Shown here piece by piece: positions 1 through 44,967 of a DNA stretch of 44,967 nucleotides. A program made the translations under genes and the position numbers. Source of the stretch: an uncultured delta proteobacterium. GTDB taxonomy: Bacteria; Myxococcota_A; Polyangia; Polyangiales; Polyangiaceae. The notes under the pieces were generated by a model that saw only the letters and a program-made list of their open reading frames with translations, made no database searches and had not been told where the DNA came from. The stretch spans positions 300,948-345,914 of the forward strand of contig CAVSWE010000003.1 in assembly GCA_963731595.1 (NCBI GenBank), read 5' to 3'. How positions within the stretch are numbered: position 1 is the stretch's first letter; each line of letters starts with the position of its first letter.

Positions 1-115
1 CAAGCGCTTCGACGATATGCGTCTGCGGCGTGATGGGATAGGCGCAGATTACCTGGGGCCGGCAAAGCGCGATCGCCTCTGCAACCGCGCGCGATCCTTC
101 GGTCTGTTTAAGCAT
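1..115 (-). CDS. 2-oxoacid (pyruvate/2-oxoglutarate):ferredoxin oxidoreductase alpha subunit, N-terminal 38 aa only (runs off window)
   Basis: Reverse translation from the ATG at 115..113 gives [38 protein letters not shown], the conserved N-terminus of OFOR alpha subunits (AYPITPQT motif). The start overlaps the stop of the upstream gamma subunit gene. Confidence 0.6.
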
Positions 116-686
116 CGATCGTGTCTTTCGCTTGGGCGGCGAGCTCGAATGCTTCCGTCGCCGCGGCGACGTTCTTCTCCGCTACCGCCGCAGGAAATTT
201 CTGGCGGATGGCCGCGACGACCGAAGCCAGCGCGATCCGCTCAGTAACCGCGGCAAAGCCGCCGAGCAGCGCCGCGTTCGGCACCGGGCGGCCCACGTGC
301 TTGAGCGCAAGCTCGGTGGCCGGGAGCGAGCACAGGCGATAGCGCCCGACGCCCCGCGCGAACGGGCCCAGCCCGAGCTCGTCGAAGCTGCGCGTCGAGT
401 TGATCAGGATATAGCCATGCGGCTGGAGGCCACTGAACACGTCGACCTGATGCAGCAACGTCGGGTCCTGCACGATCAATGCATCGGGCTCCAGGACCGG
501 CTCGCGTAAGCGAATTTCCTTGTCGTCGATGCGGCAGAACGCCATCACGGGCGCGCCCATGCGCTCCGAGCCGAAGCTGGGAAACGCCTGGGCATAACGC
601 CCTTCGAGAAACGCCGCGACGGACAGCATTTCGGCGCCCGATACCACGCCCTGACCACCGCGGCCGTGAATCCGGATCTGGAACAT
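108..686 (-). CDS. 2-oxoacid:ferredoxin oxidoreductase gamma subunit
   Basis: ORF 108..821(-). The conserved part starts at [54 protein letters not shown], the signature of POR/KOR gamma subunits. Start set at internal ATG 686. Confidence 0.75.
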
Positions 687-789
687 GTCTGGTCGCGCCT
701 CGGTGTTCGCCGCAAGCCCTTGCGGCCCATTCATTGGGGAAAATCCTCCTGCCGACCCGGGAATTGTCCCCGTATTGCCGAAACCTATC

Positions 790-803
790 TTGACGCAGGT
801 CAA
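790..803. promoter_or_regulatory. FNR/Crp-family binding site TTGAC-N4-GTCAA in the divergent intergenic region between the OFOR gamma gene and frdC
   Basis: Perfect palindrome ttgacgcaggtcaa at 790..803. It lies ~140 bp upstream of the frdC ATG (943) and ~100 bp upstream of the divergent OFOR gamma start (686). Confidence 0.4.
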
Positions 804-942
804 CACTCGCCGACGGACCACGCGCTAGCTTCACGGGGCCTCGCCCGGATGACTGCAGCGGCCCGTGGACGGGCCGTTTCAGCCGGGACCGCGAGCCCGG
901 AAACGAGCACGGCGTCGACCACGCCGGGAAAGGAAGCGCACG

Positions 943-1750
943 ATGGAGCATAGCGGCCCGCTCATCGCCGGCGTCGGGCTCACCGACCCTGCCCGGCGCA
1001 GCCATTGGCCGGCGAGGCTGGACCTGGCGCAGAGCGCCTCGGGTCTCCTGCTCGCGCTTTTCATGTGGGCGCATATGGCCTTCGTCTCGTCGATCCTGCT
1101 TGGCAAGGACGTCATGTGGATGGTCACGAAATTCTTTGAAGGCTATTTTCTCTTCGGCCGGTCCTATCCGGGGCTTGTCTCGACCGTGGTCGCGCTGGTC
1201 ATCGCGCTCGTGGTAACGCACGCCATTCTGGCGCTGCGCAAATTCCCGATTAACTACCGTCAGTTCAGCACCTTTCGCGGCCATATGCGGATGCTGCGGC
1301 ACGAGGACACAACGCTTTGGTTCTGGCAGGTTGTCACTGGCTTCGCCCTGTTCTTTCTCGCCTCGGTGCACCTCTACATCATGCTTACCCGGCCCGACCG
1401 TATCGGGCCGTTCGAATCCGCCGACCGGGTGTGGAGCGACCATTTCTGGCCGCTGTATATCGTGCTACTGCTGACCGTCGAGGTGCACGGCGGGGTCGGC
1501 CTGTACCGGCTTGGCCGTAAAATGGGGTTGGTTCGCAGGCGGCGATGCGAACGCGGTGCGGCGTCGGCTCAAGCTCGCCAAATGGGCGCTGACGGCCTTC
1601 TTTCTGGTCCTTGGCGTGGCGACTCTGGCCGCCTATATCAAGATCGGCATCGAGCACCGTGACCACTATGGCGAGCACTACGTTCCCGCGGCGCAGCAAG
1701 CGTCGTCACCCCAACCCGCCGCTGGGGGCGCGGCGGGGAGCCCTCGGTGA
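943..1750 (+). CDS. frdC: quinol:fumarate reductase dihaem cytochrome b membrane subunit (Wolinella type), +1 frameshift at ~1511-1516
   Basis: [11 protein letters not shown]...[14 protein letters not shown]...[54 protein letters not shown]...GLYRL aligns along its length with W. succinogenes FrdC. The C-terminus ..[16 protein letters not shown] continues in the +1 frame (ORF 1511..1750). An extra G in cttGGccg breaks the frame. The frdC stop overlaps the frdA GTG (GTGA). Confidence 0.8.
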
Positions 1751-3765
1751 ACGTGATCTACACCGACGTGCTGGTGATCGGCGGTGGCCTCGCCGGGTTG
1801 CGGATCGGCATCGGTGCCAAACGCCGCGGCCAAGACGTGATCATCCTGTCGCTCGTCCCGCCCAAGCGCTCGCACTCTGCGGCGGCGCAAGGCGGCATGC
1901 AGGCGAGCCTGGGCAACGTCGTCAAGGCGATGGGTGACAACGAGGACGTGCATTTCGAAGACACCGTGCGGGGCAGCGACTGGGGCGCCGATCAGCGCGT
2001 CGTGCGCATGTTCGTCGACACGGCGCCCAAGGCCGTGCGCGAGCTTGCCGCGTGGGGCGTGCCGTGGAGCCGCGTGCAGAAAGGTGACCGGAAGGTGATC
2101 ATCAACGGGCAGAAGGTCACGATCACGGAGCGCGACGAAGCGCATGGACTGGTGATGCAACGCGACTTCGGTGGTACCAAGAAATGGCGCGCCTGCTACG
2201 TCTCCGACGGCACGGGTCACGCCATGCTGTACGCGATGAGCGACCAGGCAATCGCCCACGCGATCAGCGTGCACGAGCGCATGGAGGCCCTGGCGCTGAT
2301 CCACGACGGGTCGCGCTGCTATGGTGCGGTAGTACGCAACCTCGTGACCGGGAAATTGGTCGCGTACGTCGCCAAGGCTACCGCCATTGCGAGCGGCGGC
2401 GCGGGACGCCTCTATCGCGCGACGACCAACGCGGTCATCTGCGAGGGCATCGGCACGGCGCTGGCGTTGGAGACCGGCGTGGCAATGGTAGCCAACATGG
2501 AGGCGATCCAGTTTCACCCGACGGCAATCTTTCCGGCATGCATTCTGGTCACCGAAGGCTGCCGTGGGGACGGTGGATTGCTGCGCGACGCTGCGGGCAA
2601 GCGCTTCATGCCCGACTACGAGCCGGAGAAGAAGGAACTCGCCTCGCGCGACGTCGTATCCCGGCGCATGGAAGAGCACATCCGCAGGGGCGCGGGCGTG
2701 AAGTCACGGTTCGGCGAGCATCTGTGGCTCGACATCACCCTGCTCGGGGCCAAGCACATCGACAGCAACCTGCGCGAAGTGAAGGAGATCTGCCACTATT
2801 TCCTCGGCATCGATCCGATCAAGGATTGGATACCGGTGCGACCGGCACAGCATTACACGATGGGCGGGATCCGGACCGACCACACCGGCGGTAGCCCGAC
2901 GCTCAAAGGACTCTACGCCGCCGGCGAAGCCGCGTGCTGGGACCTGCACGGCTTTAACCGCCTGGGTGGAAACTCGGTCGCGGAAACCGTCGTCGGCGGC
3001 ATGATCGTGGGCGAGTTCATCGCCGATTTCTGTGCTCGTCCCGAGAGCAACCTGCAGTTCTCCACCGGCCTGATCCGCGAATTCCTGGAGCACGAGCAGG
3101 CCAAGCTCGACGCGCTCGCCGGTAACCGGGGCGGGGAAGAAGCCAACGCATTGCGGGTCCGAATGCAGGAGATCATGACGACCAAGGTCGGGATCTTCCG
3201 CACCGGCGGGGAGCTTGCCGCCGCGGTCGAGGAGCTGCAGTCGCTGCTGCGGCGCAGTCAGAACATCGGCCTGCGCTGCACCGCAAGTGGCGCAAATCCG
3301 GAGCTCGTTTCCGCCTACCGGGTCCAGAAGATGCTGCGGCTGGCGCTGTGCGTCGCCTACGGCGCGCTGACTCGGACCGAGAGCCGGGGCGCGCATTTTC
3401 GCCATGACTATCCGCGGCGCGACGACGCCGAATGGCTGAACCGCACGCTAGCAACGTGGAAGAGCGCCGACGACATGCTGCCGACGCTGGCACGCGAATC
3501 GCTTGACGTGATGCAGATGGAGCTGCCGCCGGGGTGGCGCGGATATGGGGCGAAGGACTACGTCGAGCATCCCGACACGGCGCGTCGTACCGCGGAGGTG
3601 GAGGCGATCAGGACCAGGCTCGTCAGTGCCGGCCGCGGGGTCGTACAGGAGGCCCTGATGCCGTACGCTGAGCTCATGCCCGAGCGCTTCCGCGGACCCA
3701 ACGAGCGCATCGATGAGCCGCTGCCACCGTCTCCCGCAGGCCCGCAACGACCGAGCCCGACATGA
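1747..3765 (+). CDS. frdA: fumarate reductase flavoprotein subunit
   Basis: 672-aa ORF with GTG start. It has an N-terminal FAD Rossmann fold ([11 protein letters not shown]), the covalent-FAD His region ([10 protein letters not shown]), and the active-site motifs [11 protein letters not shown] and HYTMGGI typical of FrdA/SdhA. Confidence 0.92.
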
Positions 3766-3822
3766 CCGGAGCCACCGCCATGGCCATCCCCGCCGGGGCC
3801 GCCTGAACGACCGCGGCGCAAG

Positions 3823-4536
3823 GTGCGGATTAGCGTCCTGCGCTACAACCCGCAGGAGCGCGGCAGTGTTCCCCGCATGCAGGCCTACGAACTCGAAGAG
3901 GCCGAGGGAATGACGCTGTTCATCGCGCTCAACGAAATCCGCGAAAAGCAGGACGCATCCCTGCAATTTGACTTCGTCTGCCGCGCCGGGATATGCGGCA
4001 GCTGCGGGATGCTGATCAATGGGCGCCCAGGGCTCGCCTGCCGTACGCTGACAAAGAACCTGGACCCGGAGATCACGCTGGCGCCCCTGCCGGTCTTCGA
4101 ATTGATCGCCGACCTTTCGGTGAACACCGGCAAGTGGATGCGGGCGATGAGCGAACGGCTGCAGACCTGGGTGCACATGCGCCAGAAAGAGGTGGACACT
4201 TCCCGGCTCGAGGAGCGCATGGAGCCGGAGCTGGCGCAGAAAATTTACGAACTTGATCGCTGCATTGAATGCGGGTGCTGCGTCGCCGGTTGTGGCACCG
4301 CGCGCATGCGCGAAGACTTTGTCGGCGCGGTCGGCCTGAACAAGATCGCCCGTTTCCGGCTCGACCCGCGCGACACGCGCACCGACGCAGACTTCTACGA
4401 ACTGGTCGGTGACGACAGCGGTGTATTCGGTTGCATGTCCTTGCTCGCTTGCCACGATGTCTGCCCGAAGGAGTTGCCGCTCGCAACGCAAATCGCCTTC
4501 ATGCGTCGCAAGATGGTGAGCATCGGTTGGAAATAG
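3823..4536 (+). CDS. frdB: fumarate reductase iron-sulfur subunit
   Basis: 237 aa. It carries the 2Fe-2S motif CRAGICGSCGMLINGRPGLAC and the 4Fe/3Fe cluster motifs CIECGCCVAGC and CHDVCP. Confidence 0.9.
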   Translation: MRISVLRYNPQERGSVPRMQAYELEEAEGMTLFIALNEIREKQDASLQFDFVCRAGICGSCGMLINGRPGLACRTLTKNLDPEITLAPLPVFELIADLSVNTGKWMRAMSERLQTWVHMRQKEVDTSRLEERMEPELAQKIYELDRCIECGCCVAGCGTARMREDFVGAVGLNKIARFRLDPRDTRTDADFYELVGDDSGVFGCMSLLACHDVCPKELPLATQIAFMRRKMVSIGWK

Positions 4537-4568
4537 CAGCGTCTTTTTGCACCCTATGTGGAGGAGTC

Positions 4569-5575
4569 ATGAAGGTCGCAACGAAGTTTGCAACACTAAG
4601 TGTCGCACTGGCTAGTTTAGCGATTGCGTTCGGGGCACCCGCACAGCAGCCGATCATCATCAAGTTCAGCCACGTCGTTGCCGTCGACACGCCCAAGGGC
4701 AAGGGCGCGGAGAAATTCAAGCAGCTGGCCGAGGAGCGTACGAAGGGCCGGGTCAAGGTCGAGGTCTACCCGAACAGCACGCTGTACAAGGACGGCGAGG
4801 AAATCGACGCCCTGCAGCTGGGCTCGGTGCAGATGCTCGCCCCCTCGGTGGCCAAGTTCGGGCCGATGGGGGTGCGCGAATTCGAAGTCTTCGACCTGCC
4901 GTACATCTTTGACGACTTCGGCGAGCTGCACAAGGTCACCGAAGGCGCGGTTGGGAAACTGCTGTTCCAGAAACTCGATTCGAAGGGCATCGTCGGTCTT
5001 GCCTATTGGGACAACGGCTTCAAGGATTTCAGTGCCAACAAGCCGCTTAGGCTTCCCGGCGACGTCAGGGGTCTGAAGATGCGCATCCAGTCGTCGAAGG
5101 TGCTCGATGCCGAAATTCGTGCCCTCGGGGGGATTCCGCAGGTGATGGCCTTCTCCGAGGTGTATCAGGCGCTGCAGACCGGCGTGGTCGACGGCACCGA
5201 GAATCCACCGTCGAATTTCTATACCCAGAAGATGAACGAAGTGCAGAAGTATCTGACCCTGAGCGATCACGGCGTCATCGAATACGCGGTAATCGCGAAC
5301 AAGAAATTCTGGGATGGCTTGCCGGCGGATATCCGCACCATCCTCGAAGGCGCGATGAAGGATGCGACCAAATACGCCAACGACATCGCCAAGGAGGAGA
5401 ACGACAAGGCGCTCGCGGCGGTCAAGGCGACCGGGAAGACTGAAATCCTGACGCTCAGCCCCGATGCGAAGGCGGCCTGGAAAAAGGCGCTCTGCCGGTG
5501 CATCGAGAGATGGAAAGCCGGGTCGGCAAGGACATCATCCAGGAGGTCTACAAGGAAACCGGGTTCAAGCCCTGA
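4569..5575 (+). CDS. dctP: TRAP transporter substrate-binding protein DctP (C4-dicarboxylate), one -1 frameshift in an A5 run at ~5481
   Basis: MKVATKFATLSVALASLAIAFGAPAQQPIIIKFSHVVAVDTPKGKG... is a typical DctP with signal peptide. After ..AAWKK the conserved C-terminus (LPVHREMESRVGKDIIQEVYKETGFKP*) reads in the -1 frame and ends at TGA 5573..5575. The as-given ORF instead runs on to 5711. Confidence 0.8.
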
Positions 5576-5624
5576 CCGAGCGTTGCAGCGCCTGATGCGC
5601 GAGCCGGGTTCGACGCAAACCGAC

Positions 5625-5651
5625 GCCGCTGCGGCCCGCAGCGGCTTTTTT
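5625..5651 (+). terminator. rho-independent terminator (or attenuator) between dctP and dctQM
   Basis: gccgctgcgg-ccc-gcagcggc is a perfect 10-bp GC stem, followed by tttttt. It sits 50 nt after the reconstructed dctP stop. Confidence 0.5.
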
Positions 5652-5694
5652 GTGTGCAGCAGAACGGCGGTCGACCAACCGGGGACGCTTGCGC

Positions 5695-6306
5695 ATGCTG
5701 AAGCTCCTTGACCACCTCGAAGAGTGGCTCATCGCGCTGCTCATGGGCGGCGCGACGTTGATCATCTTCGTGGCCGTCGTTCACCGCTATGCCGCGGGCC
5801 TGCCCATCCCCGTGGTGCAGGACTGGCTGCTTGCGCTCAACCTGTCGTGGGCGCAGGAAGCATGCATCTACATGTTCGTATGGATGGCCAAGTTCGGTGC
5901 CGCTTACGGCGTGCGCACCGGCATCCACGTCGGCGTGGACGTGGTGATCAATCACCTGCCCGACGGCGTGCGCCGCAAGTTCATTCTTTTCGGACTGGGC
6001 GCCGGCGCGCTGTTCACCGGCGTGGTGGCCTCGTTCGGCGCCAGTTTCGTGTGGCAGCTCGCCCACACCGACCAGACCTCGCCCGACATGGAGCTGCCGA
6101 TGTGGCTGGTCTATCTGGCCATTCCCTGCGGCTCGGGGCTGATGTCCTTCCGCTTCCTCCAGGTGGCGTGGAACTTCTGGCGCACGGGCGAGCTGCCGCA
6201 TCACGACCCGACCGACGTGGCGGGCGTCGAAAAAATTGCCGACCAGGACGCCCACGTCGGCCTGGCGCAAGACAATCTTTTTCCCGCGCCGCCTGGCAAG
6301 CGCTGA
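5695..6306 (+). CDS. dctQ: TRAP transporter small permease DctQ
   Basis: MLKLLDHLEEWLIALLMGGATLIIFVAVVHRY... has four predicted TM helices, typical DctQ size and position. Confidence 0.8.
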   Translation: MLKLLDHLEEWLIALLMGGATLIIFVAVVHRYAAGLPIPVVQDWLLALNLSWAQEACIYMFVWMAKFGAAYGVRTGIHVGVDVVINHLPDGVRRKFILFGLGAGALFTGVVASFGASFVWQLAHTDQTSPDMELPMWLVYLAIPCGSGLMSFRFLQVAWNFWRTGELPHHDPTDVAGVEKIADQDAHVGLAQDNLFPAPPGKR

Positions 6307-6309
6307 GCC

Positions 6310-7605
6310 ATGACCTCCGCCATCATCTTCGGGCTGTTGATCGCGCTCATGCTCACCGGCATGCCCATCTCGATCGCGCTCGGGCTCACGGTCCTGACTT
6401 TCGTGTTCACCATGACCCAGGTGCCGATCGAATCGGTGGCCCTGAAGCTGTTCACCGGCATCGAGAAGTTCGAGATCATGGCCATCCCCTTCTTCATCCT
6501 CGCCGGCACTTTCCTCACCCATGGCGGGGTGGCGCGGCGGATGATCAATTTCGCCGCCTCCATGGTCGGCCATTGGCATGGAGGGCTGGCGCTCGCAGGC
6601 ATCATCGCCTGCGCGATGTTCGCGCTTGTATGCGGTTCGAGCGTCGCCACGGTGGTGGCCATCGGCTCCATCGTGCTGCCGGAGATGGTCAAGCGCGGCA
6701 TCCCCATGGACTTCGGCGCCGCCGTGATCACCGTCGCCGGTTCGCTCGGCATCCTGATGCTGCCGTCGATCCCCAAGGTCATCTACGCGATCGCCACCAA
6801 CACCTCGATCGGCGCGTTGTTTGTCGCCGGCCTGCTGCCGGGGATCCTGCTGACCACGATGCTCTGCCTGGTCACCTGGTATATCGCCAAGAAGCGCAAT
6901 TACCCGCGGCTGCCGCGCGAAAGCTGGGGCGCGCGCTTCAAGGCGTTCCGAGAGTCCGTCTGGGGCCTGATGCTCGTGGTCATCATCATCGGCGGCATCT
7001 ACTCGGGGATCTTCACCGCCACCGAGGCGGCCGCGATGGCCGCGGTGTACGCGTTCTTCGTGTCGGTGTTCGTGTACAAGGCCATGCCGCTCAAGGATTT
7101 GCGCAAGGTGCTGCTGACCTCGGCCAACATGAGCGCAATGCTGCTCTACATCATCACCAACGCGGCACTGTTCTCGTTCATCCTCACCAACGAGAACATT
7201 CCGCATGCCCTGGCGGACTGGATTATTGCCAAGGATCTGGGCTGGGTGGGGTTCCTGTTGCTGGCCAACGTGCTGTTGCTCCTGGCCGGCAATTTCATGG
7301 ACCCGTCCTCGGTCATTCTCATCATGGCGCCGATTCTCTACCCCGCGGCGATGACGCTCGGGATCAATCCGGTGCATCTCGGCATCCTGATCGACGTCAA
7401 CATGGAGGTCGGGCTCTGCCATCCCCCGGTGGGGCTCAATCTGTACGTGGCCTCGGGCATTTCGCGCCTCGGCATCACGCAGCTGACCAAGGCGCTGGTT
7501 CCCTGGCTCGTCACCATGCTGATCTTCCTGGTCATCGTCACCTATTGGCCGGCGCTGTCGACCTGGCTGCCGCAGAAGATGGGTATGATGGGGCCGTTGC
7601 CCTAG
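6310..7605 (+). CDS. dctM: TRAP transporter large permease DctM
   Basis: 431-aa polytopic membrane protein with DctM-family sequence throughout (MTSAIIFGLLIALMLTGMPISIALG...). It starts 4 nt after the dctQ stop. Confidence 0.9.
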   Translation: MTSAIIFGLLIALMLTGMPISIALGLTVLTFVFTMTQVPIESVALKLFTGIEKFEIMAIPFFILAGTFLTHGGVARRMINFAASMVGHWHGGLALAGIIACAMFALVCGSSVATVVAIGSIVLPEMVKRGIPMDFGAAVITVAGSLGILMLPSIPKVIYAIATNTSIGALFVAGLLPGILLTTMLCLVTWYIAKKRNYPRLPRESWGARFKAFRESVWGLMLVVIIIGGIYSGIFTATEAAAMAAVYAFFVSVFVYKAMPLKDLRKVLLTSANMSAMLLYIITNAALFSFILTNENIPHALADWIIAKDLGWVGFLLLANVLLLLAGNFMDPSSVILIMAPILYPAAMTLGINPVHLGILIDVNMEVGLCHPPVGLNLYVASGISRLGITQLTKALVPWLVTMLIFLVIVTYWPALSTWLPQKMGMMGPLP

Positions 7606-7647
7606 GTCCGGCGGGTCGAATCGACAAACGGCCGCTTTTCCGCGGCT

Positions 7648-7953
7648 ATGTTACTCCGACCCACTTCGCAGATAAACTTCAGTTCTTTTGGCCCAACCAG
7701 TATGCGGCTCGCAAAGTTCGTCAAGGTACGCGAGGAGAAATTTGGCGGCGTCCTCTTCGAGACGCGCTCGGAGAAGGTTTTTACGCTCAATCCAACGGCC
7801 ATGGCGGTCGTGCGCGAGATCGAAGCAGGCCATGACGAGCGCGAGATCGCCATGCGACTGAAGGCGCGCTTTAACGACAGTACCGACGTGATCGAGCGCG
7901 AAGTCGTCGCGTTCATCGCGGAGCTGCGGCAGAGAAGCCTTGTCGAGGGTTGA
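7648..7953 (+). CDS. PqqD/MftB-family peptide chaperone (RiPP recognition element protein)
   Basis: (M)RLAKFVKVREEKFGGVLFETRSEKVFTLNPTAMAVVREIEAGHDEREIAMRLKARFNDSTDVIEREVVAFIAELRQRSLVEG matches the PqqD-family pattern (FG..L...., LN.ta..vw, C-terminal fi..L). An alternative start is ATG 7702. Confidence 0.65.
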   Translation: MLLRPTSQINFSSFGPTSMRLAKFVKVREEKFGGVLFETRSEKVFTLNPTAMAVVREIEAGHDEREIAMRLKARFNDSTDVIEREVVAFIAELRQRSLVEG

Positions 7954-7957
7954 GCGC

Positions 7958-9112
7958 GTGACAACATTGGCAACGGATAACGGACCCGACTCCGCGATCC
8001 CAGCGACGACCTCGACCTACGCCTGCTCGGAGGACCTCGCCGCGCCACTCTACGTGGCCTGGCAGATCACCAACGAATGCAACCTCGCCTGCCTGCACTG
8101 TATCGAGGAGAGCGGGCCGGGCAAGGCGTTCGCAGATGAGCTCGACGCGGCGCAGATATTCTCGGTGCTCGACCAGTTGCTGGACCACCAAGTCCCCTAC
8201 ATGTCCTTCTCGGGCGGCGAGCCTATGCTGCATCCGCAGTTCTTCGAGATGGTGGAGCACGTCTGCGCGCGTGGCGCCCAGCTCAAGATCGAGACCAACG
8301 GTCATTATCTGTCCGCCGAAAACTGTGCGCGGATGAAGGAACTCGGCGTCAAGGCGGTCCAGGTGAGCCTCGACGGCGCGTCCGCCAAGACGTTCGAGCG
8401 TATGCGCGTGCGCGGGAACTTCGATCGCACGCTCGATGGCCTGCGCAACCTTCGCGCGGCAGGCGTGCCCGTGGAGATTAACTTCTCGCCCGCCTGCTTC
8501 AACGTCCATGAGATCGGCGCGGTCGTCGACCTCGCATACAAGCTGGGCGCATACAGCTTCTACACCGGGACGCACGATGTACACCGGCAACGCCGTCAAG
8601 GCTTGGCGCCACCTGGAAGTTTCGGAGCCGAGCAATACGAGGCGTTCTTCGCTGTTCTGCGGCAAAAAGCCGAGGAGTACCACGGCCGCATGCGCGTCTA
8701 CTTTCACGAGGCGGGGTTGCTCGAGGAGCTGCGTTATCGCCTGCAGCACCCGGCTGCGCTGCTGATCGTGCTCCCGAACGGCCTGGTCAAGCTCATCAAC
8801 GCCTTGCCCTTCGTGTGCGGCGATTTTCGCCGCCAGACGCTGCGGGAAATCTGGGCGAATTTCCGCCGCGCCTGGCACGACCCGCGCGTGGCACAGTTCG
8901 TCGACGAGCTTGGCACCGACCCGGGCGGACACGGACGCTGCACCAATGGGTCTATCTTTGACTGCGCTGCCCGTGCGATCCGGCCGTTCGGCGCGCACGG
9001 CGCTGCACCGGCTGCTCGCCGTTTGCCGCCTGGTGCGCTACCGGTTTTTCCTATATGCCGGGCTGCTGCCGTATCTGCTCGGCGCGGCCTGGGCCTACGC
9101 TCGCGCTGGTAG
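7958..9112 (+). CDS. radical SAM enzyme, MftC/PqqE-like (SPASM-family-like) maturase, paralog 1 of 3. The 3' end is uncertain and there is an internal compensating frameshift pair at ~8570/8623
   Basis: ..PLYVAWQITNECNLACLHCIEESGPGKAFADEL..FSGGEPMLHPQFFEMV..QLKIETNGHYL..VQVSLDGASAKTFERMRVRGNFDRTLDGLRNLRAAGVPVEINF aligns block by block with mycofactocin maturase MftC (CLTWELTYRCNLACVHCLSSSGKRDPGEL...GGGEPTVRPDF...VQISLDGATAEV...). The CxxxCxxC motif follows the W-x-I-T motif. Its tail overlaps the start of the prenyltransferase gene. Confidence 0.72.
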   Translation: MTTLATDNGPDSAIPATTSTYACSEDLAAPLYVAWQITNECNLACLHCIEESGPGKAFADELDAAQIFSVLDQLLDHQVPYMSFSGGEPMLHPQFFEMVEHVCARGAQLKIETNGHYLSAENCARMKELGVKAVQVSLDGASAKTFERMRVRGNFDRTLDGLRNLRAAGVPVEINFSPACFNVHEIGAVVDLAYKLGAYSFYTGTHDVHRQRRQGLAPPGSFGAEQYEAFFAVLRQKAEEYHGRMRVYFHEAGLLEELRYRLQHPAALLIVLPNGLVKLINALPFVCGDFRRQTLREIWANFRRAWHDPRVAQFVDELGTDPGGHGRCTNGSIFDCAARAIRPFGAHGAAPAARRLPPGALPVFPICRAAAVSARRGLGLRSRW

Positions 9113-9897
9113 CCTTCGACGCGCCGATTTTCTGGAGCGGCCTCGCGGGTGTAGTGCTCGCCGTAATCGGCGTCGAGGCATTCAACGAGTATTTCGATTC
9201 ACGCATGGGCACCGACCGCGTCTTCAACCCGGCCGAACTCCCGCCGATGTCTGACGCAGTGCTCTGGTTGGGCATTGCGGCCTTCGCCGGCGCGCTGGCG
9301 GTCGGCATCTACCTGACCGTGCGTGGCGGCTGGCCGATCCTGGCCTTCGCACTCCTGGGTGGAACGGCGGCGATCTTTTATGTGGCGCCCCCGATACGCT
9401 GGGCCTATCGTGGCCTGGGCGAACTGGTCATCGCCCTGTCCTACGGGCCCTGGATGGTACTGGGCAGCCTCTACCTGCAGAGCCAGGCGCTGTCGTGGGG
9501 GGCGCTCTTCGCGTCGCTCGTACCGGGATGCCTGATCATGGCGCTCGCGGTCGTCAACGCGATTCCCGATTACCACCAGGATCGCTTGGTCGGCAAGCGC
9601 AATCTCGTCGTGCGGCTCGGCCGCCGGCGCGCGGTTTGGCTGTATCTTGCCCTTGCGGCAGGCGGACTGCTGGTGGTGCCGGTCGGCGTAGCGAGCGGCA
9701 TCTCCCCGCCACCTGCCTGGCGGCCTTACTGGCGGTGCCGCTGCTCGTGGCCAGCGGCCGCTGCGCGCTGCGGCACTTATGAAACACCGCGCGCCTTTGT
9801 TCCCGCCGTGCGCAGCATCGTCGGCTGCTATCTGGTCGCCGTCGTGCTGTTCACCGCCGGCGTCCTGTGCAGTGGCGTAGCGTCCTTGCGCCCATGA
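8946..9897 (+). CDS. UbiA-family polyprenyltransferase, MenA-like (1,4-dihydroxy-2-naphthoate polyprenyltransferase-like). As given it carries ~3 frameshifts (~9095, ~9715, ~9780)
   Basis: Reconstructed MGLSLTAL..RLVRYRFFLYAGLLPYLLGAAWAYA / LALVAFDAPIFWSGLAGVVLAVIGVEAFNEYFDSRMGTDRV...NAIPDYHQDRLVGKRNLVVRLG has both UbiA Asp-rich motifs (N-x3-D-x5-D and D-x3-D). The NAIPDYHQDRLVGKRNLVVRLG segment matches E. coli MenA NNLRDINSDRENGKNTLVVRLG. The start overlaps the paralog-1 radical-SAM gene; the stop overlaps the paralog-2 start (ATGA at 9894..9897). Confidence 0.7.
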
Positions 9898-10861
9898 ACT
9901 GGATCGATCGCCTGCGCGCGCCGCTGTTCGTGTCCTGGCAGATCACGCGCGACTGCGACCTGTGCTGCCTGCATTGCTGCACCGAGTCGGCGCCGGGGAA
10001 GCGGTTGCCGGACGAACTCGACGCTGCCGAAGCGACGTGGCTGGCCGAGGAGATCGTCCGCAACGCAGTGCCCTACGTGATGCTTTGCGGCGGCGAGCCT
10101 TTGGTCGTGCCGCACTTTTTCGCCCTTGCCGAAGTCGCTGGGGCGGGCAGGCGTCCAGCTGAAGATCGAGACGAACGGGCAGCGCTTCGATGCCAAACTC
10201 GCCGCCCGGCTCGCCCGCCTGCCCGTCCGGTCGGTACAGATTAGCCTGGACGGCGACACACAGGAGGTCTACGAGCGCCAGCGGCCCGGGCGGCTTCGCT
10301 CGCCAAAGCCCATGCGGCCTGCCGCGCCGCTCGTGCGGCCGGGCTGCCGCTCGAAGTCACCTTTGCGCCGACCCGGCTCAACATTCACCAGGCCGGGCCG
10401 GTCATCGAGCGGGCGCGGGCGCTTGGTGCCTTTCGCTTCAATACCGGGCGGCTCATGCGCATCGGCACCGCCGCGCGGCTGTGGGAGAAGCTCGAGCCTT
10501 GCCGAGGAGCAATACCGGGAATTCCGCGCCTGTTGAACCGCATGGCCCGGCGCCTAGAGGGGCAACTGGAGATTTGCCATGCTCCGTTTGACCTCGCGGA
10601 AGGGCTGCGCGGCAGCCTCCAGAACGCCGCCGGCAACCCTGCTCGTGCTGCCCAACGGCTGGGTCAAGGTTGCCGCGGCACTGCCGCAGATCTGCGCTGA
10701 CTTGCGCCGCCATAGCCTTGACGGAGGCCTGGGAGGCCTACCGCAACGCGTGGCGGAGTGATACAGTGCTGGCGGAAGTACGGCGCGCGGTCGCCGATCC
10801 ATCGCGTCACGCGCGAGGCCAACAGTTGGCAGTTGTTGCCCGTCGCCCCGGTGTGACCTGA
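9894..10861 (+). CDS. radical SAM enzyme, MftC/PqqE-like, paralog 2 of 3. It is broken into at least 4 ORF pieces by about five 1-nt indels, from sequencing error or real pseudogenisation
   Basis: The pieces MNWIDRLRAPLFVSWQITRDCDLCCLHCCTESAPGKRLPDELDAAE..CGGEPLVVPHFFALAE / VQLKIETNGQRFD..VQISLDGDTQEVYERQRPG / ..AARAAGLPLEVTFAPTRLNIHQAGPVIERARALGAFRFNTGRLMRIGTAARLWEKLEP / LLVLPNGWVKVAAALPQICADLRRHSL / EAWEAYRNAWRSD.. are collinear with paralog 1 across four reading frames. Confidence 0.6.
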
Positions 10862-10872
10862 CGGAGGGAAAA

Positions 10873-11025
10873 TGAGCGAGTTGAACCTGACGATCGAAGC
10901 CGCCAAGACCGGCGACGAACGCAAGACCGATACGGTGCAGCCGGCGCAAAAGCCGCATGGGAAACGCCCAAGCTCGAGGACGTGTCCGAGCAGGTGATGG
11001 CCCAACCGTATATCCGCTTCACCTG
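10873..11025 (+). CDS. candidate RiPP precursor peptide (51 aa, reconstructed across one frameshift in an A4 run at ~10949-10952); PqqA-like C-terminal core
   Basis: A strong SD (ggaggg-aaa-ATG) precedes it. Frame 1 reads MSELNLTIEAAKTGDERKTDTVQPAQK. After a 1-nt indel in caaaag the frame continues as AAWETPKLEDVSEQVMAQPYIRFT* to the TGA at 11023. The W-x-x-P-x-L-x-D-V...E...Y pattern recalls PqqA (WKKPAFIDLRLGLEVTLY). It sits immediately upstream (20 nt) of paralog 3. Confidence 0.4.
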
Positions 11026-11045
11026 AGATACCCAGAACTTTCGCA

Positions 11046-11982
11046 ATGCCGGGGCGTTCGGTAGAAGAGTACCGAGCACCCCTTTTTCTTGCCTGGCAGC
11101 TGACCAACCGCTGCGCTGCGCGCTGCATCACCTGCTGCGAGGAATCCGGTCCCGATAAGGCATGGGGCGATGAGCTTTCCCGTGACGAGGCGATCGCGCT
11201 TGCACGGCGCATCGCGGCGTTCGGCATCGCCTACGTTGCCTTCGGCGGCGGCGAGCCGCTAGGTGTACCGCATTGCTGGGATCTGCTCGAGCTGCTCGCC
11301 GCGGCCGGCATCGCTCTTAAGATCGAGACCGACGGCAGTCACATCGACGCTTCCGCGGCCGATCGGCTCTCGGCGCTCGGCGTCGAGTGCATCCAAATTT
11401 CGGTCGACGGAGCGACAGCGGCGACGCATGAGCGCGTGCGTCCGGGATCGAGCTTCGCCGCGGCGGTCGCCGCCATCGAGCGACTGGTCGCGCGCGGTCG
11501 TGCACCGCAATTGGTGTTCGTTCCCACCCGCTTCAACTGCACGAGATCGTCGCCGCGTTCGATCTGGCGGCAACGCTCGGCTGCGGCGCATTCGTCACCG
11601 GCCCGCTGATGCGCATCGGCCGCGCCGCGGGCGCACTGGCAGCGCATCGCCTGCAGCAGACGAGGAGTGGCGCGCCGCGGTTACCGCGTTGAGAGAACGC
11701 ACCGCGTCGATGCGGCCCCGGAATGGCCCTTGTCGATCTATCCTTGGGACATTCGTTGCGGAGATGGAAACGCGGCTCGAGCGACCGCAGGCGATGCTGC
11801 TGGTCGTGCCCAACGGCAAGGTCAAGCTGCTCAATGCGCTCCCGTTCGCCGCCGCCGACCTGCGCCGCGATTCGCTCGAGGACGCGTGGCGGGCCTATCG
11901 CGACGCCTGGCATGCGCCGGAGGTGCGCGAATTCATCACCCGCTGCCGCAGCCAATCCAGCGCTGCTGATGCACGCCAATGA
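11046..11982 (+). CDS. radical SAM enzyme, MftC/PqqE-like, paralog 3 of 3 (at least 2-3 frameshifts as given)
   Basis: MPGRSVEEYRAPLFLAWQLTNRCAARCITCCEESGPDKAWGDEL..AFGGGEPLGVPHCWDLLELLAAAGIALKIETDGSHID..IQISVDGATAATHERVRPGSSFAAAVAAIERLVARGRAPQLVFVPTRFN, then in other frames ..AFVTGPLMRIGRAAGAL.. and ..ERPQAMLLVVPNGKVKLLNALPFAAADLRRDSLEDAWRAYRDAWHAPEVREFITRCRSQSSAADARQ*. This is collinear with paralogs 1 and 2. Confidence 0.6.
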
Positions 11983-12112
11983 GACATGGCCGATGGTTAG
12001 GAACGACGGTTGACCCCCGCGCCAGAAACCCCAATACTTAAGCGGCTGTGATTGAATACTTACCCGTCGTAGCGAAGCTTTTGAGGGCCCGGGAGCCCGC
12101 TGATCGGTTGCG

Positions 12113-12442
12113 ATGCATCGACTGACATTGGGACTACTCGCCGCCTGCACCGCTGGCGCAATCGCGGTTGCGGCCCAGCCAGCGCCGGACAGCTCCCGCG
12201 GCGAGCTCCTCTATTCCACCCATTGCATCGGTTGCCATAGCGCGCAGGTGCATTGGCGCGAAAAGAGGCTGGCGACAGACTGGGCAAGTCTCAGGATGCA
12301 AGTATTTCGATGGCAGATGAACACGGGCCTCGCCTGGAGCGACGAGGACATCGTCGCTGTCACCCGCTATCTGAACGATCTCTACTACCGTTTTCCGACG
12401 CCGGACAGGCCGGTGGCATTTCAGGGGTCGTCGGGTAACTGA
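12113..12442 (+). CDS. secreted mono-haem c-type cytochrome (109 aa)
   Basis: It has a signal peptide (MHRLTLGLLAACTAGAIAVAAQPAP) and a single CxxCH haem-binding motif (HCIGCHS). Same strand as the radical-SAM cassette, 130 nt downstream of it. Confidence 0.65.
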   Translation: MHRLTLGLLAACTAGAIAVAAQPAPDSSRGELLYSTHCIGCHSAQVHWREKRLATDWASLRMQVFRWQMNTGLAWSDEDIVAVTRYLNDLYYRFPTPDRPVAFQGSSGN

Positions 12443-12585
12443 TCCCGGGCTGCCGCGTCAAATCGATGTGAGTCGCTCGTTCTTTGCCGTCGACAAATGC
12501 TCTAGCTCGGGAGGCGCGCGCATACGACGGTCGAGTCCATCTCCCAGCGAGTGATCACTCGTGCCCCCAACGCGAGTGTACTGTT

Positions 12586-13095
12586 CTAGCTTGGCCGCCG
12601 CTGCAATAACGTGCCCAGGAGCAGAGCGAAGCCCAGGAAAATGACAAGCGACGCTTGCGCCAGAGTAAGTCCCAGGATCTTAAAGGACGTATCGGAACAG
12701 TCTCCCGTGGCATGCAGCAGTTGGGTCAGTACTTCGCTGACCGCCATGGTGTCCAGCATGTAGGCCAGGCCGGCACTGCAAGAGGCGACGCTTGGTGCCG
12801 GAAAAAGTTGCAGGTACGTCTGATAGCCGGCGACCCCGAGTCCTTCCAACGTCAGGATCGCAGCCATCCAAAGGAGAGCCCGCTGTACTCGACCTTGGGG
12901 CCGCGCCACGGCTGCGGCAAAGAAGACGGGTATCAGGCCAAGATACGTGAGCCGTTGGATGATGCACAAGGGGCACGGTTCGATCCCCAGTATGTGCTGG
13001 ACAAAAAAGCTTGCACCGACAAGACCGGTGCAGGTCACTCCAAGCAAGATCGAAACTTGGGCAGGAGAAGTCAGCACACGCGAAAGCCTATTCAC
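12586..13095 (-). CDS. dsbB: disulfide bond formation protein B (DsbB family)
   Basis: Four TM helices. A first periplasmic-loop CxxC (EPCPLCIIQR) and a second Cys pair (SCSAG ... GDCSD) fit the DsbB architecture. Confidence 0.6.
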   Translation of the reverse strand: MNRLSRVLTSPAQVSILLGVTCTGLVGASFFVQHILGIEPCPLCIIQRLTYLGLIPVFFAAAVARPQGRVQRALLWMAAILTLEGLGVAGYQTYLQLFPAPSVASCSAGLAYMLDTMAVSEVLTQLLHATGDCSDTSFKILGLTLAQASLVIFLGFALLLGTLLQRRPS

Positions 13096-13511
13096 GGAAA
13101 TCGGCCGGCAATGCAGCTCCCCGCGGGACCCAGTACGCTAGGGGAATTTTGCCACGTCCGAGCCTGATCTCAGAAGTTTCTCCTCCGCAAAGGGCTGCTT
13201 CACCGCCCCAGGCCCGACGCGCGGAGCTTGGCCGCAATGGCTGGTGAATTTCGGCTTCACGACCCGGTGATCGCCCGGAGGCGCATCGCGAAATGCGCCT
13301 GGTCTGCGCCAAAGTGGCGCGAACGGCGCCTGGTTGACAGTCGGGGAATCGCCTGGCGGTTGCATGTTAAATCAATAACTTGCGACGCTTACCCTCTTAG
13401 TTGCGCATGAATTAGCGTCGTTGGAGTTTCCTTGAGGTACATCAACAGCCCAGATACGGCTTGGCTATAGGCTTCGTATTGCGGTGCAACAAAATCACGT
13501 CAGGAGCGCCC

Positions 13512-14327
13512 ATGGAGTTTCAAGGAAAAGTTGCGGTAATTACCGGTGCGGCCAGCGGCATCGGACGGGCGGTGGCGTTTGAATTGGCGCGCCGCAACGT
13601 GCGCGCGATGGCGCTGGTGGACATAGGCGAGAACATCGATGGCGTCGCCGCAGAAGTCAATGCGAAGGCCGGCCGTCAGGTCGCCTACCCTTACCGGGGC
13701 GATACGACCGACGAGGCGTTTCGCGCTTCGGTTTTCGATTCCATCAGTAGCCAGTTCGACACCGTCACGATGTGCGTGCCGGCCGCCGGCATCACGCGCG
13801 ACGAACTTGCAGTCCGTATCGACAAGATCACTGGCAAGGCACGGATCTATCCGGTGGACCGGTTCAAGCAGGTCATCGATGTGAACCTCGTGGCGCCGGT
13901 CTACTGGGCGCTCGAGATGATCGGACGCATCGCCGAGAATCGCGCCGCCTGCGGCCTCAAGCGATGGCAGCCGTCGGAGGGCATGCAAGGGGCCATAGTG
14001 TTCATCGGCTCAGTTTCTTCGCAGGGCAATCGTGGCCAGATCTCCTACGCCAGCGCCAAGGCCGGCCTCGAGGGAGCGGCCGCGACGATTATGAAGGAGG
14101 CGGTTTTCTACGGCGTTCGCTGCGGGCTTATCCACCCGGGGTTCACCGACACACCTATGGTGCGCGCAATGGGTGATGACTACATCAGCAAGCACATATT
14201 ACCTTTCACCCAATTGAGCCGGTTGATTCGCCCCGAGGAAATTGCCGATGCGATCTGCTTCATGCTCGCCAACTCGGCGGTGAGCGGCGAATTGTGGGCG
14301 GACGCAGGCTGGCATGCACCCGCGTAG
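13512..14327 (+). CDS. SDR-family short-chain dehydrogenase/reductase
   Basis: MEFQGKVAVITGAASGIGRA carries the TGxxxGxG NAD(P)-binding motif, and the catalytic Y-x3-K sits in SYASAKAG. Confidence 0.8.
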   Translation: MEFQGKVAVITGAASGIGRAVAFELARRNVRAMALVDIGENIDGVAAEVNAKAGRQVAYPYRGDTTDEAFRASVFDSISSQFDTVTMCVPAAGITRDELAVRIDKITGKARIYPVDRFKQVIDVNLVAPVYWALEMIGRIAENRAACGLKRWQPSEGMQGAIVFIGSVSSQGNRGQISYASAKAGLEGAAATIMKEAVFYGVRCGLIHPGFTDTPMVRAMGDDYISKHILPFTQLSRLIRPEEIADAICFMLANSAVSGELWADAGWHAPA

Positions 14328-14904
14328 CCGCGGTGACCTGGCAGCTTCGAGCGAGGGTCCTACCGCTGCTCCGCCGACGCGGGATGAGGCCGTCGACACG
14401 GAGGGTGAATCCGAGGTGCCGGCGCGCGGCGCCCAGCGGCAATGGCCCGGAACGGATCCGAACCAGTTTCCTTGGACTAAGGCTCTCGCCGGCGATCCCA
14501 GTCTTGTCGCGCCGGTGATTGCCTCGCCGGAGGAGATCCTCCGTGCCCGGGAAATACGAGAGCAACTCAAGAAGACATACTTAGATCGCCCAAGCCAACC
14601 TTGCTCCCTATGGTGGGTTGATATTGACTAAGTAACCCGTAGCCGGGTCGCCAATTTTCGGGCCAATGTTAGACGAACCCGCCATCTTGTGCCGTGAACA
14701 GCAGATCCCATGGACTGTCGCCAGTGCCGATCCAATATGAAATCAATCCTTCTTCTCGACCTTACGCGAACTCAGCGAGAAAATGTAGCACTTGCAGTAT
14801 TGCAATAGGGTTTCGGGAGCTTGGGCTGTTGCACCGTGGACATTATGGCGACGCAAGGAGCTCCAGCGCGAGGGCTCGAGGCAACCGATGATCTGCGAAC
14901 GCTC

Positions 14905-16550
14905 TTATGGACGCGCGGCGTCGATGCGCTCGCGGACCGCCCGCCACGCATCCGGCTGGCGCGCCTGCTCGAGCGGCGCTTCGCTATCGTAGGCGACGAC
15001 GAACGCCTGCTCCTCCGGCGCGAGGGGCTCGCACGTACGTAGCTGATAATCGAGCACCGCCAAATCGGCGTCCGAAGCGTCGGATCCTGCCGCGGCACGC
15101 TGCGCTATGCGCTCCCGAAGGGTCGAGTGCGCGCCATGAAATCCACGATCACGAAGGCGATGCCGAGCTCGATCGCGAGATTGCGGAAGAGGTCTCGCTG
15201 CCAGCGGTTGAGGAAAGTCGCGTCGATAATTGCAACGAAGCCGGCACCGACCACCTCTCGCGCCAGCGCGCCAAGCTCCCGGTATGTCGCCTCCGTCGCG
15301 CCGGCCGCGTACAGGCCACGATCGATGCCCGTCGCACCGCGCTCGTGGGCGTCGAGCCCGTGCATGCGCTTGCGCTCGACGTCGCTGCGGATTCGCACCG
15401 CGCCGATCGTCTCCAGCAGCACTCTGCGACAGGGTGGTCTTGCCGCAGCCGGCGAGCCCGTGGGTGACGAGGAGCGCGGGCCGTGTCGGCTGCGCGTAGC
15501 TTCGCGCCAGAGTCACGTGCGCGCGGTATTCGGCAAGCAATGCGCGTCGCGCTGCGCCGGCTTCGAGCTGTGCCGCGCGCAGCCGCGCGATCTTGGCGCG
15601 CACCATCGCGCGGTACACGAGATAGAAGCGCAGCACGGTCAGGCCAGCGTAGTCCCCCGTCCGCTCCAGGTACGCGTTGAGGAAGCGACGGGCCAGATCG
15701 ACTCGTCCGCGATAGTGGAGATCCATGACCGTGAACGCGACCTCGTTCATCACATCAATCCAGCGCATCGCCTCGTTGAATTCGATGCAATCGAAAATGA
15801 CAAGCTCGTCGTCGATGCGCGCGATGTTGTTGAGATGCAGGTCGCCGTGGCACTCGCGGATGAAGCCTTCCTTGCGCCGCCGCAGGAATGCGCCTTGGCA
15901 CGCGGCATGCTCGCGGTCGGTCCAGACGCGGAGCTCTTCGAGCTCGTCGCGTTCCGCCGCCGTCGCCACGTGCGGTCGGAACTGCGCGAAATTTTGCCGC
16001 GCGACGCGCAGAATCTCCTCCGGCGAGCCGAATGTGCCGTCGCGAGGAACGACACCGCTCGAGTCGTGAAAGGCGGCGACCTTCGCCGCCAGCGCATCAA
16101 TGTCGGCGGGTGAGAGCTCGCCGCGCGCCAGGATGCGGCTGGCCAGCGCGTCCTGCGGGAACTCGCGCATCTTCACCGCGTACTCGAGTGCCGGACCGTC
16201 GCCGCCGAGGACCGGAGCGTCAATGCTGCCCGTTATCGGCACGACGTCGAGGTAGAGCGCGGGTGCAAGCCGGCGATTGAGGCGCAACTCCTCTGTGCAG
16301 AAGAATCGCCGCGCCGCGAGTGTCGTGAAATCGAGAAAGCCGAAGTCGACCGCTTTCTTGATCTTGTACGCGTAGTGCCCGGCCAGGAAAACGCAGGAGA
16401 TGTGCGTTTCCAGCCGCTCGACGCGCCGCAGTCCGGCCCGAAGACCGCGGGACGGGAGAGCGCCGCCAGCAGTCGAACCTGATCCGTCTCGGTTGCGACG
16501 AGGGTCGTGGCCCGCTCGGGCGGCATGCGGTGGAAGATGCGTGGTGGCAT
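14905..16550 (-). CDS. bifunctional aminoglycoside-phosphotransferase-like kinase / AAA-family ATP-binding protein (about 3 frameshifts as given)
   Basis: The N-terminal region ..VERLETHISCVFLAGHYAYKIKKAVDFGFLDFTTLAARRFFCTEELRLNRRLAPALYLDVVPI.. plus the APH catalytic motif HGDLHLNNI are followed by a P-loop (GLAGCGKTTLSQ). The ATPase domain continues in other frames (ORF 15105..15422: LLETIGAVRIRSD..) before returning to frame for the C-terminus. Confidence 0.6.
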
Positions 16551-16569
16551 CTGGCCGCCTGAAACTGAT

Positions 16570-17051
16570 TCAGCCCGTGAACTCATGCGCCCTGACCTGG
16601 CCGTGCTGGCGGCGAGCGACGTCTTTCAGCCGCGCGGTGAGGCTCGCGAAGCCGTCGCGCAGCGCGACATACACTTCCTCGTCGTGGTCGCAATTGACGA
16701 CGAGCTCGTGGCCCGGAAGATCCGTGAGGTCCGGATTGCCACCATGCGACGGCATCTGTCGGACACCCTTAAGCGCATTCTTTTCCGCACCCGCCCGGTG
16801 CTCCAACTTCAGCCGGTCAAGCAGCGGTGCCGCGTCCGGAAGGCGCACACGCAAAAGCTGGAACAGATACTGATCCTCCTTGGGATGGTGAAAGCACTCG
16901 CGGAATGCATCGATGTAATAGATCATCGCCCCAGCACGCCGAAATCCGACGTGGCTCCCCGGTCGCGGATCTGGTGCACCAGATAAAGCATGCCGTGCAA
17001 GACCGCCGCCAGCGAACGGTGTTCGTCCTGAATGGCGCGGTTCGCCTGCAT
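16570..17051 (-). CDS. hemerythrin-like (HHE cation-binding) domain protein, one frameshift at ~16930
   Basis: MQANRAIQDEHRSLAAVLHGMLYLVHQIRDRGATSDFGVLG then shifts frame to MIYYIDAFRECFHHPKEDQYLFQLLRVRLPDAAPLLDRLKLEHRAG.., with the H-x3-E / HH..KE motifs of hemerythrin-like domains. ATG 17051 lies 25 nt downstream of the hemN stop. Confidence 0.55.
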
Positions 17052-17075
17052 ATTCGTCCTTCTTTCCCGAATGCA

Positions 17076-18478
17076 TCAGATGATGCGCGAGTTGCGCGCC
17101 GCCCACGCTGCTCACGCAGGTAACGGTCGAATACCATCGCCACCGTGCGAACTAAGAGCCGACCGCGCGGCGTCACGTGGATCGCGTCCGATGCGATTTC
17201 GACCAACCCGTCGTCGGCCAGCGGTGCAAGTGACTTGAGCTCGGTTGCGAAGTAATCGCGGAACGCGATGGCGTACGCGCTCTCGACGCGCTCGAACGAG
17301 ACGGTGAATTGGCACATGAACGCGTGGATCACATCGCGCCGCAAAACGGTCGTCGGCAGAAAGCCGCCAGCCGCGAAAACATGGTAGCGCATCGTCGTCG
17401 AGCCGGGCGTAGTAATCATCCAGAGTACGCAGATTCTGGCTGTAGGACGCACCGACCTTGCCGATTGCGGAAATACCGAATGCCAAAAGATCGCAATCAG
17501 CGTGCGTCGAGTAGCCTTGAAAATTGCGGTGCAGCTTGCCTCACGCTGTGCGACAGCAAGCGCGTCGTCGGGCCGCGCGAAATGATCCATGCCGATGTAG
17601 ACGTAACCGGCGCCGGTCAACTTTTCGATTGCAAGCTCAAGAAGGGCTAACTTGGCCTCCGCCGACGGCAACTCCGCTTCGCTGATGCGCCGCTGCGGCT
17701 TAAACAGATGTGGCACGTGCGCATAGCTGTATAGCGCAAGTCTATCCGGCGCACCGTCGAGCACCTTGTCCAACGTGACGGCCGAAGCCGGCCAAAGTCT
17801 GCCGCGGGAGACCATAGATTAAGTCGATGTTTAAGGAGCGGAAGCCATTCGCACGTGCGGCGTCGAGTACAAATGCGAGTCTCGGCTTCCGATTGAATGC
17901 GGTTCACCGCCTGTTGTACGGCTGGGTCGAAGTCCTGTACGCCGATGCTCATCCGGTTGAAGCCAAGCTCCGAGAGAAGCTTAACCGTCCCGGCGACGCC
18001 AAATGGCGGGGGTCGACTTCGATCGAGCATTCGGCGTCAGGCACAAACGCAAAGCTGTCGTGTAGGACACGCCATAGCAACTGTCATTTCCTCGGCCGAC
18101 AGGAACGTCGGCGTGCCGCCGCCCCAGTGCAACTGTGTGACGGGGGACGCCGAATCGACGAGCCCCGACACGATTGCGACCTCCCTGCCGAGATAGTGGA
18201 TATATTTTGCGGAGCGGCCATGGTCCCGGGTCGTGACCTTGTTGCACGCGCAGTAGTAGCAGATGGTGTTGCAGAACGGCACGTGCACGTACAGCGACAG
18301 CGGCTGCGGCGCGCCGGCTCTGGCGGTTGACAAGCGCGTTAGCGAGATGGTCGGCGGTGAATGCTTCCGTAAAGCGATCTGCCGTCGGATAGGAGGTGTA
18401 GCGCGGCCCAAAGCCATCGTACTTGCGGATCAGATCCGAGTCGAACGGGAGGCCTGTAGTCGGCGTGCAGTGAACCAT
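17076..18478 (-). CDS. hemN: oxygen-independent coproporphyrinogen III oxidase (radical SAM), at least 4 frameshifts as given
   Basis: The pieces [40 protein letters not shown] / [36 protein letters not shown] / [22 protein letters not shown] / [67 protein letters not shown] / [24 protein letters not shown] are collinear with E. coli HemN across several frames. Confidence 0.7.
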
Positions 18479-18706
18479 GTTGGCATCGTGCCAGCCGACC
18501 ATTGCTTTGAACTTGAGCTAGATCAAGCCGGCTGCAGACTCGTTCAGAATCGTGGACACGTGCGCACGTTGCCTCGGCCCATCGCCTATTCGACATCCAT
18601 GTCAGACTGACCGGCCGGGGGGGGCGATTTCTGGGTAGTCCGCACGCCACCACGTCGAGCGACGTAAAGCCACACGGTCGAGGCAAAGTGTGCAGAGAGC
18701 TAAGCA

Positions 18707-19249
18707 TCAAAGTCCAGAGCGTCGGCAACCGAGGAGATTGGCACGCATCCAGACTGCGTGTTCACGTTCAGGCGGCATTTGCGGTCGCTCATCAACGACG
18801 TTGTAGGCGACTTCATAGTGCGCCACGCTGCGGTCATGGCTAAGCATCATGGCTTCGACAGGGGGCGGGACGACAGCGACTCCAACGTCGGCGCCAGCAA
18901 ACGCTTTGATAGCCCCCAAAGACTCCCACAGCGTTAGAGCGCGGATGCTTCCGTCGCCTTCACCGCCTGGATCCCCGACCGGATGCCCTCGGACAGCATC
19001 GCGGCAAACGGCGTCTCTCCAAACGGGGGCCCTCAGCGTCCAGGAAACGCGTGCCACAGATCCTCGCCAAAGTAGGCGAGAGAACTGTATTGGCTGGGCT
19101 GCAACGCGTCCGGCGGCAGCGAATTGGTCGCGGAGAGGCGGTACCATGCCAGCGTGGTTGCCAAACAGACTGCCACGGCGACCGCCATGGCGATTCGAGT
19201 GGCCGATTTGCGCGGGATCCGATTCGTCATCGCCGAATCCTCCTATCAC
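18707..19249 (-). CDS. putative ABM-domain (antibiotic-biosynthesis-monooxygenase-like) protein; N-terminal frame uncertain
   Basis: The C-terminal ..DGSIRALTLWESLGAIKAFAGADVGVAVVPPPVEAMMLSHDRSVAHYEVAYNVVDE resembles the second half of ABM/YgiN-type domains. A TM/signal segment (ORF 19033..19230) lies upstream in another frame. Confidence 0.3.
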   Translation of the reverse strand: MIGGFGDDESDPAQIGHSNRHGGRRGSLFGNHAGMVPPLRDQFAAAGRVAAQPIQFSRLLWRGSVARVSWTLRAPVWRDAVCRDAVRGHPVGDPGGEGDGSIRALTLWESLGAIKAFAGADVGVAVVPPPVEAMMLSHDRSVAHYEVAYNVVDERPQMPPEREHAVWMRANLLGCRRSGL

Positions 19250-19948
19250 CGTTGCGACACTGGTTGCATGTCGAAAACATACCGAGACGATCCGAGAATA
19301 TTATGGTCAGGACTACCGCGAAGCGTCTTGATCAAGGTCAACTAGGCGCGTCTTCGCCTAGCGGCGTTGACTGGCCTCGGCGTCCGGCTCGCTGTTGACT
19401 TTGGCACACCCCTTGCGGGTCGCTGACTTGGTAGGTGGCGGTTTACTACCGTGTGAGTTACCCCCGCTGACGCTGCTCGTTACATAGCGACGCCGGTGAC
19501 GCTCGCCGACCGCAATCGCCGGAATGCAAGGAGAGTGCAATCGGCATCACCGAAATCGACCACACGATCTACCTGTGCACGACCCGGTCGTGAAGATTGC
19601 GACGTTTTACCGCGATCGTTCAAGACGTCACAGACGTCGGCATCCGTTGGAGCGCCCTCGGCGGTCACCGTTGGTGCTTGTTACGTCGTCACAGCAACGG
19701 TGTGCCGGACTCCGCGAGTTGCCGGAACATCAACGCGATGTCGTCGTTTTTGCGCCAGCGACGGGATTGCGGCGCTGAAAGCCTATAAACTGCCCTGGTT
19801 CCAGTACGCGACGCGGAAGTCGTTATCGGTCGCAAACAGCGGGCGCACGCGGGACGAAATGCGGCCGGGAGGTGAAAATCCCGGCCGCGACACACGATGT
19901 CCCACGCTATCCGTTATGACGCTCGGCGAGGGGAGATTTGCATCGATC

Positions 19949-20554
19949 TTAAGACTTGCCGTATTGCGCCTTTGCGTTACTAACGCATGTATCCTTCGCG
20001 GAGCCCGCGAGTGCGTCGCACTTCTCGATCGCGACCTTGAAATCTGCGTCACGCTTGTCCGCGTTCGCCTCGTTGCGGGCGTTGGCCTGCTTCGTCGCCG
20101 CGTCCTGGTGCGTGTCGGCTGTGACACGGTCGACCTTGGCGTCGGCCTTACCCTTGACGAGAGCGGCATCCGCTTCCTTTACGCACACGTCCTTAGAATT
20201 GCCCGAAAGTTCGTCACATTTCTCCTTAGCAACGCTGTGGGTCGCTTCGGCCCGGGTAGCACGCGCATCCTCGCGCGCCGCCGGGGTGTTCTTGTACGCG
20301 GCTTCGGCGTCGGCCTTAGCAACCTTCTCCTTACCGTTGGCTTCCGCGAGGCAAATGTCCTTGGCGTTACCGCTTCGCGAAGAGCAGGCATCCTTGTCCA
20401 TCTTGCCTTGCGTCTCGGCGTTCTTAACCGCCATGTTGTAAGCATCCTTGGATATCGGCGTCGAATCGATCTTCGGGCCATTCATCTGCGCCGCGGCAGG
20501 TCCCGCTAAACCGAGGCTGCCAGCGACAAATAGTGCAATCATCGTCTTGGACAT
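19949..20554 (-). CDS. secreted Cys-pair repeat protein (hypothetical)
   Basis: It has a signal peptide (MSKTMIALFVAGSLGLAGPAAAQ) and at least three ~45-aa repeats, each with the motif K-x-C-x-x-L/R-x-G-x-x-K-D-x-C (KDACSSRSGNAKDICL, KEKCDELSGNSKDVCV, IEKCDALAGSAKDTCV). The composition is Lys/Ala/Asp-rich. Confidence 0.5.
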   Translation of the reverse strand: MSKTMIALFVAGSLGLAGPAAAQMNGPKIDSTPISKDAYNMAVKNAETQGKMDKDACSSRSGNAKDICLAEANGKEKVAKADAEAAYKNTPAAREDARATRAEATHSVAKEKCDELSGNSKDVCVKEADAALVKGKADAKVDRVTADTHQDAATKQANARNEANADKRDADFKVAIEKCDALAGSAKDTCVSNAKAQYGKS

Positions 20555-20793
20555 GTTAGTTCCTTATGGTTCGATTATGGTGCCAGCAGCCTTGTCAAAG
20601 GCTAAAACGCCAAGGTTCCAATTCGTGCGGCTCGACGACCCTCAGTGTCAAACGAATCGACATAGGGACCCCTTAGCGAGAAGGATGCCTTTCCCCTCTG
20701 ATCTGAACGATAGGCGCGATACCCAATTGCGTCTGTGCGCCAGCGTACCCATTCCGTGCGGGATCCGCCGAGAGAGCAGGGTAAGTCCGTCGC

Positions 20794-21630
20794 TTAGCGC
20801 ACCGGGCCTTGCAGCTTGACCTCGTCGGTCCATACCTTGAAGCTGGTCAGTATATTGGGTCCGAACGTACTACTGATCGCGACGTCGCATGCGTCACGGC
20901 CGCGTGCAATGAGCACCCTTCCAATGCGCGGCATGTTGTTGCGGGGGTCGAAGGTGTACCAACGGCCATCGAGAAAGGCTTCGAACCAGGCAGCGAAATC
21001 CATCGGGCCGTACGGGGGCGGCACGCCAATGTCGCCGAGCTAGCCGGTGCAGTAGCGTGCAGGAATGTTCATGCATCGGCAAAAGGCGACTGCGAGGTGT
21101 GCATAGTCTCGACAGACCCCGGTTTTGTCGTAAAAAGCCTCGAATGCCGTGCGCGTCATGCGCGCATGCTCATAGCCAAATACGATATGTCGATGGACAT
21201 AATCGCAGATCGCTTGAACGCGACTCCATCCCGTTCGAATGTGCCCAAACAGATTCCACGCCGTCTCCGACAATCGGTCAGTTTCGCAATGCCGGCTTCC
21301 CAATAGGAACAGCAGCGTTTCCTCAGGGAGGTCTGCCACGGCTAGCTGTTGGGCCTGGGGAGCGATCACGTCCAGCGCCCCCGTATCGTTCACGATAGCA
21401 TTGGCCGACAGACACGTCCGACCCGTCGGCGCGACGATGCGGGTACACCAGTTGCCAAAGCTGTCCCGATAGGCTGCCATCGGTACCGGTGGGTTGACCA
21501 CCAAATCATCGCGGCCGATGAGATCGGAAACACGCGTGAAGTGGACGTTCAGGTTGAATACCATCGGAGTCGGCTTCGGGCACTCGTAGATCATTTCGAA
21601 CCCAACGCGTATTTGCAAAGTTGACCTCAA
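20794..21630 (-). pseudogene. transglutaminase-like family protein interrupted by an in-frame TAG at 21040..21042
   Basis: Upstream piece ..GVCRDYAHLAVAFCRCMNIPARYCTG, then TAG where Tyr is expected, then LGDIGVPPPYGPMDFAAWFEAFLDGRWYTFDPRNNMPRIGRVLIARGRDACDV.. . Together these form a contiguous transglutaminase core (Cys-His-Asp). Confidence 0.55.
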
Positions 21631-22056
21631 GCATGCGCAAATGAAAACGAGAAGCTTCTATTCCGAATCCACGGGTGGGCACTTGGGCGAACAATACTGG
21701 CGCCCTGCAGAACGTCTCGCGCTACCTACGCCGCTATGCGTAACGCGCGATGCAAAATTGCATTCCGGGACGGGCACTTGGGGAAGCGCCCCGTCACAGC
21801 CGACTCGCCGTCAACGCAACAAAAACCCGTGCGTGGAGCTTTATCCTCGAGGTGTCAATGGCCGCCGCCGTGGCCGGTAGAACGCCTTTCTAAGCATGGC
21901 TCATGCAATTTTTCTGCACGCGCACCAGTCGGCACGCATTCCCTGACTTACAACCTATATCGTCCAATGTAGTGACGCGTAGTGACGCCCGCGAGCGCCC
22001 ACTCCACTTCACCAGTTGAATTGCCGGCGCGCCCGGGCTCAAAGAAATGAGCGTAC

Positions 22057-22215
22057 TCACATCTTCTGTTGGGCGTCCTTTGCCGTGTCGTGAATCGCCT
22101 GGCCGCCACGCTCGACGTCGGTGCCCGCGCCGGCGATGGTGTTGCAACCTGAGATCGTGCTAATCGCGCCGAGCAAGCCGAGCAACATCAGTACTGCGAG
22201 CATCCTTCTTGTCAT
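22057..22215 (-). CDS. entericidin EcnA/B-family lipoprotein
   Basis: MTRRMLAVLMLLGLLGAISTISGCNTIAGAGTDVERGGQAIHDTAKDAQQKM has a lipobox (ISGC) and the entericidin-like size and sequence. Confidence 0.7.
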   Translation of the reverse strand: MTRRMLAVLMLLGLLGAISTISGCNTIAGAGTDVERGGQAIHDTAKDAQQKM

Positions 22216-22277
22216 GATTGATTTCCTCGTGTTATGCGTCCCACGTTCGTCAGACAACTGTCCAAGGCGTTGGATCC

Positions 22278-22436
22278 GTTTTCAGATCTTCCCAAGTAAT
22301 AACAATACAATCAGAACGACGACGATCAGCCCTAACCCTCCGCTGGGTCCGTACCCCCAGCTCCTACTATGCCCCCAAGTTGGTAACACGCCTACCAGCG
22401 CTAAGATAAGAACGATAAGAAGGATTGTGCCGATAC
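22278..22436 (-). CDS. DUF3309-family small membrane protein
   Basis: MSIGTILLIVLILALVGVLPTWGHSRSWGYGPSGGLGLIVVVLIVLLLLGKI is the canonical DUF3309 sequence (PTW.YSR.WGYGPSGG). Confidence 0.75.
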
Positions 22437-22778
22437 TCATTGTTCTGCCCCGGAAAGAGTTGTCTATCGATGCCGGCCCCGATGCGGCCTAACGCGCTCG
22501 CATTGTGGTGACGTAGCGCACTACTAGCGATACCTGTCGACGCTTGATCTCCTCCGCCGCATGGTCGCCGACAGCAACGGGTTTCTTGGGTTCACTTCGG
22601 CTTGCCTCGGGGCCCAAGTACGGCGCGCCGTTCATAATGGTCTCGTCCCCGGCGCCGACCGGCTTTGCGTCGCCAGATACCCGGAATCTGCTAGTCCAGC
22701 CCATTGCTGTTTGCCTCACCATAGTCAACATTGGCCCTCCGCCGATGGCCGGGTCGATTTTTCTGCACTCTGCGTCGG

Positions 22779-22967
22779 TCAGCGGCCTTTCCTGTCTGCC
22801 TTTTCAAGTGCCTGCTCGACATTTCCCACTCCCTTTTGTACGTTGCCTTCCACCTGCTTCGCAACGCCTTTGAGCTGCTGGGTCTTATTGCCCGTCAGTT
22901 GTCCAACCTTCTGCTGAACCTTACCGGCAACATCCTTTACAGTGCCTTTCACTTGATCGCGGTTCAT
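22779..22967 (-). CDS. CsbD-family general stress protein
   Basis: MNRDQVKGTVKDVAGKVQQKVGQLTGNKTQQLKGVAKQVEGNVQKGVGNV.. is the typical CsbD repeat pattern. Confidence 0.8.
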   Translation of the reverse strand: MNRDQVKGTVKDVAGKVQQKVGQLTGNKTQQLKGVAKQVEGNVQKGVGNVEQALEKADRKGR

Positions 22968-23037
22968 GGTGTGCTCCTTAAGTGCGGCTCAGGATCCTGG
23001 TCCAGGCCCCGTTGCCGCTGTTCGCGAAATTGTTGAC

Positions 23038-23400
23038 TTACAGCCGCGCTAAGCGACCGATCAAATAGCCGACGACGAGCGCGCCAGCAACCATGGCGAT
23101 CGGACGCGCTCGTATCGAAGTGCTTGCCGATTCTGTGAGTTGTGCGTGAACTTGCTTGGCTTGCCCGGCTATCGTCGACGCCCATTCGGCCGCAGACATT
23201 GTGGCATCGGCGGCGTTGTCGACTGCACGATGGACCGCCTCAGAGGAACGATCCACTTGCGTAGCAGCCCTATACGCGATTTTGTCCGTTGCCATGTGCG
23301 CCGCCTGCGCTGCGTCATCTATTTCCGAGTTAACTGGATTGGCAAGGTTACTGTTCGCGGTACCTTTACCACTACCGCCCATTGTCGTGGTTCGTTCCAT
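23038..23400 (-). CDS. DUF883 (ElaB/YqjD/YgaM-like) membrane-anchored stress protein
   Basis: The C-terminal ..RARPIAMVAGALVVGYLIGRLARL tail anchor plus an upstream Ala/Gln-rich helical region. Start chosen at ATG 23400 (AAGGGG SD); the ORF extends to 23523. Confidence 0.6.
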   Translation of the reverse strand: MERTTTMGGSGKGTANSNLANPVNSEIDDAAQAAHMATDKIAYRAATQVDRSSEAVHRAVDNAADATMSAAEWASTIAGQAKQVHAQLTESASTSIRARPIAMVAGALVVGYLIGRLARL

Positions 23401-23866
23401 GGAGGAGCCCCTTCGAGGAAATTGCGTTGCCGATACGGTTAATACTCCAATGCCAGTTGCGGAAATATCAACCCTTTGAAGCCATTCAGTTAGCGGACCC
23501 AGTCTGATTCTGTCGTAGGACAAATGCGTACCTCTAGTAGATACAGATAGATACGCACGCGCTGGAATGGCTACGACTGAGACAGAGTACGCCGGAGCTG
23601 GCGCCGCGTCTGCGCGCTAGCGCACATAGGGACTCAGTGCGATGCTTACCGTGCGACATACAGCCGTCCCGCGCGCGGCTCGTGCCATAGAGCCGCCTTC
23701 GATAAGCATTGCGGGCGCCAGCTGTCCGGGCGGCATGGTACGTGGCAAGCCTTACCGCCCTGGCGCCGATGGTGGCGACGTCAAGCTTGCGCGACCCTCA
23801 TATGCTGCACATTTCAAACAGTCCCATCGTTTCTTGATCATGACCGTTACTTCATATTGCGAGGGA

Positions 23867-24490
23867 CTACGCGAGGTTGTCGCCGGCAAAGCCCCAGTTG
23901 ATCAGTTTGTCGAGCACGGCATTCACGTAGTCCGCGCGACGGTTCTGATAATCCAGGTAGTAGGCGTGTTCCCATACGTCGATAGCCAACAGCCGCTTCA
24001 CGCCCTTGGTCAGGGGCGTCTCTGCATTGCCAGTCTTGACCACTTTCAGCTTGCCTGCTTCCTGCACGAGCCATGCCCAGCCGCTGCCGAATTCGCTCGT
24101 CGCCGCCATCGCCAGGTCCCTCTTGCACGCATCTAGATTGCCGAATGAAGCCTCGATCTTTTGCTTCAGTGCCGCCGGAGGCTCACCGCCGCCCTTCGGT
24201 CGCAAGCTACGCCAATAGAAGGTGTGGTTCCACGTCTGCGCTGCATTGTTGAAGATCGCAACCTTGTCGGCTTTGCCGGTTGTCTCGGCGATGAGTTTCT
24301 CCAACGAGAGGCTGGCGAGTTCGGTCCCTGCTAGAAGCTTGTTTAGGGTATCGACGTACCCTTTGTGGTGCTTGCCATAGTGGAGCCCTATCGTCCTACC
24401 GGAAATTACGGGATCCATCGCGTTTTCCGCGTAAGGCAGGGGCGGTAGAACATGCAAAGTTGTTTTTTCGATCACGTCAATGTCGCTCAT
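23867..24490 (-). CDS. sodB: Fe/Mn superoxide dismutase
   Basis: ..[73 protein letters not shown] carries all SOD metal-ligand motifs. Start at ATG 24490 with an AAGGAAG SD. Confidence 0.9.
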
Positions 24491-24856
24491 TTGATCTTCC
24501 TTTCCAATAATGTTCATCCGATGTTCGCAGACTATGAATCGACGCACGGGAACCAGCTGTGCACTTTCAAATTACTCAAGTAGGACCGCCCGCGACCATT
24601 ACTCCCAAGTACCACATTCGCTTTGCGGTCGATCTTGGCACGGTCTGCTGCACGCAGGTCCCCACCGCGAAACTGCAGTGCGGCGTGAGCGGCGGCGGAA
24701 ATGCGCTCCGAGGCGTAACCCGCTGCAGGCGAGTTCCCGGGGGCGGACACGTCGTCGCGCCAGGCGAGATGCCCGCCCCTCCTGATTCCCAACTTCATCA
24801 TTAAATAAAGGTTCGCATCCGTTTGCGAAAGTGACAATAAAACCGTAGTGCGCGTC

Positions 24857-25141
24857 TCAAAGAGACAGCAGTCGCTCAAAGAACGAGCGATAACGACGCA
24901 GGGCAACGCGTAGATTCTCCGTAGACGTTTTGTCCGTTTGGTCGATCTCACTCTCAAGCTTTGTGCGTTCGTTGGAAAATGTTTCCGCTAAGCCTTTCAT
25001 GACTTGAGCAACGAGCTCATCCGCTTGCCGGACAGCTTGGCTCGGGTCATCGACAAAACCTCTTTGAACCGCGTCCCAGCGCGAACGAAACTCCTTCGCT
25101 GCATCTGGCGAGAAGAGCGCGGCCAAGCTGCTTCTCCGCAC
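24857..25141 (-). CDS. conserved hypothetical protein (widespread small family; often near stress genes)
   Basis: ..AAKEFRSRWDAVQRGFVDDPSQAVRQADELVAQVMKGLAETFSNERTKLE..DKTSTENLRVALRRYRSFFERLLSL resembles an uncharacterised family widespread in actinobacteria and proteobacteria. Confidence 0.45.
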   Translation of the reverse strand: MRRSSLAALFSPDAAKEFRSRWDAVQRGFVDDPSQAVRQADELVAQVMKGLAETFSNERTKLESEIDQTDKTSTENLRVALRRYRSFFERLLSL

Positions 25142-25463
25142 TCCTCACATCGGAGTTTTGAGTTTGATTTCGCGTACCATCTCGTGGGACAGTGGGCAAG
25201 CAAGCGCGATCTCTTCTGCCGTTGCTAAGCATGGTGTCGTAAGACTTCTCTCGTCCGGCTCTCTGTCTAAGGTTGTATTCATGATTGCGTCTCCATTTAC
25301 TTTACTGATATGGGCCTTTTACGGTATTAGCCGTCGTTTGTAGCCGTCCGACGTCGCCGTCACATAACGGGGTATCGCACAGCCCGAGCAAGCGGCGAAT
25401 TAAGTCCGAGCTGCATGTGAGATGCGCTGAATCCCGACACGCTTCACGCGCCAGGACAAGCGT

Positions 25464-26699
25464 TTAATGCCGATTCTGGTAGTTCAAGGATTGATGAAAC
25501 GAATCGCGCTGCCAGTCTGGCATTTCGCCGTAAGGATACTCGTTCGAAATCCGGCGACCCGACGCGATGCCGTTGTATAGACCTGGAAGCGATGCATAGT
25601 CGCCTGGGCCGAACGTTCGGCATTCGCCGCGGAAATTCGCATCGCTGCAGAAGATCCAGTAGCCGCGATCGACCCGCAGCGACGACGCTCGTTCGGTGAA
25701 TTTGTCATACAGGTCATCCTGGCCCTCGCTACTGAGACGGAATTCACGGCCGGTGAGGTTGGGTCCCGAAAACAGCGTGGCGCTGGCGCGACCGCGTATT
25801 CCGTCGCGTGGCATTTCGCCGCGCTGATCGTAGGACGGGCGAACCGAACTGATACGACCGCTGAGACCGCCGAGTTCCGCATATCGACCCGGAACGAAAA
25901 TTCGACAACCGCCGCGGAAATCGGCGTCCACGCAAAGCTCCCAAGCGCCGCCCTCGACGATCGCTGATTGATATCGCTCAACCGCGTGCGATGAAGCAAA
26001 ATTGGGATCCGGTTGGTCTATCATAAATTTGCTTCCGCCAAAATTCTCGGACTCAAAGAATATGATGCCTCCTTTTGCTCGCGGCGTAATAGCCGGCGGT
26101 GGCAGTGTCGCCATCGGTACCGAAAGCGGACGCGCAGAGCTGATGCGACGCGACCAAGCGTCGAGGATCGGGTAACGGCCCGGGCCTAGGGTCGTGCAAT
26201 CGCCACCGAAGTTAGAGGCGGCGCAGACTTCCCATGCTCCTCCTTCCACCACTGCCGATTGGGGCCGGCCATTAAAGCCGCTCGGACCGAAATTTGACAG
26301 CGTCCGGTCGGTCGAAATTTGATGGCCGCCGAAGTTTTCGTTTTCATAGAATGTGATGCTACCGGTAGGCTGTAACCCTATTACGGGTGTTGTACCAACC
26401 GGCCGTGCGGAGCTGACCCGCCCCGACAGTCCACCGAGGCTTGGATAACGACCGGGCGCGAGGACCGTGCAGCCACCACCGAAATTCTGGTCGAGACACA
26501 GCTCCCATGAGTTGCCGTCGACGATAGCCGATTGCGCACCGTTGTTGAAACCGACGACGCTGAAATTCGGCAGCGATTGGTCAACGGTAATTTGGTGCCC
26601 GGCGAAGTTCTCAGTTTCAAAGAACGTAACGTTGCCCATCGCCGTACCGGAGGCAAATGCCGCGATGCCAAAGATGAAATGCTGCAATAGTCGGTTCAT
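25464..26699 (-). CDS. secreted beta/gamma-crystallin-fold protein with four tandem ~90-aa repeats
   Basis: Signal peptide MNRLLQHFIFGIAAFASGTAMG, then four repeats of the pattern (I/V)TF(F/Y)E.ENFGG...(I/V)...(L/P)NF......(S/A)(A/I)(V/I)(V/E)..G.WE(L/V)C.(D/A).NF(G/R)G.C..(L/F).PG.Y..L... The first three are followed by SGR(V/I)SSARP; the fourth ends WIFCSDANFRGECRTFGPGDYASLPG..RRIS. These are Greek-key beta/gamma-crystallin signatures. Confidence 0.7.
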   Translation of the reverse strand: MNRLLQHFIFGIAAFASGTAMGNVTFFETENFAGHQITVDQSLPNFSVVGFNNGAQSAIVDGNSWELCLDQNFGGGCTVLAPGRYPSLGGLSGRVSSARPVGTTPVIGLQPTGSITFYENENFGGHQISTDRTLSNFGPSGFNGRPQSAVVEGGAWEVCAASNFGGDCTTLGPGRYPILDAWSRRISSARPLSVPMATLPPPAITPRAKGGIIFFESENFGGSKFMIDQPDPNFASSHAVERYQSAIVEGGAWELCVDADFRGGCRIFVPGRYAELGGLSGRISSVRPSYDQRGEMPRDGIRGRASATLFSGPNLTGREFRLSSEGQDDLYDKFTERASSLRVDRGYWIFCSDANFRGECRTFGPGDYASLPGLYNGIASGRRISNEYPYGEMPDWQRDSFHQSLNYQNRH

Positions 26700-27668
26700 T
26701 GCTGTTGACCCCTCGTTGGTGTCCACGAACTTTAGCGTTCCGATCGAGCATAGCTGCTTGATAGTTCTAAAGTCTGGCGGAAGCACTGGAGGACGTCTGT
26801 GCGGGATCGCACACAGAGAAGTTCTTCTCCACCTACTAGCACTCGCTATAAAGGGAAAGCCGCTCAAGATCAGTGGCGACGCGGATAGCTACAACCATCA
26901 AGATGGGAACGAGGATTAACGCCAAGCAGGCACCTTGTATCGGTTCATTGATGGGTCCCAAAAATCGCGACTTGTCGGCAACCTTGCTGGCGCGCTAAAG
27001 GTCGTGCCGCGCTTTATTCAGGCGCGACAGATTGGTCAGTTCTGTAAAGAGGGCCCGACTATGGCGGCCACGTAGCTGTGGGTCTAGGCATCAAGATCGA
27101 TGACACTATCGGCCAAACGGCATAATGTCCTGTCTGGACCCATGATTTCATTAGTTATGGTCGACAGCGCCATCGAACGACCACTGTCGGCGACTTCGCG
27201 GTATGGCCGCTTTTAGCCGGGCGTTGACCGGCAAGAACGTATCTCGGTTCTTGACCGCCTCCCGTCGCGTTGCGGACTGGGTCCTCGGTGGCTCAGACCG
27301 CTTGCCTGGGCCCCGATAGGTATCGGGCTGTGTCACAATCGACCAACAAGGCCACCAGCACGACGACTACCACGGTTCCTAAGCCGCTCGGATACCACCC
27401 ATAGCTGTGATGCCATGGACCAATCCGACATTGCGCCGACAGACCGCGCGCTCCGCCATACGGCGGGAAACGTACCCAATGCTTGGAAGATTTCCCATCG
27501 GCTGTCAGTGCAGCAGCGGACACTTGCGCTGGATCGGCGAGCGCAGTGGATATGCTGGCCCATCATGACTTCGAACTCGATATTGGCGGCGCACAGCTTC
27601 GCTCAGTGCGAGGGAAGTGCGAGCAAGTACCGCGCGCAGCGGATTACGGTAAGAAAGCGGTCGGTGAG

Positions 27669-28454
27669 CTACTTGGCGACGTACGGCAGTAAACGATCGA
27701 ACTCTTTCTTGACCACCTGGTAACACTCGCAAGACCGCTTCTCCAGGCCAGGGCGATCAAGCACGGTGATCCTGCCGCGCTGGTAACGAATCAACCCGGC
27801 TTCCTGCAGCTTCCCCGCGGCCTCGGTAACCCCTTCGCGACGGACGCCAAGCATGTTCGCGATCAACTCCTGAGTCATCGAAAGTTCGTTCGTCGCCAAA
27901 CGATCCAGGCTAAGCAGCAACCAGCGGCACAATTGCTGGTCGACTGAATGGTGCCGATTGCATACCGCGGTCTGCGCCATCTGCGTAATTAGCCCCTGGG
28001 TGTAGCGCAGCAACAGATGCATCATTGGGCCGAAACGCGCGAACTCGTCTTTCAGCAACTGAGCCTTCAAACGGACGCCATAGCCTGCGCTTTGGACAAC
28101 CGCATGACTGGGGGTCGTGTCCCCGCCCATGAAGAGGGATATACCGAGCACACCTTCGTTCCCGACGACAGCGATTTCCGCCGACGCGCCATCCTCCATG
28201 ACGTAAAGCAAGGAAACGATGGCTGTTGTGGGGAAATAGACGTACCGCAGCCGGGCGCCTGGTTCGTAGAGGACCTCACCCAACCCCATCGACACTGTTT
28301 CCAGGTGAGGTTTTAGACGGACGTAATCGCCTGCAGGCAACGCATCCAAAAGATGGTTCTGATGACCGTTTTCGCGCGCGGGCGCAGCCAAATGCAACCT
28401 GCCCTTCAAGGGTGTGTTCGACGCCTTTCGGACGCGTCGGCTAGGACCCGCCAT
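27669..28454 (-). CDS. Crp/Fnr-family transcriptional regulator (paralog A)
   Basis: It has a cNMP-binding-like domain plus a C-terminal HTH (..ELSMTQELIANMLGVRREGVTEAAGKLQEAGLI..). It is 45% similar in pattern to the regulator at 29523. Confidence 0.8.
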   Translation of the reverse strand: MAGPSRRVRKASNTPLKGRLHLAAPARENGHQNHLLDALPAGDYVRLKPHLETVSMGLGEVLYEPGARLRYVYFPTTAIVSLLYVMEDGASAEIAVVGNEGVLGISLFMGGDTTPSHAVVQSAGYGVRLKAQLLKDEFARFGPMMHLLLRYTQGLITQMAQTAVCNRHHSVDQQLCRWLLLSLDRLATNELSMTQELIANMLGVRREGVTEAAGKLQEAGLIRYQRGRITVLDRPGLEKRSCECYQVVKKEFDRLLPYVAK

Positions 28455-28709
28455 TCGAATATTTTACGCCATCGAGCCGCTTCTTTGTCAGGTAGCGTAC
28501 GAAGGCTGGCGGATGCCACTCGACCCGGTTACCGCTGATTGCGCTGGAAAATCGGCCCGCTTCTGTGCGCAACCGCACGGACAGCACAGAGGAGCCTGGA
28601 TAAGAATGCTACAAATCGACTGAGCAATTTACGCGTTATTGGAATTGCAGCGGCACAGATTAGTGTGCTGCTGCAGTGTGAGAGTCAGCCCATTCAACGG
28701 AGGAACACT

Positions 28710-29156
28710 ATGAGCGAGAGCCTGTTTCGTCAACGCGTTCTACTTATTGGGATTGCCCTGGCGGGCGCGCTTGGGATCCTTATCGGTTGTGCATCGATGT
28801 CCCAGTCGTCGACCCAGCAAATAGTCCTTTCCGGAAGCAATGAGGTGCCTCCGGTAACGACTTCCGCATCGGGCACTGGAACCGTCACCATCAATCCCGA
28901 TCACACCGTCAGCGCAAGCATCACCGTAACAGGAATGGTGGCGACCGCATCACATATTCACGAAGGTGCCGTGGGTATCAACGGTCCCGTTATCGTTCCC
29001 TTCACCAAGACTGGCGACAACACATTCGTTGCACCTGCCGGGGCAAAGCTCACGGACAGCCAATACGCCAGTTACAAGGCGGGCAACCTGTATGTCAATG
29101 CACACAGCGCCCAGCATCCAGGCGGCGAGATCCGCGCTCAGCTCAAAGGCAATTGA
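28710..29156 (+). CDS. CHRD-domain lipoprotein
   Basis: Good SD (GGAGGA). It has a lipobox (LIGC) and the CHRD motifs ..HIHEGAVGINGPVIV.. and ..LYVNAHSAQHPGGEIRAQL. Confidence 0.75.
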   Translation: MSESLFRQRVLLIGIALAGALGILIGCASMSQSSTQQIVLSGSNEVPPVTTSASGTGTVTINPDHTVSASITVTGMVATASHIHEGAVGINGPVIVPFTKTGDNTFVAPAGAKLTDSQYASYKAGNLYVNAHSAQHPGGEIRAQLKGN

Positions 29157-29522
29157 TGGCGAGCATCGTTGCGGGGCCCGGCGCCTAAGCGACGGGCTTA
29201 GTCTTACTCTCTAAGCAGCTCCGATATTGAATGCGTGCGCTAGCGTACAGACGCAACTGGGTATCGCGCCTATCTTTCGCATAAGAGGGGAAGGGCATCT
29301 TTCTCGCTAAGGGGCCGCTATTTCGATTCGCTTGACACTGAGGGTCATTGAGCTACAAGAAGTGCACTCTTCGTGCTTTAGCCTTTGAAGGGCCGATGAA
29401 AATCTCGCTCGCTGTACTTCGTAACGGTAGCACGGGAGACCGCGTGTCGCGGCTGGGATTCTCGTCCCGGCCGCATTTTCGTCCGTTCGTGCGCCCACGG
29501 TTTGCGACGAGAGGCCAAACCA

Positions 29523-30161
29523 ATGACAGACCAAAAACATACTAATAGGGTGTTGGCAAGCATTCCGCCAAAGGAGTATCAGCGATTACGGGCTCAACTC
29601 GAGCCGGTTACCCTGAGATTCGGGCAGGTACTCTACCAGCCAGGAAAACCGATTCAGCATGTCTACTTTCCCGTCGACTGCCTAATTTCCCTGCTTACGG
29701 CGGTCGACAAACGCCGGACGCTTGAGGTCGGCATGGTTGGCAACGAAGGCATGGCCGGGATGCCCTTCATCCTGGGGATTGGAGTCTCCGGAGTCCGCGC
29801 TCTTGTACAGGGCGGCGGCAACGCGCTTCGCATGGACGCGGCACATTTTCGTATCGAGTTCGACCGCAATCCACCATTGCAGCAGGCGCTCTACCGATAT
29901 ACGTATGCATTGATGGCGCAGATCTCGCAAACTGCGGCGTGCAACCGTTTTCACGAGACCGAAGCGCGCGTGGCCCGGTGGCTTTTGATGACCCGCGACC
30001 GCGTGGGATCGGACGAGTTTCCACTGACGCACGAATTTCTTGCGCATATGTTGGGCTTGCGGCGCGTGGGGGTCACGGAGGCCGCCAGCGCACTCAAGCG
30101 GCGCAAGCTAATCGGTTATAGCCGAGGCAAGATACACGATCCTAGATACCAAGGGGCTTAA
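29523..30161 (+). CDS. Crp/Fnr-family transcriptional regulator (paralog B)
   Basis: ..LEPVTLRFGQVLYQPGKPIQHVYFPVDCLISLL..GNEGMAGM.. with a C-terminal HTH (EFLAHMLGLRRVGVTEAASALKRRKLI). It parallels the regulator at 27669 motif by motif. Confidence 0.8.
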   Translation: MTDQKHTNRVLASIPPKEYQRLRAQLEPVTLRFGQVLYQPGKPIQHVYFPVDCLISLLTAVDKRRTLEVGMVGNEGMAGMPFILGIGVSGVRALVQGGGNALRMDAAHFRIEFDRNPPLQQALYRYTYALMAQISQTAACNRFHETEARVARWLLMTRDRVGSDEFPLTHEFLAHMLGLRRVGVTEAASALKRRKLIGYSRGKIHDPRYQGA

Positions 30162-30408
30162 GGCGGCGTCTTGCTCGTGCTATCAAGCCGTAAAGACGGT
30201 GTACGACCGCGCGCAGAACGCCAACGGCGTGAGACAAGGGCCACGTCGTCGTGTCGGCAATTCCGGACGGCACCACATCGCCAACGAGAAGCGATTGGCG
30301 TCGTAGGCACACGCCGCCCGCAAACGCCGTCGCTAGCCGCCGCCCCGGATCCCAACACGCTTCGGTGTCCAGGAACAACAAGCTCACGATATCACGCGGC
30401 GTCACTGC

Positions 30409-30993
30409 TCACCTCGACGCCACCACAAAGCGATCGGCGCTCATACGCAGCCAGGCACCGCCGGGATCGACGTCGTACGCGCGCGCCCACGCAGCAGCGT
30501 CGGTGTCGCCGTCGACATGAAATCCGTGGCGCGCTAGTAGCGCCGCCATCTCCTCCGGGCGATATCGCGATCGAAACGGCTCGCGGAGGAGCGCGGCGAG
30601 GAGGCCAGTAAAGCGGGTGGACCACTTCGGTTTGTTGTAGTGCACGAGCACGCGACTCTTCGGCGCCGAGCGTAGCTGGACCACGGCGAACGTGGCAGCG
30701 ACGGCGGCGGGCTCGAGGTACATGATCACGCCCTCCCAGACCCACGTCGTCGGGCACGACGGATCGTGTCCGGCGTCCTCGAGCGCGCCATCGAGTGCGT
30801 CGCGGGTGAAGTCGAACGGGACGAAGCGCACTTCGCGCGCCGCGACAGGAAAAGCCGCGATGCGTTCGCGCTTCTCCTTCTGCGTGTCGGGATGATCGAC
30901 CTCGAAGACGACACTGTCGGAGAGCTCCTTCATGCGCCAGGCGCGTCCGTCGAGGCCCACGCCGAGGATCACAATCTGCGCGCCCGGGTTCAT
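30409..30993 (-). CDS. class I SAM-dependent methyltransferase of the LCMT/TcmP-like family, apparently N-terminally truncated
   Basis: MNPGAQIVILGVGLDGRAWRM..VVFEVDHPDTQKEKRERIA..RFVPFDFTRD..TWVWEGVIMYLEPAAV are SAM-binding motifs I and post-I of this family. The expected ~70-aa N-terminal helical region is missing: upstream sequence in frame is the antisense of the convincing ChaN gene. Confidence 0.5.
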   Translation of the reverse strand: MNPGAQIVILGVGLDGRAWRMKELSDSVVFEVDHPDTQKEKRERIAAFPVAAREVRFVPFDFTRDALDGALEDAGHDPSCPTTWVWEGVIMYLEPAAVAATFAVVQLRSAPKSRVLVHYNKPKWSTRFTGLLAALLREPFRSRYRPEEMAALLARHGFHVDGDTDAAAWARAYDVDPGGAWLRMSADRFVVASR

Positions 30994-31056
30994 CGTGCCT
31001 GGGACGAATTGCTGAGTGTGACAGGCCGAATCCAGAGCGCGATGTACACTGGTCGC

Positions 31057-31944
31057 ATGTTCCGAGCACGCCTCGGATTGGAAGTCGCCGCCTGTTTGCT
31101 TTGGCTGACCCCGGCTGCCGGTGCCTTGGCAGCAGCGGTTGAGCTTAACCCGACCCCTGGCGCACTGGTGCAGGCGATGCAAGGCCACCGCGTCGTCCTG
31201 CTCGGGGAGGTACACGACAATGCCGCACAACACGCGCTGCGAGCCGCGGCCTTGCGCCAATGGGTCCTGCAGGGCGCTCGTCCCGCTCTCGCGTTCGAGC
31301 AGTTCGACCGGGAACGTCAGGCCGACATCGAACGCGCCCGGCGCGAACGGCCAACCGACGCCGATTACCTCATCGCGCAAGCCAAGAGCGGCGGCGACTG
31401 GCGCTGGGAATCCTACCGTCCGTTCGTGGCTTTGGCGCTCGAATATGGACTACCGATCGTCGCCGCGAATCTGTCTCGCGGCGAGGCGATGCAGGTGGCA
31501 AAGGACGGCTGGCCTGCGCTTTTCGATTCGGCGACACGCAGCGCTCTTGCGCTCGACGCGCTACCCGCCGACTTCTGGCACAAACACGAGGATGCGATTG
31601 CCCTCGGCCATTGCAACTTGCTCTCGGCAGAAGAGCTGCCGGCCCTGGCGCGCGCACAAATGGCGCGCGACATCGTCATAGCGCGTTCGATCCGCCCTTA
31701 CATCGACCGGGGCGTCGTGCTCTTGACCGGAAATGGTCATGTGCGTCGTGACATCGGAGTTCCATTCTGGCTACCGGCTGATGCTGCGCAGAGTGCGCTT
31801 AGTATTGGCATGCTTGAGCGCGACGACGGATTGGCGTCCGAGTCCGCGGACGAATTCGATGCCTATGTAATCACCGAACGCGCCCAGCGAACGGACCCCT
31901 GCATAGGACTGACAAGAGACCTCAAGCATGCCACTTCGCCATGA
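31057..31944 (+). CDS. ChaN-family (haem-binding/iron-uptake, DUF399) lipoprotein
   Basis: It has a signal peptide (MFRARLGLEVAACLLWLTPAAGALA) and the ChaN signature VVLLGEVHDNAAQHALRAAAL..ALAFEQF, plus the later ..LTGNGHVRRDIGVP.. . An alternative start is ATG 31042. Confidence 0.7.
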   Translation: MFRARLGLEVAACLLWLTPAAGALAAAVELNPTPGALVQAMQGHRVVLLGEVHDNAAQHALRAAALRQWVLQGARPALAFEQFDRERQADIERARRERPTDADYLIAQAKSGGDWRWESYRPFVALALEYGLPIVAANLSRGEAMQVAKDGWPALFDSATRSALALDALPADFWHKHEDAIALGHCNLLSAEELPALARAQMARDIVIARSIRPYIDRGVVLLTGNGHVRRDIGVPFWLPADAAQSALSIGMLERDDGLASESADEFDAYVITERAQRTDPCIGLTRDLKHATSP

Positions 31945-32197
31945 GCGCAGGACAATCCCCTTCGGTACTAAGCGCGGAAGTCGAAGTGCGACGGACGAAG
32001 TGCCGAGCGTGACGCGCTCAATATGAAGAATTTCGCGCGAAGAAAGGCCGCGTCGCGCTCACTGGCTCCATATGGTTAAACAAGCCTGCCGTCGAATGCG
32101 TGCCAAGAACCCCGTACGACGAATGAGGTATAAAGAACCGGTTGAGTTCGTTCGTAGAGCACCCGACTACATCGATCCAAGAATGTCGGACCGTCTA

Positions 32198-32731
32198 ATG
32201 TCTCTCAAAACCGCTTGGCGGCTTATTTGCGTGGCCATGTTGTGGACCGGGGCTTGGATCTGCCATGCGCAGATGCATAGTGGAGAACTGAAGACCATTG
32301 CTATCCTTGAATTTGATCTTGTAGATGATCAGCACGAGCTTTCTCCTGCAACCGTCGAATATCAGCGTCTGACCGCAATCCATGACCAGTTGCAAGACGA
32401 GTTCGCCAAAAACGGTCTGTATCGCATCATCGACGTGGGACCAGCCACGGAGCTAATCAAGGTGCATCAATCCAGGTCCCAGCTACGTGAATGCAATGGT
32501 TGCGAGCTTGACATAGCTCGCTCGTTGCAAGCCGATCGGGTCTTGATTGGCTGGGTCCAGAAGGTGAGCAATCTGATTGTCAATATCAACATTCAGATTG
32601 AAGATGCGGCAACCGGCGCGATATTGCTGAACAAATCGGTCGACTTGCGCGGCAATACGGACGAGTCTTGGGGACGCGGCGTCTCCTATATCGTCAAAAG
32701 CATGATCGAGAAAAACCAAGGCAATCTTTGA
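32198..32731 (+). CDS. DUF2380/DUF3280-like periplasmic protein
   Basis: Signal peptide MSLKTAWRLICVAMLWTGAWICHAQ. Body ..TIAILEFDLVDDQHELSPATVEYQRLTAI..GLYRIIDVGPATELIKVHQSRSQLRECNGCELDIARSLQADRVLIGWVQKVSNLIVNINIQIEDAATGAIL is the pattern of this family, which commonly sits next to Sel1/TPR proteins. Confidence 0.55.
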   Translation: MSLKTAWRLICVAMLWTGAWICHAQMHSGELKTIAILEFDLVDDQHELSPATVEYQRLTAIHDQLQDEFAKNGLYRIIDVGPATELIKVHQSRSQLRECNGCELDIARSLQADRVLIGWVQKVSNLIVNINIQIEDAATGAILLNKSVDLRGNTDESWGRGVSYIVKSMIEKNQGNL

Positions 32732-32905
32732 CAAAACAATCCCGGTAAGTAGATCAGGTCGGTCGACGTCCTGAGCACCGGGTACTAAGTGCCTCGCGCC
32801 AAGTGCGTCGTGCTTCGAGCGACAACGCCGATGAGATTTGACGCTGATCAAAGCTAGGAATATGGTTGCCGAGAGATTGATGTTTCGGAACCCTTGGCGC
32901 TGCCG

Positions 32906-34516
32906 ATGAACCTTGCACGTGTCGCCTGTCTCACTGCTTTTGTCCTGGCAGGCTCGATTTCAATTAACTCGGCCGCGGGTCCGTCCGAGGATGCGGATGC
33001 CGCCTTCAAAAATGGTGACTACGCAACCGCGCTTCGCTTATCGCGTGAGTTGGCCGAACAGGGTGAAGCCTTTGCCCAATCTCGTCTCGGCGTGATGTAC
33101 CGCGACGGTCGTGGTGTGTTGCGGGACGATCAGCAGGCGGTGGAGTGGTTTCGCAAGGCGGCCGAGCAAGGCAGGGCAAACGCCCAAGACAATCTCGGTG
33201 GCATGTACGAAACGGGCCGCGGCGTCGCCAAGGACGACGCGGAGGCGGTCAAGTGGTATCGCAAAGCAACGGAGCAAGGCAATGCCATCGGCCAAGCCAA
33301 GCTCGGCTACATGTACGAAACCGGCCGTGGCGTCGCCAAGGATGAGGCGCAAGCGGTCGAGTGGTACCGCAAAGCTGCCGAACAGGGCAACACGATCGCC
33401 CAGACCAATCTTGGCTACATGTATGAAACCGGCCGCGGTGGTCTGCCACAGGATGATACGCAGGCGGTTATGTGGTTTCGCAAGGCCGCCGAGCAAGGTA
33501 ATACGATTGGTCAATCTCGTCTCGGAGCGATGTACCACGAGGGCCGGGGTGGTCTGCCGCAGGATGATAAGCAGGCGGTTGAGTGGTATCGCAAAGCGGC
33601 CGCGCAAGGTGACACAAACGCTAAGAACGTCCTAGCTTCGGTTGAACAAAGAGGCCACGAGGATGCTGACCTATCTCGCACGGTCGCGGACCTCGTCAAG
33701 GCGAACGAGAAAGACCTTCCCACCACACCAGTTGCCGACACCGAGCGCGCCGCCCTCGCCCACGAAATCACTGAAGCTACTCACGCACGCGAGATACTGT
33801 CCAATATGCCGGCGGATATCAAAGGGGGGTGGGATCCTGCAAACCCAGCCTCGAAGCTCCCACCGAAGCTGTTGGACGCGCTTCGCGCCACAGCCCTTGC
33901 TACGTTCCAGCCCGACCCGATCCTGACTTCCTTCGAGCAAAAATTGGCCGAAACGCTCGATGCTTCGACGTTGCTGATTGGGTTGCAGTGGGAGCGCTCC
34001 GACCTTGGACAGCATATGACCCGCCTTCAGCTCGAAGCGAAAGGGCCTGAACAACGCGCCGCTTACAAGGAGTTCGCTCGCCAATTCCTAAGCCAGGGCG
34101 GCATGGTCAATGACGGGCGCGCGCGCGCCTGCGCACAGGCAGACGTCCTCGAGAACAATACGGAGGTCATGCTCCCCTTTCTTGAAGCGGTCGCCACTGG
34201 CGGAATCATGGCGGCACTCACCCAACAGGGAAGGCCCCTAGATATGAAGGAAATAGAGCGTGCCATCGTCAAGATAAGGCCGCTGTTGCGCGAATCGGCG
34301 CGTCAAGGAGCGTTGGCGAGCTGCCTGTTCCAAAGCCGGGAGCTGACCGACACGGAGCTGGAGCAGTGGGTCGAATTCTTGCGCAGCGATGCCGGGGGGC
34401 GCTACGCACGGGGAACAAATGCGGCGATGAGGGATGCTCTGCTTGCACGGGCCGAAATCTTCACCCGCGTGATGCTTGAAATGGCGCGGCAACTCAAGGG
34501 GCGTGCAGAATCCTGA
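32906..34516 (+). CDS. secreted Sel1-repeat (TPR-like) protein with a ~300-aa C-terminal domain of unknown function
   Basis: Signal peptide, then at least 5 tandem Sel1 repeats (AQ.NLG.MYE.GRGV.KD...AVEWYRKAAEQGN...). The C-terminal domain (..LIGLQWERSDLGQHMTRLQLEAKGPEQRAAYKEFARQF..) has no recognisable motif. Confidence 0.8.
   Translation: MNLARVACLTAFVLAGSISINSAAGPSEDADAAFKNGDYATALRLSRELAEQGEAFAQSRLGVMYRDGRGVLRDDQQAVEWFRKAAEQGRANAQDNLGGMYETGRGVAKDDAEAVKWYRKATEQGNAIGQAKLGYMYETGRGVAKDEAQAVEWYRKAAEQGNTIAQTNLGYMYETGRGGLPQDDTQAVMWFRKAAEQGNTIGQSRLGAMYHEGRGGLPQDDKQAVEWYRKAAAQGDTNAKNVLASVEQRGHEDADLSRTVADLVKANEKDLPTTPVADTERAALAHEITEATHAREILSNMPADIKGGWDPANPASKLPPKLLDALRATALATFQPDPILTSFEQKLAETLDASTLLIGLQWERSDLGQHMTRLQLEAKGPEQRAAYKEFARQFLSQGGMVNDGRARACAQADVLENNTEVMLPFLEAVATGGIMAALTQQGRPLDMKEIERAIVKIRPLLRESARQGALASCLFQSRELTDTELEQWVEFLRSDAGGRYARGTNAAMRDALLARAEIFTRVMLEMARQLKGRAES
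33040..33620. repeat. tandem ~108-bp coding repeats (Sel1 repeat units) inside the gene at 32906..34516
   Basis: Near-identical DNA units appear on the + strand, e.g. ggctacatgtacgaaaccggccg...gagtggtaccgcaaagc..gaacagggcaa recurs five times. The long minus-strand ORFs here (33038..33607) are antisense artefacts. Confidence 0.7.
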
Positions 34517-34779
34517 GGACGCATGTACGGTCTTGACCGCGACGCAGTGCCGGTAGCGATCCTCGGGTGCGTCGCTGCACAGAAGCGCGCAGAAGCTAAA
34601 CAAACCCCGCTCGGAAGGCGAGGTCCTCGCACCTGGCACGGCGCACTGAGTTCTTAGCCGTCGTGCGAAGTGCTCCGAGCTCTGAACTGCGAATGACGCG
34701 CGGTTGCATCAACGGGTCCATCGCTCCCGGCTGGCGTTGAGGCGTGTACCATGAGACTGTTATTCGCAGAGCGGCGATC

Positions 34780-35349
34780 ATGAACACGAAAGCAAGGCTC
34801 GACGAAGCCAGCGCTCGTAGGATCGCGGCGGGGCGCTTAGCAGCGATTCAAGACCGCATAGTTGCTGGACTCGGGGCGCTGGGCCCACTACCAACGAAGC
34901 CCATAGCGCGAGAGCAGAGGATGACCGCTGTTCTCAGACGGGCATTCGGTGACTGGCTGCTTGGCGTAAGGCAATGGGGTCGTAGGACGGGGTATCTGGT
35001 TGCGCAACCCAGTGACCCGGACGGTTGGATTGCAATCGTACTTATCATGTATAACGCCCGCAGCGACCGAAAGCAATTCTGGGTCTTGGCGAGCATTTCG
35101 GCGCACGCCACCGCTCGGCTCTTAGAACGGCGGCGCGACGTGAACCTAGAGCGGATTCTTGAAGAGGAACTGGGCGGCGCGGCAGCGTTAATTGAGTTCG
35201 CCGTAAGGTTCTGCCTAAATAAACTTAGCGATGAAGAAGCGCGCCAGACCAGTTTCGTATTTAGCACGACAAATGGCGAATTCCGACTGACGCGCGACGG
35301 TGATTCGCTAGTCGCGACGACTTGGGTGCCCAAGAAGGCAGGGTCATAG
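34780..35349 (+). CDS. hypothetical protein
   Basis: 190-aa ORF (MNTKARLDEASARRIAAGRLAAIQDRIVAGLGALGPLPTKPIAREQRMTAVLRRAFG...) with coding-like composition and no recognisable motif. Confidence 0.35.
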   Translation: MNTKARLDEASARRIAAGRLAAIQDRIVAGLGALGPLPTKPIAREQRMTAVLRRAFGDWLLGVRQWGRRTGYLVAQPSDPDGWIAIVLIMYNARSDRKQFWVLASISAHATARLLERRRDVNLERILEEELGGAAALIEFAVRFCLNKLSDEEARQTSFVFSTTNGEFRLTRDGDSLVATTWVPKKAGS

Positions 35350-35465
35350 GGAGTCTGCCCGGGCTCGCACTTGGTAGCGAGTCTCCGCACTTTGTACCTG
35401 GTGCTTCGAAGAACCATTTCGTATAACGATCAAGCATCCTCGACTCGCTTACGAAGCGGTGCCCA

Positions 35466-36041
35466 ATGAATGGAAAGATCATTCTAGTCAATGGTGCGTC
35501 GAGCTCGGGGAAGTCGACGTTCTGTCGGGCTCTTCAGGCACGCCTCGATGAACCCTTTTGGCATTTCTCAATTGATCACTTACGTGGTGCCGGCATCTTG
35601 CCTACGGCGCGCATCGAGAAGGGGGACTTTTCTTGGTCTGGAATGCGGCCAGCATTCTTCGAAGGATTTCACCGCTGCTTGCCAGCACTCGCCGAAGCCG
35701 GCAATAACCTAATCGTCGAGCACATCATTGAGACCAAGGCGTGGATGTCTCGCCTTACACACCTCCTTGAGTCATTTGACGTGTTCTTTGTTGGACTTCA
35801 TTGCCCACTTTCCGAGCTTGAGAAGCGCGAACTTCAACGCGGCGACCGACGGACAGGCGAAGCCCGCCAAGACTACGACGTGGTGCATACATTCGGGACC
35901 TATGACCACGAAATTAACTCGATCCAACTGCCTGAGGACAACGTCAATGAAGTGCTTAAGATGTGGCAGTTGCGAACGCTACCGTCCGCTATGGATAGGA
36001 TGCTGGCCGCCGAACGGCGAGCTATTCAAAATGCGCCCTAA
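35466..36041 (+). CDS. chloramphenicol-phosphotransferase-like (CPT family) P-loop kinase
   Basis: MNGKIILVNGASSSGKSTFCRALQ has the CPT-family N-terminal Walker A in its typical context. The ~190-aa size fits. Confidence 0.7.
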   Translation: MNGKIILVNGASSSGKSTFCRALQARLDEPFWHFSIDHLRGAGILPTARIEKGDFSWSGMRPAFFEGFHRCLPALAEAGNNLIVEHIIETKAWMSRLTHLLESFDVFFVGLHCPLSELEKRELQRGDRRTGEARQDYDVVHTFGTYDHEINSIQLPEDNVNEVLKMWQLRTLPSAMDRMLAAERRAIQNAP

Positions 36042-36285
36042 CCACGCCATTGTGCCGATCCCAACGGACGACCAGAAAGGCCACCTACGGAAAGAGCTTT
36101 AGGACTGCTCGGGGTCGGTTCGGGACTGTCGATGAATAGGCGGCTCTCGAGTAGCAGACAGCCGCGAATTCGAGCTCGCGGGAATTGCAGTGCACGTGGG
36201 CGCGCGGATTGCCGCGACGGCGCATGCCGGCGAGGTAGTCGTGTCGAGCACCGTGCGCGATCTTGTTGCCGGCTCAGGGCTCGAG

Positions 36286-36576
36286 CTAATGCCACATCAG
36301 CTCAACGTTGCGCTGGGCTTCCATCTCCAGCCGACGCGTCGACTGGATCCGGTTCAGGTAACCGTAGATGTACAGCTTGAGCAGAACGGAGGGGTGGTAC
36401 GCGGGCCGACCGGTCACCGCCGGGTCGATGCTCTTGAATCCCAGGCTGCGTAGCTCGAGTTCCTCGATAAAGGCTTCTACCACTCGGACCGGATTGTCCT
36501 CTGCAACGTAGTCGTCCAACGATTCCGGTAGTAAAGTGCCCTGGGTGCGGTCCACGCCTTCAATGAATCGCTTCAT
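36286..36576 (-). mobile_element. IS5/IS1182-family transposase N-terminal remnant (first ~95 aa only)
   Basis: MKRFIEGVDRTQGTLLPESLDDYVAEDNPVRVVEAFIEELELRSLGFKSIDPAVTGRPAYHPSVLLKLYIYGYLNRIQSTRRLE is a canonical IS5-family transposase N-terminus. It stops after ~95 aa with no continuation in any frame. Confidence 0.7.
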
Positions 36577-36837
36577 AGGCTGCCCTCCGATACGCTTTAT
36601 CTACTTATAGAACATCTTTACGTTTTTACACAGGCTCGGCCAGGTGCAGACGGTCAGGGGCGCCGTCCAATTTCCCTGGAACCGGACACTCATCTCGGGC
36701 CTGCTTTGCTGGGGCGCGCACGGCATGAACTGGCCCCGTCCGCAACGACATGTAGGCCGCCGGTGCGGCAGGGCGTTCGGGAGGTAGGCCCCTGGAAATG
36801 ATTCGCCTACTAACGCCCTCGGTCCGACTTAGTAACG

Positions 36838-38010
36838 CTACTTTATCTGGTCAAACGCCCAATTGGGGATATCGCCGAGATTGGGAGGAACGGTCAACCA
36901 ATGGTCGGGCTGCTTCGCAAGCGCACGCCCCGCATCAAATGCTGCACGCATCTGTTTCGGATCAAAGGCGAGCGGGTCTTTACCGACGTTTACGTTGTCG
37001 GGAATCGCAACCATTTTGAAGTTGTAGCCTAGAAACTTGGCTCCGAAATAGGACCGCGTCATAGCCGTCAGCATAGACTGGTCCATCATCACGCTGACGG
37101 TCGTGGCTGCCACGGGCCCGATGGCCCTGCGCAAAGCCTCGGGCGGGTTATGAAGCCTACCGTTGTCAACCAGGTACACGTTACCTGGACCATATAGTGG
37201 AGGCGGGGGGCGCTCGGTCCCACCCAACCCTGCGATGACAACATTCGAACGGGCGGCCCCGTCGACGAACAGATGACCATCGATTTCCACCGGCGGAAAG
37301 ACGATGGGGAACGATGCAGAGGCGAGCAATACGTCACGATAAAGCGCGAGGTTTCCGTCCTTGGCGATCGCCGACATATTCCAGACCCAGGTCTGGCCGT
37401 AATCGATGTTGGTCGTGCCAACAAGCAGAATCCGGTTGTCGTCGTACGCGGCAGCCACGCGCTTTAACGTCTCCGCGGTAATGTGTTTAGCGATGAGTGC
37501 TCGCAGCGGCGTGGTGTCTGAGAGCGAATCAGCGCCGAACGCGAGGCTCAAGATCCCTCTTTCATTATGAACGTCTTTCTTGGTGATTTGCGTGTACATC
37601 TCTTCGAGCTGCGCATCGTCAGCCGGGGTGCCGAGCAGAGCGTGCGTCGCCAGTAAAGCTCCGGTGCTCACGCCGCCGACCATATCGAACTCGGGTCGTT
37701 GACCGCTTTCGCGCCAACCAAGCAAGAAGCCGGCCCCAAAGGCGCCGTTCTCGCCACCGCCTGAGAGGGACAGAATATTGAGCGCGCGCCCGTGCTTGCG
37801 CTCCATCTGACGGATAAGATTCGTGTCTCCCGCCGCAGCCGCGGCGTAGAGGGGCGAAAGCTGGTCCGGATTCAGCGGAGCGTGCCCATTTGGCAGCGTG
37901 GCATATGACGGAGCCTTTTGTGAAAGCACCCGTTCCGGAGCCGATGCACATCCCGCGAGCAGCACCGCTGCCACAACACCTACGAAAATAATCAGCTTTC
38001 TGTCTCTCAT
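36838..38010 (-). CDS. patatin-like phospholipase family lipoprotein
   Basis: It has a lipobox (LLAGCAS), the oxyanion motif GGGENGAFGAGFL, the serine lipase motif GVSTGAL (GxSxG), and the DGA/DGG catalytic Asp region (FVDGAARSN). Confidence 0.8.
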   Translation of the reverse strand: MRDRKLIIFVGVVAAVLLAGCASAPERVLSQKAPSYATLPNGHAPLNPDQLSPLYAAAAAGDTNLIRQMERKHGRALNILSLSGGGENGAFGAGFLLGWRESGQRPEFDMVGGVSTGALLATHALLGTPADDAQLEEMYTQITKKDVHNERGILSLAFGADSLSDTTPLRALIAKHITAETLKRVAAAYDDNRILLVGTTNIDYGQTWVWNMSAIAKDGNLALYRDVLLASASFPIVFPPVEIDGHLFVDGAARSNVVIAGLGGTERPPPPLYGPGNVYLVDNGRLHNPPEALRRAIGPVAATTVSVMMDQSMLTAMTRSYFGAKFLGYNFKMVAIPDNVNVGKDPLAFDPKQMRAAFDAGRALAKQPDHWLTVPPNLGDIPNWAFDQIK

Positions 38011-38308
38011 ATTCAGGTCCGTTCTGCTCATCAGGAAGCAAGTTTCTTCAGCGCAATCTGCGAATGATAATCATGTAGCCGGCCTCCTCGCCGCGGTTAA
38101 GCGGCGGGGTTAAAGTCAATTTGCGAAATGGACTTTGACCCAAAGGAGACCGACATGAAATATTGTGGCATAGATATTGTGGCATAGACCGCTTGTCTAG
38201 CAGCCTGATGCAAAACTGGACATTTCTCGATTATCGGCTACCTTGTGAATAAGGTCCGACTCCGAGAAAGAAACACAATGCGCGGTCATCAGGAACCTCA
38301 AGAGTCAG

Positions 38309-39380
38309 ATGTTTAGTTACTTCTCGCCGGAGTCGCGGGTGCCGGTGGATCATCCGCTGCGCAGCATCAAGGCGCTACGCCGATCCGGGTGCTCAAGGAG
38401 CTGTACGCGGGACTTCGATGCACTGTACGCGAGACACGGGCCGGCCCTCGATTCCGCCGGAGCGACTGCTCGAAGGGCCAGTCTGCTGATCGCGCTGTAT
38501 TCGGTGCGCTCGGACCGGCATGTTCTGCCAGATGCTCGACTACAACATCCTGTTTCGCTGGTTCCTGGACATGAGCCTGGAGGATGCGGGGCTTGGACCA
38601 GTCGAACTTCTCGCGCCTGCGCGAGCGGCTGGTCGATAGCGAGGATCTGGCGCAGCGCTTCTTCGATGCGATCGTGAAGGTCGCGCGCGCGAGGGAGCTG
38701 CTGTCCTCGGAGCACCTGACGGTGGACGGCACGCTGATCGAGGCGTGGGCGGGAGCCAAGAGCTTCAAGCCCAAGGACGGACCGCCGCCGGCGCTCGGAC
38801 GGTCGAGGCGGAGTCAATTTCCGCGGCGAGCACCGCGCACCAACGACACCCATGCTTCGACGACCGATCCGGAAGCCAAGTCCGCCCGCAAAGGCAAAGG
38901 CAAGGAAGCCAAGCTGTGCTTTGGCGGCCATGCGCTCATGGAGAACCGCAACGGACTGTGCGTCGATATCCGGATGAGTTCGGCGCTCGAGACCGAGACC
39001 GCGCGGCCGAGGCAGCTGCTGAAGCGCCAGCGACGCAAGCGGCTGAAGCCGACCAGCGCTGGGCGCCGACAAGGGCTACCACAGCAAGGCATTTCGTGCG
39101 CATTTCCTGCGCCGCCGAGGCATCCGCCCGCACATGGCGCAGATCGAAGGGCGCAACACGCCAGGGCTGGATGCACGCACCACGCGTCATGCGAGTTACA
39201 GCGATGAGCCAGACGAAAGCGCAAGCGCGTCGAAGAGATCTTCGGCTGGATGAAAGCGTACGGCGGACTGCGCCGCACGCTGCTTCCGTGGCCTGCGCCC
39301 GCGTGCAGCTGCACGCCTACCTCGTCGGTGCGGCCTACAACCTGCTGCGGCTCACTCGATTGCGGCCGCTTACAGGGTAG
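38309..39380 (+). mobile_element. IS5-family transposase gene, frameshifted into about 3 pieces
   Basis: MFSYFSPESRVPVDHPLRSIKAL.. / ..QRFFDAIVKVARARELLSSEHLTVDGTLIEAWAGAKSFKPKDGPPP..NDTHASTTDPEAKSARKGKGKEAKLCFGGHALMENRNGLCVDIRMSSALETE..LLKRQRRKRLKP / ..KGYHSKAFRAHFLRR..RTARTWRRSKGATRQGWMHAPRV..AAHAASVACARVQLHAYLVGAAYNLLRLTRLRPLTG. These pieces match IS5-family (IS427/IS903 group) transposases across three frames. Inverted repeats could not be identified. Confidence 0.75.
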
Positions 39381-39789
39381 TTGCGTCCAGATATAGGCCA
39401 TAGCCTTCAAACTCAGCAAAGCAGCGCGGTTACAAAGTCAGAACGGCTCATCTGAACCCCAAAAAGATCGAAGCGATGTTATCTCTCACCGTATTCGGCC
39501 GTTCTGCATCGGCCTGCTAGAGCACGAAGGGCAGCAACGGGTCAGTTTGCGACGGCGGGGCGAAGGTTGGCTGCTGTATGTCCTTCACCAGCCGCTCGGT
39601 CGAATCGCGTCAATGCCGGCGACCGGCCAAGAGCAGTCGGGTGGCGCCGCCACCCAAATTGCCGGAAAGGGGACGCTCACGGGGCCAGGCTAGGCCGATT
39701 GGCGGGTTCCTTGATCTGTGGCAAAGCTCGTACCTCGGGCTCTGTCACATTGCCCGCTTCGGGCCACCCTTTTGCCAAGGAGAAGCGGA

Positions 39790-40010
39790 ATGAATTGACC
39801 CACACGAAGAACGGCTTGCCCGCCGCCTTGGCCTTGTCGATGAACTTCACCGAGTAATCGAGGATGTCCTCGTCGACCGTTTCCATGTTGTATTTGATGC
39901 CGGGCATCGGGTGCGGTGGCAGCGGACCCATATCCTCCAATCCCACTCGCGTGCACATCATCTCGCATTTGTCGCCGAAATACGCGGCCAGGCTGACCCC
40001 GGAGAATGGG
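39790..40010 (-). pseudogene. sulfatase (arylsulfatase family) internal fragment in inverted orientation
   Basis: Minus-strand translation ..GIKYNMETVDEDILDYSVKFIDKAKAAGKPFFVWVNSF.. matches the conserved sulfatase segment preceding the second half of the enzyme (xxVDEExxDxAxxFIxxxxxxKPFFLxxxxxxxH). Confidence 0.45.
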
Positions 40011-40811
40011 TGGTATCTGCAAGAAGCGGTGATGTCCCAACTCGACGACGTGGTTGGCGGCCTGCTGGACAAGCTGAAGGCCGAGGGGCTTGAGGACAAT
40101 ACAATCGTTGTGTTCACGACCGATAACGGCGCCGAGAACTTCACTTGGCCGGATGGCGGCAACACGCCCTTCGCCGCGGGCAAGGGGACGATCATGGAAG
40201 GTGGCATGCGCGTGCCAATGATCGTTCGCTGGCCGAGTCACGTCCCGGCCGGGAAGGTCGAAAATGGAATCATGTCGGGTATGGACTTCTTCCCGACATT
40301 TGTTGCCGCGGCTGGCGATCCGAACATCAAGGACGAACTGATCAAGGGCAAGCAGTTGGGTGACAGGACCTACAAGGTTCATCTCGATGGCTACAACCAA
40401 CTGGACATGTTGACCGGCAAGGTGCCTTCCAACCGACACGAAATCTTTTACTTTGCCGAGGGCACTTTGGGCGCGGTTCGTATCGATGACTGGAAATTCA
40501 GACTGATCGACCAGCCCGAGGGCATGATCGGGGGAACGGTCAAAGTCAATGCGCCGACGCTCGTCAATCTCCGGCTCGATCCGTTTGAGCGAATGGGGTG
40601 GTCGAGGGGCAACGACGGGTCCTTCGAATATTTCGGAGCTTTCTATCAACATGAATTCTGGCGCTTCGTTTTTCTTCAGCAGAAGGTCGGCGAATATGCC
40701 CAGACATTCCTCGACTTTCCGCCGATGCAGCGTGCAGCGAGCTTCAACCTCGACGCGGTCAAGGCCGAAATTGCCGCGCGAATCGCGGAGATGAAGGGCA
40801 GGACGGAATAA
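39985..40811 (+). pseudogene. sulfatase C-terminal half. It lacks the N-terminal catalytic CxPxR domain, and the neighbouring gene fragment lies on the opposite strand
   Basis: ..YLQEAVMSQLDDVVGGLLDKLKAEGLEDNTIVVFTTDNGAENFTWPDGGNTPFAAGKGTIMEGGMRVPMIVRWPSHVPAGKV..GMDFFPTFVAAAG.. is the conserved sulfatase C-terminal region (DNT.V.FTSDNG, GGKG...EGG.RVP). Confidence 0.6.
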
Positions 40812-40820
40812 TGGCTTTGC

Positions 40821-41171
40821 TTGGCGTCGCCGATCGTGAATAGCGCTAAGTTGAACCGGTCCGCCAGCTTGAGGCTCGGGCTGGTCGTGTTGGCGTTGGG
40901 TGCCGGCCTACTCGCGTCGGGCCCGGCGGCGAGTGAAGACGTGGACATGAACGACGGGCAGTGGCACTTCGGCATCACGCCCTACGGATGGCTGCCGAGC
41001 CTTCATGGCAACCTGAACCTCATTCTGCCGTCGGGGTCCACTTCGGCGGCAGTGGAAATCAACCCGAGCAGCTACCTGTCCAACCTCCAGTTCGGATTGA
41101 TGGTTGCCGGCGAGGCGCGCAAGGGTGAAGATCGTGAGGTCCGCCAAATGTTCCGGGAGCGCCGCGATTAG
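40821..41171 (+). CDS. putative outer-membrane protein, N-terminal fragment (signal peptide + first beta strands), truncated
   Basis: It has a signal peptide (..LVVLALGAGLLASGPAASE) and GQWHFGITPYGWLPSLHGNLNL.. typical of OM beta-barrel N-termini. The ORF stops after 116 aa with no continuation. Confidence 0.3.
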   Translation: MASPIVNSAKLNRSASLRLGLVVLALGAGLLASGPAASEDVDMNDGQWHFGITPYGWLPSLHGNLNLILPSGSTSAAVEINPSSYLSNLQFGLMVAGEARKGEDREVRQMFRERRD

Positions 41172-41343
41172 CTGCTGGGCGTGGTCTTTGGTCAGTACGC
41201 TTTCGCTTGGTCCGGATAGCATTTAGCGCCGCATGCGGAGCGTATGGCCGAACATGTGGGCACGTTTTGGGCACAGCCCGTGGACGACAATCAAAAGCCG
41301 CGCAAGAAGGCGGCCACATGACATTGTTTCCACAGCAAAAATC

Positions 41344-41388
41344 TGGTGGCCAAGGGCGGAATTGAACCACCGACACACGGATTTTCAG
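41344..41388 (-). tRNA. partial tRNA-Phe(GAA) 3' fragment (anticodon loop to CCA). Probably an att-site remnant, not a functional tRNA
   Basis: The minus strand reads cTGAAAAtccgt-gtgtc-ggtgg-ttcaatt-ccgcc-cttggcc-a-cca. This gives a GAA anticodon loop, a GTGTC variable loop identical to bacterial tRNA-Phe, a T-arm, an acceptor 3' strand and CCA. No matching 5' half (acceptor 5' strand, D-arm) exists upstream. Confidence 0.55.
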
Positions 41389-41740
41389 TCTGATAACAGG
41401 TGAAGTAAAGTTGCTCGGTTTGTCAATTAATCAATGGCTTGCGAAGCTTGCCACTTTTCCGTTTTCGCCAATTCCAGCCTCACTCAGGCTGATTTTGGGC
41501 ACTGCCAATCTCAGTTCGTCACAAACGCGTCTCGCAGCAAAATGAACCTGTCGCTACTCGGATCTCATCTAGCAGACACGGTCAGGTCGGCTTTCGTTCG
41601 CGACAGGTCTAGTTTCGTTAAGAGGCGCTGCAATCAAGTCAGTCCAAGTCGCTTCGCAATGCCGGACGCCAGCACATGATAGCCAACCCAGTTAACGGTT
41701 TACAAAACGTTTCGTACGAACGTAGAAGTTTGTTACCGCT

Positions 41741-42046
41741 TCAGACGCGCGGCTGTCGACCTCGACTGGTATGCCAAAACGCAAGCACGTCAACAAACTC
41801 TCCCGCCACCCGATAGTAGATGTAGTACCGCACCCGGGCCAGCGTCACACGACGCACGCCCTTGGCGCGGCTGCGACGAGCCGGTGCACCTATGCCAGGC
41901 TGCATGCATAGCACATCCAGCATCTCGGCAACGTCGTGGTGTATGGCATTGGGTGCCGATGGTCGGTTTCGGGCCCACCACTCCGCCGCCTCTTCGATTT
42001 GGCTCAGGGCCCGCTGAGAGACCCTGATCTTGCGCAGTAAAGTCAA
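41741..42046 (-). CDS. parE: ParE/RelE-family type II toxin
   Basis: MTLLRKIRVSQRALSQIEEAAEWWARNRPSAPNA...RRVTLARVRYYIYYRVAGEFVDVLAFWHTSRG is a ParE-toxin-fold sequence. Its start overlaps the stop of the upstream antitoxin (ATGA). Confidence 0.7.
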   Translation of the reverse strand: MTLLRKIRVSQRALSQIEEAAEWWARNRPSAPNAIHHDVAEMLDVLCMQPGIGAPARRSRAKGVRRVTLARVRYYIYYRVAGEFVDVLAFWHTSRGRQPRV

Positions 42047-42264
42047 CCGAATCGGCGCAGCCGCTCGAGCAGTTGCTCACCTGAGACGAACTCCCCTCGC
42101 TCGATTTGAGCGATGGAGTCGAGCAGCTCGTCCTCCTCTCCAGGAGTTAGCTCGAATGCTTCTTCGTTGTCGCGGAGTACCACGGTAACAGTCGAGCCTT
42201 CGGCCAAGGACTCCCCCTCGACCACGACTTTTCCGTCGACAACGATGCCGGTAGTGACTTTCAT
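42043..42264 (-). CDS. putative antitoxin partnered with ParE (73 aa, acidic C-terminus)
   Basis: MKVTTGIVVDGKVVVEGESLAEGSTVTVVLRDNEEAFELTPGEEDELLDSIAQIERGEFVSGEQLLERLRRFG is small, acidic and overlaps the toxin start. Its C-terminal ..IERGEF.S.E.L..L is common in ParD-partner antitoxins. Confidence 0.55.
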   Translation of the reverse strand: MKVTTGIVVDGKVVVEGESLAEGSTVTVVLRDNEEAFELTPGEEDELLDSIAQIERGEFVSGEQLLERLRRFG

Positions 42265-42396
42265 GCTCGGTATTCTACCTTTGACCAGAGTCCGTGTCTC
42301 GTCTCCTCGTCTCCGCTCGACTTGCCGCCGGTGGCTGCAATCTCTTGCGGTTTCAACCGGTCAATGCAACGCACTATAGCCTGAGCAATCAGAGGA

Positions 42397-42720
42397 GTGT
42401 TGCAGATGAGACCTCGGATCTATTACACGGAGAGTCAGAGGGCGCTGATGTGGGAGCGCTGGCAGAAGGGTGATTCTCTACACCAAATCGCGCGGTTGTT
42501 TGATCGGAACCACCCATCTATAGCGCGGATTTTAGGCGAGACGGGTGGGATCCGTCCGGCGCCACGAAAGCGCTCGCGATTGGCGTTGACCTTGGCCGAA
42601 CGCGAAGAGATCTCGCGCGCGGTGGTTGCCGGTCATTGCATGCGTTCGATAGCAGTGCACCTCGGCCGAGCGCCATCGACGATCAGTCGGGAGCCTCTCT
42701 TGGCGAAACGTCTCGAGCCT
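42397..42720 (+). mobile_element. IS30-family transposase N-terminal (HTH) remnant
   Basis: ..IYYTESQRALMWERWQKGDSLHQIARLFDRNHPSIARIL..LTLAEREEISRAVVAGHCMRSIAVHLGRAPSTISRE is the conserved IS30 transposase N-terminal HTH region. The rest of the ORF is non-homologous and the catalytic domain is absent. Confidence 0.65.
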
Positions 42721-42975
42721 TCGTGGCGGCACCTGCGTGAGCGCGTCGGTACCGGCACTGCCTCGGACGCAACGTTCCGAGCGCCACACAAATGCTCAAC
42801 CGATTGCGCCGACACGCAGCCTATGGCCGCTTGCCAACGACCTTTCCGTTCTCCCAAACGTAGATGCGCGTGCCGTGCACGCGCGCAGTCTTCCTTGCTT
42901 GGCGCGCCGCTCTTTGAATTGCCCGGGCCACAGCCGCGAAGAAACGTTCGTTCTCCTTGGATTTCGCGTGTTTTA

Positions 42976-43527
42976 TCATGGACCTCGCTCGATCAGCTTT
43001 GGTTTGTCTCCCGCATTATCGTAGACGGTCCACACGTCTGCCATGGGCCGATAAATGGCCCAAAAATTATCCCAGCTTCGCTGAAATCGACGCCGTACGT
43101 CGACCTCGGGGACATCATGTCCCCCTTGCTTGACGCGCTCGGCAATCCTTCGCAGGGCGAGCCGTGGGGACGGTAGCTTCAAGTAAACGATCTCCACTCT
43201 ATAGCCGGCCGTCTTCCAGCGTTTTAACCGCGACAGGTATGCAACGCCACTGAGTGTACTCTCAAACGCAAAATCTACCCGTTCGGCTGCGAGCCGGTCC
43301 AGTTCCCTAAGAAAGATTCGTCCCGCGGCCAGCGCTGCCATTTCGGGGCGAAGTGGAGCGAGACCCGCGGCGATCAAATCTGCGTTCACAAAGTGGATCA
43401 CCTTGGCGTCAATTGGAAGAAATTGACGAGCGAAGGTCGTCTTCCCTGCCCCGTTCGGCCCGGCGATGACGATGCAGCGGTGTGCTTTTCGACGCCGCCG
43501 GGTGGCAGCACTCGCCCTAGTCGTCAT
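42976..43527 (-). CDS. zeta-toxin-family / AAA P-loop ATPase (putative toxin)
   Basis: CIVIAGPNGAGKTTFARQF is a Walker A motif. ..ESTLSG..GYRVEIVYLKLPSPRLALRRIAERVKQGGHDVPE..VRRRFQRS is the PF06414 zeta-toxin-family pattern. Confidence 0.65.
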   Translation of the reverse strand: MTTRASAATRRRRKAHRCIVIAGPNGAGKTTFARQFLPIDAKVIHFVNADLIAAGLAPLRPEMAALAAGRIFLRELDRLAAERVDFAFESTLSGVAYLSRLKRWKTAGYRVEIVYLKLPSPRLALRRIAERVKQGGHDVPEVDVRRRFQRSWDNFWAIYRPMADVWTVYDNAGDKPKLIERGP

Positions 43528-43864
43528 CGTGGCTTCTTGTTGTTTTGGAGATCACTATTATAGCTAGCCCTTTTAGTGCAAGCGCGCACGGCGCTGGCTC
43601 GCTTGCCCAGGAAGCTGGGACGCCATCGCGCATTGCGGTGCAACCGAGGGCCTGCTGCATAGCCCACAGCGCCCATCGAGGAGTGAAGGGCGGCTATGAG
43701 CAACAGAGCCGCCAGCGGGCGCCTCGGTTCCAATGGGCGTGAACGACCCCAATCCGGTCATCGAGCCTTATGAAAACCAATGGGATGGACCCCTCCTCAC
43801 CTAGCGGCATCGATGTGCCAGACCGGAAGTGTCAGCCACCAGTCAACGGGAGAAGGAGTCCACC

Positions 43865-44458
43865 ATGAAGCTTATTCGCGTTGGGGTCGATTTGGCAAAG
43901 AACGTCTTCCAGGTCCACGGTGTAGATCGGAACGAGAAAGCGATATGGTGCCGCAAGCTAGGGCGGGAGAGCTGGGTGAAGATTCTGCTGGAGACCGTTG
44001 AGTCTGGCTGTGAGATTGGCATGGAGTCGTGCGGTGGCGCGCACCATTGGGCTCGCCAACTGCAGGCGCACGGGTTGAAGGTGAGGATGATTGCGCCGCA
44101 GTTCGTCAAACCGTATGTGACGAGTAACAAGAATGACGCCAACGATGCCGAGGCGATCTGTGAGGCAATGAGCCGGCCCAAGATGCGCTTTGTGGCGGTG
44201 AAGACGGTGGAGCAACAAGACATCCAGGCGGTACACCGAATTCGCGCCGAGCTGACCAAGCAACGCACAGCCAAAGGGAACCAGATCCGGGGCCTGGTCG
44301 CCGAGTACGGGTTGGTGGCACCTAAGGAGCTGGAGCATTTGCGCAGGGCGTTACCCTGTTGGTTGGAAGACGCAGAGAACGGCTTGAGCGGGCGGTTCCG
44401 GCGACTACAGGTCGATCAACCGCGTCGCAAACAGGAGCACATCCACCACGATTGCTAA
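43865..44458 (+). mobile_element. IS110-family transposase N-terminal fragment (DEDD domain start), truncated
   Basis: MKLIRVGVDLAKNVFQVHGVDRNEKAIWCRKL...HGLKVRMIAPQFVKPYVTSNKNDANDAEAICEAMSRPKMRFVAVKTVEQQDIQAVHRIRAELTKQRTAKGNQIRGLVAEYGLVAP is a canonical IS110 N-terminus. The C-terminal half is missing. Confidence 0.7.
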
Positions 44459-44702
44459 GCAAACCGAACGATGGCAAACAGGTCGAACCGGCGCCGGCAG
44501 ATCCCGAGAACGTCCATGTGCGAGAAGCACGAAAAACCAATGGGGAGCTGGCGCGCGAATAGCCCATCATGGCCCGGCATCGTCAAATCGATGCGGCAGT
44601 TAGAGGCCGGATATACGTGAGCAGTCGTACCTCACCGCCAAAGATCGGAATGCTTGCAAACGAGGAGGGGTCCATATACGGACGTTCGCATAACGTAATC
44701 CT

Positions 44703-44967
44703 TTACTGCCCCCCAGCAACGTTGACTGGCACCGAGCTGCTCGTGGTCCAGCTGTTGCCGAGTTGACCGGAGCTGTTATCGCCCCAGCAATACACCGCAC
44801 CGCCGAGGCTTGGGCCGCCGGGCGTTGGGCCGGTATACGGAAGACCTATCATGCCACACGTGTGGCGGCCCCCCGCACTGATCCACGCAAAACTAAGTCC
44901 ACCCGAAACAAGCACCGGTGTCGTGCTGTTCGTCATCGTGCCGTTACCGAGTTGTCCAAAGCTGTTG
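44703..44967 (-). CDS. RCC1-repeat (regulator of chromosome condensation-like beta-propeller) protein, C-terminal part; the gene runs off the window end
   Basis: ..[51 protein letters not shown] contains the repeated HTC / CWG.N..GQLG RCC1 blade motifs. Confidence 0.55.

Follow-up and report, generated by a model that had tools for sequence, protein, structure and literature searches.

A conserved 51-residue peptide encoded with a PqqD-family chaperone, radical-SAM enzymes and a UbiA-family prenyltransferase: a candidate precursor of a peptide-derived product

The window analysed here, a stretch of 44,967 nucleotides from an uncultured delta proteobacterium, contains a very short open reading frame between two radical-SAM (rSAM) genes. 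The question raised by this locus is whether the frame is a gene and, if so, what becomes of its product. The first-pass annotation, made from the sequence alone, had read it as a precursor peptide with a PqqA-like core, provided that one base is restored. The features of this short region are the following.

10863..10868, + strand: Shine-Dalgarno-like GGAGGG (read from the sequence), followed by AAA and then by the ATG at 10872-10874.
10872..11026, + strand: putative precursor-peptide gene, 51 amino acids after restoration of one base near 10954; stop codon at 11024-11026.
10957..10986, + strand: codons of W30 to S39 (WETPKLEDVS), the conserved PqqA-like block, a putative recognition motif for the PqqD-family chaperone.
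10996..11023 (start approximate), + strand: codons of the nearly invariant C-terminal MAQPYIRFT, the putative modified core.

As had been noticed, the GGAGGG sequence ends 3 nt ahead of the start codon; the ATG itself begins at 10872, one base earlier than the 10873 previously given. In the window, the frame opened by this ATG (10872..10997) encodes 41 residues and ends in ..KPHGKRPSSRTCPSR, and the frame read from 10874 translates as AAWETPKLEDVSEQVMAQPYIRFT, up to the stop at 11024-11026. A single missing base fuses the two frames into a product of 51 residues, MSELNLTIEAAKTGDERKTDTVQPAQK[P/A]AWETPKLEDVSEQVMAQPYIRFT. Both the one-base correction and the 51-residue product are borne out by the lengths of the homologues and by the alignment to L001, the closest intact locus, which is colinear with the window (89% nucleotide identity) and relative to which one base is deleted from the window at 10954. 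Two placements of the restored base fit: residue 28 becomes Ala if the A-run is lengthened by one A, and Pro if the base is inserted behind CCG. Among 85 homologous genes, 45 have Pro at this position, 16 Leu, 13 Gln and 4 Lys, and Ala is outside these four commonest residues; because of these counts, Pro28 appears more likely than Ala28.

The peptide is the product of a real gene under strong purifying selection, and not of a chance open reading frame. The corrected sequence matches 1,361 database proteins; the best 120 of them (E values from 4e-24 to 3e-13) align over their full length and are nearly all exactly 51 residues long. All these homologues are unnamed in the database. The end of the peptide, W-x2-P-x-L-E-D-V-S-x2-V-MAQP(Y/F)IRFT, is retained across 96 clusters (50% identity), so the conservation in related loci on which the first reading depended does exist. 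In 85 distinct homologous DNA sequences, the first and second codon positions of MAQPYIRFT are invariant or nearly so, and the third positions differ at every site where the genetic code permits it (minor-allele fractions of 0.05-0.56). Tyr47 is replaced by Phe in three clusters. Conservation is lowest in the Lys/Glu-rich N-terminal part, in sequence as well as in length, whole peptides ranging from 37 to 53 residues.

A scan of species-representative genomes gave 137 matching stretches, and the 80 carriers listed from it are all metagenome-assembled genomes; a second subtype of the peptide adds 109 metagenome stretches. The window peptide has no match in Pfam, none in NCBIfam even at E <= 10, and only chance-level matches in a sequence search of the PDB, where PqqA itself finds no match either. 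The best PDB match, 9vfj_D, a PsaD-like chain with repeated KPAW(T)xPxLxD, has an E value of 0.01 for the whole sequence and above 100 per domain, and was discarded. No description of the peptide family was found in the open-access papers searched; a paper in which PqqD and UbiA occur together deals with ordinary PQQ and ubiquinone genes.

The genes that surround the peptide gene indicate what kind of system it belongs to.

7702..7953, + strand: PqqD-family peptide chaperone (RiPP recognition element, RRE) of 83 residues; PF05402, 53 bits against a cut-off of 23.4.
7958..8961, + strand: rSAM1, orthologue of the single rSAM of the minimal cassettes; CX3CX2C present, seven-Cys SPASM motif absent.
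8946..9897, + strand: UbiA-family (MenA-like) intramembrane prenyltransferase; PF01040.
9894..10861, + strand: rSAM2, a paralogue about 40% identical to rSAM1, broken by several frameshifts.
11046..12013, + strand: rSAM3, a third paralogue, broken by several frameshifts.
11051..11087, + strand: conserved terminator-like hairpin, with a 12-bp GC-rich stem (11051-11082) followed by TTTTT.
12137..12442, + strand: small CxxCH protein (cytochrome c-like), directly downstream; its membership in the system is uncertain.

The peptide is encoded with a PqqD-family chaperone, one to three paralogous rSAMs and a MenA-like UbiA prenyltransferase, as scored by targeted tblastn of the neighbouring genes, within flanks of 20 kb, with reference proteins. 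The order PqqD-rSAM1-UbiA-rSAM2-pep-rSAM3 is that of Burkholderiales, and it is complete in 44 of the 53 genome loci that extend over at least 18 kb. In divergent lineages, the order is pep-PqqD-rSAM-UbiA: where the contig is long enough, PqqD is found downstream in 53 of 62 loci, the rSAM in 30 of 37 and UbiA in 17 of 22. The UbiA gene keeps its place in this four-gene core across lineages whose proteins are only 40-45% identical. A short open reading frame conserved beside an RRE of the PqqD family and a peptide-modifying enzyme is the arrangement by which RiPP-type systems are recognized. The earlier proposal that the peptide is the substrate of the cassette is thus supported by synteny with PqqD-family and rSAM genes at more than 100 loci in distant lineages, which the suggested search of other genomes for similar small frames has brought out, and the peptide gene is, as was said, the only such small frame within the cassette of the window. 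The prenyltransferase, a core member, had been overlooked. Some copies of the peptide gene are orphans, or lie in decayed remnants of the cassette. The release of a small cofactor is unsupported, because the conserved cassette has no peptidase or exporter gene.

The hairpin starts 25 nt past the stop codon of the peptide gene, within the first codons of rSAM3, and may set the ratio of precursor to enzyme. It is limited to the six-gene cassette of Burkholderiales: the pep-PqqD-rSAM-UbiA lineages have no consistent hairpin past the peptide gene (median z of -0.9; terminator-like in 1 of 78). Rfam and tRNA scans of the window gave no match.

The CX3CX2C motif is invariant in all three rSAM paralogues. 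These proteins have no PF13186 (SPASM) match and lack the canonical seven-Cys SPASM and twitch cysteine sets; the only further conserved cysteines are C103, C123 and C286 (rSAM1 numbering), the last of which is the sole one in the C-terminal extension. By sequence and by model, their nearest relatives are the peptide maturases SkfB, PqqE and SuiB. Indeed, the top Foldseek matches of an AF2 model (pLDDT 72.6) are SkfB (6efn), PqqE (6c8v) and SuiB (5v1t). The scores are nevertheless far under the cut-offs of every curated maturase family. The best curated family for rSAM2 (120 bits) and rSAM3 (111 bits) is TIGR03962 (MftC), for which the scores range from 111 to 122 against a cut-off of 265.

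The cassette has, like mycofactocin (MftA-MftB-MftC), a PqqD-like chaperone and an invariant extreme C-terminus of the peptide, MftC is the best-scoring curated family of rSAM2 and rSAM3, and the two systems would share the logic of a peptide-derived redox cofactor in which this C-terminus is the site of the chemistry. However, the rSAM scores are less than half of the MftC cut-off, the peptide ends in IRFT and not in GVY, and a prenyltransferase is present instead of MftD, MftE and MftF homologues; a true mycofactocin system was rejected on these three counts. Similarly, the sactipeptide and streptide maturases of the SkfB/SuiB type have the same TIM-barrel rSAM core with CX3CX2C and receive their substrate from an RRE, discrete or fused, but the enzymes described here lack the canonical SPASM or twitch cysteine motif, and the cassette differs from such systems by its invariant core, its lack of export and immunity genes and its respiratory-operon setting.

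The product of the UbiA gene matches PF01040 with 88.8 bits (cut-off 34.2) and has both Asp-rich motifs, NEYFDSRMGTD and DYHQD. It is nearest to the MenA models and to UBIAD1, with which it also shares the setting of quinone-dependent respiratory complexes. The best model is NF004751 (MenA), with 107.5 bits against a cut-off of 264, and TIGR00751 gives 69.6 bits against 102. Unlike MenA, the protein is under the cut-off of every MenA model listed (cut-offs of 102-555), and it is encoded together with a peptide, a peptide chaperone and an rSAM.

Upstream of the cassette, the window carries the following genes.

943..4536, + strand: frdCAB, a quinol:fumarate reductase of the Wolinella type (dihaem cytochrome b, flavoprotein, Fe-S subunit), found repeatedly near the cassette.
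4569..7605, + strand: TRAP transporter genes dctPQM, between frdCAB and the cassette.

The first-pass annotation had missed the link to fumarate reductase and NQR-like operons. The frdAB genes are within 10 kb of the cassette, in several arrangements, in 23 of 53 genome loci, and an nqrE/F-like gene is directly upstream in 17 of 51 metagenome loci; the cassette even lies between nqrE and nqrF in two loci (L155 and L124). At another locus, L122, Hdr-like genes come after the cassette, together with genes for a second UbiA protein and for a polyprenyl synthetase. Genes for 2-oxoacid:ferredoxin oxidoreductase and malic enzyme are further neighbours. Such respiratory neighbours occur in roughly a third to under half of the loci, not in all.

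The likeness to PqqA, on which the first reading was built, is partly real. A gapless alignment with six annotated PqqA sequences, anchored at the C-terminus, shows a common W, P, D, hydrophobic residue after the D, and Tyr, with four residues after the Tyr. Column shuffles score -22 +/- 8.5, the alignment itself 19.4 (p about 3e-5); every other register is negative. With hhalign, the comparison to PqqA gives P = 1.3e-4 over 11 columns, in the WxxPxxxD-hydrophobic block. The spacing of W, P, D and Tyr and the distance to the C-terminus therefore hold, but a Glu-Tyr crosslink chemistry like that of PQQ is unsupported. The Glu which had been pointed out is E40, in SEQV, and it is unconserved (other members have SGKV, SGRV, SAKI and similar). 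The position of the PqqA Glu (Tyr-4) is occupied by a nearly invariant Met (Met43 in the window peptide; column score of -2.0), so that the E-x3-Y motif is not found.

Judged by its sequence and its neighbours, the peptide is not PqqA, because Met replaces the essential Glu and pqqB and pqqC are absent from the loci examined. The PqqA models (PF08042 and TIGR02107) give no match at threshold; PF08042 matches in 2 of 35 family members (best E value of 0.055) are too weak to count. The rSAMs reach 56-79 bits against a PqqE cut-off of 381, and the PqqD homologue 38 bits against the PQQ_PqqD (TIGR03859) cut-off of 46. A true PQQ system was rejected for these reasons. Both systems combine a small ribosomally made peptide with a PqqD-family chaperone and an rSAM of the SkfB/PqqE/SuiB structural group, and both have the invariant core expected of a cofactor precursor. 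They differ in the Met that stands for Glu, the Tyr that can be Phe, the 15-30 variable residues by which the peptide is extended at its N-terminus relative to PqqA, rSAMs that lack the SPASM cysteines and are far under the PqqE cut-off, and an obligate UbiA prenyltransferase in a cassette devoid of pqqB and pqqC.

The N-terminal half of PqqA is the part which contacts PqqD (PMC10906245). The Lys/Glu-rich N-terminus of the peptide, formerly described as a leader, is unlikely to be the recognition sequence because it is the least conserved region. The WxxPxLEDVS block, which aligns with the PqqD-binding half of PqqA, appears to be a better candidate.

Taken together, these observations make it rather probable that the peptide is the precursor in a maturation pathway that appears not to have been described before and leads to a peptide-derived, probably prenylated housekeeping product. 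The minimal gene set would consist of the peptide, the PqqD-family chaperone, an rSAM enzyme and the UbiA-family prenyltransferase. The PqqA-like residues and their spacing suggest that the 83-residue PqqD homologue binds the WxxPxLEDVS block and presents the C-terminus to the rSAMs. Then rSAM1 would act on the C-terminal nonapeptide through a radical reaction, for which the aromatic residue or its surroundings are the most plausible site, and in Burkholderiales the paralogues rSAM2 and rSAM3 would act as well. With Met in place of the Glu, this chemistry should not be the Glu-Tyr linkage of PQQ, and the presence of Phe in place of Tyr47 in a few members argues against a reaction that requires a phenol. 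More tentatively, the MenA-like enzyme might polyprenylate the modified peptide, or a piece excised from it, to give a membrane-anchored product. This product would be a housekeeping cofactor or accessory molecule of membrane respiratory complexes rather than an antibiotic, since carriers that are phylogenetically far apart have the same core and since the cassette recurs beside or inside frdCAB and nqr-like operons.

A division of the pathway into two is rather unlikely. In that case the PqqD homologue and the rSAMs would make a soluble, mycofactocin-like product, the UbiA enzyme would separately prenylate a small aromatic head group in a MenA-type step, and the two would share a respiratory context only. 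We know of no UbiA-family enzyme that prenylates a peptide, and this lack of precedent favours the division, as do the proximity of the protein to UBIAD1 and to the MenA models (107 bits) and the second UbiA and polyprenyl synthetase genes near the cassette of L122. Yet UbiA is obligate in the four-gene core and keeps the same order in lineages at 40-45% protein identity, the protein is well under every MenA cut-off, and a housekeeping MenA needs no peptide, chaperone or rSAM as companions.

Another doubt concerns the state of the window copy and not the function of the family. Compared to L001, rSAM2 has 9 indel events (net +5), rSAM3 has 7 (net +5), and FrdC and FrdB have one each. Their density is uneven, with a peak at 9.8-12 kb, where there are about 20 uncompensated single-base indels, mostly insertions outside homopolymers, against none in frdA. 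This pattern is what a decaying pseudogene in a dead cassette would produce, and other genomes do hold decayed remnants in which the peptide gene is intact. However, the substitutions against L001 in the broken genes are strongly biased towards the third codon position (24/20/77 at positions 1/2/3 in rSAM2 and 7/8/35 in rSAM3, with 2/0/7 in the peptide gene), which points to assembly errors or to very recent decay and led us to reject an old pseudogene. Moreover, the indels extend to frdC, to frdB and to a HemN-like gene elsewhere in the window, which looks truncated, and 24 of 24 core residues of the peptide are intact. Similar gene fragmentation is seen in long-read metagenome-assembled loci of this family. 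The one-base deletion in the peptide gene is most likely one of many assembly indels, and decay of the copy is unlikely.

It is quite improbable that the peptide is an unmodified small protein, such as an assembly factor or regulator of the enzymes or of a respiratory complex, which is merely co-transcribed with them. Small accessory proteins such as NqrM do follow respiratory operons. The peptide, however, is hydrophilic, like PqqA and MftA it has an invariant extreme C-terminus, and it carries the PqqA-like recognition block. In addition, proteins of the PqqD family, its constant partners, are chaperones which deliver peptides to modifying enzymes (PMC10906245).

A secreted antimicrobial or signalling RiPP is more improbable still. 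The combination of peptide, RRE and rSAM is typical of such systems, and the closest structures include the bacteriocin maturases SkfB and SuiB, but a core that is essentially invariant over 96 clusters behind a variable N-terminus is the pattern of a cofactor precursor and not of a diversifying toxin, no gene for an exporter, for a leader peptidase or for immunity is conserved in the cassette, and the cassette is embedded in respiratory operons. Finally, a genuine PqqA in a variant PQQ pathway, the lead of the first reading, can practically be dismissed: the W-x2-P-x3-D-hydrophobic ... Y-x4-COOH spacing, the PqqD-family partner and the weak PF08042 matches are outweighed by the Met at the Glu position in the absence of E-x3-Y, the unconserved nearby Glu, the occasional Phe for Tyr, the lack of pqqB and pqqC in the loci examined, and rSAM and PqqD homologues which score under the PQQ cut-offs, the former also lacking SPASM clusters.

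The reading that we prefer, a peptide precursor matured by the chaperone, the rSAMs and probably the prenyltransferase, has consequences beyond this locus. To our knowledge, few cofactors derive from ribosomal peptides, and PQQ and mycofactocin are the free ones. The family has the hallmarks of a cofactor precursor: an invariant core, a PqqD chaperone as partner and rSAM companions. We know of no precedent for the obligate partnership with a UbiA-type membrane prenyltransferase, nor for a cassette found repeatedly in or beside quinone-linked respiratory operons. It is conceivable, if doubtful, that the cassette makes a third redox cofactor of this kind, after PQQ and mycofactocin: an aromatic head group built by the rSAMs from MAQP(Y/F)IRFT and prenylated by the MenA-like enzyme, which would give a membrane-resident quinone-like carrier or a bound cofactor for fumarate reductase and NQR-type complexes. 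In Burkholderiales, such a product could take the place of a low-potential quinone: ubiquinone is the only quinone usually attributed to this group, and its potential is too high for the reduction of fumarate. If a prenylated molecule is indeed made from the peptide, its synthesis would involve new enzymology, namely a UbiA enzyme that acts on a peptide-derived substrate and an rSAM maturase devoid of SPASM clusters, and the molecule might also be a novel part of the anaerobic respiration of uncultured bacteria that abound in soils and sediments.

The gene of the peptide begins behind a good ribosome-binding sequence, as the following features of the region show (window positions).

10863-10868: Shine-Dalgarno-like GGAGGG, followed by AAA and an ATG at 10872, read in the sequence
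10872-11026, plus strand: gene of the predicted 51-aa precursor peptide, once one missing base near 10954 is restored
11051-11087: GC-rich 12-bp hairpin with TTTTT, 25 nt past the peptide stop codon and within the first codons of rSAM3 (MPGRSVEEYRAPLF)
12137-12442: small CxxCH protein, directly 3' of rSAM3, with weak cytochrome c matches
16817-17815, minus strand: 332-aa ORF matching the HemN C-terminal domain alone

The start codon therefore lies one base before position 10873, where the first-pass annotation had placed it. Uncorrected, the ORF runs from 10872 to 10997 and encodes 41 aa ending in KPHGKRPSSRTCPSR; a second frame, read from 10874, gives AAWETPKLEDVSEQVMAQPYIRFT and stops at 11024-11026. 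One missing base fuses the two frames into a 51-aa product. This single-base correction, already proposed in the annotation, is borne out by the closest intact homologous locus (L001, from a beta-proteobacterial MAG, collinear with window 879-13170 and 89% identical to it at the nucleotide level), relative to which the window has a 1-base deletion at 10954. Moreover, the corrected peptide used as a query matches 1,361 database proteins, of which the best 120 (E 4e-24 to 3e-13) are aligned with full coverage and are nearly all exactly 51 aa long; none of these 120 has a meaningful name or a Pfam domain. The lost base cannot be placed at one site: Ala28 results if an A is added to the A-run, Pro28 if a base is added after CCG. 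Since residue 28 is P, L, Q or K in the homologues, Pro28 is the better guess for the window peptide. The choice does not affect the interpretation.

The comparison with L001 reveals about 90 indel events. The single-base indels are spread very unevenly, with a cluster in window 9868-13140 as compared with 879-5490: the stretch at 9.8-12 kb (rSAM2, the peptide gene and rSAM3) has about 20 that are uncompensated, most of them insertions that are not in homopolymers, whereas frdA (2 kb) has none, and frdC and frdB have one net indel apiece. The substitutions at codon positions 1/2/3 number 24/20/77 in rSAM2, 2/0/7 in the peptide gene and 7/8/35 in rSAM3, and the intact frdA shows a similar third-position bias (27/11/112). 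Because of this bias the frameshifts of the window are most likely assembly errors, although it leaves the clustering of the indels unexplained; the uneven indel density would fit a very recent decay of this copy of the cassette, which may have occurred instead. Genes are broken up in a similar way in other long-read MAG loci of the peptide family. The 16817-17815 ORF is probably another indel-broken gene of the window, if it is the counterpart of the HemN-like gene of L001, whose 464-aa product has radical-SAM and HemN_C domains.

When 20 close homologues are aligned, the N-terminus proves variable and the C-terminal half invariant. Among 1.84 billion representative proteins, a profile search returned 96 clusters at 50% identity, the most distant members of which still have W-x2-P-x-[LMI]-[ED]-[DE]-V-S-x2-[VI]-M-A-Q-P-[Y/F]-I-R-F-T at the extreme C-terminus; N-terminal sequences differ between members, and the total length ranges from 37 to 53 aa. 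Tyr47 is replaced by Phe in three of the clusters. In 85 distinct homologous DNA sequences, the MAQPYIRFT codons show little or no variation at positions 1 and 2 and differ at position 3 wherever the code permits it (minor-allele fractions 0.05-0.56). Purifying selection on the translated product is therefore strong, and the gene is a genuine one under strong constraint. Conservation in related loci, the lack of which would have refuted the proposal of the annotation, is established by the 1,361 homologues and 96 clusters.

In L001 the genes are ordered frdC, frdA, frdB (a Wolinella-type quinol:fumarate reductase), dctP, dctQ, dctM, PqqD, rSAM1, UbiA, rSAM2, peptide, rSAM3 and the CxxCH protein; the PqqD-family protein has 83 aa, rSAM1 333 aa, the UbiA-family protein 316 aa, and rSAM2 and rSAM3 320 aa each. 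The CxxCH protein is 95% identical between the window and L001, but is not general across loci. In a scan covering one genome per species there were 137 matching stretches; the 80 carriers listed are all metagenome-assembled genomes of uncultured organisms, mostly Casimicrobiaceae and other Burkholderiales, with some Gammaproteobacteria. The complete six-gene order PqqD-rSAM1-UbiA-rSAM2-peptide-rSAM3 occurs in 44 of the 53 genome loci with at least 18 kb of sequence. Distant lineages have the order peptide-PqqD-rSAM-UbiA. A second subtype, ending in [K/R]-V-MAQPYIRFT, accounts for 109 stretches in a metagenome scan; where the contig has room, the peptide is followed by PqqD (53/62 loci), rSAM (30/37) and UbiA (17/22). 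The minimal cassette has a single rSAM, an orthologue of rSAM1 (45% identity); rSAM2 and rSAM3 are paralogues (about 40% identity). The core system therefore consists of peptide, PqqD, rSAM and UbiA: the peptide gene is obligately accompanied by those of a peptide chaperone, at least one radical-SAM maturase-like enzyme and a MenA-like prenyltransferase, the last being as regular a companion as the chaperone. No export, protease or immunity genes were found in the cassette.

The frdCAB proteins exceed the cut-offs of Wolinella-type fumarate reductase models, and in 23 of the 53 genome loci their genes are no more than 10 kb from the cassette, preceding it on the same strand or following it on the opposite one. 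Further neighbours encode a TRAP dicarboxylate transporter, a 2-oxoacid:ferredoxin oxidoreductase and malic enzyme. Some genomes with an intact cassette elsewhere have a second, decayed copy directly after frdCAB (L014, L042, L019, L040), in which only fragments of rSAM2 and rSAM3 are left beside an intact 51-aa peptide ORF; this suggests an ancestral frdCAB-cassette arrangement and selective retention of the peptide gene.

In the second subtype, an nqrE/F-like gene ends less than 500 nt upstream in 17 of 51 loci. The nqr operon beside the cassette is a divergent NqrABCDEF, whose subunit A keeps an RnfC-like Fe-S C-terminus; in this group (the metagenome loci L155 and L124, also L134, L169, L121, L171 and L118) it carries peptide-PqqD-rSAM-UbiA directly after nqrF, with the four-gene cassette of L155 and L124 inserted between nqrE and nqrF. 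At another locus (L122), genes for HdrCBA-like proteins, a second UbiA protein and a polyprenyl synthetase come after the cassette. In two unrelated lineages the cassette thus adjoins genes of quinone-reactive membrane complexes, and the linkage of the cassette to respiratory operons is recurrent.

Elsewhere in the window, GC falls from about 0.65 to 0.56-0.58 over the stretch at about 20-30 kb, which may have been acquired. It encodes, at 25464-26867 (minus strand), a 467-aa protein with four beta/gamma-crystallin domains, near an FNR/CRP-type regulator (27669-28454).

The conservation of the hairpin was assessed in an alignment of 61 loci (59 distinct sequences): 88% of the pair cells are paired, against 40-61% in slid controls. 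Two pairs show compensatory changes, one at the cost of an amino-acid replacement (Arg by Glu, Asp or Ala). The hairpin, absent in the minimal peptide-PqqD-rSAM-UbiA lineages, looks like a leaky terminator or attenuator, through which precursor transcript could be made in excess.

The PqqD homologue clearly belongs to PF05402 (53 bits) and scores under the cut-offs of PQQ-specific and lasso-specific models. All three rSAMs keep the CX3CX2C and GGE motifs. Their best family matches (AhbD, NirJ and MftC, 111-124 bits) are far below the cut-offs of 265-650, a search for a SPASM Pfam match gave none, and only three further cysteines are conserved (C103, C123 and C286, rSAM1 numbering). The closest solved sequences are SkfB, BlsE and PqqE; an AlphaFold model of a close rSAM1 homologue (pLDDT 72.6, pTM 0.77) has its best matches in the peptide maturases SkfB, PqqE and SuiB. 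Both Asp-rich motifs (NEYFDSRMGTD and DYHQD) are present in the UbiA protein, which is nearest to MenA models and UBIAD1, under every equivalog cut-off. Database names for these enzymes are generic only (e.g., "MoaA/NifB/PqqE/SkfB family radical SAM enzyme").

The family was compared with six annotated pqqA genes from plasmid records in a gapless alignment anchored at the C-terminus. Both have a Trp, a Pro three residues on, an Asp four further followed by a hydrophobic residue, a Tyr ten residues past the Asp, and exactly four residues from Tyr to the C-terminus. The summed column score is 19.4, versus -22 ± 8.5 in column shuffles (z 4.9, p ~3e-5), all other registers score negatively, and hhalign gives P = 1.3e-4 over the WxxPxxxD-hydrophobic block. 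The spacing of the PqqA-like C-terminal arrangement noted in the annotation therefore stands, but its Glu does not: E40 and Q41 of the SEQV stretch are not conserved (SGKV, SGRV and similar in other members), and where PqqA has the Glu of E-x3-Y, the family has a nearly invariant Met. PqqA profile models do not match the family, pqqB and pqqC are absent from the cassette loci, and the rSAMs are not PqqE; the identification of the peptide as PqqA was thus rejected. HDX and NMR place PqqD binding in the N-terminal part of PqqA and assign its C-terminal Glu and Tyr to PqqE (PMC10906245), so the conserved WxxPxLEDVS block is a probable chaperone-binding element. Three KPAW(T)xPxLxD repeats in a 698-aa PsaD-like protein (PDB chain 9vfj_D) resemble the block KPAWETPKLED of the window peptide; with E 0.01 for the whole sequence and above 100 for each repeat, the resemblance is probably due to chance.

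No curated family covers the peptide, and full-text searches of the open-access literature returned no description of it. The peptide family itself, the rSAMs without SPASM cysteines, the obligate UbiA partner and the respiratory context are new. Cofactor precursors such as PqqA and MftA likewise combine a variable N-terminus with an invariant core, the opposite of what diversifying antimicrobial RiPPs show. The system is probably a PqqD- and rSAM-dependent peptide maturation pathway of predicted chemistry. The PqqD homologue would bind the WxxPxLEDVS block, the rSAM or rSAMs would modify the invariant C-terminal nonapeptide by a chemistry other than the PQQ crosslink, and the UbiA enzyme would lipidate the product. 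With no peptidase gene in the cassette, either a small cofactor may be released or the whole peptide lipidated. The product would have a housekeeping role at the membrane.
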